Part shown: positions 1 to 56,629 of the stretch, in pieces
Position numbering within the stretch: position 1 is the stretch's first letter
Layout: every line of letters begins with the position of its first letter
From: an uncultured virus (IMG/VR IMGVR_UViG_3300022072_000005)
Lineage: Duplodnaviria; Heunggongvirae; Uroviricota; Caudoviricetes
DNA length: 56,629 nt
Virus record (IMG/VR): IMGVR_UViG_3300022072_000005
Reading direction: 5' to 3' (one strand)
Made by a program: the position numbers and the translations under genes
The notes under the pieces: model-generated
Databases searched by the model: none
The model's input: only the letters and a program-made list of their open reading frames with translations
Told to the model about the DNA's origin: nothing

Positions 1-55
1 GATTGGTTATACGGTAACGAGTTAGACAAGAACTCAATTAATAAAAAATTAGGAT

Positions 56-880
56 ATGAATCATAAATTAGAATTTGTAAAAATATCTTCAAAACATGAA
101 GTAGGTGGTGTTGGATTTGCTGGTAATATGTTTATCATATTGAGCACATTATCACTTGTGGGACAGGATGAAAAACTTTATATTGATATGAGTAAAACAG
201 ATTGTATCTGTACGGAAAAAGGACCGTTGTTACATAACACAAATAATTGTTGGGAATATTACTTTGACCAAGTTAATATTGAAGGTGAAACCACTAACAA
301 CATGAATAGTTTAGTTATAGGTGGGCTAACATACGAAAATAGAGATATGTATATGTACCCAGAAAATTTCATAGCACTTAAAGAAAAATTTAATTATAAT
401 TTCCAATTAAAATCTTATATTAAAACATTAATAGATGATTTCTATGACAATAATATTAAAGGTAAAGTAACATTAGGTGTTCAAGTTAGATTAACTGATA
501 TGAAACACCATCATAATGTATCACCATTGAGTAGTTACGTTATAAAAATAAATGAAATTTTATTAAAACACCCAGAAATAGAACAAATATTTTTAGCCAC
601 AGATGATAGTTTAGTTATTCCAGAATTAAGAGCTGCGTTAGACGTTCCAATTATTTGTTACGATAATATGTTTAGAGCTGATAAAGCTAATAGACATCAT
701 GACCCACACGCTAGGTTGCATGATACTAGAAAAAACCATAGATATAAATTAGGTATTGAATGTTTACAAGAAATCCTTACATTAACAAAATGTGATTACT
801 TATTGAAAGCAGATTTATCGTCAATTTCTATTGTCGCTAGTATTCTAAGTGAAAATATTAAAACCGTATATAAAGTATGA
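56..880 (+). CDS. NodZ/GT23-like (O-)fucosyltransferase
   Basis: Motifs GVQVRLTD, IFLATDD and LTKCDYLL..SSIS, typical of alpha-1,2/1,6/O-fucosyltransferases. Confidence 0.7.
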   Translation: MNHKLEFVKISSKHEVGGVGFAGNMFIILSTLSLVGQDEKLYIDMSKTDCICTEKGPLLHNTNNCWEYYFDQVNIEGETTNNMNSLVIGGLTYENRDMYMYPENFIALKEKFNYNFQLKSYIKTLIDDFYDNNIKGKVTLGVQVRLTDMKHHHNVSPLSSYVIKINEILLKHPEIEQIFLATDDSLVIPELRAALDVPIICYDNMFRADKANRHHDPHARLHDTRKNHRYKLGIECLQEILTLTKCDYLLKADLSSISIVASILSENIKTVYKV

Positions 881-1563
881 TTTATATAATTGGAGATAGT
901 CATGTATCAGTATTTTCTGGAACCGATAAAGGGTTGAATGGGTTAAGACACATTCAACCAGAATTTGGCACTTGTTATACTTTAAGTGGTGGTTCGTTAA
1001 GACCACACAATGTATTCGAACAGAGAATACCGTATTTTTGTCCAATTAAAATTGGTTCAAATACGGCTTATAATTCATTCGATAAATTACCAGTAATTGA
1101 ACAGGTAATTGAAGAATATGAGATATCAGAAAAAGATTATATATTCTTATGTTTTGGTGAAATAGATATTAGAAACCATATTGGGTTTAATGCTGAAGCT
1201 GAAGATATATTAATAACTGAAGGGATATATAGGTGTGTTGATAGATATATGAAAACCGTAGATTATCTAAATGATAAATACTCTAATGTTGGAGTATATG
1301 GTTCACCACCATCATCACGTAAAGGTGATAGCCCAGTTAAAGAATATAAAGATGAAATTTTTAGAAATGTTATGACAAAGGAATTTAATAAACACCTTAA
1401 ATATAACTGTAATAAGAATGATATTATATTTAAAGATATTTCAGAAAAATTAATGTTAGAAAATGGTAGGACTGACCCTAAATTTATTATGGATGATATC
1501 CATTTATCACAAGAGGTAATGCCGTTTTTAAAAGAAGAATTTAAAGATTTAATAGATGAATGA
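877..1563 (+). CDS. SGNH/GDSL-like hydrolase or acyltransferase
   Basis: N-terminal IIGDSH, central FGEIDIR, C-terminal DDIHL (DxxH); ATGA overlap with the upstream gene. Confidence 0.65.
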   Translation: MIYIIGDSHVSVFSGTDKGLNGLRHIQPEFGTCYTLSGGSLRPHNVFEQRIPYFCPIKIGSNTAYNSFDKLPVIEQVIEEYEISEKDYIFLCFGEIDIRNHIGFNAEAEDILITEGIYRCVDRYMKTVDYLNDKYSNVGVYGSPPSSRKGDSPVKEYKDEIFRNVMTKEFNKHLKYNCNKNDIIFKDISEKLMLENGRTDPKFIMDDIHLSQEVMPFLKEEFKDLIDE

Positions 1564-2368
1564 TAGGGTGGAAATAAATATGATAGGTGGTGGGTTTCAA
1601 CATAGTCCGTCTACATCTGGTTACGAACCATTATATGTAAAATGGGTCAAGGGTAGCCATACAGCACCAATATCTATGCACATCGACTTTCTAATTAAAA
1701 CACCACCAAATCCAAATACAATAAATTATGGTTGGTTATCTGAATCTAAAGACATCAACACTGGGTTATATGAGTGGTGTGCTAATAACTTAGATTTCTT
1801 AAAGAAACATTATAAGTTAGTATTCACACATGACGTTAGTTTAACCGAACTATCTAACATCTTTGCGTTACAAGTTAGTGGTAAATCATTTATCGCTGAA
1901 AGTGATGGGTTGGTGTACCCTAAGACTAAATTGGTTTCCATGATTGCGTCTAATAAAAAGATGTGCCCAGCTCATATTTATAGGCATGAAATGATTGCTA
2001 AATTCAGTCCACATTGTGACCACTTCGGAAGAGGGTTCCGTGAAATACCTAATAAGATTGATGGTTTAAAAGATTATTGTTTTTCCATTGCAATGGAGAA
2101 TGGGACGTACCCCAATATGGTTAGTGAAAAAATCACTGATTGTTTTATGACTGGCACAATACCGATTTTTTATGGCATTGAAAATATAGGTGATTTCTTT
2201 AACACTGATGGGATAATAACACTAAATGACGACTTCAAAATAGAATCATTATCTTTTGATTTATATAATTCTAAAATTGAAGCAGTAAAAGAGAATTTTG
2301 AGACCGCTATGAATATGCTAGTTTCAGAAGACCATCTTTACTTAAAATACATTAAAAATGAAATATAA
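1556..2368 (+). CDS. GT10-family (alpha-1,3-fucosyltransferase-like) glycosyltransferase
   Basis: GT10 signature YCFSIAMEN...VSEKITDCFMTGTIPIFYG. Confidence 0.78.
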   Translation: MNDRVEINMIGGGFQHSPSTSGYEPLYVKWVKGSHTAPISMHIDFLIKTPPNPNTINYGWLSESKDINTGLYEWCANNLDFLKKHYKLVFTHDVSLTELSNIFALQVSGKSFIAESDGLVYPKTKLVSMIASNKKMCPAHIYRHEMIAKFSPHCDHFGRGFREIPNKIDGLKDYCFSIAMENGTYPNMVSEKITDCFMTGTIPIFYGIENIGDFFNTDGIITLNDDFKIESLSFDLYNSKIEAVKENFETAMNMLVSEDHLYLKYIKNEI

Positions 2369-3071
2369 AACAATACATAGCTTAGGGAGTAGATGTCAAA
2401 ATTCAGATATATTAAAACATTATAATTATCGAGAATTTTCAGGGTTTTTTGATTTTATGAATACTTTAAAGGTTGAAACCATTAAACATATTTTAGAAGA
2501 CGATTTCAACGAAATTCTTAAACCTGAAAACAACTTTACCTTGTTATGTAATCAACTAACCATTGACCCAGAAACAAGACTTCCATTACCAACATCGATG
2601 AGAACCAGTAATAAATTTTATGATGCTGACCATACTGATGTTCATGGTGCTATATTTCCACACCACGATTTGAATACTGAAAAAGATTATAATCATTTTT
2701 TGAAATGTAAAAAAAGGTTTAAAAAATTAAAGGATTATAAGACTCTTTTTAATTATTCTTATAATACATGGGAGAATAATCTTACAATTGATGATATGGA
2801 ACATATCGTAACTTCTTTAAAAGAGGTTTATGGGTTTACTAACTTTAAGGTTTGTTTCATAGGAATAGAAAAGGGTTTAGAATCAACATATAAACAGACG
2901 TTAGAATCTGAATTTTATGATAATTGGAGTCTAACAATTAACCTTAGTAGTTTTACAGGTGGGTTATTTGGTAAACCATTGGATAATGAAAATTATATTA
3001 ACATAATAAAAAACTATGATATCGATAATGTCAGAGTAACAAAAGAAGAAATAGATAATTATGAGTTTTAA
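2358..3071 (+). CDS. Putative papain-like protein (DUF1796-like)
   Basis: N-terminal SLGSRC...FDF and later FPHH, as in DUF1796 proteins found in glycan loci. Confidence 0.45.
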   Translation: MKYKTIHSLGSRCQNSDILKHYNYREFSGFFDFMNTLKVETIKHILEDDFNEILKPENNFTLLCNQLTIDPETRLPLPTSMRTSNKFYDADHTDVHGAIFPHHDLNTEKDYNHFLKCKKRFKKLKDYKTLFNYSYNTWENNLTIDDMEHIVTSLKEVYGFTNFKVCFIGIEKGLESTYKQTLESEFYDNWSLTINLSSFTGGLFGKPLDNENYINIIKNYDIDNVRVTKEEIDNYEF

Positions 3072-3654
3072 AGTAGTAACACAATTCGAAAATGAAGTTG
3101 CCGAATTTTTTGGCGCACCATACGCAATAGCGGTGGATAGTTGTACACATGGTATTGAACTATGTCTAAGATTAAAAGATGTGCAAAGTATACATGTACC
3201 AAAACATACATATATTTCTGTGCCATTTTTAGCAAATAAATTAGGTATTAGCTTAAGATGGACTGATGAAAATTGGGTTGATTATTATAATTTAAGTTAT
3301 GGAAATGTAATAGATGCGGCAGTACTTTGGAAAAAAAATAGTTATGTGCCAAATACATTTATGAATTTGAGCTTCCAATATCAAAAACATTTAAGCCTTG
3401 GTAGAGGTGGGATGATATTATGTGATAATAAAAAAGATGCGATAAAGTTAAAGAAGATGTCATATGATGGTAGGTTACCAGATATACCTTGGAGAGACCA
3501 AAATATAGACACATTTGGTTATCATTATTATATGACCCCAGAAACGGCACAAATGGGATTGGATAAATTATCAAAGGCAATTGAAACGACCCCTAGACAA
3601 TGGGTAGTTGAAGACTGGCCTGACTTAACTAAAATGGATATTTTTAATAGGTAA
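3061..3654 (+). CDS. Short DegT/DnrJ/EryC1/StrS-family PLP aminotransferase
   Basis: FENEVAEFFGAPYAIAVDSCT, IDAA, SFQYQKHLSLGRGGMIL (PLP lysine). Confidence 0.8.
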   Translation: MSFKVVTQFENEVAEFFGAPYAIAVDSCTHGIELCLRLKDVQSIHVPKHTYISVPFLANKLGISLRWTDENWVDYYNLSYGNVIDAAVLWKKNSYVPNTFMNLSFQYQKHLSLGRGGMILCDNKKDAIKLKKMSYDGRLPDIPWRDQNIDTFGYHYYMTPETAQMGLDKLSKAIETTPRQWVVEDWPDLTKMDIFNR

Positions 3655-3727
3655 TTATGTTTACTTATTCATATTTTTTATTTATATTTAGTTCAAATAA
3701 AAAATATAAATAAAAAATATAAATAAA

Positions 3728-4726
3728 ATGAGTAAAAAAGTAGCATTTATAACGGGGATAGCAGGTCAAGACGGTTCATATCTTACTGAGTATTTATTAG
3801 AATTAGGTTATACGGTACATGGTATGGTACGTAGAAATTCAGTGGCTGAGAACCAACAAAGTAGGTTAGCCGCTGCTAGAAAAAACCCAAATTTTTACGT
3901 CCATTATGGCGATTTAACGGACCAAACTTCAATTGAAAGATTATTAACTGAAATTAAGCCTGATGAAATTTATAATTTAGGTGCGCAATCTCACGTTAGG
4001 GTAAGTTTTGATATTCCACAATTTACGGTTCAAACAAACGCAGTTGGTGTGGTTAACATGTTAGAAGCGTATAGGCGATTATGTCCTAACGCTAAATTCT
4101 ATCAAGCGTCAAGTTCTGAAATGTTTGGGTTAACAGTAGAAGACGATGGGTTTCAAAGAGAAACTTCGGTAATGAATCCAGTTTCACCTTATGGGTGTGC
4201 TAAAGTCTTCGCTTATAATATGGTTCGTCATTATCGTAGAGCTTACGGATTACATGTAACCAACGGTATTTTGTTCAATCATGAATCACCACGAAGGGGT
4301 AGTAATTTTGTTACTAATAAAGTTGTTAAAACTGCGGTTCAAATCAAACTTGGGTTGGTAGGTAAATTAGAACTTGGAAATATGGATTCATATAGAGATT
4401 GGGGTCATTCTAAAGATTATGTTAGAGCAATGTATAAAGTAATTAATCATGACGTTGCCGATGATTTCGCAATTTCAACTATGGAAACTCATTCAGTACG
4501 TGAAATGTGTGATGTGGTATTTAAATATTTGGGTATGAATTATGAAGATTATGTAGTTCAGAACTCAAAATATATGAGACCTGAAGAATTACCATACTTA
4601 AAAGGTGATTCAACAAAAGCGAGAACTACGTTAGATTGGAAACCAACATATACCTTTAAGGAAATGATGCACGAAATGGTGGACCATTGGATGGATGTAT
4701 TACAAAATATTGAATCCACTAGATAA
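3728..4726 (+). CDS. gmd: GDP-mannose 4,6-dehydratase
   Basis: ITGIAGQDGSYL, NLGAQSHVRVSF, QASSSEMFG, SPYGCAK, NHESPRRG, RDWGH. Confidence 0.96.
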   Translation: MSKKVAFITGIAGQDGSYLTEYLLELGYTVHGMVRRNSVAENQQSRLAAARKNPNFYVHYGDLTDQTSIERLLTEIKPDEIYNLGAQSHVRVSFDIPQFTVQTNAVGVVNMLEAYRRLCPNAKFYQASSSEMFGLTVEDDGFQRETSVMNPVSPYGCAKVFAYNMVRHYRRAYGLHVTNGILFNHESPRRGSNFVTNKVVKTAVQIKLGLVGKLELGNMDSYRDWGHSKDYVRAMYKVINHDVADDFAISTMETHSVREMCDVVFKYLGMNYEDYVVQNSKYMRPEELPYLKGDSTKARTTLDWKPTYTFKEMMHEMVDHWMDVLQNIESTR

Positions 4727-4786
4727 TGGAAAAATACAATTTAGTAGGTTATAAGATATTACAATGGATTTAAGTAAATTAGAAAA

Positions 4787-5764
4787 ATGTCAATAATAAG
4801 ATATTTAAAAAGAAAAATAACTTTACTATCACTAGCATTATCTAGGGTTGAGAAGTCTTCACTTAATCAACACTCAGACGCTTTAGGGAGCGAAGGTACT
4901 GTACATGAAACAATGAATCAAGGTTCAATGGCTGATGCTCTATTAAGGGGTGAAATAACTATGCCAGTAAAAGAACTTAGGTGGCGTTTATATAAAATTT
5001 TGACTGAATCTAAGTCTAAGACGGCTAAGATTACTGGTTATGATTCGGATGGGCTTCCCATAGTTGAAACATATACCATTGAAAAACATAACTTATCTAA
5101 AATTAGTTGTGATGAATTTGATTCGTATGATGTTGAGTTAGTTATTAAAAACGAGGATATTATTAAGTCTACTGTGGAATCATTCGATAATAAAGATTTA
5201 AATGTTTTAGATAAAACTGAAATCGATGATTATGATGAAAATAAAACAAAACACGATTTAATTGGGGTTGAAAATTGGAGTGGTAGAACTTTAGGTGAAA
5301 TTTCATTTGACGATATGGTATCTTCAATGAAATCTAAAAAAACTATTTATGTTAGTAGAGAAATAAGACCTAAATTTGAAATAGAATCTTATACTAAGAA
5401 ATTGGTAATTAGAAAGATTAATGAAACTGAGAGGTTAATGGAATTTTATTTATCACAATACCCTGATGAGTATGATAGAAAAACAAGAATGTTAATTTCA
5501 GAAATCAAAAAAGCTAAACAGAACCCTAGGGCTTCTGATTTATTAGATATTAATAAAGTCGGTTTCATTAGTGATAAAGCAATTGGTTCAGATGATGGGT
5601 TAGAATATGAATATGATATTAAGAAATTTGATAAAATAGTAGAATTCAATGGCCACTACGTTATTAAATTTATTGCTGACGTTACTATTAATGGTGATAA
5701 TATCTTTGAAAAGTATAAATTATCTGAATTAGAGTTAAAGTATGAAAATAAAATGGCTAAATAG
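4787..5764 (+). CDS. Hypothetical protein
   Basis: 325-aa ORF followed by a hairpin. Confidence 0.75.
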   Translation: MSIIRYLKRKITLLSLALSRVEKSSLNQHSDALGSEGTVHETMNQGSMADALLRGEITMPVKELRWRLYKILTESKSKTAKITGYDSDGLPIVETYTIEKHNLSKISCDEFDSYDVELVIKNEDIIKSTVESFDNKDLNVLDKTEIDDYDENKTKHDLIGVENWSGRTLGEISFDDMVSSMKSKKTIYVSREIRPKFEIESYTKKLVIRKINETERLMEFYLSQYPDEYDRKTRMLISEIKKAKQNPRASDLLDINKVGFISDKAIGSDDGLEYEYDIKKFDKIVEFNGHYVIKFIADVTINGDNIFEKYKLSELELKYENKMAK

Positions 5765-5771
5765 CCATTTT
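5750..5771 (+). terminator. Terminator-like hairpin
   Basis: AAAATGGCTA-AA-TAGCCATTTT spanning the stop codon, followed by T-rich sequence. Confidence 0.55.
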
Positions 5772-5836
5772 ATGTTTAGTTTTGTTTTTTTGTAATTATA
5801 TTAAATGTGAGTTTAAGAAAAGACTCACATTTTTTT

Positions 5837-6562
5837 ATGGCAAAAAAACAAAATACTACAACAGTTAGGAAGACTGCAAAAGTAAGTTCGGTAAATGAAA
5901 TTTTACCTAAGAAAGTACAATTAAAATGTAAAAATGTTAAGCAAAAAGAATATGCTACATTAATAAGGGAAAAAGAGATTGTATTCTGCTCTGGCCCAGC
6001 TGGAGTTGGTAAATCGTATGTTGCTATGGCAGTCGCATTACAACTCATCCAAAACACTTCAAACTCATTTAATAGAATATTAATTGTGAAACCAGCTGTA
6101 GAAGCTGAAGAAAGTCTAGGTTTCTTACCAGGGGACTTAAAAGAAAAAATGGCACCATACATGGCATCATCAATTGATATTGTTGACAAAATAATTGGTA
6201 AAGATAATAGATTTAAACTTGAGGAATGTGAAGACTTAATGGTGGAGCCATTAGGTTTTATACGAGGTAAATCTATTGACAACGCTGTATTACTTATGGA
6301 GGAAGCGCAAAACATGTCACCATCTCAAATGAAAACCTTATTAACAAGAATTGGTTACAATTCAAAATATATAATATCGGGTGATATGGACCAATCTGAT
6401 AAATATAGACGAATTGAACAAACTGGATTATATGATGCAATTCATAGACATAAAAATATTAAAGAAATTGGTTTCTTTGAATTTGACGAAGGTGATATCG
6501 TAAGAAACCCTTTAATAACTAAAATAATCAATAACTATAAAATAATTGATGAAGATGTATAA
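5837..6562 (+). CDS. phoH: PhoH-like ATPase
   Basis: GPAGVGKS Walker A, LGFLPGDLKEKM, FIRGKS, EEAQN, LTRIG, DIVRNPL; ATG at 5837 preferred over GTG 5807. Confidence 0.93.
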   Translation: MAKKQNTTTVRKTAKVSSVNEILPKKVQLKCKNVKQKEYATLIREKEIVFCSGPAGVGKSYVAMAVALQLIQNTSNSFNRILIVKPAVEAEESLGFLPGDLKEKMAPYMASSIDIVDKIIGKDNRFKLEECEDLMVEPLGFIRGKSIDNAVLLMEEAQNMSPSQMKTLLTRIGYNSKYIISGDMDQSDKYRRIEQTGLYDAIHRHKNIKEIGFFEFDEGDIVRNPLITKIINNYKIIDEDV

Positions 6563-6613
6563 AAAAAGTAACAAAGTTATTTACTTTATGGAATTTTTAA
6601 TTAAAATTATATA

Positions 6614-7189
6614 ATGAAAATAGGGATAACTTTAAATGAGGTGATAAGAGACTTCATAGGGCAATTTAAATATGTTTATGGTAAATACTATAAGGAAGAT
6701 TTAGAAGACGTTGTTATTGATGAATGGGATTTATTAAAATATTTTAAATTCCCATCAGAAAAAAAACTTAATGAATTTTTATATAGTGATGCGCCAATGG
6801 AGGTATTTGCTCACGCAGACCAATCATACGCAAATATCGGTGCTATTTTAAATAGATTTATCGCTGATATAAACGATGAAGAGGAACATGAGATTATAAT
6901 AATTAGTAGGGATGCGCACAAGGCAATTCCTTCAACATTATTTTTCTTATCTAAGTTAGGTTTTACTGGAAATAACATAAGATTTGTTAATGATACAGCT
7001 AAAAAATGGGACGATATTGATTTATTAGTTACTGCAAACCCAAAAGCTTTAGAAGCTAAGCCTGAAGGTAAAATTTCAGTTAAAATTAATGCTTCATATA
7101 ATAAAAATACTGACGCTGATTATGAATTAGATAGTATTTTAGACTTCGTTGATAACGAAGAAAAATTTAATGAGATTATAAATGATTGA
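6614..7189 (+). CDS. HAD-fold 5'(3')-nucleotidase-like protein, catalytic motif degenerate
   Basis: MKIGITLNEVIRDF aligns by eye with IGIDxDGVxxD; C-terminal ..ASYNK motif. Confidence 0.55.
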   Translation: MKIGITLNEVIRDFIGQFKYVYGKYYKEDLEDVVIDEWDLLKYFKFPSEKKLNEFLYSDAPMEVFAHADQSYANIGAILNRFIADINDEEEHEIIIISRDAHKAIPSTLFFLSKLGFTGNNIRFVNDTAKKWDDIDLLVTANPKALEAKPEGKISVKINASYNKNTDADYELDSILDFVDNEEKFNEIIND

Positions 7190-7532
7190 ATTATTCGGTG
7201 AATTTTATTACATTGATTTCGATGAAATTGATGCGTTTTTATTACTAGGTGATGATAAACAAGAAAACTTAAAGACAACTCAAAAGGTTGAATTATTTAA
7301 TGCTAATGAGGAACGTATAAGTACTGAAATCACTCACAATGAAGATATAAAACACAAAGAAATAAATGGTGTTAGGTTTGACTTGATAAGAGGGTTTATC
7401 GCTGATTTAGGTGATGAAAAAGAAGAAGGTGATTCAGCATTGGGAGCTAATAATTTAAAAGAAACTGGAATAGGATTTAAAATAGCGTTTAACACACTAT
7501 TAGCCTATGACATATTAAAAAAAATGGATTAA
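7182..7532 (+). CDS. Hypothetical protein
   Basis: 116-aa ORF coupled to both neighbours. Confidence 0.75.
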   Translation: MIELFGEFYYIDFDEIDAFLLLGDDKQENLKTTQKVELFNANEERISTEITHNEDIKHKEINGVRFDLIRGFIADLGDEKEEGDSALGANNLKETGIGFKIAFNTLLAYDILKKMD

Positions 7533-7533
7533 A

Positions 7534-8628
7534 ATGGAAGAAAAGAAAAAACAAATGAAAGTTTTAGACTTAATTGAAAAAATAGATAATAAAGACTTTG
7601 GTTTCTATTTTTTCACTTTAGATACTAAAGGCAACCCAACTGCTGGGATTGCAAATATTTATGAGCAAGTAAAAACCTTAACAGATTTAGGTTACAATGC
7701 TTATATTTTACATGAAAAAAATGATTACCATGGTGTTCATGAATGGTTAGGTGATGCATATGCTAATTTACCTCATGTTTCAGTTGAGGAACAAAATTTA
7801 AATTTAACTGCAATTGATTATTTAATTGTCCCTGAGATTTTTGCTAATGTAATGGAACAGGTTAAAGAATTTCCATGTAAAAAAATAGTACTTTCACAAT
7901 CATACACATATATTTTAGAATTATTAAAAATAGGTGAAAGATGGGATTTAAACTATGGGTTTAGAGATGTTATCACAACTAGTGATAAACAAGCAGACCA
8001 CATTAAAGAATTATTCCCTAGTGTTAACACTTACACAATTGCACCGTCAATTCCTGAGTATTTTAAACCTAGTGTTAAACCAAAAAAACCAATTATTTCA
8101 ATTTTAACTAGAGACCAAAAATCTGCTTTAAAAATTGTTAAAACATTTTACTTACAATACCCAATGTATAAATGGATTACGTTTAGGGAATTAAGGGGTT
8201 TACCAAGAAAAACATTTGCTGAGCAATTAGGTGAATCTTGTTTATCTGTTTGGGTAGATGATATTTCAAGCTTCGGTACATTTCCATTAGAATCAATTCA
8301 ATGTGAAACGCCAGTTATTGGTAAAATACCTGATATGATACCAAGTTGGATGGAAGTGGATTCAGCTGGTGAGCAAATTGAATTAAAAAATAATGGTATT
8401 TGGACTAATAATGTATTAGCGATACCTAGTTTAATTTCTGATTTCATGAGAGTTTGGTTGGAAGACTCAGTACCTCAAGATTTTATCGATGGTGTTAAAG
8501 AATCTAAAGATTTATTCACTAGAGAAAAAGAAATTGAAAATATTAAAAATTTATATGGTGCGTTCGTAGCTAATAGAAGAAATGAATTCGAAGCATTATT
8601 AAACATTGAAGAGCAAAAAACGAAATAA
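7534..8628 (+). CDS. GT-B (GT4-like) glycosyltransferase
   Basis: P-x-G-x-x-x-IY start, LIVPE, SSFGTFPLESIQCETPVIG. Confidence 0.75.
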   Translation: MEEKKKQMKVLDLIEKIDNKDFGFYFFTLDTKGNPTAGIANIYEQVKTLTDLGYNAYILHEKNDYHGVHEWLGDAYANLPHVSVEEQNLNLTAIDYLIVPEIFANVMEQVKEFPCKKIVLSQSYTYILELLKIGERWDLNYGFRDVITTSDKQADHIKELFPSVNTYTIAPSIPEYFKPSVKPKKPIISILTRDQKSALKIVKTFYLQYPMYKWITFRELRGLPRKTFAEQLGESCLSVWVDDISSFGTFPLESIQCETPVIGKIPDMIPSWMEVDSAGEQIELKNNGIWTNNVLAIPSLISDFMRVWLEDSVPQDFIDGVKESKDLFTREKEIENIKNLYGAFVANRRNEFEALLNIEEQKTK

Positions 8629-8629
8629 A

Positions 8630-9412
8630 ATGAAAAATGAAATTAGTGTAATCATCCCAGTATTTGAAGTGGATGAAACTTTATTAAGGAATTCAATATT
8701 AAGTGTTGCGGCACAAAAACAAACCCCTGATGCTTTAATATTAGTAGTTAAAGAGAAATCTGATGACCATAAATTAGTTGAAAAATTATCTAAAGAAATT
8801 GAAGGTTTAAATTATGAGATAATTGCGCACAACGGAAATACTAATTTCCAAGCTCAATTAAATTTAGGTGTTAAAGAATGTAAAACCGATTGGTTTATAT
8901 TTTTAGAACAAGATGATGAGTTAGCCAGTATATGGGTTGACAATGTTATCAAATATAGAAGTCATGAACCACTAGTAACTATATTCTTACCTATGATTTT
9001 AGACGTAACACCTGAAGGTGAGTTTATTAACTTTACAAACGAAGCTGTATGGGCTTCACAATTTTCAGATGAATTAGGGTTTTTAGATAATGCCGCATTA
9101 TTAAGATATCAAAACTTTAACATTGATGGTATGGCGGTTTTAAAAGAAGCTTATATGGAATTCGGTGGACTTAAAGAGAGTATAAAATTAAGTTTTATAT
9201 ATGAGTTCTTATTGAGAATGACACATAATGCATGTTCTATAATGGTTATCCCTAAATTAGCGTATAAGCACGTTAATGAAAGAGAAGGTGGTCTTTTTAG
9301 TAAATATAAGAAAGAGTTAACATTAGATGAATCAAGATGGTGGTTAGCTTTAGCAAAAAAAGAGTGCTTTCATATAGTTGATAGGGAAGAGCTTTATGAG
9401 AAAAAAGACTAA
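8630..9412 (+). CDS. GT2-family glycosyltransferase
   Basis: ISVIIPV, NLGVKECKTDWFIFLEQDDE, YEFLLR; ATG 8630 follows the upstream stop. Confidence 0.8.
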   Translation: MKNEISVIIPVFEVDETLLRNSILSVAAQKQTPDALILVVKEKSDDHKLVEKLSKEIEGLNYEIIAHNGNTNFQAQLNLGVKECKTDWFIFLEQDDELASIWVDNVIKYRSHEPLVTIFLPMILDVTPEGEFINFTNEAVWASQFSDELGFLDNAALLRYQNFNIDGMAVLKEAYMEFGGLKESIKLSFIYEFLLRMTHNACSIMVIPKLAYKHVNEREGGLFSKYKKELTLDESRWWLALAKKECFHIVDREELYEKKD

Positions 9413-9418
9413 ATTTTA

Positions 9419-10162
9419 ATGACTAAAAAAAGAGGGCGTAAAAGAAAAAATGGGTTGTATTTTGGGGATGAACAAGAAGCCGCAGTTGTAAGATACTTAA
9501 ATGAAGATGACCCAGCTATTAGAAATAAAATTTATAATGAACACTTAAGAGAAGCATTCAACATTATGGTTGAATCAATTATAAGGCGTTATAAGTTATA
9601 TAGAAAAGACTATTCATTTGAAAATGTACATAGTGATACCTTATCGTATCTAATTTTAAAAGCTGATAAATTTGACACATCAAAAGGGAAACGTGCGTTT
9701 TCTTATTATGGGACTATATGTAAGCATTACATAATAGGGTTAATGATTAAAGACACTAAAATGCTTAATCAAACTTTAGATTTTGATACGTCAATTTCTA
9801 AAGTACATGAGAAAGATGAATTTGTTTATCACTTATCAGACACCGACTATGAGTTATCAGACTTAATTAATACAGTTGTCATTGAAATTCAGAAAGAGAT
9901 TGAAAATGAGGGAGTTGATGGTAATAAAAAAATGACCGAAAACGAAAGAAAAGTTGGTGAAGCTTTAGTTGATATACTTAATAATTGGGAAATCCTTTTT
10001 TCTACCTTACAAGGTGGGTCTAAATTTAACAAAAATGTTATTTTAGCAACTATTAGAGAAAATACAAACCTAATCACAAAGGATATTAGGATTGCTATGC
10101 GTAGGTATAAAACCATATATGAGTTAATTAAGGGTGATAAGATAGAAGAGGGTTATTTATAA
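9419..10162 (+). CDS. T4 gp55-like late sigma factor
   Basis: KFDTSKGKRAFSYYGTI resembles the region 2.3-2.4 signature of gp55-type sigmas (FDPxK...AF.YFT); no clear region 4. Confidence 0.7.
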   Translation: MTKKRGRKRKNGLYFGDEQEAAVVRYLNEDDPAIRNKIYNEHLREAFNIMVESIIRRYKLYRKDYSFENVHSDTLSYLILKADKFDTSKGKRAFSYYGTICKHYIIGLMIKDTKMLNQTLDFDTSISKVHEKDEFVYHLSDTDYELSDLINTVVIEIQKEIENEGVDGNKKMTENERKVGEALVDILNNWEILFSTLQGGSKFNKNVILATIRENTNLITKDIRIAMRRYKTIYELIKGDKIEEGYL

Positions 10163-10180
10163 TAAAACACTATTTTTACC

Positions 10181-10193
10181 TATTTATAATAAA
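10181..10193 (+). promoter_or_regulatory. Putative late-promoter motif (A)TATTTAT, second copy at 10154
   Basis: TATTTATAATAAA occurs twice just upstream of 10204; same motif precedes many structural genes. Confidence 0.6.
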
Positions 10194-10203
10194 CAGACAT
10201 GTT

Positions 10204-10575
10204 ATGGCTAGAAGTAAAAAACAAAAAATTGAAGTAAATAGTAATGACTCCCTTCAGAATGTTATGCAAGAGGTTTACAATAACTCATGCACTCAAATTC
10301 AGGACGCTCAAAAGGTAATCAATGAAATTTCAGCTGCATCAAACCCAGAAGACGTTGATGAGTGGGCAAAATTAGCTAAGGCTAAAACAGATGCATTAAA
10401 AGTTAAAGACTCGGCAATTAAAATTAAATTAGACATTGGTAAACTTCAAAACGAAATTATCAAAAATAGTGGTGATGTTGCGGTGGCAATAAACAATAGT
10501 CCAGATATTGTTAGTAAAGATAGTTTTGCTAGGGTTAGGGAATTAATAGAGAATCGTAACTCAGAGTCAAAATAA
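10204..10575 (+). CDS. Hypothetical helical protein
   Basis: 123-aa ORF, first gene after the late motif. Confidence 0.75.
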   Translation: MARSKKQKIEVNSNDSLQNVMQEVYNNSCTQIQDAQKVINEISAASNPEDVDEWAKLAKAKTDALKVKDSAIKIKLDIGKLQNEIIKNSGDVAVAINNSPDIVSKDSFARVRELIENRNSESK

Positions 10576-10583
10576 TTTAAATA

Positions 10584-12038
10584 ATGGACGTTACTAAAGA
10601 AAAATCTAATGTATTTGGGCAAATTGCTGCATTAAGGGTTTCTGCTGAAGGATACCCTAAAAAGGTTATTCTAAACTCATTACAATCAATATCTCAAAAA
10701 ACAAATAGTTTAGATTTTTTAACTGATTTACTTAAATCTTTAATTGGTTTTGAATCATTAAAAGAATCTTTAGTAGATGTTTTAACCCACAACTTAGATG
10801 AAATAGAATTAGATGTTAAAAAAGCAATTAAAAAAGCTTTAAAATCTATGGTTAGTTGTAGTGTAAACCCAAAAATACCAGATTCATTTATTAATGATGG
10901 TATTACTATCGAACTTAATAAAATTGATTTCTTAGGGATGTTTAAAGTTGACCCAATTTCAGACGCTGGTAAACTATTATATAATGACGTATTTAATTTA
11001 TCAAATAGCACAGACTTCAACACATTTTTATACAATACAATACAAAACGATGGTAATGTTGATAGTTGGGGGTTATCCACAACAAATAATAAAATTTTAG
11101 ACATTCGTTTTGATGAATATGCGCCATCAGGAACAAACTTACCAAATAATACTATAAACATAAAACCTAATGAACACTACGCTATAAATAAAAAACTACC
11201 AGATTTAAATAATGATTATATTGATAGTATTCAATTATTTAATTCAGCTAAGTTAATTAATAATATAGTAGAATCTATTTTTGGTTCAATTAGTATAAAG
11301 ATTGATAAGAGTAAAAAACAAATACAAAACGAAATAAAGATTGAGGATATTATCAATAGAATAATAGATTGTGATGATGATATAATAATAGATGATAGTT
11401 ACTTCACGTTTACTAATGAAGATTTATCTTCTATTGATTATCGAAGTGAGATTAGAAGGAAAGGTGTTGACATTATCACTACTTGCGGTGATGCCGAATC
11501 AACAATTGATTTTAATACATTAACTAAACTAAACTCTGATTTAGATAGCCTTAATAATCAATCACAAAGTGATAACCTAATGGAGATTACCACTACAATA
11601 ATAAGAAATGGTTTAAATGATTTAGCAAACGAATCAGCTAATAGTGTTGGTAATAATGATAAACTTAATATAAAAATTAATTTTATTGAAAAAATGTTAA
11701 GGCAAGTAATGGCTGCTATATTTAATTCAATATTAGCACCAAAATTAATTATCATTCTAGCAGTAAATCACTCAATTATCTATGGTGAAGTTTTTGATGA
11801 CACTGAAGCTTTCATTAAAAAAAATCGTGTATTACTAACAGCTGCATTACAGTCAGTTAGGGATGCGGTTATTGGAATATTAATGGATAAAGTATTAAAA
11901 GAAGTTAAAAAATTAGTAACGGATAACGTTATTAAAACTCAAATAGAAAAAGTTAAATATAAAAAATCTCAAATAGCTAGTCTAGTTGGGGTACCAACAG
12001 ACGTTTTAAGAAAAATGGCTGGAATTATAAAAAAATAA
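10584..12038 (+). CDS. Hypothetical protein, probably virion-associated
   Basis: 484-aa ORF in an operon with a baseplate gene. Confidence 0.75.
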   Translation: MDVTKEKSNVFGQIAALRVSAEGYPKKVILNSLQSISQKTNSLDFLTDLLKSLIGFESLKESLVDVLTHNLDEIELDVKKAIKKALKSMVSCSVNPKIPDSFINDGITIELNKIDFLGMFKVDPISDAGKLLYNDVFNLSNSTDFNTFLYNTIQNDGNVDSWGLSTTNNKILDIRFDEYAPSGTNLPNNTINIKPNEHYAINKKLPDLNNDYIDSIQLFNSAKLINNIVESIFGSISIKIDKSKKQIQNEIKIEDIINRIIDCDDDIIIDDSYFTFTNEDLSSIDYRSEIRRKGVDIITTCGDAESTIDFNTLTKLNSDLDSLNNQSQSDNLMEITTTIIRNGLNDLANESANSVGNNDKLNIKINFIEKMLRQVMAAIFNSILAPKLIIILAVNHSIIYGEVFDDTEAFIKKNRVLLTAALQSVRDAVIGILMDKVLKEVKKLVTDNVIKTQIEKVKYKKSQIASLVGVPTDVLRKMAGIIKK

Positions 12039-12041
12039 AAA

Positions 12042-12464
12042 ATGGCGAGTTCAAGTTCAAGTTCAAGTTCAAGTTCAATGACTAATGTGCTTAAAACATT
12101 AAATGCAGCATTCTCAGTGCCTAGAAAACCTGTGGAAAGTTTACCACCTAAATTATTGTTAATTGGTGCTAAATTAAGACCTGGGTTAAGTGCTAGAAAT
12201 ATAGCTTCTAATGTAATAGCTAGACAATCTGAAACTGGTGCACCAGCGGGTGATGTTTTTTCAGAAAACACTAACATGATGGAATCTATGATTGTTGTTG
12301 TTGTAGAAGAAATAATTAGTGCATTGCAATTGGATGCTAAAATAGAAGTTATAATACCACCTGGTGTTCAAGTAACTACAACTGGGTTAGGTAATATGGG
12401 TGGTCCTGTAATCAGCCAAGGTATGACAACGAATATAGGTATTGGTGAAGGGGTAATTAGATAA
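12042..12464 (+). CDS. Hypothetical protein, probably baseplate-associated
   Basis: 140-aa ORF with Gly/Pro-rich C-terminal beta segment and N-terminal poly-Ser. Confidence 0.7.
   Translation: MASSSSSSSSSSMTNVLKTLNAAFSVPRKPVESLPPKLLLIGAKLRPGLSARNIASNVIARQSETGAPAGDVFSENTNMMESMIVVVVEEIISALQLDAKIEVIIPPGVQVTTTGLGNMGGPVISQGMTTNIGIGEGVIR
12048..12077 (+). repeat. (AGTTCA)5 in-frame microsatellite encoding Ser10
   Basis: Five perfect tandem copies between two ATG codons (12042, 12078). Confidence 0.95.
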
Positions 12465-12467
12465 ATT

Positions 12468-12638
12468 ATGAATTACGAAGAAATGTCAAATATGGATATT
12501 AATGCAGTTCATATTCAAATGAAAGAAGAATATGACGCTATTAAAAATCAAGTGCATAATTTAATAGATAAATTAGATAAAATGGACGCTGAATACCTTA
12601 AAGGTAAAACAGTGTTAGATAAAAGATTACAAAGATAA
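12468..12638 (+). CDS. Small coiled-coil protein (56 aa), absent from the ORF track
   Basis: MNYEEMSN...DKRLQR; fills the gap and overlaps the next ATG as TAATG. Confidence 0.75.
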   Translation: MNYEEMSNMDINAVHIQMKEEYDAIKNQVHNLIDKLDKMDAEYLKGKTVLDKRLQR

Positions 12639-13582
12639 TGAATAATAAGTATGCTTTTGGTGGTACGAGTGTTTTTAATAAAGGTTCTAAAAATCGTTTA
12701 GATACCACTATATTCTATTATGGTAAGGTAACATCAAATTTTGATGAACTAGGCGCAAATCGCATTAAAGTGCGTATAACGGGTATAGATGACAGTTTAT
12801 TTGAGAAGGATTTGAGTTATTCATTTCCTATGCTACAAAAGTTCTTTCATGTAGTGCCTAAAGTTGGTGAAACTGTAATGGTTTTTATACCAGATGTTAA
12901 AAACCCATTTATTGATAGGTTATATTTAGGTCCAATAATTTCACAACCACAAAATTTATATAAAGATAATAATTTATTTTCATCAAAATCGGTATTAGCT
13001 AGTGGTATAAAACAACCTAAACCAGCCCCAAATACAATACCAGAAAATAGAGGGGTTTACCCATCATTGGATACAATAGCAATTCAAGGTAGAAATAACT
13101 CAGACATAATTTTAAAAGAAAAAGAATTATTATTAAGAGCTGGTCAATTTGACTCTAAAACCCCTAAAGGTGATATACCAAAGTTTAATAAAATTAACCC
13201 ATCGTATATTCAAATAAAACATGATATTGTTTTAAAAGCTAATTCAGAACAGGAGGCAACTGAAGTTGGTGGTGCAATTAATATTGTTAGTAATAAGATT
13301 AATTTATTAACACATAAAAATGGTAGCCCTAGATTTACATTAAATGACCAGAATTCAATGGTTAGCGATGAAGAAATTCAAAAAATAATTAATGAGGCTC
13401 ACCCATTGGTTTTTGGGGATAGATTAAATGAATTTTTGAGTGTTTTTATAAATGCATTTACAAACCACGTACATGCTTACCCTGGGCTTAAACCCCAAGA
13501 CCTTTCTGGTGTCAATGATATTGATAAGTTGTTAGAATATGATTTAAAATCATTACTATCTAAAAATATCAAAATTAATTAA
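12638..13582 (+). CDS. Baseplate spike/hub protein (gpV/gp5-like OB-fold)
   Basis: RIKVRI.G.D...P....VPKVGETVMV N-terminus, IQGRNNSD, C-terminal HVH. Confidence 0.72.
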   Translation: MNNKYAFGGTSVFNKGSKNRLDTTIFYYGKVTSNFDELGANRIKVRITGIDDSLFEKDLSYSFPMLQKFFHVVPKVGETVMVFIPDVKNPFIDRLYLGPIISQPQNLYKDNNLFSSKSVLASGIKQPKPAPNTIPENRGVYPSLDTIAIQGRNNSDIILKEKELLLRAGQFDSKTPKGDIPKFNKINPSYIQIKHDIVLKANSEQEATEVGGAINIVSNKINLLTHKNGSPRFTLNDQNSMVSDEEIQKIINEAHPLVFGDRLNEFLSVFINAFTNHVHAYPGLKPQDLSGVNDIDKLLEYDLKSLLSKNIKIN

Positions 13583-13612
13583 TATTCCTAGATATTTATA
13601 ATAAAACGAACA

Positions 13613-15034
13613 ATGGTCTTAAGAACATACTTTGATAGGAACAATACTTTGGTATATAATAATAATACCAACACAGGTAAAAACCCTGTGGCCGAACTAT
13701 TCTATGGTGGTAATTGGCTAAGTGAAAATCCACTATTCACTAGATACATATTTCAATTCAATACTGAAAGAATTGAGGAATTTAGAGATAAAGGTATGTA
13801 TCCAGATTTATCTAAATTAACGCATACACTTAGAATGACAAATACTAGTACATTTGATGAATCATTATTAAGTAAAGAAACTGCCGATGGTAAAGATAGA
13901 ACAACATCTTTCAACTTAAATTTATTTGCTGTTAACCAAGATTGGGATGAAGGTGTTGGTTATGACTTTTCTGGTCAAAAATATTTCTCATCATCCGATG
14001 CATCAGTGTATAGTGAGGGTGCGTCAAATTGGATTGAAGCTACGAATGGTGTTAATTGGGTAGATGGTAGTGGAACATACACTGGCTCAACTTCTGGTGT
14101 TACATTACAAACACAACATTTCGAAGATGGTAATGAAAATCTTGAAATTGATATAACTGACATTGTAAACGGTTATCTAACAGGTGCTACTAATCACGGC
14201 TTAGGTTTGGCCTTTGATGATGGAAATGAAGTTAGCATAGAAGACAATCTTAAGTATGTTGGGTTCTTTACTCGTCACACACAAACATTTTATGAACCAT
14301 ATGTAGAAACTAGATACGCTGATACGATTATTGATGATAGGGGTAATTTCTACTTAGATAAAAATAATAAATTATATCTTTACGTTAACATAGGTGGGGT
14401 TCCAACGGATGTTGATACTATGACAGGTATGACCGTTACAATAAATGATAACGGTGGTGATTTATTTTCTTCATTTACAAGCAATCAAATTACCCATGTA
14501 ACTCAGGGGGTTTATTCGATAGATTTACTTGTACCAACAACTAGAATAGGTTGTACAATATACGAAGATGTTTGGTCTGGCGTTGTTATTGATGGTCTTA
14601 CAAGACCAGATATTGAATTAGAATTTGAGTTGAAAGATTCAGCTGAATATTATAATATTGGTTCTGACGCTTCAACACCAAAAACATACACGTTTAACGT
14701 ATCTGGGGTTAAAGATGGTGAAAAGATTAATAGAGGTGATATAAGAAAAGTTAGAGTTATGGCCAGAGTACCGTATAGCGTTAACCAACAAGAGGTGTTA
14801 GATACTTTAGAGTATAGATTATACATCAAAGAAGGTAAAGCTGAATATACTGTAATTGATTATGCACCAGTGGAATTAGCTTTCAATTATAATTATTTCT
14901 TATTAGATACTGCGAGTCTTGTACCACAAAGATATTATTTAGATGTTAAAGCAACGTCTAACTACGAAGTTAATACAACAAAGAATATCATTAGTTTCGA
15001 TATTACTAGTCAAGTTGATAAAAGAAAGGGGTAA
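13613..15034 (+). CDS. Putative virion structural protein (beta-rich)
   Basis: WDEGVG..SNW..W, EIDITDIV, NHGLGL pattern; ATATTTATA motif at 13592. Confidence 0.65.
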   Translation: MVLRTYFDRNNTLVYNNNTNTGKNPVAELFYGGNWLSENPLFTRYIFQFNTERIEEFRDKGMYPDLSKLTHTLRMTNTSTFDESLLSKETADGKDRTTSFNLNLFAVNQDWDEGVGYDFSGQKYFSSSDASVYSEGASNWIEATNGVNWVDGSGTYTGSTSGVTLQTQHFEDGNENLEIDITDIVNGYLTGATNHGLGLAFDDGNEVSIEDNLKYVGFFTRHTQTFYEPYVETRYADTIIDDRGNFYLDKNNKLYLYVNIGGVPTDVDTMTGMTVTINDNGGDLFSSFTSNQITHVTQGVYSIDLLVPTTRIGCTIYEDVWSGVVIDGLTRPDIELEFELKDSAEYYNIGSDASTPKTYTFNVSGVKDGEKINRGDIRKVRVMARVPYSVNQQEVLDTLEYRLYIKEGKAEYTVIDYAPVELAFNYNYFLLDTASLVPQRYYLDVKATSNYEVNTTKNIISFDITSQVDKRKG

Positions 15035-15088
15035 GTATTTACATTTTTATATATTTTAGCATATTTATTTATATAACGTAATTAATGC

Positions 15089-15149
15089 GTATTGGTCTTG
15101 AGTCGTTTATTCGACTTTGGAGTTATTTCGGTAACAAAAAGATTGGTAC
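15089..15149 (+). ncRNA. Candidate structured 5' leader (three-way junction)
   Basis: P1 GUAUUGGUCUU/AAGAUUGGUAC, P2 GAGUCG/CGACUU, P3 GUUAU-UUCG-GUAAC; G-U pairs work only on the + strand. Confidence 0.55.
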
Positions 15150-15172
15150 ATAATTAAAAATTAAAAGTAATT

Positions 15173-16030
15173 ATGAATACAAATGTAAAGGTGGGTAATC
15201 CTAACCCAACAGCAACTCTTGCTATCAATAAAGGCAGGGTAAAAATCTATAACAATAAGTCAGAAACTCCGACTTACTACCTTAAAAAAGGTCAAGAATT
15301 CCAAATTGAAGTCTTTAATACAACAACCGATACGGTATTGGCTAAAATCAAATTGAATAATAAACTTATTTCACAAAGTGGTTTGGTATTAAAACCAGGT
15401 CAGAGAGTATTCTTAGATAGGTTTTTTGATATAGACAAAAAATTTAAATTTGATACATACGAAGTGTCAGGTGGTGATGAAGTAAAACAAGCAATTATAG
15501 ATAATGGCGATGTTGAAGTTTTATTTTATAGAGAGGAACAACCATATATTAACCTCAACACGTTTAATAATACGTATGGTGGTTCATTTGGTGGGCCAGT
15601 TCACACTGATAACACTATGTTTTTTAGTGATATGGCATCAACAGGTGGTTATGTACATGATTCAGTGACAAACACAAATAACATAACATTTACGACAACA
15701 GGTAGTGTTGAGTTAGGTACTACCACATCAAACGCATCATTAGATGTTTTAAAGTCAAGTAGTGTCAAAAAAAAATCTCTAGTTAAAAAAATTAAATCTA
15801 ATAATATTGAAACTGGTAGGGTTGAGCAAGGTGCTACTTCAAATCAAAAATTCGATACTGTGAGTCTTGATTTCCAATCAAACCCATTTCACAGGGTTTC
15901 TTATAAGTTATTACCAAATTCACAAAAAAATGTGGAAACACAAGATTTACCCAAATCTTATTGTACTCAATGTGGTGCTAAAGCGAAAGCGAAAGATAAC
16001 TTCTGTTCAAAATGTGGTAAAAAAATATAA
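15173..16030 (+). CDS. Hypothetical protein with beta-rich N-domain and C-terminal zinc ribbon
   Basis: CTQCG...FCSKCG at the C-terminus; Thr/Asn/Ser-rich linker. Confidence 0.8.
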   Translation: MNTNVKVGNPNPTATLAINKGRVKIYNNKSETPTYYLKKGQEFQIEVFNTTTDTVLAKIKLNNKLISQSGLVLKPGQRVFLDRFFDIDKKFKFDTYEVSGGDEVKQAIIDNGDVEVLFYREEQPYINLNTFNNTYGGSFGGPVHTDNTMFFSDMASTGGYVHDSVTNTNNITFTTTGSVELGTTTSNASLDVLKSSSVKKKSLVKKIKSNNIETGRVEQGATSNQKFDTVSLDFQSNPFHRVSYKLLPNSQKNVETQDLPKSYCTQCGAKAKAKDNFCSKCGKKI

Positions 16031-16054
16031 ATAATATTAATTACGTTATAATTT

Positions 16055-16086
16055 AAAGGGGGGAATTTGTTTTTCCCCTTTTTTTT
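16055..16086 (+). terminator. Intrinsic terminator
   Basis: AAAGGGGGGAA...TTTTCCCC followed by a T run. Confidence 0.75.
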
Positions 16087-16101
16087 GTGTATTATTGTAT
16101 C

Positions 16102-17178
16102 ATGAATAAAACGATATTAATTACTGGTGGAGCTGGATTTATAGGTTCACACGTTGTGAATTACTTCACAGATAAATACCCTGAAACCCATTTTATTGTA
16201 ATTGACTCTTTAACATACGCATCTAATTTAAAAAATATTATGCAAGTAGAAGGTAGTTCCGTAGGGTGGAAACCAAACATGACTTTCTGGAACACTGATA
16301 TTAGAAACGTTGATTCTCTTCAAACATTATTCAAAAGTCATAACATTGATGGAATTATTCACTTAGCAGCTGAATCTCATGTTGATAATTCTATTAAAGA
16401 CCCAAATATTTTTGTGGAAACAAATGTTATTGGTACTCTTAACCTATTAAATGTTGCTAAAGAATTCTGGGGTGAAGGTTCTGAAAATAGGTTCCATCAC
16501 GTATCAACAGATGAAGTTTATGGTGATTTAACGCTTGACGAACAACCTTTCGTGGAAACGACACCTTATGACCCAAGTTCACCTTATTCAGCCTCTAAAG
16601 CAGCCTCAGACCATTTTGTAAGGGCATATGGTAGAACTTATGGGATGAATATTACAATTTCTAATTGTTCTAACAATTATGGGCCTCACCAACACGCTGA
16701 AAAGTTAATCCCAGTTGTTATTAAAAAATTAATGCATGGTGAGAAGATACCAGTTTATGGTAAGGGTGAGAATGTAAGGGATTGGTTATGGGTTGGCGAC
16801 CATGTAACGGCAATTGATGAAATATTCCATAATGGTAAAAAAGGTCACACTTATAATGTAGGTGGTGATAATGAATTAACCAATATAGAATTAATATATA
16901 AAATATGTGAATTATTCAATAATTTATATAAAAATGTTGAATCACCGATAGTAAATTTACCTGATTTTCCAATAAAGTTTGTTACAGATAGAAAAGGTCA
17001 TGATTTGAGATATGCAGTTAATTCAAATAAATTACAAACAAATCTTAATTGGAAACCTGAAAAGAAAATTTACGATGGTTTATTAGAAACAATTGAATAT
17101 TATGTTAGAACTAAAATAGTTAACGGTAAATTAGAATATGAAAATAGAACAATTAACACTGGCCGAAGTAACCCTTGA
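16102..17178 (+). CDS. rfbB: dTDP-glucose 4,6-dehydratase
   Basis: TGGAGFIGS, HLAAESHVD, HVSTDEVYG, SPYSASKA, SNNYGP, DRKGHDLRYA. Confidence 0.96.
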   Translation: MNKTILITGGAGFIGSHVVNYFTDKYPETHFIVIDSLTYASNLKNIMQVEGSSVGWKPNMTFWNTDIRNVDSLQTLFKSHNIDGIIHLAAESHVDNSIKDPNIFVETNVIGTLNLLNVAKEFWGEGSENRFHHVSTDEVYGDLTLDEQPFVETTPYDPSSPYSASKAASDHFVRAYGRTYGMNITISNCSNNYGPHQHAEKLIPVVIKKLMHGEKIPVYGKGENVRDWLWVGDHVTAIDEIFHNGKKGHTYNVGGDNELTNIELIYKICELFNNLYKNVESPIVNLPDFPIKFVTDRKGHDLRYAVNSNKLQTNLNWKPEKKIYDGLLETIEYYVRTKIVNGKLEYENRTINTGRSNP

Positions 17179-17293
17179 ATTAAAAAGGGCTAAATTTTGG
17201 GTTGAAGATACACCAATCCGCAAGTCATTAGACTTGATTAATAAAATGGAGACTATAAAATTAAAATTAATAAATAAAAGTTTGGATATATGA
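17138..17293 (+). CDS. Small hypothetical protein (51 aa)
   Basis: MKIEQLTL...KSLDI, overlapping the rfbB 3' end. Confidence 0.45.
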   Translation: MKIEQLTLAEVTLELKRAKFWVEDTPIRKSLDLINKMETIKLKLINKSLDI

Positions 17294-17312
17294 AATGTTA
17301 TTTTTATATTTG
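17281..17312 (+). promoter_or_regulatory. Bacteroidota-type sigma70 promoter of the helicase operon
   Basis: TTTG(17281)-N20-TATATTTG(17305), matching the -33/-7 consensus. Confidence 0.75.
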
Positions 17313-17342
17313 TATCATTTTAAAACAACAAAATATAATAAT

Positions 17343-18791
17343 ATGAAAAGAAATTTAGTGCTTAGAGGGTATCAAGAAGGCGCAGTAGACCACATTATGA
17401 AAACACCAGTATGTGTTTTAGCAATAGCACCCAATGGTGGTAAAACAGAAATATCTATTAAAGTTATTGATAGATATCTACAAAAAAACCCAAACGCCAA
17501 AATCTTAGTGTTACCTCACTCAACTAATGTGTTGAAAGATAATTATTATGATAGATTAGAAGAAACTAAAGTCAATTTCACATATTCAAAAGAATTTGAC
17601 CCTAATAGTAGTGTCCACATATCACTACCAAATAGTGAGAAAAAAATCACAGGTAAATATGATTTTGTAATAGTTGATGAAGCTCATGAAAATTATTTTG
17701 CAACAAGAGAACAAAGACTTATCAAGAATATAAACCCAAGTAAACAACTATTGTTAACTGGAACACCCTCTATTTTTATTAGGAAGGGTGGGTTTGATAT
17801 ATTTTTTATTGCAGCAAATCAAATTCCAGAAATATACTCAGCTAAATTAAATCTTGAATTGGTGGCATCCAACTATAAATGGTTAGGTAATTACACCAAT
17901 GACCACGAAGTTAAAAAAAGTTTCATGTTTAATGTTGATGATACACGAAAAACACTTGAAGCGGTAATGGACAAATTATTACAAAGACTTCAAACTAAAT
18001 TTACACCAGTACAATTTAATCACCCATCATGGGTAACTAAATTTAAAAATTGGGCGTTTACTTATGACCAAATTGGTAAAACAATGATTGCATGTAAAAC
18101 TATTTCACAAGCTAACACAGTTTATGATATTTTAAAAAATGAACATAATATGAATGTAGGGTTATCTCATTCATTAAATGATACTGAAAGTAGTATAATT
18201 AATGATTTTAAAGCTGGTGAGTATAATGTGTTGGTTGTTGTTAATAGAGGTCGATTAGGGTTTAGTGATGTGAATTTAATGAACCTTATTGATATGACAG
18301 GTACACATAATCCAGATATTATATTTCAAATGTTCTGTCGAGTTCTTAGAGGTACACCAGACATGACAAAATACTATATGAAGGTTACACCTAAAGAATT
18401 ACATAACATGTCATTAACACACCTCTCAGTATGCGCTGGGTTGATGTTAACAGATATTAAATTCTTAAAAATATACAACGGTAGAAATTTTAATGATATC
18501 CAAATCCCAATAATTAGAGGTAATAGACCATCACCAACTGTTGGGTCAACAAGTGGAAGTGGTGGTACAAGACCTAACCCAGTTACTAGAAATATTTTAC
18601 CAGAATTTACTTACAATGTTGTAGATACAATGAAAAGTGTGCTTCATGATGCTGAAAACATTGCCAGTATTTATAAAATGACCACTATTGGTCACGTTAA
18701 ATACACATTAGGTCATTCTAAACAAAGACCCAAATTAACATTTGAAGATATAGTAGAAAGTTGTCGAGGTAATTTATCGTTAGTGGAGTAA
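17343..18791 (+). CDS. SF2 helicase/translocase (ResIII/DEAH-like)
   Basis: LRGYQ (Q motif), APNGGKT (I), DEAH (II), LTGTP (III), FQMFCRVLR (VI); ATG 17343 lies downstream of the promoter. Confidence 0.88.
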   Translation: MKRNLVLRGYQEGAVDHIMKTPVCVLAIAPNGGKTEISIKVIDRYLQKNPNAKILVLPHSTNVLKDNYYDRLEETKVNFTYSKEFDPNSSVHISLPNSEKKITGKYDFVIVDEAHENYFATREQRLIKNINPSKQLLLTGTPSIFIRKGGFDIFFIAANQIPEIYSAKLNLELVASNYKWLGNYTNDHEVKKSFMFNVDDTRKTLEAVMDKLLQRLQTKFTPVQFNHPSWVTKFKNWAFTYDQIGKTMIACKTISQANTVYDILKNEHNMNVGLSHSLNDTESSIINDFKAGEYNVLVVVNRGRLGFSDVNLMNLIDMTGTHNPDIIFQMFCRVLRGTPDMTKYYMKVTPKELHNMSLTHLSVCAGLMLTDIKFLKIYNGRNFNDIQIPIIRGNRPSPTVGSTSGSGGTRPNPVTRNILPEFTYNVVDTMKSVLHDAENIASIYKMTTIGHVKYTLGHSKQRPKLTFEDIVESCRGNLSLVE

Positions 18792-18795
18792 TAAT

Positions 18796-19557
18796 ATGCC
18801 TGAAAAAACTCCATATAATTCAATTAAAGAATGGCGAGTTAGTAATAAAAAAGCCTATAAAGATGCTGAATCACAAGGTTATATTAATAGATTATGTGAA
18901 ATATTTGGGTGGTCTGAATATGTGAAAGAAAGGGGTAATGGGCATTGGAATCTAAATCGATGTGTTGAATCTGCAAAAGGTTTAACTAAAAAAAAATGGA
19001 GAGAAAAATTTAATTCAGCATATCAAGCAGCACATAGAAAAGGTTGGATGGGTGAATGTAATAAAGTTTTAATACATAATACTAATCCAACTGGGTTAGT
19101 TAGAAGTGAAAAAGAAAGTCATTTAATAGCATTAAAATATAGTACACTTAGAGATTTTAGAGAAAATGAACCAATTACTTATAGTCACGCATCTTATCAT
19201 GGTTGGTTACCCAAAATAACATCACACTTAATTAGGGAAACAAATAAAACTAAAACTTACACTAAAGAAGAATGTATAAATTCAGCTAAAAAATTTAAAT
19301 ATAGAAGTCAATGGGCTAAAAATGAAGTGACGTATTATAATTATGCAAGAAATAATGGTTGGTTAGATGAATGTTGTCAACATATGAATAGAAAATCTAA
19401 ATGGGAAGATTCAAATATTTGGATTGAAAAAATAACTTTCATAGATTCTAAAAAATATAAAACCGAAGAAGAATGGAAAAAAAAATCCATAGGTTCTTAT
19501 ATGACAGCTCAAAAATTAGGGATTATGGATGAATGTACTAAACATATGAAATTATGA
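18796..19557 (+). CDS. Helical repeat protein A (half repeat + 4 repeats)
   Basis: ~50-aa repeats W/Y-TKE-x-C-xx-A-KKY...EW...Y-xx-A-xx-xGWL-x-EC-xx-HM. Confidence 0.85.
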   Translation: MPEKTPYNSIKEWRVSNKKAYKDAESQGYINRLCEIFGWSEYVKERGNGHWNLNRCVESAKGLTKKKWREKFNSAYQAAHRKGWMGECNKVLIHNTNPTGLVRSEKESHLIALKYSTLRDFRENEPITYSHASYHGWLPKITSHLIRETNKTKTYTKEECINSAKKFKYRSQWAKNEVTYYNYARNNGWLDECCQHMNRKSKWEDSNIWIEKITFIDSKKYKTEEEWKKKSIGSYMTAQKLGIMDECTKHMKL

Positions 19558-20333
19558 AAGAAAAATCACCATATAAATCACTAGGTGAGTGGCGAAAAGC
19601 TAACCCAAAAGAATATAAAAAAGCTTATTCTAAAGGTTGGTTAGATGAAATATGTGGTAAGTTTAGTTGGATTAAAATTTCAAAAAAAATTAACGCTAAT
19701 GGTTATTGGAATATTAAAGAGAGGGTCTTAAATGAATCTAAAAAATATAAAACTAGAAGTGAATGGCAAAAAAATTCTTCTGGTTCATATAATTCAGCTA
19801 GAAAAAATGGTTGGTTAGACGAATGTACTGAACATATGAAAAGATTTAATAAACCAAATAAATATTGGGTTAAAAAAAAATGTATCACCGAAGCTAAAAA
19901 ATACAAAACTAGAAGTGAATGGGCTAAAAATTCTTCTGGCTCATATAATTCAGCTAAAATAAATGGTTGGTTAGATGAATGTACTAAACATATGATTGAG
20001 GTATTAAAACCGAAAGGTTATTGGACTAAAGAATTATGTTTGGTTGAAGCTAAAAAATATAAAACTAGAAATGAATGGCAAAAAAATAGCCAAACTTCAT
20101 ATAATAAATCAAGAATGAATGGTTGGTATGATGAATGTATACTTCATATGGAAATTAAAAAAATACCATCTACTTATTGGACTAAAGAATTATGTTTGGT
20201 TGAAGCTAAAAAATATAATAGTAAATCTAAATGGAAAAAAAATAATTCATCTTCTTATAACTCAGCTAGAATTAACGGTTGGTTTAATGAATGTACTAAA
20301 CATATGAAACGTGGTAGAAAAATCTCAATATAA
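19554..20333 (+). CDS. Helical repeat protein B (half repeat + 4 repeats)
   Basis: Same repeat; 156-bp DNA periodicity including an identical 45-mer at 20018 and 20174. Confidence 0.88.
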   Translation: MKEKSPYKSLGEWRKANPKEYKKAYSKGWLDEICGKFSWIKISKKINANGYWNIKERVLNESKKYKTRSEWQKNSSGSYNSARKNGWLDECTEHMKRFNKPNKYWVKKKCITEAKKYKTRSEWAKNSSGSYNSAKINGWLDECTKHMIEVLKPKGYWTKELCLVEAKKYKTRNEWQKNSQTSYNKSRMNGWYDECILHMEIKKIPSTYWTKELCLVEAKKYNSKSKWKKNNSSSYNSARINGWFNECTKHMKRGRKISI

Positions 20334-21564
20334 ATCCCTAGCCGAATGGAGAAAATCAGATTTATCATCATATAATGCTGCTAGGAAACAAGGGTTTCTA
20401 AAAGAAATATGTGATTTATTTGGTTGGAAATTAATACCAAAAAAAATCTTCTGGACCAAAGAAAAGTGTGTAGTTGAAGCTAAAAAAAATGAAACTAGGC
20501 TTGAATGGAGAAAAAATAGTTATGGTTCATATGATTCTGCTAAAAGAAAAGGTTGGTTACCTGAAATATGTGATTTATGTAATTGGGAAGAACCAAAAAA
20601 AATATATTGTAGAAAACCTAATGGTTATTGGGGTGTATTAGAGAATTGTATGATAGAAGCGAAGAAACACAACACTCTAACTAAATGGCGTAAAGCTAAT
20701 CTCCCTTCCTATGAGGGGGCAAAAAACAATGGACACCTTAATGAATGTACTAAACATATGACAATACCTAAAATAGGTGTTAAATATTGGACATTAGAGC
20801 GTTGTAAAGAGGATGCGTTAAAACATAGTGGTAGGTGGGAATGGCAAAAATCTAAAGGTGGTTACAATGTAGCGAAAACTAAAGGTTGGTTAGATATTTG
20901 TTGTGAGCATATGCCACAAAGAAAAAAATGGACATATGAAGAGGTTAAAAAAATAGCATTAAAATATGAATACGCTTCTGATTGGGAACATGCTGACCCC
21001 TTATCATACTCAATAGCATCAACTAATGGTTGGTATGAAGACTTAACCGCACATATGGGTAGGAAAATAAAAAAATTAGGTTACTGGAATAATAAGGAAC
21101 TTTGTAAAAAAATTATCGCAACATGCAATAGTAAGGAAGAAGTTAAGAAACATCACGGTGTATTTAACTCAATTAGAAGAAATGGGTGGTATAAGGAGTT
21201 AACAGCGCATTTTAAACCAGCTACTGGTTTTTGGAATAAAGAAACATTATTAGAAGAGGCCAATAAGTATGAAACAATTAAGGATTTTAAGGATAATTCA
21301 AATGGTGCATACCAAACAGCTATTAAACTTGATTGTAAGGATTACGTGACACAAAATTTAATCAGTAATTTATGCAAACCTAAAGGTTATTGGACAAAAG
21401 AACGAATATTAGCCGAATCAATAAAATATACAACTAGAACTCAATTCATTAGAGCTGAACCAAGTGCTTATCGAATTGCTAGACAGTTAGGTATAATAGA
21501 TGAAGTATGTTCACATATGATAGTAAAAAGAAAGGTAAATAATGAGAGAAAAATCCCAATATAA
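20311..21564 (+). CDS. Helical repeat protein C (half repeat + 7 repeats)
   Basis: Same repeat; GTG start supported by an N-terminus matching the paralogs. Confidence 0.85.
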   Translation: MVEKSQYKSLAEWRKSDLSSYNAARKQGFLKEICDLFGWKLIPKKIFWTKEKCVVEAKKNETRLEWRKNSYGSYDSAKRKGWLPEICDLCNWEEPKKIYCRKPNGYWGVLENCMIEAKKHNTLTKWRKANLPSYEGAKNNGHLNECTKHMTIPKIGVKYWTLERCKEDALKHSGRWEWQKSKGGYNVAKTKGWLDICCEHMPQRKKWTYEEVKKIALKYEYASDWEHADPLSYSIASTNGWYEDLTAHMGRKIKKLGYWNNKELCKKIIATCNSKEEVKKHHGVFNSIRRNGWYKELTAHFKPATGFWNKETLLEEANKYETIKDFKDNSNGAYQTAIKLDCKDYVTQNLISNLCKPKGYWTKERILAESIKYTTRTQFIRAEPSAYRIARQLGIIDEVCSHMIVKRKVNNERKIPI

Positions 21565-22141
21565 ATCCCTAGCCGAATGGAAAAAAGCTAATCCAAAAGA
21601 TTATCAACGTGCATATCATAAAGATTGGTTGGATGATATATGTGAAAGGTTTGGTTGGGAAAGATTAAATTACGATGTCAAACCTTCTGGTTATTGGACG
21701 AAAGAAAAGTGTCTTAAAGAAGCTAGAAAATTTTCATTTAAAAGTGAATGGGCTAAAAAATCAGGTGGTTCATACGATAAAGCTTGTACTAATGGTTGGT
21801 TGGATGAATGTACAGCTCATATGATTGAAATTAGAAAACCAAAGGGTTATTGGACAAAAGAAAAAATTATAGCTGAAGCTAGAAAATACAATTCAATAAT
21901 TGAATGGCAAAAAAACTCTAACGCTTCAATAAATAAAGCTAGAAAACTTAAAATTTATGGTGAATGCATAACTCATATGGTTATGAATAAAAAACCAAAT
22001 GGTTATTGGACTAAAGAAAAAATTATAGCTGAATCTAAAAAATATGGTTCAATAACTGAATGGCAAAAAAACTCATTTACTACTTATAAAAAAGCGTTAA
22101 AGTTAAACTTTATTGTTGACTGCACTAAACATATGAAATAA
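21542..22141 (+). CDS. Helical repeat protein D (half repeat + 3 repeats)
   Basis: Same repeat; 5' DNA nearly identical to that of protein C. Confidence 0.88.
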   Translation: MREKSQYKSLAEWKKANPKDYQRAYHKDWLDDICERFGWERLNYDVKPSGYWTKEKCLKEARKFSFKSEWAKKSGGSYDKACTNGWLDECTAHMIEIRKPKGYWTKEKIIAEARKYNSIIEWQKNSNASINKARKLKIYGECITHMVMNKKPNGYWTKEKIIAESKKYGSITEWQKNSFTTYKKALKLNFIVDCTKHMK

Positions 22142-22143
22142 AG

Positions 22144-22272
22144 TTAACAATCACTTCCCTTGGATAAATTATCCTCACCCCATAACGGTTGAAGATTATC
22201 CAATTTCCAACACTCCTTAAATTCAATGTCATCAACGCTCTTAAATGAGAATGATGATATTGGCTTTTTATG
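22144..22272 (-). pseudogene. 3' remnant of an HNH endonuclease
   Basis: Reads HKKPISSFSFKSVDDIEFKECWKLDNLQPLWGEDNLSKGSDC-stop; no start codon between it and the capsid terminator. Confidence 0.75.
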
Positions 22273-22291
22273 GTTCTTTATTATAAATAAA

Positions 22292-22318
22292 AAAAGCCTT
22301 GCAAATTGCAAGGCTTTT
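22292..22318. terminator. Bidirectional terminator after the major capsid gene
   Basis: AAAAGCCTTGCAA-A-TTGCAAGGCTTTT between convergent operons. Confidence 0.85.
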
Positions 22319-22342
22319 ATATTCTCATACGAGCTTAAGATA

Positions 22343-24139
22343 TTATCTTAATTCGTTTGCGTTGAATGTTTGTAATCCATCTACTCTAACAGCCCCGTAA
22401 AAGCGGTTGTTAACAACTTTTTTAGCATAACGTGTCATTATACCTTTCACTGGCGCAAAGTTGAACGGGTTGTACATTGTAGGCGTAAGTTGCATTGGCA
22501 CGTAAGGTGCGTAGATGTAACCTGTATCTAATAAAGATTTACCTTTATGTCCCATAATCAATGACCAAGATGGAGCATAAGGGTCACGGTACACTTGGTA
22601 ACGTCCACTTAAAGAACCGATTTTCTCGATACCCATGTTGTATTGGTCTTGCTCAGGAGATGCATCAGATACGTGGAAGTATTCTAAATCGTCAAACACA
22701 GCAGAGATTTCAGAAGAAACCACGATGAAGTTTGCACCACCTCTAAGAGTTGATTTATGTATTTGTGCTGAAATTTGGTTAACTTTAGTAATTAAAGTTT
22801 GATTCCAGTCTTTTTGAGTGTAAGCATTAGCAGCTAGAGAAGCTTTTCTCCATCCGTTCCAATCCCATCTCAATTGCCATGCAGCAGCACTTCTTAAATC
22901 TCTTAAGATTTCTCTATCGATTTCAGCAGCAACTTGCTCAGAAAGCATTGCAGTTAATTCAGCTTCAGCATCAATGTTGTGAAATGCACTAACATCTTGC
23001 GCTAATTCTGGAGACCATGTAGCTCTTAATTTACGTTCTTCAACGGAAACAACAACCTCATCTAATTTGAAAGATACTTCTCCCATTTCAGTTTCAAGTT
23101 CTAATGTAGCATATTCTGCCCATGATACTGATAAATCAGCTGAAGTGAAACCAGAAGCTAATACTAAGTCAGCACCTACATAACCATCGTATGTTGAAGT
23201 ACCAGCTGCATCAACTGGGTGAGTCATATCTAATTCTAAAAATATAACACCAGCATCATCACAAACATCGTTGTAATCTACGATACCTCTACCATATTTT
23301 TGTGTTACTAATCTAAATGGTACAACACCACCGTCAGCAACAATTACGTTACCATCAGCATCAGTTAATGCTTCACCATTCATAACAACTTTTAAAGAAG
23401 CTAAGAAAGATTCAGTATCCATTGGGTTACCATCTGGTCCACTTAATCTACCTTTATTGATTGCGCTAAATCCACTTACTTGTAAGATTGCGTTCCTTAA
23501 AGAACCATCTGTAGCAGTTGGAAGTGCAGCAAAATCAGCAGCAGCAGCAAAAGTACCGTCTGCGCTTAATGTTACTAAAGCACCAGAACCAGCGATAATA
23601 GAAATTTCACCTTTAGACGAATCAAATAATCCATCATTATAATAAATATCATAAAGATTTTTAGATAAGTATTTAGTTGGAGAATAAGAAGGGTCAACAC
23701 CTTTTACAATTGGAAGTCCGTCAGAACCCATTGAAGTATGTGCAGAAAATTGTGGTCCATTTTTATGTGGGTCACCATATGCATCACTTGCAGAATCATA
23801 CCTAGCAGAAGTTTGTGGTACGAAGAAGAACAATTTACCAATTGGCATGTTCATAGCTTGTACAGATACAATATCATTTGCTAATAATTTTGAGAATACT
23901 CTTCTTACGATTGGAAATACAACCGTTTCAAAAGAACCTGAGCTAGAAGCGTCAGTAGACTCATTTAATAAGTGAGAAGCTTCGTTCTCATATAATTGAG
24001 CGATATTTTCTTTAACGTGTCCTTTAAGACCGTCTAAGAAACCTAAACTATCCCATTTATTGATAGTGTTCTCTCTTACTTGTTTCATGTGGTTAAGTCC
24101 GATATTACCAACTTGACCTGAATTTAAAAAATTTGACAT
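22343..24139 (-). CDS. Major capsid protein (T4 gp23-like)
   Basis: PIVRRVF..L.A.DIVSVQAM, RKLRATWSPELAQD...DAEAEL..EIDREI, GYIYAPYVP, GIMTRYA. Confidence 0.96.
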   Translation of the reverse strand: MSNFLNSGQVGNIGLNHMKQVRENTINKWDSLGFLDGLKGHVKENIAQLYENEASHLLNESTDASSSGSFETVVFPIVRRVFSKLLANDIVSVQAMNMPIGKLFFFVPQTSARYDSASDAYGDPHKNGPQFSAHTSMGSDGLPIVKGVDPSYSPTKYLSKNLYDIYYNDGLFDSSKGEISIIAGSGALVTLSADGTFAAAADFAALPTATDGSLRNAILQVSGFSAINKGRLSGPDGNPMDTESFLASLKVVMNGEALTDADGNVIVADGGVVPFRLVTQKYGRGIVDYNDVCDDAGVIFLELDMTHPVDAAGTSTYDGYVGADLVLASGFTSADLSVSWAEYATLELETEMGEVSFKLDEVVVSVEERKLRATWSPELAQDVSAFHNIDAEAELTAMLSEQVAAEIDREILRDLRSAAAWQLRWDWNGWRKASLAANAYTQKDWNQTLITKVNQISAQIHKSTLRGGANFIVVSSEISAVFDDLEYFHVSDASPEQDQYNMGIEKIGSLSGRYQVYRDPYAPSWSLIMGHKGKSLLDTGYIYAPYVPMQLTPTMYNPFNFAPVKGIMTRYAKKVVNNRFYGAVRVDGLQTFNANELR

Positions 24140-24177
24140 AATTTTAATTTATTTTAATTTTTGTTTTAATATTATTA

Positions 24178-25767
24178 TTAGTTAGTTCTTCTAATTAAAT
24201 CAAGAACTCTTTTTTGTGCTGGGTCAACATAAGCAGTCGTCTCATTTAATTGAGTTGATTGTCCTGATGTTTGCTCAGACATTAATTTATTTTCAATTGA
24301 CTCATTCATAGGATTTTTAGTTCCTAATTCAGAATTAATTCTTTTATAAAGTTTTTTAGACTCTTCAATAGTTCCAACTTCTTCATCAAATCTATTTAGT
24401 ATTCCTTTCTTCTCATCACTAGTAGTTGAGTGTTCTAAGAATAATTTAGTTGCATGTGTTAAGTTAATATTGAATACAGCAGTCTCGGTGATTGTTTTTC
24501 TAAAATCCTTAAGAGATGATTTGAACATGTCATTCTCAACTTTAAGTTTTTTAGCTTCAGCAAATAAAGTGTTATACTTTTTAACGGTTTCAACTAATTT
24601 CTTAGCTTCTACGCTTTCAGCTTTAACTCCCTTACCTTTGTGAAATGCTTTTGAACCAGCACCTTCTGGTTGACCTAATTTGTCAGCTCCAGTACCATCT
24701 TGCTTAAATGCTTGGGATAACCCAACCGCAATTTGTTCATCTACTTCTTCACCTTCTTCAACAACTTCTTCAGTAACTTCTTCAGTTTCTTCACAATCTT
24801 CTTCCATAATATGCTTAGCATGATTATCTCCGTTTCCGTTTTGTGCGTCATCTTTAAATCCACCTTCAAGGTTATCACCTGAATCAGAATCTTCTGGTGC
24901 AGTTTGTCCTTCGATATCACCTGTGTTAGGCGAAGCAGTGTTAACTAACTCTTTATCGTGACCTTTACCTCTAACTATGTCTTCTGCAATTTCATCATCT
25001 TCCGATAATTCAATTTCATAAACAATAGATTCACCTAATTCATCTTCATCTTCTTCCTCAGTTTCTTCAGTCTCATCCTCAACGCCAACTTCCGCATCCA
25101 TTTCTGGTTCTGCATCAGCTTCAACTTCTGGTCCAATTTCCACATCCATTTCTGGTTCTGCTTCCATTTCTGGTTCTGCTTCCATTTCTGGTTCAAATTC
25201 TACTTCTGGCTCACTTTCAAATTCGCCATCAACATCCATTTCACCTTGGTCTAACATACTACCACCACCGTTCATCTTAACATTGTACTCTGCTCCTGAT
25301 ACTGGGTCTTTAATAATTACTTCTTCTGATGATACAACTTCTATTTCGTCTTCTCCGCTTAATTTTTTGTAAACTGAGATAACTTCCTCGTCTGATGCAC
25401 CAGTCATGTCCATTCCGTAGTCTTCGCTACCTTCTTCTGCTCCAAGACCTATTTCTAAGTCTTCTTCTCCAGAGTCCATTCCTATGTCATCTAACCCAAG
25501 TTCTTCAGAACCACCTTCTTCTTCTCCACCAAAATCAGGTGTAGCTTCAGGTGCGTCATCAACTGGTAATGCGTCAACATCGCTGTCAACGTCTTCGATA
25601 TCTTCGATATCGTACTCATCCTCATTTAAGGATTCGTTTAGCGTGCTAGTAATCTCTTCTTTCGCTACCGAACGAAGTATTTCTTTAGCATTTGTGTTCA
25701 AAGTCTCTTCAATAAGATTGAACTCCGCTAATGCTTCTTCTATAATAGACTTTTTTCCGTCTGTCAT
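24178..25767 (-). CDS. Prohead core/scaffolding protein (gp22-like), very acidic
   Basis: Position between protease and capsid genes; D/E-rich body, coiled-coil C-terminus, many (I/L)xE sites; 18-bp EPEMEA repeats near 25146-25195. Confidence 0.8.
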   Translation of the reverse strand: MTDGKKSIIEEALAEFNLIEETLNTNAKEILRSVAKEEITSTLNESLNEDEYDIEDIEDVDSDVDALPVDDAPEATPDFGGEEEGGSEELGLDDIGMDSGEEDLEIGLGAEEGSEDYGMDMTGASDEEVISVYKKLSGEDEIEVVSSEEVIIKDPVSGAEYNVKMNGGGSMLDQGEMDVDGEFESEPEVEFEPEMEAEPEMEAEPEMDVEIGPEVEADAEPEMDAEVGVEDETEETEEEDEDELGESIVYEIELSEDDEIAEDIVRGKGHDKELVNTASPNTGDIEGQTAPEDSDSGDNLEGGFKDDAQNGNGDNHAKHIMEEDCEETEEVTEEVVEEGEEVDEQIAVGLSQAFKQDGTGADKLGQPEGAGSKAFHKGKGVKAESVEAKKLVETVKKYNTLFAEAKKLKVENDMFKSSLKDFRKTITETAVFNINLTHATKLFLEHSTTSDEKKGILNRFDEEVGTIEESKKLYKRINSELGTKNPMNESIENKLMSEQTSGQSTQLNETTAYVDPAQKRVLDLIRRTN

Positions 25768-25905
25768 TTGTTTATTGTGTTTTAAACTATTATTAGTAAT
25801 TTAGTATAATTAAAATCATACAGTTACTTAATAAATATGTGGTATTTTATCAAAATACCTGATTTAACCAAAAAAAAACTAAAATTTAGTTTTTTTTCTT
25901 AATTA

Positions 25906-26601
25906 TTATAATAAAAATTTATTTAATTTATCAATTAAAAGACTTTTTCCTTTAACCTCTGACTCCATAAATGGCTGTGCCTCAGACTTACTATTGAACA
26001 TATAAGACCCTGGTGTACTAGGACTAGTTACTATATCCCAACATATCAATTCAAAATCTTCTTGCACCATTAATTTACCAGCAATCTCATCTAAAGACCC
26101 TACACCCCTAGAAGACACTCCAACACGAATTCCCTTTCTAAGCATATTTGCAATGTTATCACCTTCACAAGATATAATTCCTTGGTTTATAAAACCTGGT
26201 GACATGATAATTTCTATTTCACCAACAAGTGTATGACCTTCCCACCAAATCTTTTTAATTTCATGTGAAACTCTACTATTTGAAATAACTGATGATTCTG
26301 GATGGTCACTTTCACCGATAGCTGACCTATTTCTAATAAGTTCTTGGTAATTAGTCGCTTCTCTCCTTAAAATGTACTCTGGGTATATTCTACCATTTCT
26401 ATTCTCAATACCAAACTTTTGTAGTACCACAAATAAAACTAACGGTTCAATCATAATAGCACCGCCACTACCAATCTTACTAGCTTCACTAATAAATGGT
26501 TTATTTCTTATATCATTTGGTTCAATAAAACCAGCATCACCTTCAATCAACAATCCAGTTCCTGTCTTACCACCTCTTATAATTTTAAATTCTGACGACA
26601 T
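25906..26601 (-). CDS. Prohead core protease (T4 gp21-like)
   Basis: NRNGRIY, GESDHP, VSH, GVSSRGVGS, WDIVTSPSTPG; ATG 26601 lies downstream of the late motif at 26616-26623. Confidence 0.94.
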   Translation of the reverse strand: MSSEFKIIRGGKTGTGLLIEGDAGFIEPNDIRNKPFISEASKIGSGGAIMIEPLVLFVVLQKFGIENRNGRIYPEYILRREATNYQELIRNRSAIGESDHPESSVISNSRVSHEIKKIWWEGHTLVGEIEIIMSPGFINQGIISCEGDNIANMLRKGIRVGVSSRGVGSLDEIAGKLMVQEDFELICWDIVTSPSTPGSYMFNSKSEAQPFMESEVKGKSLLIDKLNKFLL

Positions 26602-26656
26602 ATTTATCTTTTTCAATAAATATGCGAATAAACATAAAAAAGCCTAATCTTTACGA

Positions 26657-27124
26657 TTAGGCTTTGGTTAATGATTCATTAGCTGTCTTTTTTTTCTTAA
26701 AAAATTCAAAATGTTTATTTCTTTTAAAAACATCCTCTATCAAATTTCTAAGCACTCGATTAATTTCAAGATAGATTTCATCTGAGTCTAATGGTAGTTT
26801 ATTTATCTGATGTAATGTTATTTCACACCCCATAAAACTAGACTTACCATTGGTGATACCCGATTCTCTAATGTCTAAATCTACCATAGTCATAGATTTA
26901 TTAAATTTATTATTTAATTCTTTAAATAATGAAGTTCTTATTTCTTTATGAAATTTCCTTATTATTGTTTTATAATTATTATCATTATAATAATTAATTG
27001 TGTTACACCACCCACTAATCCTTAAATAAATTGTTTTTGGATTGTGTTTATCAATTGAGCCAAATGTTACATTTAAATCTTTAAATGATTCCAATTTTAT
27101 CTCAGTACCTCTATTATATGTCAT
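26657..27124 (-). CDS. Hypothetical protein
   Basis: ORF in the head block; ATG 27124 follows TTGACT-N16-TATCTT. Confidence 0.7.
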   Translation of the reverse strand: MTYNRGTEIKLESFKDLNVTFGSIDKHNPKTIYLRISGWCNTINYYNDNNYKTIIRKFHKEIRTSLFKELNNKFNKSMTMVDLDIRESGITNGKSSFMGCEITLHQINKLPLDSDEIYLEINRVLRNLIEDVFKRNKHFEFFKKKKTANESLTKA

Positions 27125-27212
27125 AAGGTAAAGATACATCAATTGGGGATTTAGTCAAGTGGTCTAATAATCATAAAACCAGGTGTTTATAAATTTTAAT
27201 ATATTTTAATTA

Positions 27213-27716
27213 TTAAAAAGATGACATTTTTAATATGTCATAAACTTTTTTTGGTGGTAATCCCAATGAAAAATTTTCATCAGTGCTTAATGTTGAGTAT
27301 ACAAAACAACCCCCTTGATATGAAGATAAATAATGAATTTCATTAGGTTTGAAAATATATTCATCTCCTACTTCATATATCTTACCAGTAAATTTGTCGA
27401 TTAACTGACCCTTTAAAATAACTCCATACTCATATTCATTATCATGTATATGTGGCATAATATAAGAGTGTGAGTCATATTCGGTGATTAAATGTTTGCA
27501 ATTATTAATAAAATTAAGGGCCATTATTTTAACACCCTTAGAAATATTTACTGGTAATACCTCCCACCTATCTTTAATAAACATTATTTCATCAGGTGTA
27601 ACATCTGGGAATTTTATTATAAAACCATCAAATCTTTTTTTAATGTTTCTAAGATTATTAACAGCTTTTAAATAATTCTCATTTTTTTCTTTAAAAAAAC
27701 TTTTAAATATATTCAT
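27213..27716 (-). CDS. Cupin-like protein
   Basis: PHIHDNEYE..ILKG...G....KPNEIH metal-binding pattern. Confidence 0.6.
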   Translation of the reverse strand: MNIFKSFFKEKNENYLKAVNNLRNIKKRFDGFIIKFPDVTPDEIMFIKDRWEVLPVNISKGVKIMALNFINNCKHLITEYDSHSYIMPHIHDNEYEYGVILKGQLIDKFTGKIYEVGDEYIFKPNEIHYLSSYQGGCFVYSTLSTDENFSLGLPPKKVYDILKMSSF

Positions 27717-27725
27717 AACTATAAC

Positions 27726-28016
27726 TTACATATTGGTTACTAAGACTTTAATATCACGAAGTAATTCTAAGATTTGTTCAGATACCTTATCATTTTTCTC
27801 TTCACTCTTTTCGTTCTTTTCTTCAATCTTACCACTTTTTTCTTCCCATAAAGTTGTTAATTTAATAACATCCTTAGCTAACCCATCTTTATCACTCTCG
27901 GCTTTATTTAATTTTTTAGCTAACCAATATATAGCAGCACCCATAACCACAACAACTGGGGCCTGTTGAATTAACCAGTTTATTAAATTGGGTGAAACTT
28001 GTAAAAATTGTATCAT
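27726..28016 (-). CDS. Small single-TM plus coiled-coil protein (holin-like)
   Basis: Hydrophobic QQAPVVVVMGAAIYWL followed by a charged helix, as in BhlA/UviB-type proteins. Confidence 0.45.
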   Translation of the reverse strand: MIQFLQVSPNLINWLIQQAPVVVVMGAAIYWLAKKLNKAESDKDGLAKDVIKLTTLWEEKSGKIEEKNEKSEEKNDKVSEQILELLRDIKVLVTNM

Positions 28017-28017
28017 A

Positions 28018-28806
28018 TTAAATTAATGTTGTTTTTAAATAATTAATTTTACTCATTTCAGAAGTGAAGTTGTCTGAATTATATTGATATCTTAATAATT
28101 TATCTTTAACTTGTAATAGCGTATTCTTTTCGTCTATGGTACATTCATTTAATTGAACGTCAATCAAATCCACACATTCTATAATCGTTGTGCTATATAA
28201 CTCTTTTTTATCACTATCACTACCATTAATACTTAACTTAATTACCTTTTTTTCTAATTCAGTTAAATTAGAGTACTTTTCATTAAATTTATTTTTTAAT
28301 AAGGGAATTAATATTTTATTTGAATAAGGTTCAACCACCTTATTAACACTTTTTAAGTCTTCGTTAATAACGCATGTATAGTTTTTTATGAAAAGCTTAG
28401 ATTCAACAATTTTATTAACGTTTTTAATATTCCTTTCTAAAAAGGTGATATTATTGATGTGCTCGTGAAGTGATTTAAAATCATATTCATCGGTATAAAG
28501 TTCATAACCATTCTTTTTTAAATAACTTATTAAGTTATTATTGGCTTCAAGGATAGTTTTCTTACCTAAGTTTTTAAGTATCGAAATGCATTCATCAACA
28601 AATATTGTTGTACGTTCTTCTTCGTTGGTAACATTAACTTTTGTTTCTAATTTATGATAAACATTATATTGGGATTTTAAAACGCTATTTTCTTTAATAG
28701 CTTTTACATAAGCCTTAAAGACTTTTTTACCTTTTCCATCTTTAGTTGTTATACTATCAGCTAGAATATTTTTAAAAGTTTCATTTATTTGTCCAAAATT
28801 TTGCAT
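28018..28806 (-). CDS. Hypothetical protein (head block)
   Basis: 262-aa ORF after the portal gene with late motif at 28822. Confidence 0.75.
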   Translation of the reverse strand: MQNFGQINETFKNILADSITTKDGKGKKVFKAYVKAIKENSVLKSQYNVYHKLETKVNVTNEEERTTIFVDECISILKNLGKKTILEANNNLISYLKKNGYELYTDEYDFKSLHEHINNITFLERNIKNVNKIVESKLFIKNYTCVINEDLKSVNKVVEPYSNKILIPLLKNKFNEKYSNLTELEKKVIKLSINGSDSDKKELYSTTIIECVDLIDVQLNECTIDEKNTLLQVKDKLLRYQYNSDNFTSEMSKINYLKTTLI

Positions 28807-28857
28807 TCTTTCTATTTTATAATAAATATGTTTCAGATTGGTTAAAATCGTTAATTA

Positions 28858-30852
28858 TTACAATTTTGAATCAATTTCATTAATCATAGAAGTTAATTCA
28901 TCGTTGAACTTGACTGATTTATCGTAAATTTTAGTTATATCGTTAATTGCCATATCTTCTTTAGTCACACTCTCATCTAATAACTCAACATATTTTTTAG
29001 TTGAAATGTTTTTAGGTTTTAAAGTATTAGATTCTTTTATTAATTTACCACTTTTACGTTTATTTTCATCGGTTGTAACATCTTCAGCACCTAAGTCTTC
29101 AGCACCTAAGTCTTCACCACCTAAGTCTTCTTCACCACCTAAATCTACCTCGCCATCAATTTCATCATCTAACCCTAAATCACCAGTGTCAAAGCCACCA
29201 CCGAAGCCACCTCCACCACTACCGCCACCAGCGTCAGTACCTTCACCATCTTCTTCATCAACCATACCACCTTTTTTAGCCATATCCATATCACCATAAA
29301 CCCTATCCACCCTATCAAATACACCAGTATTTTTAATAACATTTTGTGTGTTTTCTAATTCAGCTGCGGCTGCTTTCTCAATTCTTTGCTCAAGTAAATC
29401 TTGCTTTATTTCATCATCACTCCAACCAAGTATTTCTCTCTTGGCCCTAGTCATAGACATTGCACCAAAACCATTACCAGCGTCAGAAACAGCATCTTTG
29501 TAAAGAGTTACTTTAGCAGAAGTATGTTCAATTTTAAGCATTTCAGCTTGTGTTGATGGGTTATTTAGTGTAATGGTAAAATTATCAATATCATCATGAA
29601 ATCCTAAAAGATATAAATGGATTATAGCAATTTTATTTAATTCATGTAACATTGCTTGTTGAATTCTATTGATTGTTCTTGAAAATCTAATATCCTGTAA
29701 TGCAAGGTTTTTACCTTCGCCAGTAGCTTCTTCAAAACCTAAAAAAGCTTTAGGTACTCTTAATGCGGTAAATAATTTTCTTTGTAAATATTCAATATCA
29801 GCAATTTGGTCTAAGTTCTGAGCACCTGGTAATGTGTCAATAGGGGTTTGAGCGTCTTCACTTCTTGTTGGTACAAATATGTCTTGGTCAATACCTAATT
29901 GATTGTACCTCATATCCATTTGTCCTGTTTGAGGGTCAATAAGTGGGGTACGTTTAAATCTATTTGCAATTTCATCTACATATGCTTGAACATCTTCATT
30001 ATCAATGTTACCAACAAATATTTTATAAACACGTCTTTCTGGTGCTCTAGTTACACGATAAACAAGCATTGCATCCTCAGCTAATATTAATTGTTTCCAG
30101 ATACGTCTAGTTTTTTCTAAGAAAGAAGTACCATATGGTAATTTCCTATCATCACCTAATAATCGAAAATGGGCTATTTGCCATGAGTTAAAAGTAACAT
30201 CTTTACCTTTCCAGAAAAATTTAGTTTTATTACTTTTTTCATCTGCGTTAACCCCCTCTAATTGAGATGGGGATATGATTCCATGAACATCATTTTCTCT
30301 ACGTTCTATTTCGAAGTTAGGTAATTGTCTACCGCCTACAATACCAGCGTCTTGGTCAATATTTAAATGAACGAAATTATCACCATATTTACATAGGTTT
30401 CTAGTCCACATTGGTAATGAAGTATGTATATCTAACCTATTAATAAATAAATCTTCTAATATTCTTTTAACACGCTTGCTACCAGAATAAACATTAATAA
30501 TATCACCTTTATCATTCGGGGTTGTTGATTCTTCCATGAATATATCTAACGTTGCTGATATTTCAGGGTAAAATTCCATTGTTTCGAAATCTGAATAAGA
30601 ACCAATTCTAGTCGTTTCATAATGAATCGCTTGTTGATATAACTCACCGTCAACTTTATTCCATAAATTATTTAAGTATTTATTTTGTTGAGATTGTAAT
30701 TTAGCAGTATTAAACTCACCCTTATCTTGGGTTTTTAATATTTCACCTTTACCTAATGAATATCTATTTGTTTTTTTTACATTTGGGTTTAAACCATCTT
30801 TACCAAAAACATTATTAAGTTTTTGAAATATTGTTAATTGTTGTTTTGCCAT
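28858..30852 (-). CDS. Portal protein (T4 gp20-like)
   Basis: EDAMLVYRVTRAPERRVY, IDTLPGAQNL..IADIEY...LFTALRVPK, DIRFSRTINR; acidic Gly-rich tail with 15-bp repeats. Confidence 0.95.
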   Translation of the reverse strand: MAKQQLTIFQKLNNVFGKDGLNPNVKKTNRYSLGKGEILKTQDKGEFNTAKLQSQQNKYLNNLWNKVDGELYQQAIHYETTRIGSYSDFETMEFYPEISATLDIFMEESTTPNDKGDIINVYSGSKRVKRILEDLFINRLDIHTSLPMWTRNLCKYGDNFVHLNIDQDAGIVGGRQLPNFEIERRENDVHGIISPSQLEGVNADEKSNKTKFFWKGKDVTFNSWQIAHFRLLGDDRKLPYGTSFLEKTRRIWKQLILAEDAMLVYRVTRAPERRVYKIFVGNIDNEDVQAYVDEIANRFKRTPLIDPQTGQMDMRYNQLGIDQDIFVPTRSEDAQTPIDTLPGAQNLDQIADIEYLQRKLFTALRVPKAFLGFEEATGEGKNLALQDIRFSRTINRIQQAMLHELNKIAIIHLYLLGFHDDIDNFTITLNNPSTQAEMLKIEHTSAKVTLYKDAVSDAGNGFGAMSMTRAKREILGWSDDEIKQDLLEQRIEKAAAAELENTQNVIKNTGVFDRVDRVYGDMDMAKKGGMVDEEDGEGTDAGGGSGGGGFGGGFDTGDLGLDDEIDGEVDLGGEEDLGGEDLGAEDLGAEDVTTDENKRKSGKLIKESNTLKPKNISTKKYVELLDESVTKEDMAINDITKIYDKSVKFNDELTSMINEIDSKL

Positions 30853-30909
30853 TATATTTATTTTCTATATTATACTAAATATCTGAATTAAATCAATAGT
30901 ATTCAGTTA

Positions 30910-32730
30910 TTATTTACTCCCACTAAATAACCACATGTATTGACCTGTTGGGTCTTGCATGTTTTTAGAGACTTGGGGTGTAAAATTAGGTTTCTTAATT
31001 GATTTTTTATTCCTATCCTTTCTAGATACAAAGTCATCACCTTTATATCCAGAGTCAGGTGTTCTATCACTAGCGTTTGACATTAACCAACCACTTAACA
31101 TAGCTTTACTCTTTTCTTTTGCAACGGTTAATTTTTTGAATGAATTTTCAATAACCCATAATGCGTAGGCTAACGCCATAAGTAAATCGTCATGATAACC
31201 ATCCATATGGTCAGCTCTACCACCTTTGAAAACAAATGTTTTCATTTCAGAAGTTAGTCTACGTGAACGAATTTTAATACCGTCAGTTCTAACCATCATT
31301 TCTAAATGACCAATAACTGGGGTTCTTACACCAGAAGCACAGTTAAAACCTGGGTATTTACCCTCATTTGTATATGTGGTTATTCTACTAGTTAATTTAT
31401 CTAAAGGTTTATTAGTGGTATCACCATAATATAAATTAGGTGTACCCAATTCCATACACTTATTAATAGTACCAACACCAATTCCACCAGTAATATCAAC
31501 TACAACCAAGGCATCGTAAATCCTAGCATATTCATCAACTATATAACCCAATAAATCAGCTTGTAACTTACCTTTATATTCCATTACTTGTGTCATTGTA
31601 GTGAAATCCACAATTACTATGGTAGATGAATCTTGACCATCACCCCTAGCTACATCTGAAGATAGTATGTATTGGTGACCTGCAATGGGTTTTTCCCATA
31701 TCCAAATATCACCTTCATGACCAGAGGTGTACAAAGGCTCTTTAACATTAAACTTCTCTTGGTGAATAATATATTTATCATCAATAACATTACCCCCAGA
31801 ACCAATAAAGGATACATCCAACTCTTGGGCAATCATACGTTTATTATTATTCATACCACGACACATAGCTCTATACCAACTTGAACTAGGGCTATAACCC
31901 CTTTTAATCATTGCATCAAAATTGTCATGAGTGTATTCAACTTCATCAATAACATCATCATCATCTTCATCGTTAATCCAAATCAAATCTCTAATCTTAC
32001 TTTCTTGATTCATAGTATATCTAGGGTCTTGATACCATTTCATTTCAATTACATGGAAATCATTATCACCACTCTTAGCTTGCTCATATGTCTTATAGTA
32101 CAATTCATCCATACCATTTGGTGTTGAAACCAAAGAAGCCCTTCCACCAGTACCTAAAGCAGTTAATGCCGCACCAAACACGGTAGCTCCATTATCAATA
32201 AACGCTGCTTCATCCATAATTAACCAAGTAGGTGTAAAACCCCTTAACGCATCTTTAGATGTCGCAACAGCCCTTACTCTACTACCATTAGGTAATTTAA
32301 GTTCTTTTTTAGATTCGGTTGAGTATATTGTTTTGGCTTCTTTTTCAGGTGTACCGTAATAATCACCACCCCATACCCATCTTGGGAATTGAGATATAAA
32401 GTCTTTAATTTTATCTAAGAATTCAAATGCCATATCTTGCTTATTTGCAAGAATTAGAATTGCCTCTGGGTTATTAGGGTTAGCAAATAAAACTTTAACT
32501 GCGGCATAAGCGGCAGTTGTAGTAGATACACCAGCTTGTCTAGGTTTTGTTACCATAGTAAACCTATGTTCACGATAAGCATTTACTATATCTATTTGTT
32601 TTGGAAATAGTTTAAAAGGTACGAACCCTTCTTGAGTCTTATCAAAAGTTTTTAAATATTCAGTAATCGCATAACATGGGTCCATTAAACATTTACCATA
32701 TTCTTCTAATATTTCACCACTTGTAAGCAT
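30910..32730 (-). CDS. Terminase large subunit (T4 gp17-like)
   Basis: KPRQAGVST, LIMDEAAF, STPNG, QEL..SF, DVARGDGQDSS, HDDLLMA. Confidence 0.95.
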   Translation of the reverse strand: MLTSGEILEEYGKCLMDPCYAITEYLKTFDKTQEGFVPFKLFPKQIDIVNAYREHRFTMVTKPRQAGVSTTTAAYAAVKVLFANPNNPEAILILANKQDMAFEFLDKIKDFISQFPRWVWGGDYYGTPEKEAKTIYSTESKKELKLPNGSRVRAVATSKDALRGFTPTWLIMDEAAFIDNGATVFGAALTALGTGGRASLVSTPNGMDELYYKTYEQAKSGDNDFHVIEMKWYQDPRYTMNQESKIRDLIWINDEDDDDVIDEVEYTHDNFDAMIKRGYSPSSSWYRAMCRGMNNNKRMIAQELDVSFIGSGGNVIDDKYIIHQEKFNVKEPLYTSGHEGDIWIWEKPIAGHQYILSSDVARGDGQDSSTIVIVDFTTMTQVMEYKGKLQADLLGYIVDEYARIYDALVVVDITGGIGVGTINKCMELGTPNLYYGDTTNKPLDKLTSRITTYTNEGKYPGFNCASGVRTPVIGHLEMMVRTDGIKIRSRRLTSEMKTFVFKGGRADHMDGYHDDLLMALAYALWVIENSFKKLTVAKEKSKAMLSGWLMSNASDRTPDSGYKGDDFVSRKDRNKKSIKKPNFTPQVSKNMQDPTGQYMWLFSGSK

Positions 32731-32779
32731 ACTTTTTTATATATAAATATACTAAAACTGCTTATAAACCCTCAAAAAC

Positions 32780-32807
32780 AAAAAAAGAGCACATGATGTG
32801 CTCTTTT
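32780..32807 (-). terminator. Intrinsic terminator
   Basis: AAAAGAGCACAT-G-ATGTGCTCTTTT with an A run on + (U run on -). Confidence 0.8.
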
Positions 32808-32833
32808 AATTATAATATTATTTGTGGTTTAAG

Positions 32834-34057
32834 TTAAAACCAATCTTCATCATTTAAGTTATCTAAATCTTCAGGGCCTAAATAATCATCATTATTTAAC
32901 ATATCCATAGCATTATCAAAATCATCATTTTTTAAATCATCTTTGACTTCTTCTAATAGTTCATCAATCTTAGCTTTGCCAGACCTAGTACCCATAAGGA
33001 TTTCCCTTAAAGATTCGTTAAATTCGTCAACTGGCAATGAAACTAATTCTACATAAAGGTGATGTTTTAGAGCAAAATCTTCAGGTGGTATTGTATCACA
33101 AAACTTTTCCCATATAGGGGGTCCTAATCTCATATCCCAACTTTCAGCAGACATAAAATCAGCTTTGTCTAAAACAAATTGAGCTACTTTAGAATCTTTA
33201 GGTAATCCGTGATACGATAAAATTTCCATAACACCCTTTACTATTTCATGAATTAACACTGGTAATGTCATAGCCTCAACACTAATCTTAGGTTTATCAC
33301 CTTCAGATTTAGGGAATTCAACATTTACAACACCACCAATAATTCTAGGTTTAGTGTCATCATTAATAAAATACATATAATCAGCACCAGTCATTAATTT
33401 AGCGTAACTAGATGGTAACAACGGTTCTAAATCTTGTAATTCTTGGTCAATCATATGAAACATATGGTTAGTTTTCTTAGCCGAACCTTGAATTAATGCG
33501 TTAATCATTCTACGTTTATAAACTTCTTTATTAGCTTGAACATATTCTTCGTGATTATCAAATTCAATATCGGTTGTTGGTTTAAGTTTCAACGCTTCAA
33601 TATTTTTATTTATTGACATATCAGTAGTTAACTTAGCTTCAATTTCAACATCATCTTCATCCACATCAAATTCCTCTCTAACTAATTTAATAGCTAATTC
33701 AATTAGATGGTCCTTATGTTTACTCTCTAATTTAATAATTTGTAACAATAATTGACTTTGCTCTTTTAAAAATGTTATTGGGTCAATACTGTCAACACCA
33801 TGGTGTCTTTTAAATGATTTTAAAACGTCAGTAAAACGTTTAGACATTAATTTCTCTTCAAAATTACTTTCATCATCATCTGGAAATGCTGGGTGATTAC
33901 CCAACGAATGATTTTTTTCTCTAAGCTGTGCAGCTAAACTAGGGGACATTCTTTCGTCATGACCATCCTCATAAGTAATCCTACTTTCAGTCATCAACTT
34001 ACCCTTTCTAGGTTTACTTATGGCTTTGATAGCAATAAATTTATATTTATTTGACAT
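32834..34057 (-). CDS. Hypothetical protein, possible zincin-like motif
   Basis: 407-aa ORF; KRRMINALIQG, PVLIHEIVKG, AESWDMRLGP. Confidence 0.75.
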   Translation of the reverse strand: MSNKYKFIAIKAISKPRKGKLMTESRITYEDGHDERMSPSLAAQLREKNHSLGNHPAFPDDDESNFEEKLMSKRFTDVLKSFKRHHGVDSIDPITFLKEQSQLLLQIIKLESKHKDHLIELAIKLVREEFDVDEDDVEIEAKLTTDMSINKNIEALKLKPTTDIEFDNHEEYVQANKEVYKRRMINALIQGSAKKTNHMFHMIDQELQDLEPLLPSSYAKLMTGADYMYFINDDTKPRIIGGVVNVEFPKSEGDKPKISVEAMTLPVLIHEIVKGVMEILSYHGLPKDSKVAQFVLDKADFMSAESWDMRLGPPIWEKFCDTIPPEDFALKHHLYVELVSLPVDEFNESLREILMGTRSGKAKIDELLEEVKDDLKNDDFDNAMDMLNNDDYLGPEDLDNLNDEDWF

Positions 34058-34566
34058 TATTTTTTGTTTTTTAAGTAGTTTATTAAATCTGATTTTTTTA
34101 TTCTAGGATTTATATTCTCAGTTACTTTTATTGATGGCGCACCATTTTCTTTCAATTCTTTCATCAAATTATCAAATCCTTCATCCATTCTTCGTTCCTC
34201 TCTTTCTTCATCAAAATCAAATAAATCAGGGTCATGAAAATCCTCATCTTCATCATCACCTTCACGTACTATCATGTTTGCAAACCCCTTTTCTTTAAGT
34301 GCCCCTATAAAGTTTTTTAACATACCCTTAATTTCAGCCTTTTCCTCATCACTTTTATTAAACATATTGATACCAAGTGAGTTAATTACACCAGATAAAT
34401 CAACTTTAGCATCTTCACTTATATCAGATTCATTAGTTGACTCTGGCTCTGAAGTTAAAATTAAATCATCATCAGCTACTTGAGCATCAATTTCATACTT
34501 ATTATTTTTATAAGTTTTGATATCAGTTGAAATATCAATTTCTTTTACTTTTCCTTTTTTATACAT
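34057..34566 (-). CDS. Hypothetical acidic protein
   Basis: 169-aa ORF coupled to neighbours. Confidence 0.7.
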   Translation of the reverse strand: MYKKGKVKEIDISTDIKTYKNNKYEIDAQVADDDLILTSEPESTNESDISEDAKVDLSGVINSLGINMFNKSDEEKAEIKGMLKNFIGALKEKGFANMIVREGDDEDEDFHDPDLFDFDEEREERRMDEGFDNLMKELKENGAPSIKVTENINPRIKKSDLINYLKNKK

Positions 34567-34966
34567 TTTTATAATCTTTTTTAAATTCTATTCTTATATC
34601 CCTTTCATATAATTTATTGTTAACCTCAGTTAATGATATACCAAAAGGGAAAACCAATCTATTTGTTGGGTATTCTTCCAACCCATCGATATTTTCCCAA
34701 GCTAATGGAATTACACCATCGGTTGAATCCCACATTGAAAATTGTTCATTGTTTTGGGCAACTATTAAATTACTATTAATTTCTATTTTACCAACTTGTT
34801 TAACTATATCACCACTAGGTGATGTAGGGTTTCCTGATGCTGGATAAGAATCCCATCCTTCTGCATCAATATTATCTACTGAATCGCTAAATATGAACTC
34901 GTAGAAGTATTTATCTTCATGGTCAAATCCTATTTCATGTACATATATTAAATATAAATCCCCCAT
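34559..34966 (-). CDS. Hypothetical protein
   Basis: 135-aa ORF, TAATG-coupled to the upstream gene. Confidence 0.75.
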   Translation of the reverse strand: MGDLYLIYVHEIGFDHEDKYFYEFIFSDSVDNIDAEGWDSYPASGNPTSPSGDIVKQVGKIEINSNLIVAQNNEQFSMWDSTDGVIPLAWENIDGLEEYPTNRLVFPFGISLTEVNNKLYERDIRIEFKKDYKNV

Positions 34967-36108
34967 TAAACTTCTTCAATTACAGGTATTTCTCCGTCAG
35001 TAAACTGAGCTTCAGTAGTATACCCCTTAGTGTTCATATCAATTGCACCATCAAATTTACTTACTAATACGTAATATTGTTTACCATTAGATAATATATC
35101 TGTTTGATAAATATATCTAGAATCCTCATCCCCAGAATTAAGGTTAGTTATTTCACCAGTATTTAAAAAATTGCTAACAAATCTATCAGGTTCGCCATAA
35201 ACGTCAAATTTAATTGTAACTGAATTTCCGTCTTCTGAAAATCCAGAATCTTTCACAAATTCGATATCACCACTTTTTTTTTCAGCCTTTGGTTTTGGGT
35301 CTGGAATTTGTTCAGGGATAATTCTATATGGCTTACTTCTCCTAGTTTTTCTTTCAGGCATTACTGTTGGGTCAACTTTTGGTGCGGTTTGAGGTTCCAC
35401 TGAATTTAAACTTTCTTTTACCATTTCCTTTATGTTAATTTTACCTACAATATTACTCTTTTTTTCGATATTTTCCAAATTTAAATACTTATTTTCTTCC
35501 ATACCATCATCATCAACACCTAATGAGGCATTTTGGAATACAGTTTTACCGTTAAAATTTGGGTTGTGGGACTCACCCATATCAATACCACTTAAATCCA
35601 TCCCACCTTCTTCAGTGTCATCAGCTACGTCATTAGCCCCATCATCAGTTCCGTCATCAGTTCCGTCATTAGTTCCGTCATTAGTTCCGTCATCATCTTT
35701 ACTATCACTAGTAGATGAAGATTTAACTTTAGCGATAATATCAGATTGGTCTTGTTGGTCCATTTTACTTGAATTAGTTGCGGATAAGACAGAGTTGATT
35801 GCAAATTTTTCTAAATCAAAATCTGGTTCTCCTAAGTCTTCCGTATACTTCCTAAGTGATTGACCTAATTTACCTGATAATTGTTGTATAAATTTTTCTG
35901 GGTTATCCTCTTCTGATGTTTCAACACCAGCGTCAAAAGGGGTGTCATCAAAGGGTTTCTCACTTGACGGAGCTTCTTCATCACCAAATCCATCATCTAA
36001 ACCTTCACCACCAGAAATAGGAGAACCCATGTCTTGGGCTTGTGGCTCAGGAGATGGGTTATCTAATTTAAGTTTAAACTTAGTTTCGGTTATACTTTTT
36101 TTTTTGAG
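34966..36108 (-). CDS. Acidic head-associated protein, C-terminal part (reached by a -1 shift at A10, or from ATG 36030)
   Basis: Frame is open from 36108 through KKKSITETKFKLKLD into the track ORF; 12-bp DGT(N/D) repeats near 35630-35697. Confidence 0.7.
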   Translation of the reverse strand, partial: LKKKSITETKFKLKLDNPSPEPQAQDMGSPISGGEGLDDGFGDEEAPSSEKPFDDTPFDAGVETSEEDNPEKFIQQLSGKLGQSLRKYTEDLGEPDFDLEKFAINSVLSATNSSKMDQQDQSDIIAKVKSSSTSDSKDDDGTNDGTNDGTDDGTDDGANDVADDTEEGGMDLSGIDMGESHNPNFNGKTVFQNASLGVDDDGMEENKYLNLENIEKKSNIVGKINIKEMVKESLNSVEPQTAPKVDPTVMPERKTRRSKPYRIIPEQIPDPKPKAEKKSGDIEFVKDSGFSEDGNSVTIKFDVYGEPDRFVSNFLNTGEITNLNSGDEDSRYIYQTDILSNGKQYYVLVSKFDGAIDMNTKGYTTEAQFTDGEIPVIEEV

Positions 36109-36806
36109 CTATTTTCGCCCTCTTCAATTTTTTTAATTGCAGTTGTAATGCTAAGTTTTTGGCTTTCACTTAAAACTTCACCATTTAATTGACGAATAAT
36201 ATTATCAATTGCTCTTTCACTTTCAGTTAATTCTACACTATCGTCTTCTGAAATTTCTTCATCTTCCTCTACAACAGGTGGTGTATCCACATCAGGATTA
36301 CCAGTTTCACCAGAATCGTTGATGATTTCGTCATCGTGTCCATCATTTTTACCTTCATCTTTAACAGTACCTAATAAAGTATCTGGTTGACTTGGCTTTG
36401 GATTTTCATTATAAGATTCAAAAGATTCGGCTAATAAATTATCATTCTTTAAAACATTAATAGGGTTAGTTTTATTTAACGCTTCATTAAGGCTTAAAAA
36501 TTTAAGATTTAATTGTTTAGTTGCTTTAGAGTAACTATCAAATGATTTTTCAGTTTTATTTTTCAAACCACCAACATACATAAAATCTTCAGCAATTAAG
36601 TTTTCTTTTTTATTAGAAACTTTAATAAAATATTTGTGGTTCTCTCTAACGATACCATAAACTTTTCCATCAGGACCCATTTTAGTTAATTCAACAACAG
36701 AAGTTTTAGTGTTTTCATTAATTGAAGATACACCCATTAACTTTTTCATTCGATTAAGTTGGTTATTACCTTTTAATCCCACTGGTCTAATATTATTTTT
36801 TTTCAT
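36090..36806 (-). CDS. Head-associated protein, N-terminal part
   Basis: 238-aa ORF ending SKKKV-stop at an A10 run; several (I/L)xE sites. Confidence 0.8.
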   Translation of the reverse strand: MKKNNIRPVGLKGNNQLNRMKKLMGVSSINENTKTSVVELTKMGPDGKVYGIVRENHKYFIKVSNKKENLIAEDFMYVGGLKNKTEKSFDSYSKATKQLNLKFLSLNEALNKTNPINVLKNDNLLAESFESYNENPKPSQPDTLLGTVKDEGKNDGHDDEIINDSGETGNPDVDTPPVVEEDEEISEDDSVELTESERAIDNIIRQLNGEVLSESQKLSITTAIKKIEEGENSSKKKV

Positions 36807-36820
36807 GTTTAATTTTTATT

Positions 36821-37051
36821 TTATCCGTTTATTACTGAAGGTGCGATTAATCTTTGTTTACCTAGAACAAATACATTGGTAGTGCCACTAATACTTTTAA
36901 TCAAAATATCAATTTGTCCACCAGCAATCATAGGTACAGTAGTACCATTAATTATTGGGGATGCCGCAGCATTAGCATATACTTTTGTATATACATATTC
37001 AGTTAAATCAGCGTCAGCTGATGCATGTATTACTTGTTCTAAATACCTCAT
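36821..37051 (-). CDS. Small beta-rich late protein
   Basis: 76-aa ORF with late motif at 37070. Confidence 0.7.
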   Translation of the reverse strand: MRYLEQVIHASADADLTEYVYTKVYANAAASPIINGTTVPMIAGGQIDILIKSISGTTNVFVLGKQRLIAPSVING

Positions 37052-37102
37052 TATAGTACCTTTTATTATATAAATATAACTAAAGATAGTAAAAACCCCG
37101 TT

Positions 37103-37261
37103 TTATTTAATTTTTAAACTAGCCTTATCAACTTTGAATGTAATTTTTACATTTGAAACTTTATCACTATTATAATTTAAGTCACCAAAACTAACGTTTT
37201 TTATATAACCCTTAACACTCCAAACTTCAATAGGATTACCAGTTGGGTCTAATTTTTCAAT
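37103..37261 (-). pseudogene. Remnant of a gp19-like tail tube gene
   Basis: IEKLDPTGNPIEVWSVKGYIKNVSFGDLNYNSDKVSNVKITFKVDKASLKIK-stop; in-frame TAA three codons upstream. Confidence 0.65.
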
Positions 37262-37313
37262 AAAACTTTATTAATAAATATTGAAAAATCATTTTTTATA
37301 AGATAAACAATTT

Positions 37314-38597
37314 TTAATTTGATAATGGTGCTTTAATTGATGGGTGTGACTTATAGTTAGTTATATGGAAATCACTTATTTCCATACCCTTGATAGTCCA
37401 ATCAAATGTCTCTGGCGTTCTATCTGGATTCCAAAACTCATCATTGATAATCAAATTAGGTAAATCAAATGGCTGTCTATCATGTATAGGTAATTCTAAC
37501 TTAGCTAATTTTGCCTTAGCGACCCTTTCAATATCACGTTGTTTTCCAGCTTCTTTGTAGTCCATATCTTTAACCGCTTGTGTTTTTAACCTTTTAGCAG
37601 TTACAAACGTCTCAAAAGATTCTGCGTCTAATTCTTTAAATATTTTATTTAACTGTTTATCTGATAATTCAGAACCCATTTGTTCTGTAGCTTGGTCAAT
37701 GTGATTCAAATATAAATGTGTATCACCCAAATTACCGATAAGTTCATCAGGAATCATATTAACTTCTTTGGCTAGTATTTCTAATAACAAACCATATGAG
37801 GCAATATTAAATGGTAAACCTAAAAACGTGTCCACTGAACGTTGATTCCACATAAGGGAAATGGCTCTAGTTGGGATATCAAATGCGTTTGCATCTTGAT
37901 TTACTTCACGTTCAAATTCTTCATTCGAAAAACAGTTATCCCTACTACTGGTCGTTCCATGCTTCTTATTCATTAAATCACAACGTTCTTGTGTTGTAAA
38001 CTCTCTAGTATAAACTTGAAATCCATAATGACAAGGTGGTAAGGTCATACTATCAATCTCACCCACATTCCATGCGTTAACCATCATTCTTCTTGAATCT
38101 GGATTGGTTTTAAGGGTTTCTATTACGTTAGCTATTTGGTCATATGACTTATTTCCTTTCCCACCAATACTTTTTATTTGACCACTCCAACTTCTCCATT
38201 GTTTACCGTAGATAGGTCCTAATTCACCCCATTTTTTAGCAAACTCATCATCATTTTTGATTTCATTTATAAATTCTTTTTCATCTAACCACACACCATG
38301 TTTACCACGTTCCATTTCAGTTGCATATTTCTTATATGCATCACCATTCCAAATATTAGAACCATTATCTACAAGATACTTTATATTGGTATCACCTTTT
38401 AGAAACCACATTAACTCGGTTACTATAACTTTCCATGGCATTTTTTTTGTAGTTAACAAGGGAAACCCTTCTGACATTTTATGTCTTATTTGCCTACCGA
38501 ATACTGATTTTGTTCCACCACTTCTAGTGACCTTTTCAGTCCCATTTTTCATTATATCCTTTAATAACTCTTGATAATCTAAATCTAATTTATTCAT
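37314..38597 (-). CDS. thyA: Thymidylate synthase with insertions
   Basis: FPLLTTKK, ELMWFLKG, GPIYGKQWR, DSRRMM..WN, LPPCH, QRSVDTFLGLPFNIASY, DTHLY.NH. Confidence 0.95.
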   Translation of the reverse strand: MNKLDLDYQELLKDIMKNGTEKVTRSGGTKSVFGRQIRHKMSEGFPLLTTKKMPWKVIVTELMWFLKGDTNIKYLVDNGSNIWNGDAYKKYATEMERGKHGVWLDEKEFINEIKNDDEFAKKWGELGPIYGKQWRSWSGQIKSIGGKGNKSYDQIANVIETLKTNPDSRRMMVNAWNVGEIDSMTLPPCHYGFQVYTREFTTQERCDLMNKKHGTTSSRDNCFSNEEFEREVNQDANAFDIPTRAISLMWNQRSVDTFLGLPFNIASYGLLLEILAKEVNMIPDELIGNLGDTHLYLNHIDQATEQMGSELSDKQLNKIFKELDAESFETFVTAKRLKTQAVKDMDYKEAGKQRDIERVAKAKLAKLELPIHDRQPFDLPNLIINDEFWNPDRTPETFDWTIKGMEISDFHITNYKSHPSIKAPLSN

Positions 38598-38610
38598 TTA
38601 ATTTCCAATT

Positions 38611-39036
38611 TTAACGTTTCTCAATATAATACTCAATTCCCGAAACTACACCATCAATTCTTTTGTCAGATAACACTAATTTAGCATCAATTTCAGAAAT
38701 TAACTCTAACATTTTTGTTTTAAGAGCTTCAGCATAACCTTGAAGTTCTTCCTTTATAAGGGCTTTAACTTCTTCTGAAATAATCTCAGCATCAATCTTA
38801 CCAAGGGCTTCAAAAGAGTATTTTTTTATGTGAGTATTTAAAACCTTACCTTGACTATCAGCCATTTCAAATCTAGTATAATCTGTTAAAGGCACGTCAA
38901 AGTACTTATATTGACCACCATGTTTAAATACTATGGTTAATTCATTTACATTTTCTTTATATTCTGATGCCAAAATATTTGAAGATTCGTAAAAACTTTT
39001 TACAACACCCTCATTTGCAGTTCTTTTTAATAACAT
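38611..39036 (-). CDS. KTSC-domain protein
   Basis: SSNILASEY...LTIVFKHGGQYKYFDVP...ADSQGKVLN..IK. Confidence 0.85.
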   Translation of the reverse strand: MLLKRTANEGVVKSFYESSNILASEYKENVNELTIVFKHGGQYKYFDVPLTDYTRFEMADSQGKVLNTHIKKYSFEALGKIDAEIISEEVKALIKEELQGYAEALKTKMLELISEIDAKLVLSDKRIDGVVSGIEYYIEKR

Positions 39037-39061
39037 AATTCCTATCTTTTATTGTTTAAAG

Positions 39062-39122
39062 CAAATATACATCAAAAAAAATAAAAAACAACTTGTTTTT
39101 TGAATATTTTTAAGTACCTTTG
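39062..39122. promoter_or_regulatory. Divergent Bacteroidota-type promoters (KTSC-thyA and clpC)
   Basis: TATATTTG on - (39062-39069); TTG-N19-TACCTTTG on + (39093-39122). Confidence 0.7.
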
Positions 39123-39146
39123 TATCGAATTTAAACTAATTATTAT

Positions 39147-41615
39147 ATGGATATGACCCCAACAGCCACTGAGCTGATGCAAAAAGCGATATACCAAGCT
39201 AAAGATTATGAGGATAATAAATTTAGACCTGAACACATTTTATTATCAATTATAATACATGAACACAATACTACTGTTGGTATTTTACGTAGTCTAAGTT
39301 TTGATGTTGAAGAGTTATTTGAATCATTAACAATACATTTAACAAATAACATTTTTAATAATAATCGAGCCTACCAAACCAAATCAGAAATATTACCTAG
39401 CAAAGAAACTAAACTTGTCATTGAGTATATGCAAAGTGAACGTGATAAAATGGGGGATGAAATAATTAGTGATGCCCATATTATGTTGGCAATATTAAAA
39501 ACTAGTTGTGTTGGTCAAAAAATGTTAGTAAAACTTAACCTAAATTATAAAATTTTTAAAAACGAACTTATGGGTGATAATATACCAAATGAAGACTTCG
39601 AAAGTGCACCAAATAACTCAAAAAGAAAGAAGCCAACTAGAAAGATTGGTACGTCTAAAACCCCAGCCTTAGATGGTTTCTGTAGAGATATTTCTAAAGC
39701 GGCATCCAATAATGAAATAGACCCAGTTGTAGGTCGTGAAACTGAAATTAAACGTGTAACGGCTATACTCTCAAGAAGGAAAAAAAACAATCCCGTTTTG
39801 ATTGGCGAACCAGGGGTTGGTAAAACATCGATAGTTGAAGGTTTGGCGTTATTAATTAAATCAGGTGATGCGCCTAGACCATTAATGGATAAGAAAATAT
39901 ATTCATTAGATTTAGCTTCAATTGTTGCTGGAACAAAATATCGTGGGCAATTTGAAGAAAGAATGAAAATAATTCTAACTGAACTAAAAGAAAATCCAGA
40001 TGTAATTCTTTTTATTGATGAGTTACATACACTTGTAGGTGCTGGTAATGCATCAGGTTCTTTGGATGCTTCAAATATTTTTAAACCTGCTTTAGCAAGA
40101 GGTGAAATACAAGTAATCGGTGCTACAACATTGGATGAGTTTAGAGAAAATATTGAAACTGACGGTGCCTTAACCAGAAGATTTCAACAAGTCTTAATTA
40201 AAGAACCGACATTACCTGAAACTGTAGAAATTTTAAATAATATTAAAGGTAACTATGAAAAGTATCACAATGTTAAATATAGTACTGAAATTATTGAATT
40301 AATCACTAAGTTAGCAGATAGATATATTTCAGATAGAGCAATGCCTGATAAAGCTATTGACATTTTAGATGAATCTGGGGCTTCTACAAATATTGATATT
40401 AAATTACCTAGTCAAATAAAAGAGCTGAAGGGTGAGATAATTAAACTTAAGGAACAGATGAGGGATATCATCAATAAACAAGACTTTGAGGACGCTGCTA
40501 CTTTACGAGATAGACGTAAGGATTGTGAGCTTAAGTTGGATGATATGATGTATAAGTGGGAAGATAAAAATAATAAAAAAGAAACTGTAATTACACCAGA
40601 AATGGTTGAAACGGTTATCTCAACCATGACTGGAATACCTTTAACTAAAGTGACAACATCTGAGACAAACACTTTAAAGAACCTTGAGCGTGATATAAAG
40701 AAAGATGTTATCGGTCAAGATGAAGCAGTTAAAAAGATTTCAAAAGCAATCAGACGTAGTAGATTAGGGATTAGAAGTGGTAAGAAACCAATTGGTTCTT
40801 TCATCTTTTTAGGCCCAACTGGTGTTGGTAAAACACATTTAACTAAAGTATTAGCCGAGCAAGTTATTGGTGATAAAGAAGCTTTGATAAGAGTTGATAT
40901 GTCAGAGTATATGGAAAAACATGCAATGTCTAAATTAATTGGTGCGCCCCCAGGTTATGTTGGATATGGTGAAGGTGGTAAACTTACTGAAGCTGTAAGA
41001 CGACAACCATATTCAGTAATCCTTTTTGATGAGATTGAAAAAGCTCATGAAGATGTTTTTAATTTATTATTACAAGTTTTAGATGAAGGGCATTTAACTG
41101 ATAGTAATGATAGAAAAGTGAATTTTAAAAATACGCTAATTGTAATGACTTCAAACATTGGGGTTAAAGAATTATCACAATTTGGGAGTGGAATTGGTTA
41201 CGCAACCAGTAATTCAATCATTGATGAAGAAGAAAGAGCAAAAAGTATCATTAAAAAAGCAATGAAAGATAAATTTAAACCTGAATTCTTAAATAGAATT
41301 GATGAAACAATAGTTTTTAATTCACTAAGCCAAGAAAATATTAATGTTATAATTAAAAATGAGATTAATGAAGTTAAAGAACGTATTTCAGAATTAAATT
41401 ATAAGTTAGTAGTTAATAAATCTGCAATGGAATTTATTGCTAAAGAAGGTTATCATAAAGAATATGGTGCTAGACCACTTAAACGAGCAATTCAAAAATA
41501 TGTTGAAGACCCAATAACTGATGCCGTTATGGATGGCGAATTAAAAGAAGGTGGGACTATTAAACTATCATATAATATTAAGGATGGTATCACCTTTAAG
41601 GTATTAAAATCATAA
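39147..41615 (+). CDS. clpC: ClpC-like AAA+ unfoldase
   Basis: Clp N-domain, GEPGVGKT, FIDELH, short UVR middle domain (QDFEDAATLRD), GPTGVGKT, SGIGY loop, GARPL. Confidence 0.93.
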   Translation: MDMTPTATELMQKAIYQAKDYEDNKFRPEHILLSIIIHEHNTTVGILRSLSFDVEELFESLTIHLTNNIFNNNRAYQTKSEILPSKETKLVIEYMQSERDKMGDEIISDAHIMLAILKTSCVGQKMLVKLNLNYKIFKNELMGDNIPNEDFESAPNNSKRKKPTRKIGTSKTPALDGFCRDISKAASNNEIDPVVGRETEIKRVTAILSRRKKNNPVLIGEPGVGKTSIVEGLALLIKSGDAPRPLMDKKIYSLDLASIVAGTKYRGQFEERMKIILTELKENPDVILFIDELHTLVGAGNASGSLDASNIFKPALARGEIQVIGATTLDEFRENIETDGALTRRFQQVLIKEPTLPETVEILNNIKGNYEKYHNVKYSTEIIELITKLADRYISDRAMPDKAIDILDESGASTNIDIKLPSQIKELKGEIIKLKEQMRDIINKQDFEDAATLRDRRKDCELKLDDMMYKWEDKNNKKETVITPEMVETVISTMTGIPLTKVTTSETNTLKNLERDIKKDVIGQDEAVKKISKAIRRSRLGIRSGKKPIGSFIFLGPTGVGKTHLTKVLAEQVIGDKEALIRVDMSEYMEKHAMSKLIGAPPGYVGYGEGGKLTEAVRRQPYSVILFDEIEKAHEDVFNLLLQVLDEGHLTDSNDRKVNFKNTLIVMTSNIGVKELSQFGSGIGYATSNSIIDEEERAKSIIKKAMKDKFKPEFLNRIDETIVFNSLSQENINVIIKNEINEVKERISELNYKLVVNKSAMEFIAKEGYHKEYGARPLKRAIQKYVEDPITDAVMDGELKEGGTIKLSYNIKDGITFKVLKS

Positions 41616-41624
41616 AATAAATAT

Positions 41625-41653
41625 AAAAAAACCTCCATTTAGGAGGTTTTTTT
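41625..41653 (+). terminator. Intrinsic terminator
   Basis: AAAAAAACCTCC-ATTTA-GGAGGTTTTTTT. Confidence 0.85.
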
Positions 41654-41665
41654 ATATTTATTATT

Positions 41666-42076
41666 ATGGAAACACTTTCGTCAAAACAAGTTTTATTAAT
41701 TGAAGATTTAAAAGATGATATTGAATTCTATAAAGATGAGCTTAACAACCAAATTAAATCTCATGGAATTTATATTATAATAGGTACGGTGATTGCAGTC
41801 ACCGTGGGTGGTTTACTTATGTTTAAGCCTGAATTAATTACAAAGTTACAAGAAATTTCTAAACATATGGATACGGTAGCTGGGTTTATCGGTGAAGTTC
41901 TTCCAGTGGCATTTATTTCTAAATCATTTAATAGTTCTAAAATTCAAAAAAGAAAATTAAAGGGGTTAAGAATTTTTGAAAAAACAATAACGAGAATGGA
42001 ACATGGTATTGTCCCAAATACTGAACCAGATATAATTTCCATTGAAAATGATTTGGCTATTTACATAAATACTTAA
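41666..42076 (+). CDS. Membrane protein
   Basis: One or two hydrophobic segments; late motif at 41654. Confidence 0.7.
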   Translation: METLSSKQVLLIEDLKDDIEFYKDELNNQIKSHGIYIIIGTVIAVTVGGLLMFKPELITKLQEISKHMDTVAGFIGEVLPVAFISKSFNSSKIQKRKLKGLRIFEKTITRMEHGIVPNTEPDIISIENDLAIYINT

Positions 42077-42088
42077 AAAAGTTTTAAT

Positions 42089-42772
42089 ATGAGTGATATA
42101 AAAGATTTAATTAGAGATACTAATAAGACTGCACGTAAAGGTAGACTTATAAATAATATTCTTTGGGTTATAGTACTGTGTTTAGTACTAACAGCCCTTT
42201 ACACAACATCAATAGCAATTGATTCTAAAGCTGTTGCAATTAAAGAAAGGGATGCTAAAAAAGAATTGTTGGTCGTTTCCGATAGTTTAAGAATAAAGGC
42301 GGAGAACTTAGTCGGTGACTTAAAAATTTCAGAAGAAAACCTTCAAGGGGAAAAAGAAAAATTAGAAAAAATTAAAATGGCATACGATTCAATAAGAAAA
42401 TTGCAGTTAGTAAAAACTGATGACTTATGGGAATATGCGTTACAAGAAAATACTATAGAAGCTTATAGTGATTACATTAGAATTAAAGGGGTTAATGATA
42501 CTGTAGTTAGCAAACTTAAAACATTATTTAAAAATGTTGGGTATGTTCAAATTCAAGAATCAAACGGTAATGTGTTAATTGAACCTGAAAATAAAGAATT
42601 TGGGTTGTGGAAACCAAATTCAACTCGAAGTATTAGATATGGTGTTATTGGAAATCGTAAGTTTCGTAATACAAATCGTAATGGTGATGTTATATTAGAA
42701 GGTCAAATATTTGTGATACTTAAAGATAGTATAATGAGTGGTAAAACACGTTGGGCTAAAATAGGTTATTAA
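42089..42772 (+). CDS. Membrane-anchored coiled-coil protein
   Basis: N-terminal TM helix, coiled coil, NTIEAYSDYI motif, beta-rich C-terminus. Confidence 0.7.
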   Translation: MSDIKDLIRDTNKTARKGRLINNILWVIVLCLVLTALYTTSIAIDSKAVAIKERDAKKELLVVSDSLRIKAENLVGDLKISEENLQGEKEKLEKIKMAYDSIRKLQLVKTDDLWEYALQENTIEAYSDYIRIKGVNDTVVSKLKTLFKNVGYVQIQESNGNVLIEPENKEFGLWKPNSTRSIRYGVIGNRKFRNTNRNGDVILEGQIFVILKDSIMSGKTRWAKIGY

Positions 42773-42776
42773 ATTT

Positions 42777-43454
42777 ATGTCATTAAAAATTATTAAAACA
42801 TACTTAAGAGAAGGTTTAGAAAAATCAGATATTTGGTATCATGGTACGCCAGATGTTAGGGAATTAGAAAAAGAATGTGGGTTCTCAAATAGAGAAACCT
42901 CAATTAAATATATAAAAGATTTGGATGCGTATAATGCTATCCAACAAAATTTAAAGACTAGTAGGGAAAACGGTGATGACGATGCTTATCATAAAAATTT
43001 AGATATGGTATCTAAAACTTATGGTCAGTTTAAAATGAGAAAACCGATATTTATTACCAATGACTCTAGTGTTGCTAGAACCTATGCCAACGCTAAAAGA
43101 GCGTTCGACTACCAAGATGCAGTCGAAAAGCTTTTAAAAGTTAAGGTTAATACCAATAAGGGTGTTAAAATTGTGGCAAGTGGTGATAGGTTTAGATTTA
43201 TCGATACTAATAAAGTAAAAAGAGGTTTTGTAAGTGCGGGGGTTAGTGAAGACGAATTCAACACGGTATTAAACCAATTTAATTACTATACAAATAAAAA
43301 AGACGGGATAAAAACAGACGTGATTGCTGCCATTGGTGAATGGTTTGGGTTTGATTTTATTGATGTCGTTGGAGTTTTAGATTCATATGAAGGCGGTTCA
43401 ATAAAATCAACGGTTAGAATGGTATTTAACCCTAAAGATATTACAATAATATAA
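42777..43454 (+). CDS. Putative ADP-ribosyltransferase-fold protein
   Basis: WYHGT, IFITND..VARTYA, FDFI..., VFNPKDI pattern of phage ART-like domains. Confidence 0.5.
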   Translation: MSLKIIKTYLREGLEKSDIWYHGTPDVRELEKECGFSNRETSIKYIKDLDAYNAIQQNLKTSRENGDDDAYHKNLDMVSKTYGQFKMRKPIFITNDSSVARTYANAKRAFDYQDAVEKLLKVKVNTNKGVKIVASGDRFRFIDTNKVKRGFVSAGVSEDEFNTVLNQFNYYTNKKDGIKTDVIAAIGEWFGFDFIDVVGVLDSYEGGSIKSTVRMVFNPKDITII

Positions 43455-43485
43455 AAATAGGTATATTTATATAAAAATAGGTATT

Positions 43486-44070
43486 ATGAAAAATGATAAA
43501 ATAAAAGGTGGTTTAGCTGATAATAAATCAATAGAAAACATCGCTAAAAAACATAAGACTACCGTTGATGCCATTAAAAAAGCTATTGATAAAGGTGCTA
43601 AAATAGAAATGGAGCACACAGATGATAAAAAAATTGCTAAGGAAATAGCAATAGACCATATATTTGAGTTTTTAGATTATTATGAAGAATTAAAGAAGGC
43701 TGAAAAGAAAATGGAGGAATCTACCAAAGAAATAATAAAAAGAATTCTTAAGGAAGAAGTTAACTTAAAAGTTACCGATGAAACTCCAGATACAATTTCA
43801 GTATTAGTTGAATATAACGATAGAAATGCTGGTATAATTATGATTGCACCAGCTAATACTGATGATACGATAGAAATTGTAGCTGTTAAATTTAAAAAAG
43901 ATTATGAAACAATTTATATAATCAATGAAGCAGTTAAATCTCTTTGGGGTATTTTCAAAGAAAAAAATTCAATTATTGTAGCACCTAAACCAGAAGGCAT
44001 TCAATTCTGGAATAAATTAGGATTCACTAGAATATCACCAAACTACTTAATCTTAAATAGGGGACACTAG
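43486..44070 (+). CDS. DUF5661-like domain plus degenerate GNAT-like domain
   Basis: GAKIEMEHT...AKEIAIDH..E..DYY; C-terminal FWNKLGF. Confidence 0.6.
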   Translation: MKNDKIKGGLADNKSIENIAKKHKTTVDAIKKAIDKGAKIEMEHTDDKKIAKEIAIDHIFEFLDYYEELKKAEKKMEESTKEIIKRILKEEVNLKVTDETPDTISVLVEYNDRNAGIIMIAPANTDDTIEIVAVKFKKDYETIYIINEAVKSLWGIFKEKNSIIVAPKPEGIQFWNKLGFTRISPNYLILNRGH

Positions 44071-44124
44071 TGTTTACATGAACACACATTTAAAATGAAC
44101 ACCACATTAAAATAAATTAAAATT

Positions 44125-44154
44125 TGGCTTAAACTTGTTTAAGTCATTTTTTTT
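44125..44154 (+). terminator. Intrinsic terminator
   Basis: TGGCTTAAAC-TT-GTTTAAGTCA followed by T8. Confidence 0.7.
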
Positions 44155-44199
44155 GTGTTATATTGCAAAAATAAATGTAATTTCATATGTGAAATAAAA

Positions 44200-44526
44200 A
44201 TGACGTTATATCTAAGAGATGATAAGGGTGATAATATATTAGACATAGACATTTGCGTTAAAACAAATGGTGAGTCTTCATATGTGGAACTTATCTCGTT
44301 AGTTCATATTCCAATTTATTCAAATCTATTATTGAATAACTTAAATAAAAAAAATAAAATAATACATGACTTTGATAATTTAAGTAATTTAAGGGGTTGG
44401 TTATGGGAACGTTATTTTATGATAGGTGAAAATGATGTAAATAAATTTGACCACATAATTGAGCAATTAAAGAGAATTTTAACCAAAGTGGCTAAAGATT
44501 ATAATTTAAATTTAATAGAAAAATAG
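44200..44526 (+). CDS. Hypothetical protein
   Basis: ORF from ATG 44200 in an A-rich context. Confidence 0.6.
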   Translation: MTLYLRDDKGDNILDIDICVKTNGESSYVELISLVHIPIYSNLLLNNLNKKNKIIHDFDNLSNLRGWLWERYFMIGENDVNKFDHIIEQLKRILTKVAKDYNLNLIEK

Positions 44527-44584
44527 TGAATGTGAAACATTATTTTATTTCTCAAGTGGTAATTAAAAATTTTAAATAAAAATT

Positions 44585-44773
44585 ATGGAAAATGACGAAG
44601 GGCCGTTAGAGGTTAATTTAACTAGTGTTGTTAAGAAAAATACTTTATCTGCTAAAAAAGTGATAGCAAACGTACTTAAAATGTATAACTTAAAATATGT
44701 TTCTAAAAAAGGGCTTGAGGATACTATAGCTAAAATAATAGAAAAAGACCTTTATGATAGCGGTCACTTATAA
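44585..44773 (+). CDS. Hypothetical protein
   Basis: 62-aa ORF. Confidence 0.55.
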   Translation: MENDEGPLEVNLTSVVKKNTLSAKKVIANVLKMYNLKYVSKKGLEDTIAKIIEKDLYDSGHL

Positions 44774-44788
44774 TTCATTATAAGAAAA

Positions 44789-45271
44789 CTAAACAGGTCC
44801 AATATATTCATGACTAAAACAAACCCTTTTATTATCAGCATAATGATTGTTGAAAATATTGTCGTGAGTAATATCAGTCCTCAACTTCCGATTCTTTGAT
44901 GTCGGTTTCCATAGCGATGATTTTTCACGATAGAATCCCATGCGTGGATGTGCGCTCCTAGAAAAATACCTTTTACCTTCATCAATGTGCATTTGAGCAA
45001 TAGCATCAGAAAATCTAACACCAATACCTAATCCTTGATAATCGGGTAATATAACAGTTCTGTGCTCTCGCCAAGCATTTTTAAGTGTACCAGATGGCAT
45101 TGTCATACTAGCACTAAAACCAATTATTTTATTATTCCAAACACCAACCCAACAACGACTAGCTTTAGAAATGACACCACTTAAATAGTGATGGTCTTTA
45201 AACATAGGCCAGACACTATAGTTTGTTCGATATATTTCGATATTGATGTCTGGCCTTTGAAAAAATTTCCG
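44789..45271 (-). CDS. GNAT-fold acyltransferase domain in the -1 frame of the ABC ATPase
   Basis: RPDINIEI...WPMFKDHHYL, HRTVILPDYQGLGIG (acyl-CoA motif A); frame opens at 45271. Confidence 0.85.
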   Translation of the reverse strand, partial: RKFFQRPDINIEIYRTNYSVWPMFKDHHYLSGVISKASRCWVGVWNNKIIGFSASMTMPSGTLKNAWREHRTVILPDYQGLGIGVRFSDAIAQMHIDEGKRYFSRSAHPRMGFYREKSSLWKPTSKNRKLRTDITHDNIFNNHYADNKRVCFSHEYIGPV

Positions 45272-45873
45272 TCATAAACCTCCCCATTATTCGTATTTAT
45301 AACCCAATCTGGTTCTAACCAATCTAAAACGTCCTCATGACAAGTCGCCAAGACCACATTTTTAATATTATTATTTTTAATATACTTAGATAATGACACT
45401 GAAGCTGCTTTAGCTACGTTTCTATCTACTACAGATGTAAACTCATCAATTGAAGCGTTATCTTTAATTGAACGGCTTAAATCGGCTCTAAACTTCTCAC
45501 CGTTAGATAAAACATGATATGGTTTATACCAAGTTGGTATAGAATTCAATCCAACCGCACTTAATTTATTAATTCCATCATCAGGTGATTTGAAATGTGA
45601 TATAATTGCTTTTTTGTAATCCCATTTGTGAGATTTTTTAACCCCAAAATCATTTAATAAGGTTGATTTACCACTACCAGATGCACCATATATAACACCA
45701 ATGTTATACTCTTTGGGTAAATTGGAAGGGAATTTCCAAGGTGTAAACGAGGTAACACCATTCATTTTACAGTCAAACGCTTTTTCAGCGGCCATAATAA
45801 ATTCATCTTCTACTACTATACTCGCTAAGACCCTTGAACTTTTTATTAACTGTTCTATTATTTTTCTTTCCAT
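45181..45873 (-). CDS. Soluble ABC-family ATPase
   Basis: GASGSGKS, LSNGE signature, IDEFTSVVDR, TCH; ATG 45873. Confidence 0.88.
   Translation of the reverse strand: MERKIIEQLIKSSRVLASIVVEDEFIMAAEKAFDCKMNGVTSFTPWKFPSNLPKEYNIGVIYGASGSGKSTLLNDFGVKKSHKWDYKKAIISHFKSPDDGINKLSAVGLNSIPTWYKPYHVLSNGEKFRADLSRSIKDNASIDEFTSVVDRNVAKAASVSLSKYIKNNNIKNVVLATCHEDVLDWLEPDWVINTNNGEVYDGNFFKGQTSISKYIEQTIVSGLCLKTITI
45206..45285 (-). other. -1 programmed ribosomal frameshift cassette
   Basis: GGGGAGG, 10 nt, A-AAU-UUU, 5 nt, perfect 10-bp stem AGGCCAGACA/UGUCUGGCCU. Confidence 0.8.
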
Positions 45874-45907
45874 AATAGAATATACTAAAAGTGGTATGTA
45901 AGTAAAC

Positions 45908-45937
45908 AAAAAAAGCTAACCTTTTGGTTAGCCTTTC
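45908..45937 (-). terminator. Intrinsic terminator
   Basis: GCTAACC-TTTT-GGTTAGC with an A run on +. Confidence 0.75.
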
Positions 45938-45955
45938 TTAAATTATTTTTAACTT

Positions 45956-46588
45956 TTAATATCCGTGTCTCTCACCTTGATACTGTGATTCATTATGGTC
46001 ATCCATTTGACCCATAATTGTGTCAAATTGTACCTTGCTCCACGCAATCTTTAAAGGTGGTGGTGCTGGTAAACCCCATTTTTTGTATTGGTCTATAGTA
46101 TCTTGACCATGGGTTAAAACTACTCGGATATGACCCTCTGGAGTTTCGCCTACTACTTTAACTGTATCACCATCTTCGGTATTATAAGTACCACCAATTT
46201 CAATATAATTTTTCATTTCATAACCATCAGGAGTCTTAAAAGCATCCGTCATAGCCTTTTCCATATTACCCTTATCATGCTGTAGCTCGTCATATTGGTC
46301 TTGTGAAACCTTTTGACCGCCAAATGTAGGAGCTTCTTTCACTTTTTGTTTTAATGGTAACCCTTCTTTAATTAAGCTTTTTTTTTTTACAATGCTATTG
46401 ATTTTAGCACCTTTAGATTGTAATTCTCTCAATTGAGCTTCAGTTACTGTAATCTTTTTAGGCTTCTTCTCAACGTTAGTAGCTGGGGTTAAATTTCTCT
46501 CAACAATCGTTTTCTCTACGATATCATTAATTAAATCAACCAATTTACTTTCATTTATCTTTACTACTTTAGAATTTTTATCTATCAT
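45956..46588 (-). CDS. Putative head-packaged protein, paralog 1
   Basis: First ~70 aa strongly similar to the 46695-47111 product; internal A11 run; late motif at 46606. Confidence 0.75.
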   Translation of the reverse strand: MIDKNSKVVKINESKLVDLINDIVEKTIVERNLTPATNVEKKPKKITVTEAQLRELQSKGAKINSIVKKKSLIKEGLPLKQKVKEAPTFGGQKVSQDQYDELQHDKGNMEKAMTDAFKTPDGYEMKNYIEIGGTYNTEDGDTVKVVGETPEGHIRVVLTHGQDTIDQYKKWGLPAPPPLKIAWSKVQFDTIMGQMDDHNESQYQGERHGY

Positions 46589-46648
46589 GACATTAATATT
46601 TATTAATAAATATAATCAAAACAGATAAAAAACTAAATATTATCAACT

Positions 46649-46685
46649 ATTACACAACTTGTCAGCCCCACTTGAAGCTGCGTAC
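46649..46685. repeat. GC-rich structured element, copy 1
   Basis: ATTACACAACTTGTCAGCCCCACTTGAAGCTGCGTAC. Confidence 0.85.
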
Positions 46686-46694
46686 TCTTTAGTT

Positions 46695-47111
46695 TTAGTT
46701 ATGTGTTGGAAGTTCAAAGCGTCTTGCTATATGAGCTGCTGCTCGTCCAACTTCATCAGACCTATAATCATATTTATGGGTAATATCTATTGCTTGAGAA
46801 ATTAAATCTTCTAAAGAATTTATTGGTGGATAACCTTCAGGAGTTCTAAATAATTTTTCTAAGCTTTCTGCTCTCGCCATTTCTTCATCACCATTTTCAA
46901 GAATTACCTTTTTATTTACAATACTATTGATTTTTACACCCTTAGCTTGTAGGTCTCTAAGTTGAGATTCAGTTACAGTCATTTTCTTAGGTTTTGCTGG
47001 AATAACTTTTGATGGAACTAAATTCCTTTCTGCAATAGTTTTCTCAACTATATCATTGATTAAATCAACTAATTTTTCTTCTTTAATCGTTACTTTTTTA
47101 TCGTTTGCCAT
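46695..47111 (-). CDS. Putative head-packaged protein, paralog 2
   Basis: Shares KLVDLINDIVEKT..ERNL and TVTE.QLR.LQ.KG.KINSIV with paralog 1; late motif at 47133. Confidence 0.75.
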   Translation of the reverse strand: MANDKKVTIKEEKLVDLINDIVEKTIAERNLVPSKVIPAKPKKMTVTESQLRDLQAKGVKINSIVNKKVILENGDEEMARAESLEKLFRTPEGYPPINSLEDLISQAIDITHKYDYRSDEVGRAAAHIARRFELPTHN

Positions 47112-47174
47112 CTTAATTATAAATTTATACTAATAAATATACAAAAAGATGACAAAAAATAAAATTAATTATGA

Positions 47175-47212
47175 ATTACACAGCTTGTCAGCCCCTGAGC
47201 CTGGCTGCGTAC
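47175..47212. repeat. GC-rich structured element, copy 2
   Basis: ATTACACAGCTTGTCAGCCCCTGAGCCTGGCTGCGTAC. Confidence 0.85.
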
Positions 47213-47214
47213 GC

Positions 47215-47445
47215 TTAACGACACTCAATTTTAGTTACAGTTGTAACTGTTGACCCATCAGAGTATGTGTAAGTTGACGTATTTAATACTTCGTCATCAC
47301 AAGAAGCATCCCAACTAGAACGAAATGTTTCAACACCATTATCATAAGTAACATACTCACAATCACATGACACATCAAATAAATCACCTTCAGAACACGA
47401 TACAAATCCAATCGCTAACACTAATACTACTAATACTTTTTTCAT
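47215..47445 (-). CDS. Small lipoprotein
   Basis: MKK + hydrophobic core + FVSC lipobox; four more Cys; TTTG-N20-TATATTTG promoter at 47479-47510. Confidence 0.8.
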   Translation of the reverse strand: MKKVLVVLVLAIGFVSCSEGDLFDVSCDCEYVTYDNGVETFRSSWDASCDDEVLNTSTYTYSDGSTVTTVTKIECR

Positions 47446-47497
47446 AATTTTATTTTTAATTAATTGTTAATAATAATGCAAATATACTAAAAATATT

Positions 47498-47596
47498 TTA
47501 ATCTACCAAATTTAATTTACAATTTTTAAAATGCCACCTCTTTCCATTCCCCTTATCAACCATTTTATTACAGTGAGGACACTCAACCTTTTCCAT
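47498..47596 (-). pseudogene. Isolated C-terminal zinc finger of a homing endonuclease (32 aa)
   Basis: MEKVECPHCNKMVDKGNGKRWHFKNCKLNLVD, the CPHC...RWHF.NCK tail of phage homing endonucleases. Confidence 0.65.
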
Positions 47597-47628
47597 TCAA
47601 TGTCCTTTAATTCCATCTTCTTTATATA

Positions 47629-49068
47629 TTAGGTTTCACCTTCAAACTCATTAATGATAGCATTTGGTAACCATTCCCTTAAATTATTAACCAACTCATC
47701 GCTAAGTTGGTTCTTACTATAAGAAAAATAATCTAAACTACCACCATTATCTTTGTCTAAAAATCTTATACTCTCTGGAATTCTTTCAATGAAATTACCA
47801 GATATGTTTATTATTCTTAAATTCTTTAATCTACCTATGCTACTAGGTAAACTTTTTAAATTATTACCTGGTAATGATAAACTACCCAATAATTTTAACT
47901 CACCAATACTTGGGTGTAAATTACCTATTTTACAATTATTAATAAATAATATTTCTAACTTATCAAACTTACCAATAGATGACGTATCACTTAATTCTTC
48001 ACCATTCAACATAATCTTATTGATGTTAGGGGGTAATACTTCAAATATAATATTAGCGAAACCAAATGATTTTAAGCCATCAACATATTTATTATTTTGG
48101 TAATTCTTATGATTTGCTCTAGCAAAACCAATTAATTCATCATAAAAATAATCACGTAGTCCAACATTATACCTTAACAATGCACTCATATTACTTATCA
48201 TTCTATCAGACCTATCCATAAATTGTTTGGTCTCAAAATGAAGCTGATATAACTCACTTGTTTTTTTATTATCATCATCCGTTAATAAAAAAGTCTTTGG
48301 TATTATAACATAAAGCTTTGATTTAGTACCTTTAGACGTTAAATTATTCACATAATGATTAAAGGTTGATTTATTAGTTGTTGTACACCATCTAGTAAAA
48401 CTAGCAAATAATCTACTAGATTTAATAGTTTTTGGTATAAAAATGATTACCTTCCTATCTTCATATTCAATTCTACCATCACCTAACTTAGATGCTACCC
48501 TAATATCTTTCTCTAACTTACTGGTACTCCTAATAACATAAGGGTCAATAGCATCAAATAATTGAGATAAATCTCGGTATTGATTGATATTTGAAGGGTC
48601 TTCAATATCCTTAAACGCTTTATTACCAGAACAAAGAGCCTTAAACTTTGGTTTATGTTTTTCAGAATGAAATATTTCTAAATATTCCGAAGCTAACCAT
48701 AAATCTTCATTGACAAACCTTATCGCACCAACCTGATTACCTTGCTTAATAAATCTAACAAAGGTAGTTAACATCCATTGCACATATTCTTTATGCTCAG
48801 TCGGGTCGGATTGAACCATATTTATGAATACATCTTCGAAAACACTTACTTTATCAACAATATACTCACCAGTGTTCTTATACTTACGCTGATTCCATGT
48901 ATGTAACGCAACTATGGGGTGAACATCACCTTCACCAACATTGTAAACCCCAACATAATTTCCATTAAGACAATCAATCGACATCTCATTTAAATCCTCT
49001 TTGTCAAATACTTGAAATTTCTTTGCAAGGAATTCAATTCGTTTTATGGGTGTTTTATCTTTGCTCAC
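47629..49068 (-). CDS. Protein with ...P.T......T.WCT domain and C-terminal leucine-rich repeats
   Basis: LHPSIGELKLLGSLSLPGNNLKSLPSSIGRLKNLRIINISGN; GTG 49068 chosen because the promoter overlaps 49084-49091. Confidence 0.8.
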   Translation of the reverse strand: MSKDKTPIKRIEFLAKKFQVFDKEDLNEMSIDCLNGNYVGVYNVGEGDVHPIVALHTWNQRKYKNTGEYIVDKVSVFEDVFINMVQSDPTEHKEYVQWMLTTFVRFIKQGNQVGAIRFVNEDLWLASEYLEIFHSEKHKPKFKALCSGNKAFKDIEDPSNINQYRDLSQLFDAIDPYVIRSTSKLEKDIRVASKLGDGRIEYEDRKVIIFIPKTIKSSRLFASFTRWCTTTNKSTFNHYVNNLTSKGTKSKLYVIIPKTFLLTDDDNKKTSELYQLHFETKQFMDRSDRMISNMSALLRYNVGLRDYFYDELIGFARANHKNYQNNKYVDGLKSFGFANIIFEVLPPNINKIMLNGEELSDTSSIGKFDKLEILFINNCKIGNLHPSIGELKLLGSLSLPGNNLKSLPSSIGRLKNLRIINISGNFIERIPESIRFLDKDNGGSLDYFSYSKNQLSDELVNNLREWLPNAIINEFEGET

Positions 49069-49116
49069 ATTACAGTTTGAATGCAAATATAATAATAAAA
49101 ATCAATTAAAACAATC

Positions 49117-49449
49117 TTATAAGAACATTTTTGTTATATCACTATCAATATAATATTGAATCATGTTTAATAGGTATCCTAATGTTGATTTATTTTCGTC
49201 ACTTCTTATAATAATAGACTCCAAAATAATATTTGGGTTTTCACCTTCACTAATTCTATTTTCAAATTCATTATATAAATCTAAATAACCTAAATCAATG
49301 AACTCACCTAATATTTCATTATAGGTTATCATTCTATCAATTTCAATGTTGCTGTAAAATTTATTAATGGAGCTACTTCTAAAAGCTTCGTGGATTCGAC
49401 CTGAGAATTTATCCCCAAGACTAGTAAGGTTGTAATTTTTTACTTTCAT
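49117..49449 (-). CDS. Hypothetical protein
   Basis: ATG 49449 after late motif at 49472. Confidence 0.65.
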   Translation of the reverse strand: MKVKNYNLTSLGDKFSGRIHEAFRSSSINKFYSNIEIDRMITYNEILGEFIDLGYLDLYNEFENRISEGENPNIILESIIIRSDENKSTLGYLLNMIQYYIDSDITKMFL

Positions 49450-49576
49450 AATATACCTTTTTAAACTTACTATAAATATCAAAAAGTTATACCAATAATC
49501 ACAAACAAAAACAAAAAAAAACCTATCAGTCTAATATTGAGATGATAAGTTCTTATAATTTAATATTAATGTTAAA

Positions 49577-49912
49577 TCATTTCCTTTTTCGCATCCCAGT
49601 CTCTTTATTAAAATCTCCCTGATACCATCCCTCTAAACTATCTTTAATAATCGATTTATCAACCCCAACAAATTTGTGGCAAAGATAATCACATAATGCT
49701 TTTGGTGTAATCGACTCACCATCAATTTTCTTTTTAATTAAAGCAATGTTATAAAACTCATTACCCATTTTCTCAACACCACCTGACGGCTCATAATCTG
49801 ATTCTAAAAAATCGTTTATTTTATTTCTTAGTCTAACATTGGCCACAGTTTCATTGACATAGTTTTTAATCAAACCTAATTGCTTTTCACTTATGATTAA
49901 TTTTTTACTCAT
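49577..49912 (-). CDS. Hypothetical late protein with KKLIISEKQL N-terminus
   Basis: 111-aa ORF, late motif at 49917. Confidence 0.7.
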   Translation of the reverse strand: MSKKLIISEKQLGLIKNYVNETVANVRLRNKINDFLESDYEPSGGVEKMGNEFYNIALIKKKIDGESITPKALCDYLCHKFVGVDKSIIKDSLEGWYQGDFNKETGMRKRK

Positions 49913-49935
49913 ACTAATAAATATACTTATAAAAT

Positions 49936-49962
49936 AAAAAAACCCTCAAAAAAGAGGGTTTT
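49936..49962 (-). terminator. Intrinsic terminator after thioredoxin
   Basis: AAAACCCTC-A6-GAGGGTTTT. Confidence 0.75.
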
Positions 49963-49985
49963 CAAAGATTTTAATATAACTTAAC

Positions 49986-50303
49986 TTATTTTAAATCAGT
50001 TATAATTTTTTGAATATCCACTTTTGATGTGATTCCAACGCTTTTATCGGCAACCTCACCATTTTTAAAGTAAATGACAGTAGGTATACTTCTAACACCA
50101 TATTCTTTAGCTAAATCTGTCGAATCATCCACATTTATTTTAACAACCGCTACTGAATCATCTACATTTTCATCGTTTACCATTTCAATAATTGGCCCTA
50201 GTGTCCTACATGGTCCACACCAAGGTGCCCAAAAATCTACTACCAATACTTCTTTTTCTAATAGAAGTGTTTTAAATTCTTTACTTTTAATTTCTAATCC
50301 CAT
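49986..50303 (-). CDS. trxA: Thioredoxin
   Basis: DFWAPWCGPC, SIPT..FKNG. Confidence 0.96.
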   Translation of the reverse strand: MGLEIKSKEFKTLLLEKEVLVVDFWAPWCGPCRTLGPIIEMVNDENVDDSVAVVKINVDDSTDLAKEYGVRSIPTVIYFKNGEVADKSVGITSKVDIQKIITDLK

Positions 50304-50309
50304 AATTTT

Positions 50310-50645
50310 TTATTTTTTATAAACTAAACCTTTATTGTCTTCTATAACTAGGTTTAGATACTTATTATAATCATTATCAACAAAATAGTTAATAATGCAC
50401 TCAATAGCTTTCCCTGAATTGAATCCATACATCAATCCCAAAGCTTTATTTAAATTCCAAATTAACATTTCTATTTTTTCTGGATAATTACTATTACTAC
50501 TAATATATATATCAACATAATTAAACCAAGTGAAATATACGTTTAATCCTTCCATCTCGTTTTTCTTATGACTCAAATTATAAAATTTTATAATCTCTTC
50601 AGTAATAAATAAATTTATAAAATAATTTAACGGTACTCCATTCAT
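50310..50645 (-). CDS. Hypothetical protein
   Basis: 111-aa ORF, TATATTTG just upstream. Confidence 0.6.
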   Translation of the reverse strand: MNGVPLNYFINLFITEEIIKFYNLSHKKNEMEGLNVYFTWFNYVDIYISSNSNYPEKIEMLIWNLNKALGLMYGFNSGKAIECIINYFVDNDYNKYLNLVIEDNKGLVYKK

Positions 50646-50696
50646 TTAACAAATATAGTGAATTTTTATTTAAAAACTAAATATTTATTAATAACT

Positions 50697-50975
50697 ATGA
50701 ATGAAAAAGTTAAAATCATGATTTCAGATTTTATTAAATCTGAATTTCCAATCAAAAGAGTTAAAAACGAAAAAAATAAATGGTCTCGTGCCATTATAAT
50801 ACCTCAAGGTTATGTTAGTAAAGATAAAAAAATCTATAAATTAAATAAAACTACCAATATAAACCACGAATTAATCGCTTCCGACATAATTAAAACTGTT
50901 ATCAACTTCTTTAGTTACAACCAACGTGATTGTAAAGAATTGGTTATTAAATATGTTAATTCTATTTTAATTTAA
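50697..50975 (+). CDS. Hypothetical protein
   Basis: ATG 50697 after late motif at 50681. Confidence 0.65.
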   Translation: MNEKVKIMISDFIKSEFPIKRVKNEKNKWSRAIIIPQGYVSKDKKIYKLNKTTNINHELIASDIIKTVINFFSYNQRDCKELVIKYVNSILI

Positions 50976-51234
50976 CGTTATTACACTTTTTACAAAAATC
51001 ATCACACTTTTCACCACGCTTAATTAAAAATTCTGGTAATGTTAATGATAAGTTTTTAGCTTTAACATTTAAATTTTGTAATAAATAATACTTAAATATT
51101 AAATATGCCGATAGTAAAATGTTAATTAAAATAGTATATAAATTAATAACCTGAAAATATATGGAATATAGTTGAGCTGATATTAATATCAATAAAAATG
51201 TTTTATAAAAAAATGTAGCATAATCAAACTTCAT
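50962..51234 (-). CDS. Small membrane protein
   Basis: Two hydrophobic segments and a Cys-rich tail; start uncertain. Confidence 0.5.
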   Translation of the reverse strand: MKFDYATFFYKTFLLILISAQLYSIYFQVINLYTILINILLSAYLIFKYYLLQNLNVKAKNLSLTLPEFLIKRGEKCDDFCKKCNNVKLK

Positions 51235-51320
51235 AACCAATATATTTTCATAGCTTTTGCTACACAATAAATAGTTTGACTTTTTTATAAAAAACCATAT
51301 ATTTAAACAAATATATTAAT

Positions 51321-51797
51321 ATGGCACATTATAAATTCAATAAGGACCTTATCGAAGGTGAAGACGGTGAAAAGAGAGTGATAGAACACCTAAAAAAACT
51401 TGGTGGGACTTTCTTACAAGATAATAAAGATAATCGCTACGATGTCATTATTGAAAGAAACGGTAAAAAAATAAAATATGAAATTAAGACAGACGTCTTC
51501 TGTAAACCAACATTTGATACTGGGAATATATTTGTCGAAGTAGAATGTCGTGGAAAGAAATCAGGTATAATGGTAACAGAAGCCAAATGGTTCGTTACTT
51601 ATTATAAACATCTCAATGAAATTTGGTATATTAAAACTGAAGACCTATTGAAAATAATAGAAGAAAATAAACAAATTTTAATGTTTAAAACATTCTCTGG
51701 TGATTATAACTCAAATACAAAAGGTTGGTTGGTACCAAGATGGAAGTTTACTCAAAACTTCATGGTATATAACTCAAATACCTTTGAAAAAATATAA
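51321..51797 (+). CDS. PD-(D/E)XK nuclease-like protein
   Basis: GE..V, RYDVII, YEIKTD, TGNIFVE...SGI..T.A. Confidence 0.65.
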   Translation: MAHYKFNKDLIEGEDGEKRVIEHLKKLGGTFLQDNKDNRYDVIIERNGKKIKYEIKTDVFCKPTFDTGNIFVEVECRGKKSGIMVTEAKWFVTYYKHLNEIWYIKTEDLLKIIEENKQILMFKTFSGDYNSNTKGWLVPRWKFTQNFMVYNSNTFEKI

Positions 51798-51857
51798 TTA
51801 TTTTGAATTGTTATGGTGGAGATTTGGTATAAAAGTAAGGGTATGAAACCACTAAAC

Positions 51858-52346
51858 CTAAATCTCAATAGTTTCAATATCACCAAATGTTTTATTTAAA
51901 TTAACTTCATTATCCTCTAGGTCATTGTATAGTGATTGTAATTTATAAGATAAATCATCTAAAACACTCTTCTTAGTGTCTATAACAGTATACTTTTCAT
52001 ATACTTTACTCTGTATTGGTTGGTATTTATCATATACATCATATTCAGCGTCAGTATCAATAGCACTACCAATCTTATCTTCAATCTTACTTTCTAAAGT
52101 TCTATATAATTTATATACCTTATCATAAGATTCATCCATTATTTTACCAATATTATAAATCTCACGATTAACCCTTTCAGTTAAAATGTCCGAAACATTA
52201 TAAGACATTAATCTACCATAATAAGAATTTAATTTATTATTAGCGTCAGCGCAATCCTTTTCATAAATTTTAAATAATGGACTATTTTCAAAATTTTCAT
52301 TTATTGGTAACCTTTTTATTTGAGATTCTGTTAATCTTACCTTCAT
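51858..52346 (-). CDS. Hypothetical late protein with MKVRLTESQ N-terminus
   Basis: 162-aa helical ORF, late motif at 52368. Confidence 0.7.
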   Translation of the reverse strand: MKVRLTESQIKRLPINENFENSPLFKIYEKDCADANNKLNSYYGRLMSYNVSDILTERVNREIYNIGKIMDESYDKVYKLYRTLESKIEDKIGSAIDTDAEYDVYDKYQPIQSKVYEKYTVIDTKKSVLDDLSYKLQSLYNDLEDNEVNLNKTFGDIETIEI

Positions 52347-52383
52347 TTCTTTACTATTTACTTTAATATAAATATATTGTAAT

Positions 52384-52959
52384 ATGACAAAACCTAAATT
52401 AACAGTGGAATTAGTCCCTTCAACTTCTTTCTATACAAATGTACGCTCAATATTACCAAAATCAGAATGGGATAGACTTAGAAAAGCTTCATATAAAAAA
52501 GCTAACTTTAAATGCGAAATATGTAAAGGTTCTGGCCTAGACCAAGGCTATAGACATGCCCTAGAATGTCATGAAATCTGGGACTATAAGAAAGATGGTA
52601 CACAACTATTAAAAGGGCTTATATCGCTTTGCCCAAAATGTCACCAGGTAAAACATATAGGTAGAACTATTGCAATAGGTAAAAAGAAACAAGCATATGA
52701 CCATATCGCAAAAGTTAATAAATGGGATAAGAAAACTGTAGAACTATATATAGGTTCTTGTTTTCAAGAACATAAAGAACGTTCTAAGGTTAAATGGAAT
52801 CTAAACCTTAGAATACTTACTGAAAAATTTGCAGTTAAAAAAATTCTTATCGATGAAGGTCTTAGAAGTAAAACACTTGGTCAACCAACGTGGAAACGTA
52901 AAAAGAAAAAAAAAGCCGTTAAGAAAAAAATTGTAGCTAAAAGACCTAAAAAGAAATAG
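52384..52959 (+). CDS. Zn-binding HNH-family nuclease with basic tail
   Basis: CEIC...LECHEIW...LCPKCHQVKH; poly-Lys C-terminus. Confidence 0.8.
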   Translation: MTKPKLTVELVPSTSFYTNVRSILPKSEWDRLRKASYKKANFKCEICKGSGLDQGYRHALECHEIWDYKKDGTQLLKGLISLCPKCHQVKHIGRTIAIGKKKQAYDHIAKVNKWDKKTVELYIGSCFQEHKERSKVKWNLNLRILTEKFAVKKILIDEGLRSKTLGQPTWKRKKKKKAVKKKIVAKRPKKK

Positions 52960-53488
52960 TGGAAAAATTAGGTAATAATAAATCCTTATCCGATATGATT
53001 TCAGCACCAAAAACGTCCCAATCAATATTTAATACTGGTGAATCAAATCTTATACCCATCTCTGATGGGGAATGATAAAAATTATCACATTTATATGAAA
53101 ATATAGTGTCATCCTCTAATGATAAAAACCCATGTGCAAAACCCCTAGGTATCATAACTTGACGTTTATTTTTACCACTTAATAAAACCTTAATATGCTC
53201 CCCGAATGTAGGTGAGTTAACCTGAATGTCAACAATTACATCCAATACTGAACCACTAATAACTCTAACTAACTTAGCTTGGGCATGCTCACCATATTGG
53301 TAATGTAAACCCCTTATAACATTCTTATGTGATATAGATTCATTGTCTTGTACAAAATTATACAAACCAACTAATTTATTGAACTCTTTTATATTATAAC
53401 TTTCGAAAAAATTACCACGAGAATCATCCCAAACGGATATATCGTCAATTATATAAACACCTTCTAATTTAGTTCTATTTAATTCCAT
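52946..53488 (-). CDS. rfbC: dTDP-4-dehydrorhamnose 3,5-epimerase
   Basis: DSRG.F.E, FVQDNES.S..NVIRGLHYQ, QAKLVR, IPRGFAHGF, YKCD. Confidence 0.95.
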   Translation of the reverse strand: MELNRTKLEGVYIIDDISVWDDSRGNFFESYNIKEFNKLVGLYNFVQDNESISHKNVIRGLHYQYGEHAQAKLVRVISGSVLDVIVDIQVNSPTFGEHIKVLLSGKNKRQVMIPRGFAHGFLSLEDDTIFSYKCDNFYHSPSEMGIRFDSPVLNIDWDVFGAEIISDKDLLLPNFSTISF

Positions 53489-53502
53489 TGTTATTTATTA
53501 AA

Positions 53503-53673
53503 TTATTGTTCATACCAGTCATCACTCCAACCCTTATCTTTAAGATTAGTGTATTTATTAAATAATGTTTGTATTCGTTTAGAACCAGCATCTAAACCTA
53601 TTGTACGTTGTTGAACATCTAATAAAATATCAAATAAATGCTCGTCAAGGGATATTATTACTTTTTTAACCAT
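53503..53673 (-). CDS. Small hypothetical protein (56 aa), absent from the ORF track
   Basis: MVKKVIISLDEH...DDWYEQ. Confidence 0.55.
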   Translation of the reverse strand: MVKKVIISLDEHLFDILLDVQQRTIGLDAGSKRIQTLFNKYTNLKDKGWSDDWYEQ

Positions 53674-53863
53674 TTAATTATGTTTTTTTTTAATTCACTA
53701 AATACCCAAATTGGCCATATTAAACCTAATAAAAAAGAATCAAATAAAGAACCCTTAAATAAAACTTTAAGACCTATAGTATAATATATGACGTGTGTTA
53801 AATATATAAATAAAATCATTTAACAAATATAAAATTTTTATTTATAATAACAAAATTTGTAAC

Positions 53864-54142
53864 CTAAAATTTTGTGAAATCTAAAATAATATTATATTCA
53901 TCAGCTAATATATTAAGTGAAAGATAAGTTGTAGAATCATCCTTTTTTAAATTAATAACACCACCCCATTTATACAATGGAAACGAAATGCCACGAATTT
54001 TACAAATACTTTTAATAACTTTAAAAAGTGTTTCGGACATTTCATCGTAATCACCCCCCTCATACTTTAAATAATATAATTCTCGCTCAGTACGGGTTGT
54101 TAATCGCTTAAGAATGGCCTTTGCTATTGTTGTATTGCACAT
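53864..54142 (-). CDS. Hypothetical protein
   Basis: 92-aa ORF, late motif at 54148. Confidence 0.6.
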   Translation of the reverse strand: MCNTTIAKAILKRLTTRTERELYYLKYEGGDYDEMSETLFKVIKSICKIRGISFPLYKWGGVINLKKDDSTTYLSLNILADEYNIILDFTKF

Positions 54143-54240
54143 ATGTAATAAATATAAACAAAATAATAAAAAAACTTTTTTTTACTTAAAAAAAACCTTA
54201 TTAACTCGCTTTAGCGTTGACAACTACGGGAAACCCGTAA

Positions 54241-54603
54241 TCATTTTTTACCTTTTAAATACACTTCTTTTGAGTCTTGAATTGGTACTGGGTAATTTGA
54301 TACACCCATGTTTATACGCTTTAGGGCATTATTATACGAAATTGCTGAATCCCAAGCTTGTTCTAAATCATCTTTAGAATATAACTCATTAATAGTATTA
54401 CAAATCTTATTAATGTCTTTTGAATTAAATTCAGAACATATTTCACTAATCAAATCTATTTTCCATGATTTAGTCTGTGATGTGATAACTGATTGAAAAT
54501 CATAGGTGCTAACACCTTCTATTTTAACGTAATCACCACCTTTGGTTTTATTATACTCAATGTAATCACCATGTAACTCTACAATACCTTTTACTTGTCT
54601 CAT
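54241..54603 (-). CDS. Hypothetical protein
   Basis: 120-aa ORF, ATGA-coupled; followed by hairpin TACGGG/CCCGTA. Confidence 0.65.
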   Translation of the reverse strand: MRQVKGIVELHGDYIEYNKTKGGDYVKIEGVSTYDFQSVITSQTKSWKIDLISEICSEFNSKDINKICNTINELYSKDDLEQAWDSAISYNNALKRINMGVSNYPVPIQDSKEVYLKGKK

Positions 54604-54959
54604 TTATAACTATCTAATACACTCTTAATTATTTGGTCTAACTTTGCCTTAATTCCAAGTTCTAATACGGATATTGCATTGTGTGACCTTAAATCATGTA
54701 AGGATATCATCTTGTTATCCCCACGCTTAGGTTTACTAACAATTATTTTAACTGGCCCATCATTAAGATTTGAATCTTTTGGGTCAATATTATATAACTG
54801 ATTATATAAATCCTTTATATAAATAGTCCTACCACTACCTCTTTTACCTTTTAATTTTAATTCTATTTCTTGACCCTCAGTTAAGATAATATGTATCTCT
54901 TTATCACCAATGGTTTCCGTAGACTCCCTGAGTATGTTTTTTAATAATTTAGTCGCCAT
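54600..54959 (-). CDS. Hypothetical protein
   Basis: 119-aa ORF in a coupled run. Confidence 0.7.
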   Translation of the reverse strand: MATKLLKNILRESTETIGDKEIHIILTEGQEIELKLKGKRGSGRTIYIKDLYNQLYNIDPKDSNLNDGPVKIIVSKPKRGDNKMISLHDLRSHNAISVLELGIKAKLDQIIKSVLDSYK

Positions 54960-55222
54960 TATTTATAAAAATAATTAATCTCCATTCGTAATAATTGCTC
55001 TTGCATATCATTTATCTCAACAATAGTTAATAAACTACTTATACCACTTGGATTAAATTCCTCTCGGAATAAAGCCTCAAAACTCTTACGCCTTATAGGT
55101 ATATTTAATTCAAGCTCCCGTAACATCAATTTATCCATCCGCTCCTTATGATTGGGTGATAATAATTTATATATTCGCTCATTCTTAGTATCCCAATTAT
55201 TTAAAATCGTAACCTTTGCCAT
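54959..55222 (-). CDS. Hypothetical protein
   Basis: 87-aa ORF in a coupled run. Confidence 0.6.
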   Translation of the reverse strand: MAKVTILNNWDTKNERIYKLLSPNHKERMDKLMLRELELNIPIRRKSFEALFREEFNPSGISSLLTIVEINDMQEQLLRMEINYFYK

Positions 55223-55228
55223 ATCTCT

Positions 55229-55447
55229 TTATTTTTTTAAAAAATTTTTTTTTATCTGTAATACCCTAGATTCCATCAATGAATCTATATTAGATACAAT
55301 TTTCATAATCTCAATATTTGAACATAATGTGACATCTGTGTCAATTAAATATGCTGGTGTTTCATTACTTAATAATGTAACCTTCTTATCTAATAATGCC
55401 TTTAAATAAGAATCCTCTAATATAGCTTCATTTAAATCACAATTCAT
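55229..55447 (-). CDS. Hypothetical protein
   Basis: 72-aa ORF in a coupled run. Confidence 0.55.
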   Translation of the reverse strand: MNCDLNEAILEDSYLKALLDKKVTLLSNETPAYLIDTDVTLCSNIEIMKIVSNIDSLMESRVLQIKKNFLKK

Positions 55448-55751
55448 TATCCTCTAATTTTTCAATAATATTTTTTAATCGAATCATATAATCATAATTT
55501 GAATTCTCATTATGAACATGCTTCATCCGATTATATACCCATTTCAAATGTGTGATATCATCCCAATTATATTTTAACTTCTTTATAGGCTTTTTAAACG
55601 TTATTGCACCATCATAAATAAATGATACTATAATAATTAAACCTAAACATATATAATACTTACTCATAATATGAATTGGTATTAATATTAATATTAAACC
55701 CAATAATAACCCAATGGTTATACCAAAAAATACCTTTTGTGTCTTATTCAT
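55437..55751 (-). CDS. Two-TM membrane protein
   Basis: Two hydrophobic helices, then HLKWVYNRM..VH.E....DYM. Confidence 0.65.
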   Translation of the reverse strand: MNKTQKVFFGITIGLLLGLILILIPIHIMSKYYICLGLIIIVSFIYDGAITFKKPIKKLKYNWDDITHLKWVYNRMKHVHNENSNYDYMIRLKNIIEKLEDNEL

Positions 55752-55988
55752 AATTTTCTATTTCTTGTTTAACTTCTTGCCATTCTTTAATCCAATTATC
55801 CATATTAAATCTATGTTTAATTTCTTTTTTAGTCCTTTCGTTTAATGCAATTATCTCATCTACACACTTCTGTGATGCCGTTTTTGCAGCTTTTGTGTAG
55901 CTATTTAGTGGATTAACATCTGATAGTAGTTTAAGGTAGAAATCTACTAACCATCTTCTAAATACTTTACCTTTTCTTTTGGTGTCAT
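55744..55988 (-). pseudogene. MTPKEK...WQEVKQEIE-type small protein disrupted by an 11-nt insertion
   Basis: Removing AAGATGGTTAG restores a 77-aa ORF MTPKEKVKYLVDFY...CVDEII...WQEVKQEIENYE. Confidence 0.65.
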
Positions 55989-56007
55989 AATTGATTTATT
56001 CTTTATC

Positions 56008-56076
56008 TTATTCATCCTTACCGCCTAAATACCATCCAGCTAAAAAGGTTATTACTAATAATATAATTGTTATCAT
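56008..56076 (-). CDS. 22-aa hydrophobic peptide
   Basis: MITIILLVITFLAGWYLGGKDE, directly after a TTTG-N20-TATATTTG promoter (56094-56125). Confidence 0.45.
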   Translation of the reverse strand: MITIILLVITFLAGWYLGGKDE

Positions 56077-56128
56077 AATTTATTTATTTTATGCAAATAT
56101 AAAGATAATAATTATTAAAAACAAATAT

Positions 56129-56404
56129 TTAATCACTTATTTTTACACTATAAATCTTTCGTAACTCACGTAAACCTATTTTAAGCCTACTCTTTACCGT
56201 ACCCCAAGGAATACTCAAATGCTCAGAAATTAACTCGTGGGTAAAACCTTCAATATAGGATAAATCAATAACAACTCGATTCTTATATGGTAGCTTATTT
56301 AAATTATCAATCAAATCTATACTAAAACTATCATTTGTCTTGAATAAGTCTATAATACATAACTCAATTTGTGAACGCTCTTTTAAATCTAATGCTGTTA
56401 TCAT
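56129..56404 (-). CDS. Stand-alone ECF-type sigma region 4 (HTH)
   Basis: LP...RVVIDLSYIEGFTHELISEHLSIPWGTVKSRLKIGLRELRK; own TTTG-N20-TAAGTTTG promoter (56429-56460). Confidence 0.8.
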   Translation of the reverse strand: MITALDLKERSQIELCIIDLFKTNDSFSIDLIDNLNKLPYKNRVVIDLSYIEGFTHELISEHLSIPWGTVKSRLKIGLRELRKIYSVKISD

Positions 56405-56560
56405 AATATCAATATAGTAATGTTTTTACAAACTTAATAACTTTATTTAACATAGACAAATAATTACCCCTAAAAATTTTTAGAAAATTTTTTTAGCATA
56501 TAACAATACCACTTTAAAGAAAGTGAAAAAATCCCTGGAAAAATTTTATCTACATGTCCG

Positions 56561-56629
56561 TCCCCCATTTTTCTACCCCATACGGGAGGGGATAGTGAGG
56601 GAGGATACGGGGGCAGGGGTGCATAGGGA
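56561..56629 (+). other. Non-coding C-tract then G-tract segment (G-quadruplex-like)
   Basis: Six runs of 3 or more G with 1-7 nt loops at 56584-56628; runs to the window edge. Confidence 0.6.

Follow-up and report, generated by a model that had tools for sequence, protein, structure and literature searches.

Type I restriction-modification enzymes (HsdR/HsdS) are built around an ATP-driven SF2 motor whose direction comes from a second, variable subunit that confers specificity. Phage homing endonucleases generally carry small DNA-binding modules in repeated form, according to the excerpted text of PMC10448857; there, tandem small modules of the T5orf172 proteins (CapR, DUF723, DUF4379) target a phage nuclease, and nuclease-free derivatives have been re-used, as in domesticated CapR (Barth et al. 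2023, PMC10448857). A further point of comparison is the HA domain (PF03457), which binds DNA according to the title of an NMR paper by Mills et al. (2013), as it appears in the portion of PMC12191111 that cites it. Finally, the "fractured" phage genes of Dassa et al. (2009) consist, in the sections of that account drawn on here (PMC2677866), of two adjacent pieces whose products must reassemble, split inteins rejoining the pieces, or an endonuclease gene lying between them.

The window analysed here is a stretch of 56,629 nt from an uncultured Caudoviricetes virus (IMG/VR IMGVR_UViG_3300022072_000005). Among phage structural and replication genes it carries, at 17343..22141 on the + strand, an operon of one SF2 helicase followed by four tightly coupled paralogs, P1 to P4:

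17172..17189, + strand: terminator-like hairpin, 3' of the sugar-dehydratase gene; upstream edge of the operon
17343..18791, + strand: SF2 helicase, 482 aa counted from M17; frame open from 17295
18516..18593, + strand: Gly/Ser/Pro-rich linker, residues 408-433 of the 498-aa helicase ORF
18594..18719, + strand: small conserved C-terminal domain with a ...SIYKxTTI... block, present family-wide
18726..18788, + strand: helicase tail, RPKLTFEDIVESCRG plus 6 residues, homologous by comparison with natural fusions to helix 1 of the repeat unit
18796..19557, + strand: P1, 253 aa; half unit (18796 to ~18918) and 4 full units
19554..20333, + strand: P2, 259 aa; half unit and 4 full units
20311..21564, + strand: P3, GTG start, 417 aa; half unit and 7 full units
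21542..22141, + strand: P4, 199 aa; half unit and 3 full units
22292..22318, no strand assigned: strong hairpin with a 12-bp stem, separating the operon from a convergent capsid gene

The intergenic distances from the helicase through P1, P2 and P3 to P4 are +4, -4, -23 and -23 nt, and terminator-like hairpins bracket the whole (17172-17189 and 22292-22318), the second of which is probably a two-way terminator. A preliminary description of this DNA had proposed just such an operon, with 4, 4, 7 and 3 full units, and both the ORFs and the unit HMM agree with it. It had also noted that no frameshift joins the helicase to P1; indeed, with a TAG at 18781-18783 in the P1 frame and the helicase stop TAA at 18789-18791, there is no plausible read-through or frameshift join. 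The host-type promoter of the same description could not be told from chance, as sigma-70-like sites number 31 in this AT-rich stretch where chance alone predicts 35. These four paralogs are also carried by the nearest record (G001), a near-identical 42-kb fragment, and contigs from four DNA runs are short, near-identical pieces. One joint in these contigs, 22141 to 20317, has only 33 letters on one side and was not trusted.

The likeness of the paralogs to HsdS, drawn earlier from the sequence, is an analogy of design and not one of descent, for the best HsdR model (NF008521) reaches 27 bits where its cut-off is 729; PADLOC REase_I reaches 14 bits. Unlike a Type I system, the locus has no methylase, nuclease or HsdS fold, and its proposed docking device is a split repeat unit. 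That the locus lacks a nuclease or methylase was borne out by family searches, in which no nuclease or methylase family matched any of the five proteins. Among the PADLOC defence-system models the helicase drew only weak generic matches (PbeA, 34 bits; Cas3, 17 bits) and the paralogs none, and a literature search, thin in its coverage of subscription journals, found no published description of a helicase-array cassette or of the unit.

The motor itself is a clear SF2 helicase/translocase, with two RecA-like domains, Walker A, DEAH, and motifs III and VI. Pfam assigns ResIII (1.5e-13, 51 bits) and Helicase_C (7e-8, 33 bits), both above cut-off, and the motifs lie at 17427-17450 (GGKTE), 17676-17696 (DEAH), 17757-17771 (TGTP) and 18327-18353 (QxxxRxxRG); G49-K50-T51 and D128-E129-A130-H131 are invariant across 26 homologs. 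The start was placed at M17 (17343) within an ORF that spans 17295-18791 (498 aa), and is likely the true one since homologs begin MKRNL. A PDB sequence search with the helicase as single query gave no match, and one with the helicase profile found only RadD (1e-7) and XPBII (2e-6); the model of a 50%-identical relative resembles XPB, ISWI/Snf2, RadD, MDA5 and Hef (E 1e-14 to 1e-12). An assignment as UvsW was abandoned, because a tblastn search with the helicase had no match in 50,697 phage records. The family comprises 543 clusters (50% identity, E <= 1e-30), and relatives within it bear C-terminal methyltransferase domains; in the model of a fusion relative the stretch equivalent to the linker is of low confidence.

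The repeat unit was captured in an HMM of 49 positions, built from 734 units out of homologs, that finds in each of P1, P2, P3 and P4 a half unit and then 4, 4, 7 and 3 full units, one of the four in P1 being degenerate in helix 1. The unit lacks a CxxC motif; its conserved residues are W6, C11, W24, W40, C44 and H47-M48. Cys occupies position 11 in 81% of canonical units, and 95% have His47-Met48. In P2 the repetition is visible in the DNA as a tandem repeat (19733-20309; period 156 bp, 3.7 copies, 75% matches). The paralogs have pI values of 9.5-9.9 and match PHROG 20046, an uncharacterised phage family, at E = 1e-45, 4e-62, 3e-66 and 5e-41 for P1 to P4. The unit has no matching model in the Pfam and NCBIfam copies searched, and it is abundant, with 1192 near-length and 984 longer homologs.

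All four paralogs start in mid-repeat, as had been claimed: their N-terminal units match only HMM positions ~12-46, so that helix 1 is missing. These half units end in ...C..FGW in P1, P3 and P4 and in ...C..FSW in P2. The model of P4 consists of separate four-helix units joined by flexible linkers, and its residues 1-40, the half unit lacking helix 1, are modelled at pLDDT 88-96; the half unit may therefore not need complementing.

Related loci give the operon its evolutionary context. A synteny count took in 75 of them, 57 informative, and in 36/57 there are 1-5 repeat genes immediately after the helicase and on its strand, while in 12/57 the helicase is fused to repeats; in all, helicase and repeats are adjacent or fused in 48/57, across differing phage backgrounds. 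In 2/57 the repeat gene sits at another place in the locus, and 7/57 show a family helicase but no repeat gene within the visible stretch; of these seven, L035 and L059 retain a tail-like end. In a deduplicated set of 28 loci with 65 chain genes, 63/65 of the genes start with a half unit and 61/65 have the C-x3-[GS..]-W signature. The co-occurrence and the varying paralog number (1 to 5 among related phages) anticipated in the preliminary description were thus both found, as were natural fusions of the helicase directly to repeats. The comparative data on synteny, fusions and half-unit starts indicate that the family is one of motor plus repeat arrays, and the synteny and fusions support the view that helicase and paralogs belong together. 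A search with the back-translated half-unit pattern returned only already-known contigs, plus a chance match in a locus (L085) with neither repeat nor helicase.

Units were found in 8/120 near-length helicase homologs, and 16/120 long repeat homologs matched the helicase-family HMM (E 4e-26 to 6e-141); in each of these the motor is at the N terminus and 6-11 units are at the C-terminal end. Among the best 150 family representatives, 58 are fused to the unit, another 39 carry extensions of other kinds, and in 34 the protein stops at the tail. A FastTree phylogeny of 144 helicase cores places two all-fused clades basally, followed by a split clade of 120 rows that contains nested fused forms, and at least 7 changes are needed on the tree, though it is uncertain that the fused form came first, because of the method and the very long outgroup branches on which the tree was rooted. 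On sequence comparison, the gene in one large clade is cut after helix 1 of its first unit.

It is the fusions, too, that establish the likeness of the helicase tail to the missing helix. For the tail tested alone the resemblance claimed earlier is not significant: the unit HMM gives no match even at E = 100, and hhalign finds the right register yet only P = 0.025. When the 16 fusions are mapped, however, the end of the helicase HMM (positions 466-474) shares 7-17 residues with the first unit in every one (16/16). In the natural fusion P0195, tail and half unit make one contiguous unit (HMM 5-48, E = 8e-11), and its AlphaFold model (pLDDT 82) has the tail helix at 469-478 and further helices at 484-490, 492-500 and 504-510, a four-helix pattern identical to that of its later canonical units and of P4. 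By these alignments, the first helix that the half unit lacks is the one found as the helicase tail. A split cassette, defined by the tail motif and then at least one half-unit gene ending C-x3-G-W, is present in the window (tail ...LTFEDIVESCRG..., four genes) and likewise in the 28 non-redundant loci. Two proteins with a half-type start and a GIY-YIG domain (P0305, P0306) were set aside as truncated canonical units, not of the junction type.

These observations lean towards a reading of the operon as a two-part, site-directed SF2 translocase, in which one motor is common to four alternative reader arrays. In the wider family, motor and array sit on a single polypeptide; in the clade of the window, the cut leaves helix 1 as the last ~15 residues of the helicase, with helices 2-4 forming the conserved N-terminal half unit of each array gene. 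Tail and half unit would then reassemble into one complete unit, tethering array to motor. Binding of the array to particular sites on a nucleic acid, most likely DNA, would set where the motor acts, and duplication of the array gene would give one motor several specificities. This arrangement would resemble the fractured genes in its need for reassembly but differ from them in having no intein and no intervening gene, in a cut that falls inside a small repeat unit, and in the multiplication of the downstream part.

We consider it somewhat likely that tail and half unit dock physically, a judgement drawn from sequence and models. A complex prediction for helicase residues 430-498 with P4 residues 1-96 scored 0.18 against a mark of 0.32, a result that weighs on neither side. 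Helicase and arrays might instead cooperate with the half unit as a self-sufficient cap and the tail as a relic of fusion, meeting through other surfaces, such as the small C-terminal domain, or only on shared DNA. This we regard as unlikely, even though the half unit alone is modelled with high confidence, the tail by itself has no unit-HMM match, and the helicases of L035 and L059 keep a tail-like end with no neighbouring arrays. A relic would be expected to decay, whereas the tail motif is kept in 102/112 split helicases and the half-unit signature in 61/65 chain genes over deep divergence, and natural fusions put the tail directly against the half unit. Moreover, the two pieces co-vary relative to canonical units: the tail residue equivalent to position 11 is I/L/V/M, never Cys, in 102/102 scored tails, HM at 47-48 is replaced by x-G-W in 75/80 half units, and tail subtype tracks half-unit subtype from locus to locus, though substitutions and subtypes follow clades and could go back to a small number of evolutionary events.

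The same unit occurs well beyond this helicase family. In cultured phages it also works beside other helicases and with no half unit, a point against the two-part reading. Genes 4 and 5 of Vibrio phage PVA23, vB_ValM_R11Z_382 and BcepSauron_125 share it in arrays of 3-6 or more, and the unit HMM matches these GIY-YIG/MUG113 (T5orf172-like) proteins at E 1e-15 to 1e-28. GIY-YIG domains flanked by the unit reach the Pfam cut-off in 10/11 proteins tested and occur by precomputed Pfam in 47/120 long repeat homologs; in BcepSauron the flanked nuclease domain is MUG113. Like the window paralogs these proteins are phage-borne, and they are often multi-copy, one genome having as many as 12 places with them. 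A full unit opens each of their arrays, which surround a nuclease domain or lie ahead of one, whereas the window paralogs start with a half unit, lie behind a helicase and have no nuclease (PF01541 matched neither P1-P4 nor the helicase). In GIY-YIG homing-type nucleases, this small, basic, four-helix unit makes up the accessory array. The principle of tandem small modules is shared with the T5orf172 modules, but those are CxxC-type zinc fingers with no helicase partner described in the excerpted part of PMC10448857, as against a four-helix unit with a W/C/W/W/C/HM pattern; DUF723 (PF05265) had no match at E <= 1. DUF723 is also present in two long homologs of P2, and the Atlas structure neighbours include clusters with DUF723 or NUMOD1, a lead only.

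Because the unit flanks GIY-YIG nucleases, the paralogs might be seen as nuclease-free homing-endonuclease arrays acting alone, as repressors or target-site shields like CapR, their place beside the helicase reflecting old fission or hitch-hiking. Nuclease-free binders derived from homing endonucleases are on record (PMC10448857, in the text excerpted), HNH genes often lie next to the cassette, and cultured phages have the unit without this helicase. Such independence is nonetheless very improbable for the window: 0/5 repeat proteins examined in cultured phages without this helicase start with a half unit, against 63/65 chain genes; helicase and repeats are adjacent or fused in 48/57 informative loci of differing backgrounds; and fusion or fission recurs at least 7 times.

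The case for DNA as the ligand of the arrays is one of association and charge, as no solved DNA-binding fold detectably matches the unit: Foldseek of the P4 model against PDB gave nothing at E <= 0.001, and the best VIA-align score over 48,161 chains was Z = 3.8, the multi-unit, beads-on-a-string model being a poor query in both. A marginal PDB match of the array profile (2jvw_A, E = 0.01) was set aside because it crosses a unit boundary. The lack of a solved DNA-binding match, and the presence of the dsRNA translocases MDA5 and LGP2 among the fold neighbours of the motor, leave some room for arrays that bind RNA, protein or polymer, with the motor an RNA helicase or protein-displacing ATPase. 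We judge this improbable, as the recurrent partners of the unit are DNA enzymes (GIY-YIG and MUG113 nucleases; XPB/Snf2/RadD-like motors) and its neighbours are replication and nucleotide-metabolism genes. From the basic charge and the nuclease and helicase partners, DNA is the likely ligand. Among architectures already described, the fused relatives share that of HA proteins, an SF2 motor with C-terminal tandem helical repeats of ~50-65 aa. HA itself (PF03457) matched none of the paralogs and homologs (E <= 0.01 or E <= 1), and nothing in G001 at E <= 10, and HA structures were absent from the matches listed in both fold searches, whose multi-unit query is poor for a 50-residue fold. HA is not known to occur in a split form with several paralogs.

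A two-part translocase of this kind may act in replication/recombination, in remodelling or stripping DNA-bound proteins, or in phage-phage competition. If the reading is right, it explains the targeting of a large helicase family of aquatic phages; it would also be a natural, intein-less protein-fragment complementation serving as a docking device, with gene splitting turning an enzyme of fixed specificity into a motor with several exchangeable readers. A bolder and doubtful extension would make the ~49-aa unit a modular DNA-reading repeat that covers a few bp per unit through variable positions in helices 2-3, and the split junction a plug-and-socket for interchangeable arrays on an SF2 motor or, in relatives, on nucleases or methyltransferases; were it true, here would be a naturally programmable way of sending a motor to chosen sites. 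As the unit is common to helicases and homing-type nucleases, knowing its ligand would give an annotation to thousands of phage proteins now called hypothetical, and a new modular DNA-recognition scaffold might come of it. Related arrangements are found in the cultured phages Vibrio pYD38-B, Rhizobium RHph_TM3_3_9 and relatives, where they can be tested at the bench.

The genome represented by the window is that of a T4-like phage of low GC content (~30%), which also encodes a prohead protease, a portal protein, a large terminase, PhoH, a thymidylate synthase and two nucleotide-sugar epimerase/dehydratases. Between the sugar-dehydratase gene and a convergent capsid gene lie five plus-strand genes, the first for an SF2 helicase and the others for four repeat-built paralogs, P1 to P4. 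The helicase start is likely to be at 17343 because its homologs begin MKRNL.

Features of the helicase-array operon and its flanks
17172-17189: hairpin flanking the five genes on one side
Open from 17295, likely start 17343, plus strand: helicase (start from homologs)
18796-19557, plus strand: P1
19554-20333, plus strand: P2
20311-21564, plus strand: P3 (GTG start)
21542-22141, plus strand: P4
22292-22318: hairpin flanking the five genes on the other side
22343-24139, minus strand: Gp23-type capsid gene, convergent to the operon

Successive genes, from helicase to P4, are spaced by +4, -4, -23 and -23 nt, and a TAG at 18781-18783 closes the P1 frame eight bases ahead of the helicase stop. The observations made in the preliminary description hold as a whole, with the exception of its host-type promoter, which is indistinguishable from chance (31 such sites against 35 expected). 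The P2/P3 (20290-20350) and P3/P4 (21520-21580) junctions are near-identical in nucleotides (...GAAAAATCyCAATATAAATCC...), and this shared DNA is read in two frames, as a gene end, ...RKI(S/P)I stop, and as the next start, EKSQYKS. It is a footprint of whole array genes duplicating in tandem. Between P4 and the capsid gene, a 55-aa minus-strand ORF (22144-22311) overlaps the terminator hairpin; its end, ...NLQPLWGEDNLSKG, looks by eye like that of an HNH nuclease, a likeness to which Pfam lends no support.

In the helicase, ResIII and Helicase_C domains with the full set of SF2 motifs form the motor; a Gly/Ser/Pro linker leads from it to a small conserved domain, and the last 21 residues are the tail. 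Fold neighbours of the motor are XPB, ISWI/Snf2, RadD, MDA5/LGP2 and Hef, all translocases on double-stranded nucleic acid. The paralogs are basic (pI 9.5-9.9), match no Pfam, NCBIfam or PADLOC model, and all belong to PHROG 20046, whose function is unknown. By an HMM of the repeat unit (49 positions, built from 734 homolog units), each begins with a half unit, followed by 4, 4, 7 and 3 full ones in P1 to P4. The first unit of each aligns to HMM positions ~12-46 only, so that the paralogs do begin mid-repeat. In the AlphaFold model of P4 (pLDDT 87.7, pTM 0.35) the units are independent bundles of four helices joined by flexible linkers, and the N-terminal unit has just helices 2-4. Duplication of units within P2 is visible in the DNA as well, with a period of 156 bp.

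Split helicases share a conserved end motif, typically WTEExI(F/W)ASA(R/K)G and LTFEDIVESCRG in the window, and the proposed resemblance of this tail to the missing first helix is not significant when the tail is taken alone: the unit HMM does not match the isolated tail even at E = 100, and hhalign finds the right register for it at P = 0.025 only. The likeness is instead settled by natural fusions. Helicases joined directly to repeats do exist, and in all 16 of those mapped among the listed long P2 homologs the helicase HMM reaches positions 466-474, and its end and the first unit have 7-17 residues in common, so the same residues are both "tail" and "helix 1". In one natural fusion, P0195, tail and half unit follow each other in a single chain and together score as one unit (HMM positions 5-48, E = 8e-11). 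Its AlphaFold model (pLDDT 82, pTM 0.69) places helices at 469-478, 484-490, 492-500 and 504-510, a predicted pattern that is the same as in the canonical units behind it. The helicase tail is thus homologous to helix 1 of the unit. Canonical units carry Cys11 in 81% and His47-Met48 in 95% of cases; the position equivalent to 11 is I, L, V or M in all 102 tails with the motif (112 examined), and half units have x-G-W instead of HM in 75 of 80. Tail and half-unit subtypes co-vary across loci. All these correlations track clades and may have few events behind them.

No helicase homolog occurs in 50,697 phage records. Homologs are common in metagenomes, with 271 of near-full length and 543 clusters (50% identity, E <= 1e-30). 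Around relatives of the helicase 75 loci were examined, 14 of them without the helicase 3' end and 4 with less than 300 nt downstream, leaving 57 informative loci. Repeat genes lie directly downstream on the same strand in 36 of these, and their number, which the preliminary description suggested comparing between loci, ranges from one to five. The helicase is itself fused to repeats in 12, and a repeat gene lies elsewhere in 2. The unit-HMM search found no repeat gene in the remaining 7, a class that is partly an artefact of sensitivity, since the HMM misses the repeat-like C-terminus of a helicase in one of them, locus L008. Five of the seven, L008 included, have helicases just 27-31% identical to that of the window. 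The L008 protein itself (9261-11096; also seen in L072) is 31% identical, and its C-terminal region contains stretches (...TKEMFNKIAKRFEY...HGWY...) that resemble degenerate repeats and escape the unit HMM. With duplicates removed there are 28 loci and 65 downstream genes, of which 63 start with a half unit and 61 have the signature ending C-x3-G/S-W. This synteny is conserved across at least four different neighbourhoods, often with adjoining HNH genes, and by gene order and fusion helicase and arrays belong together.

Neighbourhoods of the helicase-array cassette
Between an epimerase gene and a capsid gene
3' of a sigma factor gene and phrog_1745, and 5' of phosphoheptose isomerase and Nudix genes
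5' of SSB and endonuclease VII genes
5' of phrog_1221

Fusion and fission have both recurred in the history of the family. A FastTree phylogeny was built from 144 helicase cores (450 columns), with three distant relatives on very long branches as the root. At its base stand two clades, of 12 and 8 rows, in which every helicase is fused; another clade, of 120 rows, consists mostly of split forms, and fused ones sit at several points within it. This tree requires at least 7 state changes, against a mean of 28 after shuffling. With its uncertain root, the tree suggests a fused ancestor, one main fission and several re-fusions. Among the best 150 family representatives, 58 are fused to the unit and 39 are extended at the C-terminus in other ways; 34 stop at the tail, and 19 are fragments or unclear. 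Those of the other extensions that were read are tandem repeats of different small units; in 14 that were scanned, 4 end in a Methyltransf_8-type domain and 1 contains, at the cut-off, the Pfam "homing endonuclease associated repeat". Given this variety, the motor seems to serve generally as a platform for the sort of small array found with homing endonucleases. Family members of 1013-1224 aa (P0390, P0400, P0402 and P0410) combine in a single chain the motor, an array of other small tandem repeats and, at the C-terminus, a SAM methyltransferase domain of the Methyltransf_8 type.

The unit is also found well away from this helicase. P2 has 1192 near-length and 984 longer homologs. Start and insert were scored in 123 sequences (119 listed homologs, P2's own record being left out, and the four paralogs of the window): 80 have a half-unit start without insert and 24 a full-unit start with a central insert of at least 70 aa. 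In the proteins scanned this insert is a GIY-YIG domain, which reached the Pfam cut-off in 10 of 11, and precomputed Pfam annotation of 120 listed longer homologs gives GIY-YIG in 47 and helicase domains in 15. By tblastn, 25 records of cultured phages (13 Vibrio, 7 Rhizobium, 4 Burkholderia and 1 uncultured) contain the unit, in up to 12 places per genome, every one annotated as hypothetical; in PVA23 genes 4 and 5 and BcepSauron_125 it is joined to GIY-YIG or MUG113 nuclease domains. Because its homologs are so numerous and are joined to both kinds of enzyme, the unit is an abundant accessory module of phage helicases and nucleases, one for which the Pfam and NCBIfam copies searched hold no matching model. 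An 88-residue uncharacterised protein with an NMR structure (PDB 2jvw_A) gives a weak alignment (E = 0.01) that runs from the ...FGWE... closing the half unit into the beginning of the following one; the match may be fortuitous, or the protein may be a distant relative whose structure is solved.

Two cultured phages pair the unit with a ResIII/Helicase_C helicase. In Rhizobium phage RHph_TM3_3_9 the helicase gene is immediately preceded by a full-unit array gene, and in Vibrio phage pYD38-B the array gene overlaps the helicase start.

Array and helicase pairs in cultured phages
L089 3127-5583: RHph_TM3_3_9, array gene EVB39_002, helicase gene EVB39_001
L091 2893-5590: pYD38-B, array gene VPSG_00026, helicase gene VPSG_00025

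Neither helicase matches the HMM of the window's helicase family, and none of five cultured-phage array proteins examined has a half-unit start. This pairing is a second, independent-looking link of the unit with an SF2 motor, and since the helicases differ, the link arose, or was kept, in more than one form.

The interpretation first placed on the operon is supported in part: these comparisons give good support to its structural core, a split repeat by which the motor would be joined to arrays that can be exchanged. Tail and half unit would reassemble and in this way tie the motor to one of its four arrays. The arrays would bind DNA and set where the motor acts. DNA as the ligand is suggested by how basic they are, by the nucleases and DNA translocases that they are found with, and by precedent, since phage homing endonucleases have repeated DNA-binding modules, of which CapR is a nuclease-free derivative (PMC10448857). 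GIY-YIG-type phage proteins with the unit are the closest sequence relatives of the window's arrays, and the closest known architecture is an SF2 helicase with tandem HA domains (PF03457), although the HA model matches neither the window's proteins nor their homologs. The likeness to HsdR and HsdS of Type I systems is one of analogy only. "Fractured" phage genes resemble the helicase-array split in that a gene has been cut, but depend on inteins or an intervening endonuclease gene (PMC2677866). No description of the cassette or the unit was found in the literature searched, which left out most subscription journals.

The capsid protein (22343-24139, minus strand) is 598 aa long, and the Pfam Gp23 model covers mainly residues 347-595, so a long N-terminal part is not covered by the model. 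Adjoining the capsid and protease genes is that for an extremely acidic protein of 529 aa (24178-25767, minus strand) with EPEMEAEPEM-type repeats; it has no family match and may be a scaffold protein. A 285-aa protein (15173-16030, plus strand), encoded between the gene for an unmatched 473-aa protein and that for the sugar dehydratase, carries a zinc ribbon at its C-terminus (Zn_Ribbon_1, 26.5 bits), while the rest of its sequence is unmatched. Finally, the plus-strand gene at 39147-41615 encodes an 822-aa Clp/Lon-like ATP-dependent protease/AAA+ protein (phrog_4871, E = 1e-244), and a related AAA+ gene lies upstream of the fused helicase-array gene in the related locus L061.

What the first reader, a model, noticed from the sequence alone, without database searches (positions are those of the whole stretch)
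18796..22141. Hypervariable positions in a fixed helical repeat: possible modular DNA-reading code
Seen: across 18 full and 4 half repeats the scaffold residues (W, K-Y, E-W, Y-xx-A, GW, C-xx-HM) are largely constant. The residues around the conserved Tyr change from unit to unit: SGSYNSAR, QTSYNKSR, YGSYDSAK, LPSYEGAK, NGAYQTAI, PSAYRIAR, GGSYDKAC, VTYYNYAR, PITYSHAS. These positions are rich in N, Q, D, S, R and K, the usual base-contacting residues, and the proteins are strongly basic. Inference: each unit is a small HTH-like module and the array reads DNA unit by unit, as zinc-finger or TALE arrays do. That would make it potentially programmable.
Basis: partly seen in the sequence, partly recalled or inferred. 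Interest (0 to 1): 0.78.

Follow-up and report, generated by a model that had tools for sequence, protein, structure and literature searches.

The report
Phage helicase with interchangeable repeat subunits
A large freshwater phage encodes four proteins built from an uncharacterised 44-residue helical repeat that likely binds DNA, and each begins with a half-repeat predicted to dock on the last helix of the neighbouring helicase, so one motor would have several interchangeable targeting subunits; a TALE-like base code is possible but not shown.

Summary
The array is real: four genes (A-D, 18796-22141) hold 18 full 44-residue units and 4 N-terminal half units. They lie directly behind an SF2 helicase gene in a T4-like phage.

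The half unit ('cap') lacks helix 1, and split helicases end in a helix-1-like segment (119 of 120 tails). In one natural protein (P0195) tail and cap are joined into a whole unit. A capped gene follows the helicase in 19 of 24 non-redundant loci. The same cap heads four other DNA-associated domain families (HA, DUF723, INT_rpt, Hc1). Uncapped arrays are fused to GIY-YIG and other nucleases, or to the helicase. Complex prediction gave weak support (0.42, best control 0.00).

Best reading: interchangeable DNA-targeting subunits for one ATP-driven motor. DNA binding is inferred, not measured.

The proposed code around the Tyr is not shown. Those columns vary, but no more than other surface columns. 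They are not enriched in N/Q/D/S/R/K relative to them and show no special constraint or positive selection. No HTH fold match was found.

My literature searches found no description. This scan reported the same arrangement earlier on another genome (e1-5365157, e1-5365160).

The parts
17295..18791 (+). SF2 helicase/translocase of the ResIII/RadD type, 498 aa (homologs suggest the start is the ATG at 17343). Walker A at 17436, DEAH at 17676, motif III at 17757, motif VI at 18336. No nuclease or methyltransferase domain.
   Evidence: Pfam ResIII and Helicase_C; AlphaFold pLDDT 85, pTM 0.84; best fold match RadD 6jde, Z 24.1, rmsd 3.7, 324 aligned; motif places
18735..18770 (+). Helicase C-terminal helix (residues 481-492): orphan helix 1 of a repeat unit, the predicted docking site for the caps
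   Evidence: Helix 483-490 in the model. Tails of split helicases beat their shuffles on the helix-1 profile in 119 of 120; this copy scores weakly, 1.2 bits. Tail and cap are fused in P0195
18796..19557 (+). Array protein A: cap (18796-18906) + 4 units
   Evidence: mosaic against the ortholog in L003
19554..20333 (+). Array protein B: cap (19554-19664) + 4 units, units 73-83% identical in DNA for five of six pairs
20311..21564 (+). Array protein C: GTG start, cap (20311-20421) + 7 units
   Evidence: database protein P0086 has the same start
21542..22141 (+). Array protein D: cap (21542-21652) + 3 units
   Evidence: its 3 units are 82% identical to the last 3 of P0045
22292..22318 (-). 12-pair hairpin between the cassette and the convergent major capsid gene; terminator-like
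   Evidence: consensus match only

Best explanation
The four genes encode arrays of a 44-residue four-helix unit that likely binds double-stranded DNA, and each array is predicted to dock on the neighbouring SF2 helicase by completing a split unit, so the helicase would use A, B, C or D as alternative targeting subunits. Shown in sequence: every array starts with a half unit lacking helix 1; the helicase ends with a helix-1-like segment; the genes overlap or abut in one run; relatives carry 1-5 capped genes, or have the array fused to the helicase. Predicted: cap-helicase binding (weak complex support). Inferred: the non-acidic face (helices 2-3, with column 17 and columns 25-33) contacts DNA. 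Units on 8-residue Lys-Pro-x-Gly-type linkers add up to a long site, each unit giving loose, context-dependent preference rather than a one-residue-one-base cipher. Inferred and least certain: the loaded motor translocates on dsDNA using ATP and, having no nuclease, strips or remodels proteins or junctions at the chosen sites. The arrays are replaced between close relatives, so the targets are more likely foreign and changing (host chromosome, rival phage or mobile element) than a fixed site of the phage. My odds by step: binds nucleic acid 0.85; cap docks on the helicase 0.7; sequence-selective 0.6; portable per-unit code 0.3.
For: Linkage: of 82 loci fetched with the helicase, 27 are non-redundant split helicases, 24 of them with >=300 nt downstream. 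The next gene is capped in 19 of 24, and 21 of 24 hold at least one capped gene; 55 of 60 array or cap genes in the 27 loci are capped (one locus is a copy of this window). Exclusion: top 120 of 1,190 homologs of B give cap 78, GIY-YIG 25, both 0. 0 of 13 loci with fused or long helicases hold a capped gene. Split unit: tails score 5.9 bits on the helix-1 profile against -13.1 shuffled, and not on helices 2-4. P0195 joins tail and cap directly into one HMM-scored unit; P0156 joins them by a linker; 8 of 120 helicase homologs carry units in-chain. Fused and split forms alternate on the helicase tree (at least 5 changes forced by starred branches; quick tree). Same cap, other cargo: DUF723 x6, INT_rpt x7, HA x6, HA x3 + Hc1, and Hc1 alone. 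Nuclease fusions: 92 of 145 new representatives carry a GIY-YIG-like insert by motif; Pfam GIY-YIG, HNH and REase-like hits. Complex: ipSAE 0.42 against best control 0.00, weak support; runs agree in >=91% of contacts, partner pLDDT >=78. That mark was reached by 116 of 157 solved and 2 of 215 mismatched pairs, but at <=0.60 by only 18 of 157 solved pairs and by both mismatches. Turnover: centre of A is 95-98% identical in DNA to a gene in L003 whose helicase is 80.5% identical; relatives at 79-85% have different arrays.
Against: No binding to DNA or to the helicase was measured, and no target site was found. The complex pass is weak, gave no interface, and concerns halves of a split unit, a class that passes easily; I found no solved structure of the family to explain the pass by memory. 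This window's own tail matches helix 1 poorly (1.2 bits). The cap profile used was built from these loci; the first detection used an independent repeat HMM. Only 5 of the 13 fused or long loci have >1 kb downstream, so that zero is weak. 3 of 24 split loci have no capped gene (one, L048, is followed by an HA array without a scored cap). Hc1 as cargo points to general rather than sequence-specific DNA binding. No specificity signature at columns 25/26/29/30. 17 of the 120 homologs have neither cap nor GIY-YIG motif.
Confidence: 0.55

Rival explanations
1. The arrays dock on the helicase but bind DNA with little sequence choice: processivity or nucleoid-type anchors. The variable columns are just relaxed surface positions.
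For: Tyr-flank columns behave like other surface columns in ortholog constraint and pN. They are mostly small residues. The same cap carries histone-H1-like Hc1. The proteins are strongly basic.
Against: One non-specific anchor would suffice, yet 17 of 24 split loci keep 2-5 different capped genes and exchange blocks of units. The same unit serves free-standing GIY-YIG proteins of homing-endonuclease build. Column 17 is variable between units but held between orthologs (0.31, 95% 0.14-0.57).
Confidence: 0.2
2. One reading: free-standing TALE- or zinc-finger-like readers (for example transcription regulators), independent of the helicase, with a base code written around the conserved Tyr.
For: Constant scaffold (pN 0.019) with variable columns 25, 29, 30, 32. 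By helical spacing these lie on the side of helix 3 away from core positions 27/28/31 (inference). Beads-on-a-string model. Non-acidic helices 2-3.
Against: Caps are tied to split helicases and absent from nuclease fusions. There is no specificity signature in those columns. Diversity is continuous (up to 3.7 bits), not a few letter pairs. No HTH match (inconclusive).
Confidence: 0.1
3. The units bind RNA or a protein rather than DNA, for example bringing the helicase to a host complex.
For: No binding data exist. SF2 fold matches include RNA helicases. Small helical repeats are often protein scaffolds (general knowledge).
Against: Fusion partners are DNA nucleases. The interchangeable cargo families are those linked to DNA binding in the passages read (10.1101/2023.03.23.533998; 10.1101/2024.11.13.623437). 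The best helicase match is the DNA-repair helicase RadD.
Confidence: 0.08
4. The arrays are nuclease-less relics of homing endonuclease genes that accumulate beside the helicase, or decoys against such nucleases, with no docking.
For: The unit is most often seen with GIY-YIG. Homing-endonuclease-like genes are common near these loci. A few loci hold fragments.
Against: The scaffold is under purifying selection. A distinct conserved cap (Y7, Y21, W39 in >=90% of 62) never occurs with GIY-YIG (0 of 120). The helicase tail helix is conserved, and in-frame fusions exist.
Confidence: 0.07

Closest known systems
SF2 helicases with tandem HA domains (Pfam PF03457; Streptomyces TtrA)
   Same: ResIII-type SF2 motor plus a string of small helical domains. 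HA arrays themselves occur as cargo here (L027, L060, L048). HA in TtrA and its possible DNA binding: passages of 10.1101/2024.11.13.623437.
   Different: The unit here is not HA (no Pfam hit; HHalign probability 0.3%). The array is mostly a separate gene joined through a split unit, with several alternatives per helicase.
Repeated DNA-binding domains of phage homing endonucleases (CapR/DUF723/DUF4379 on T5orf172; NUMOD on GIY-YIG)
   Same: Beads-on-a-string modules fused to several nuclease types and shuffled by recombination (passages of 10.1101/2023.03.23.533998).
   Different: All-helical unit without the Zn-finger pattern. In A-D there is no nuclease and the partner is a helicase. In the fusions the GIY-YIG domain often sits in the middle of the array.
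TALE/STAR and C2H2 zinc-finger arrays
   Same: Fixed scaffold, variable surface columns, short Lys-Pro-x-Gly linker reminiscent of the zinc-finger linker (recalled).
   Different: No sequence or fold match. No small set of code residues detected. Units are not packed into a superhelix in the model (pTM 0.42). The families described in the abstract and sections 46, 50 and 52 of PMC11417379 are different; its supplement could not be read.
Type I / Type ISP restriction-modification enzymes (HsdR + HsdS; LlaBIII)
   Same: Related SF2 translocase fold (LlaBIII Z 18.5, HsdR fragment Z 16.5) and the idea of exchangeable specificity parts. Distant relatives of the helicase carry an array and a C-terminal Methyltransf_8 domain (L071, L073, L078).
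   Different: No nuclease and no methyltransferase in this cassette. No Methyltransf_8 in the held third of the genome. Specificity parts are repeat arrays, not target-recognition domains.
PHROG 20046
   Same: All four proteins match it (E 1e-41 to 1e-66).
   Different: It is annotated 'unknown function'; no paper found for it.

Membership tests
TALE-like / programmable repeat readers | Sequence or fold similarity to TALE or zinc-finger units | tested here: not met
   No Pfam, NCBIfam or PDB sequence match; the model shows separate four-helix beads
TALE-like / programmable repeat readers | A few variable columns that are held constant between orthologs (specificity signature) | tested here: inconclusive
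   Columns 25/26/29/30 ratio 0.92 (0.77-1.08); column 17 alone 0.31 (0.14-0.57); 26 disjoint pairs, 148 unit pairs, orthology judged by identity only
TALE-like / programmable repeat readers | Unit swaps move DNA specificity predictably | not testable with these tools
   Needs SELEX, microarray or one-hybrid data
Helix-turn-helix domain | Structural match to a tri-helical HTH with a 3-4 residue turn | tested here: inconclusive
   Best Z 3.2 (3d36_C, rmsd 3.3, 40 aligned), none at Z>=5 among 48,161 chains. Helices 2-3 are joined by one residue. The five-bead model was searched, not a single unit
HA domain (PF03457), INT_rpt (PF14882), DUF723 (PF05265) | Profile match of the unit | tested here: not met
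   No Pfam hit; HHalign probability 0.3-0.4% against small alignments of 13, 8 and 6 units
GIY-YIG homing endonuclease | Nuclease domain in the protein | tested here: not met
   A-D consist only of cap and units; relatives with GIY-YIG exist
SF2 helicase (ResIII/RadD-like), upstream gene | Two RecA domains with motifs I, II, III and VI | tested here: met
SF2 helicase (ResIII/RadD-like), upstream gene | ATP-dependent translocation or unwinding | not testable with these tools
   Biochemistry needed
Type I / ISP restriction-modification | Nuclease domain and methyltransferase with the motor | tested here: not met
   Neither is in the cassette. PADLOC gives only partial helicase-core hits. The genome is about 33% complete, so unlinked genes are not excluded
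Pfam PF26058 | Profile match | not testable with these tools
   Precomputed on 7 of 120 homologs including B, but the family is not in the held library; its name and scope are unknown to me

The most novel reading that the evidence does not exclude
A new programmable DNA-targeting system. A 44-residue unit reads a few base pairs through helices 2-3 and can be strung in any order. A natural split-unit connector lets any DNA-binding array, from at least five domain families, be attached to an ATP-driven motor; in nature the same unit is also fused to nucleases. The family is large (5,368 representatives at 50% identity), so it would supply a ready training set for the code.
Probability: 0.25. 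Interest if true: 0.93.

Novelty: new variant of a known kind. Interest (0 to 1): 0.72.

Why it matters
Helicases with tails of small repeated domains are known as an architecture but barely understood. Here the tail is detached and multiplied, and one conserved half-repeat connects at least five domain families to the same motor. That would be an undescribed way to retarget an enzyme, and it can be tested with two small proteins. The unit itself is a large uncharacterised family that also accompanies GIY-YIG, HNH and REase-like nucleases. Some members lie in cultured Vibrio, Rhizobium and Burkholderia phages (25 records), so cleavage-site mapping could show directly whether a per-unit code exists. 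If it does, it is a compact new scaffold for programmable DNA binding. If not, the split-unit connector remains of interest.

Tried and rejected
Family and structure look-ups for the unit: Pfam, NCBIfam and PDB sequence searches gave nothing credible. Foldseek against PDB gave 0 matches at E<=0.001. The wide structural search gave best Z 3.2. The viral library returned three strong matches: a BcepSauron protein (a phage that also matches by sequence) and two unnamed ones. The ESM Atlas returned unnamed clusters and one GIY-YIG-rich cluster. A single unit was not folded and searched alone. A Foldseek PDB search of the helicase model was not run.

Code tests: no special ortholog constraint at columns 25/26/29/30. 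The wider flank set scored 0.82 (0.73-0.92), but it includes column 27, which covaries with core W20. No positive selection (23 unit pairs, some redundant). Top covarying pairs are mainly core or capping pairs, none among the Tyr-flank variable columns.

Active diversification within the population: no joints or indels inside the cassette in four partial contig sets; contigs drop rare variants, so this shows little. No RNA holder listed. Promoter scan at chance level, 39 against 38.

Distribution: no match to the helicase in 50,697 GenBank phage records; 1 small contig among the bacterial and archaeal genomes by exact-pattern scan. No further array or cap in the held 118.6 kb of this genome. 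Neighbours of the cassette differ between loci, with no recurring nuclease or methyltransferase (76 proteins scanned, 73 of them from 18 loci). No target site could be proposed. Host not determined; nearest cultured capsid matches are 39-42% over about half the protein.

Literature: nine full-text searches found no description of this unit or of the split arrangement. The library lacks most subscription journals. The supplement of PMC11417379, with its 100 candidates, could not be read and may include a family member.
Full report
Setting. The window is the second half of a 118.6-kb linear virus record estimated 33% complete. It has T4-like head genes (Gp23 at 22343-24139 on the minus strand). 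Runs that hold the cassette are mainly freshwater, aquatic and sediment metagenomes. The four repeat genes follow, on the same strand and with overlaps or gaps of a few bases, a 498-aa ORF (17295-18791). That ORF is an intact SF2 helicase of the ResIII/RadD type.

Observation. An HMM iterated on 120 homologs gives a 44-column unit and recovers exactly 18 full and 4 half units, one half unit at the start of each gene. Scaffold residues are present in 10-16 of 18 units, pI is 9.5-9.9, and all quoted octamers exist. AlphaFold on B (39-row alignment) gives four helices per unit at pLDDT about 95, three helices for the half unit, less certain linkers and pTM 0.42, that is, independent beads. No solved fold matches the model, so 'HTH-like' stays open; helices 2 and 3 are joined by one residue. 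Only PHROG 20046 (unknown function) matches. A newer Pfam entry, PF26058, is precomputed on 7 of 120 homologs including B, but I could not look it up.

Is there a code at the Tyr? Variability is real but not special. Over 2,577 units the most variable columns are 29, 21, 25, 32, 18, 8, 42, 6 and 30, spread over all four helices (similar). The Tyr flank is dominated by small residues (0.54) and holds fewer N/Q/D/S/R/K (0.44) than other exposed columns (0.52-0.68). A specificity code should leave columns that differ between units but stay fixed between orthologs. For columns 25/26/29/30 the normalised substitution ratio against other variable columns was 0.99 (0.84-1.15; 14 of 25 pairs kept as disjoint) and 0.92 (0.77-1.08; 26 of 58). 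Adding columns 27 and 32 gave 0.82 (0.73-0.92), but 27 is coupled to the core. Codon counts on 23 close unit pairs give pN 0.15 for the flank, 0.17-0.18 for other surfaces, 0.019 for the scaffold and pS 0.30: purifying selection on the scaffold, relaxed surfaces, no positive selection. These tests are small and cannot exclude a code.

Why DNA binding is likely. Among the top 120 of 1,190 homologs of B, 25 carry a GIY-YIG motif, mostly in mid-array. A profile search of 1.84 billion representatives found 5,368 at E<=0.001 (the cap profile also hits full units). Of the 145 new ones among the best 150, 92 have a GIY-YIG-like insert by motif, 29 another insert, 12 are pure arrays and 12 are capped. 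Pfam confirms GIY-YIG, HNH, DUF4379 and three further ResIII helicases, and gives a sub-threshold REase hit. A small module shared by unrelated nucleases is the pattern of homing-endonuclease DNA-binding domains (passages of 10.1101/2023.03.23.533998).

The half units. They are not decayed ends but a conserved cap (Y7, Y21, W39 in >=90% of 62) that lacks helix 1. Helicase homologs end in a segment that matches the helix-1 profile. Of 175 helicase hits, 147 had the anchor motif and 120 were scored as split; 119 of 120 beat their shuffles (5.9 against -13.1 bits), with no such signal for helices 2-4. This window's tail is a weak example (1.2 bits). P0195 carries tail and cap in one chain as a whole unit, P0156 with a linker, and six more of 120 homologs continue into arrays. 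In 82 loci fetched with the helicase, after collapsing near-duplicates and dropping 5 partial and 11 truncated helicases, 24 split loci have downstream DNA. The next gene is capped in 19, and 21 hold 1-5 capped genes; 0 of 13 fused or long-helicase loci hold one, though only 5 of these have over 1 kb downstream. Cap and GIY-YIG never coincide (78, 25, 0 of 120). The same cap heads DUF723, INT_rpt, HA and Hc1 domains, which show no profile similarity to the unit where tested. Fused and split helicases alternate on a quick tree of 70 rows, so fission or fusion recurred; the direction is not settled. Folding helicase residues 182-498 with the cap of B gave weak support: 0.42 (0.34-0.45) against 0.00 for three controls, contacts agreeing >=91%, partner pLDDT >=78, no interface reported. 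By the tool's calibration such a pass is more often wrong than right unless the guess was likely beforehand, and halves of split units pass easily. Here the genomic evidence made it likely beforehand.

Turnover. Phages whose helicases are 79-85% identical in DNA carry different arrays. The centre of A is 95-98% identical to the second array gene of L003, whose helicase is 80.5% identical. D's three units match the last three of P0045 at 82%. Arrays are therefore exchanged in blocks. Within this phage the cassette looks stable across samples. Flanking genes differ between loci, with no recurring nuclease or methyltransferase. Distant helicase relatives do carry a different array plus a methyltransferase domain.

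Mechanism. I commit to a motor with alternative targeting subunits: cap plus tail helix rebuild one unit, the remaining units bind a long DNA site, and the nuclease-less motor is loaded there and translocates, likely acting on foreign or changing DNA (0.55 overall). Shown: anatomy, linkage, fusions, cargo exchange. Predicted: docking. Inferred: DNA binding, sequence choice, and the biological role. Rivals are non-specific anchors (0.2), free-standing code readers (0.1), RNA or protein binding (0.08) and relics (0.07).

Prior knowledge. Nine full-text searches found no description; subscription journals are largely missing. Read: PMC11417379 (abstract, sections 46, 50, 52, term search; supplement unreadable, and it may bear on novelty), 10.1101/2023.03.23.533998 (passages) and 10.1101/2024.11.13.623437 (passages); other papers only as search listings. 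TALE, zinc-finger, NUMOD and Type I R-M comparisons rest on my own knowledge. The scan's earlier notes on another genome (e1-5365157, e1-5365160) and a first-reader note on this stretch (e1-8229560) reach the same reading. I had recorded mine before looking (against 41), and these notes are not counted as evidence.

Verdict. Observation confirmed; interpretation partly supported; the more surprising feature is the split-unit link to the helicase. Novelty: a new variant of helicase-plus-repeat-array proteins, with an uncharacterised unit and an undescribed connector. Interest 0.72.

Noticed in passing
L071:5980-8811, L073:242-3292, L078:1-3099: Distant relatives of the helicase are single 940-1030-aa chains: helicase + a different Trp/Tyr-rich repeat array + C-terminal Methyltransf_8 domain. 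Possibly an array-guided modifying motor.
   Followed up: partly
L031:10989-11321, L060:1729-2745, L027:3807-4181: Cap fused to histone-H1-like Hc1 (Pfam E 2e-11), to HA x3 + Hc1, and to a similar-looking coiled region without a Pfam hit.
   Followed up: partly
repeat column 17 (first residue of helix 2), all units: Switches among R/K/I/L/V between units yet is the most constrained variable column between orthologs (0.31): a better candidate specificity position than the Tyr flank. Columns 10 and 24 covary strongly.
   Followed up: partly
L039:7534-9057: Capped protein with 10 nearly identical units of about 40 residues and almost no linker; it would suit a tandem-repeat target or a different packing.
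   Followed up: no
window 22144-22311 (-): 55-codon ORF behind the capsid gene that looks to me (recalled motif) like the C-terminal end of an HNH-type endonuclease; no PHROG or Pfam hit. Possibly a relic.
   Followed up: partly
L083 (MT612989.1) and other Vibrio, Rhizobium and Burkholderia phage records: Cultured phages carry the unit, up to 12 matching places per genome, annotated as hypothetical proteins; none matched the helicase.
   Followed up: partly
P0260, P0308: Arrays interrupted by two nuclease-like domains in one chain (two GIY-YIG-like by eye; two REase-like).
   Followed up: no
L041:5363-6013, L046:2998-4661: A serine-recombinase-like gene between helicase and capped gene in L041, and transposase genes upstream of the helicase in L046.
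   Followed up: no
window 16087-17178: Nucleotide-sugar dehydratase/epimerase gene upstream of the cassette; also upstream in L003 and L018, with different genes in between.
   Followed up: no
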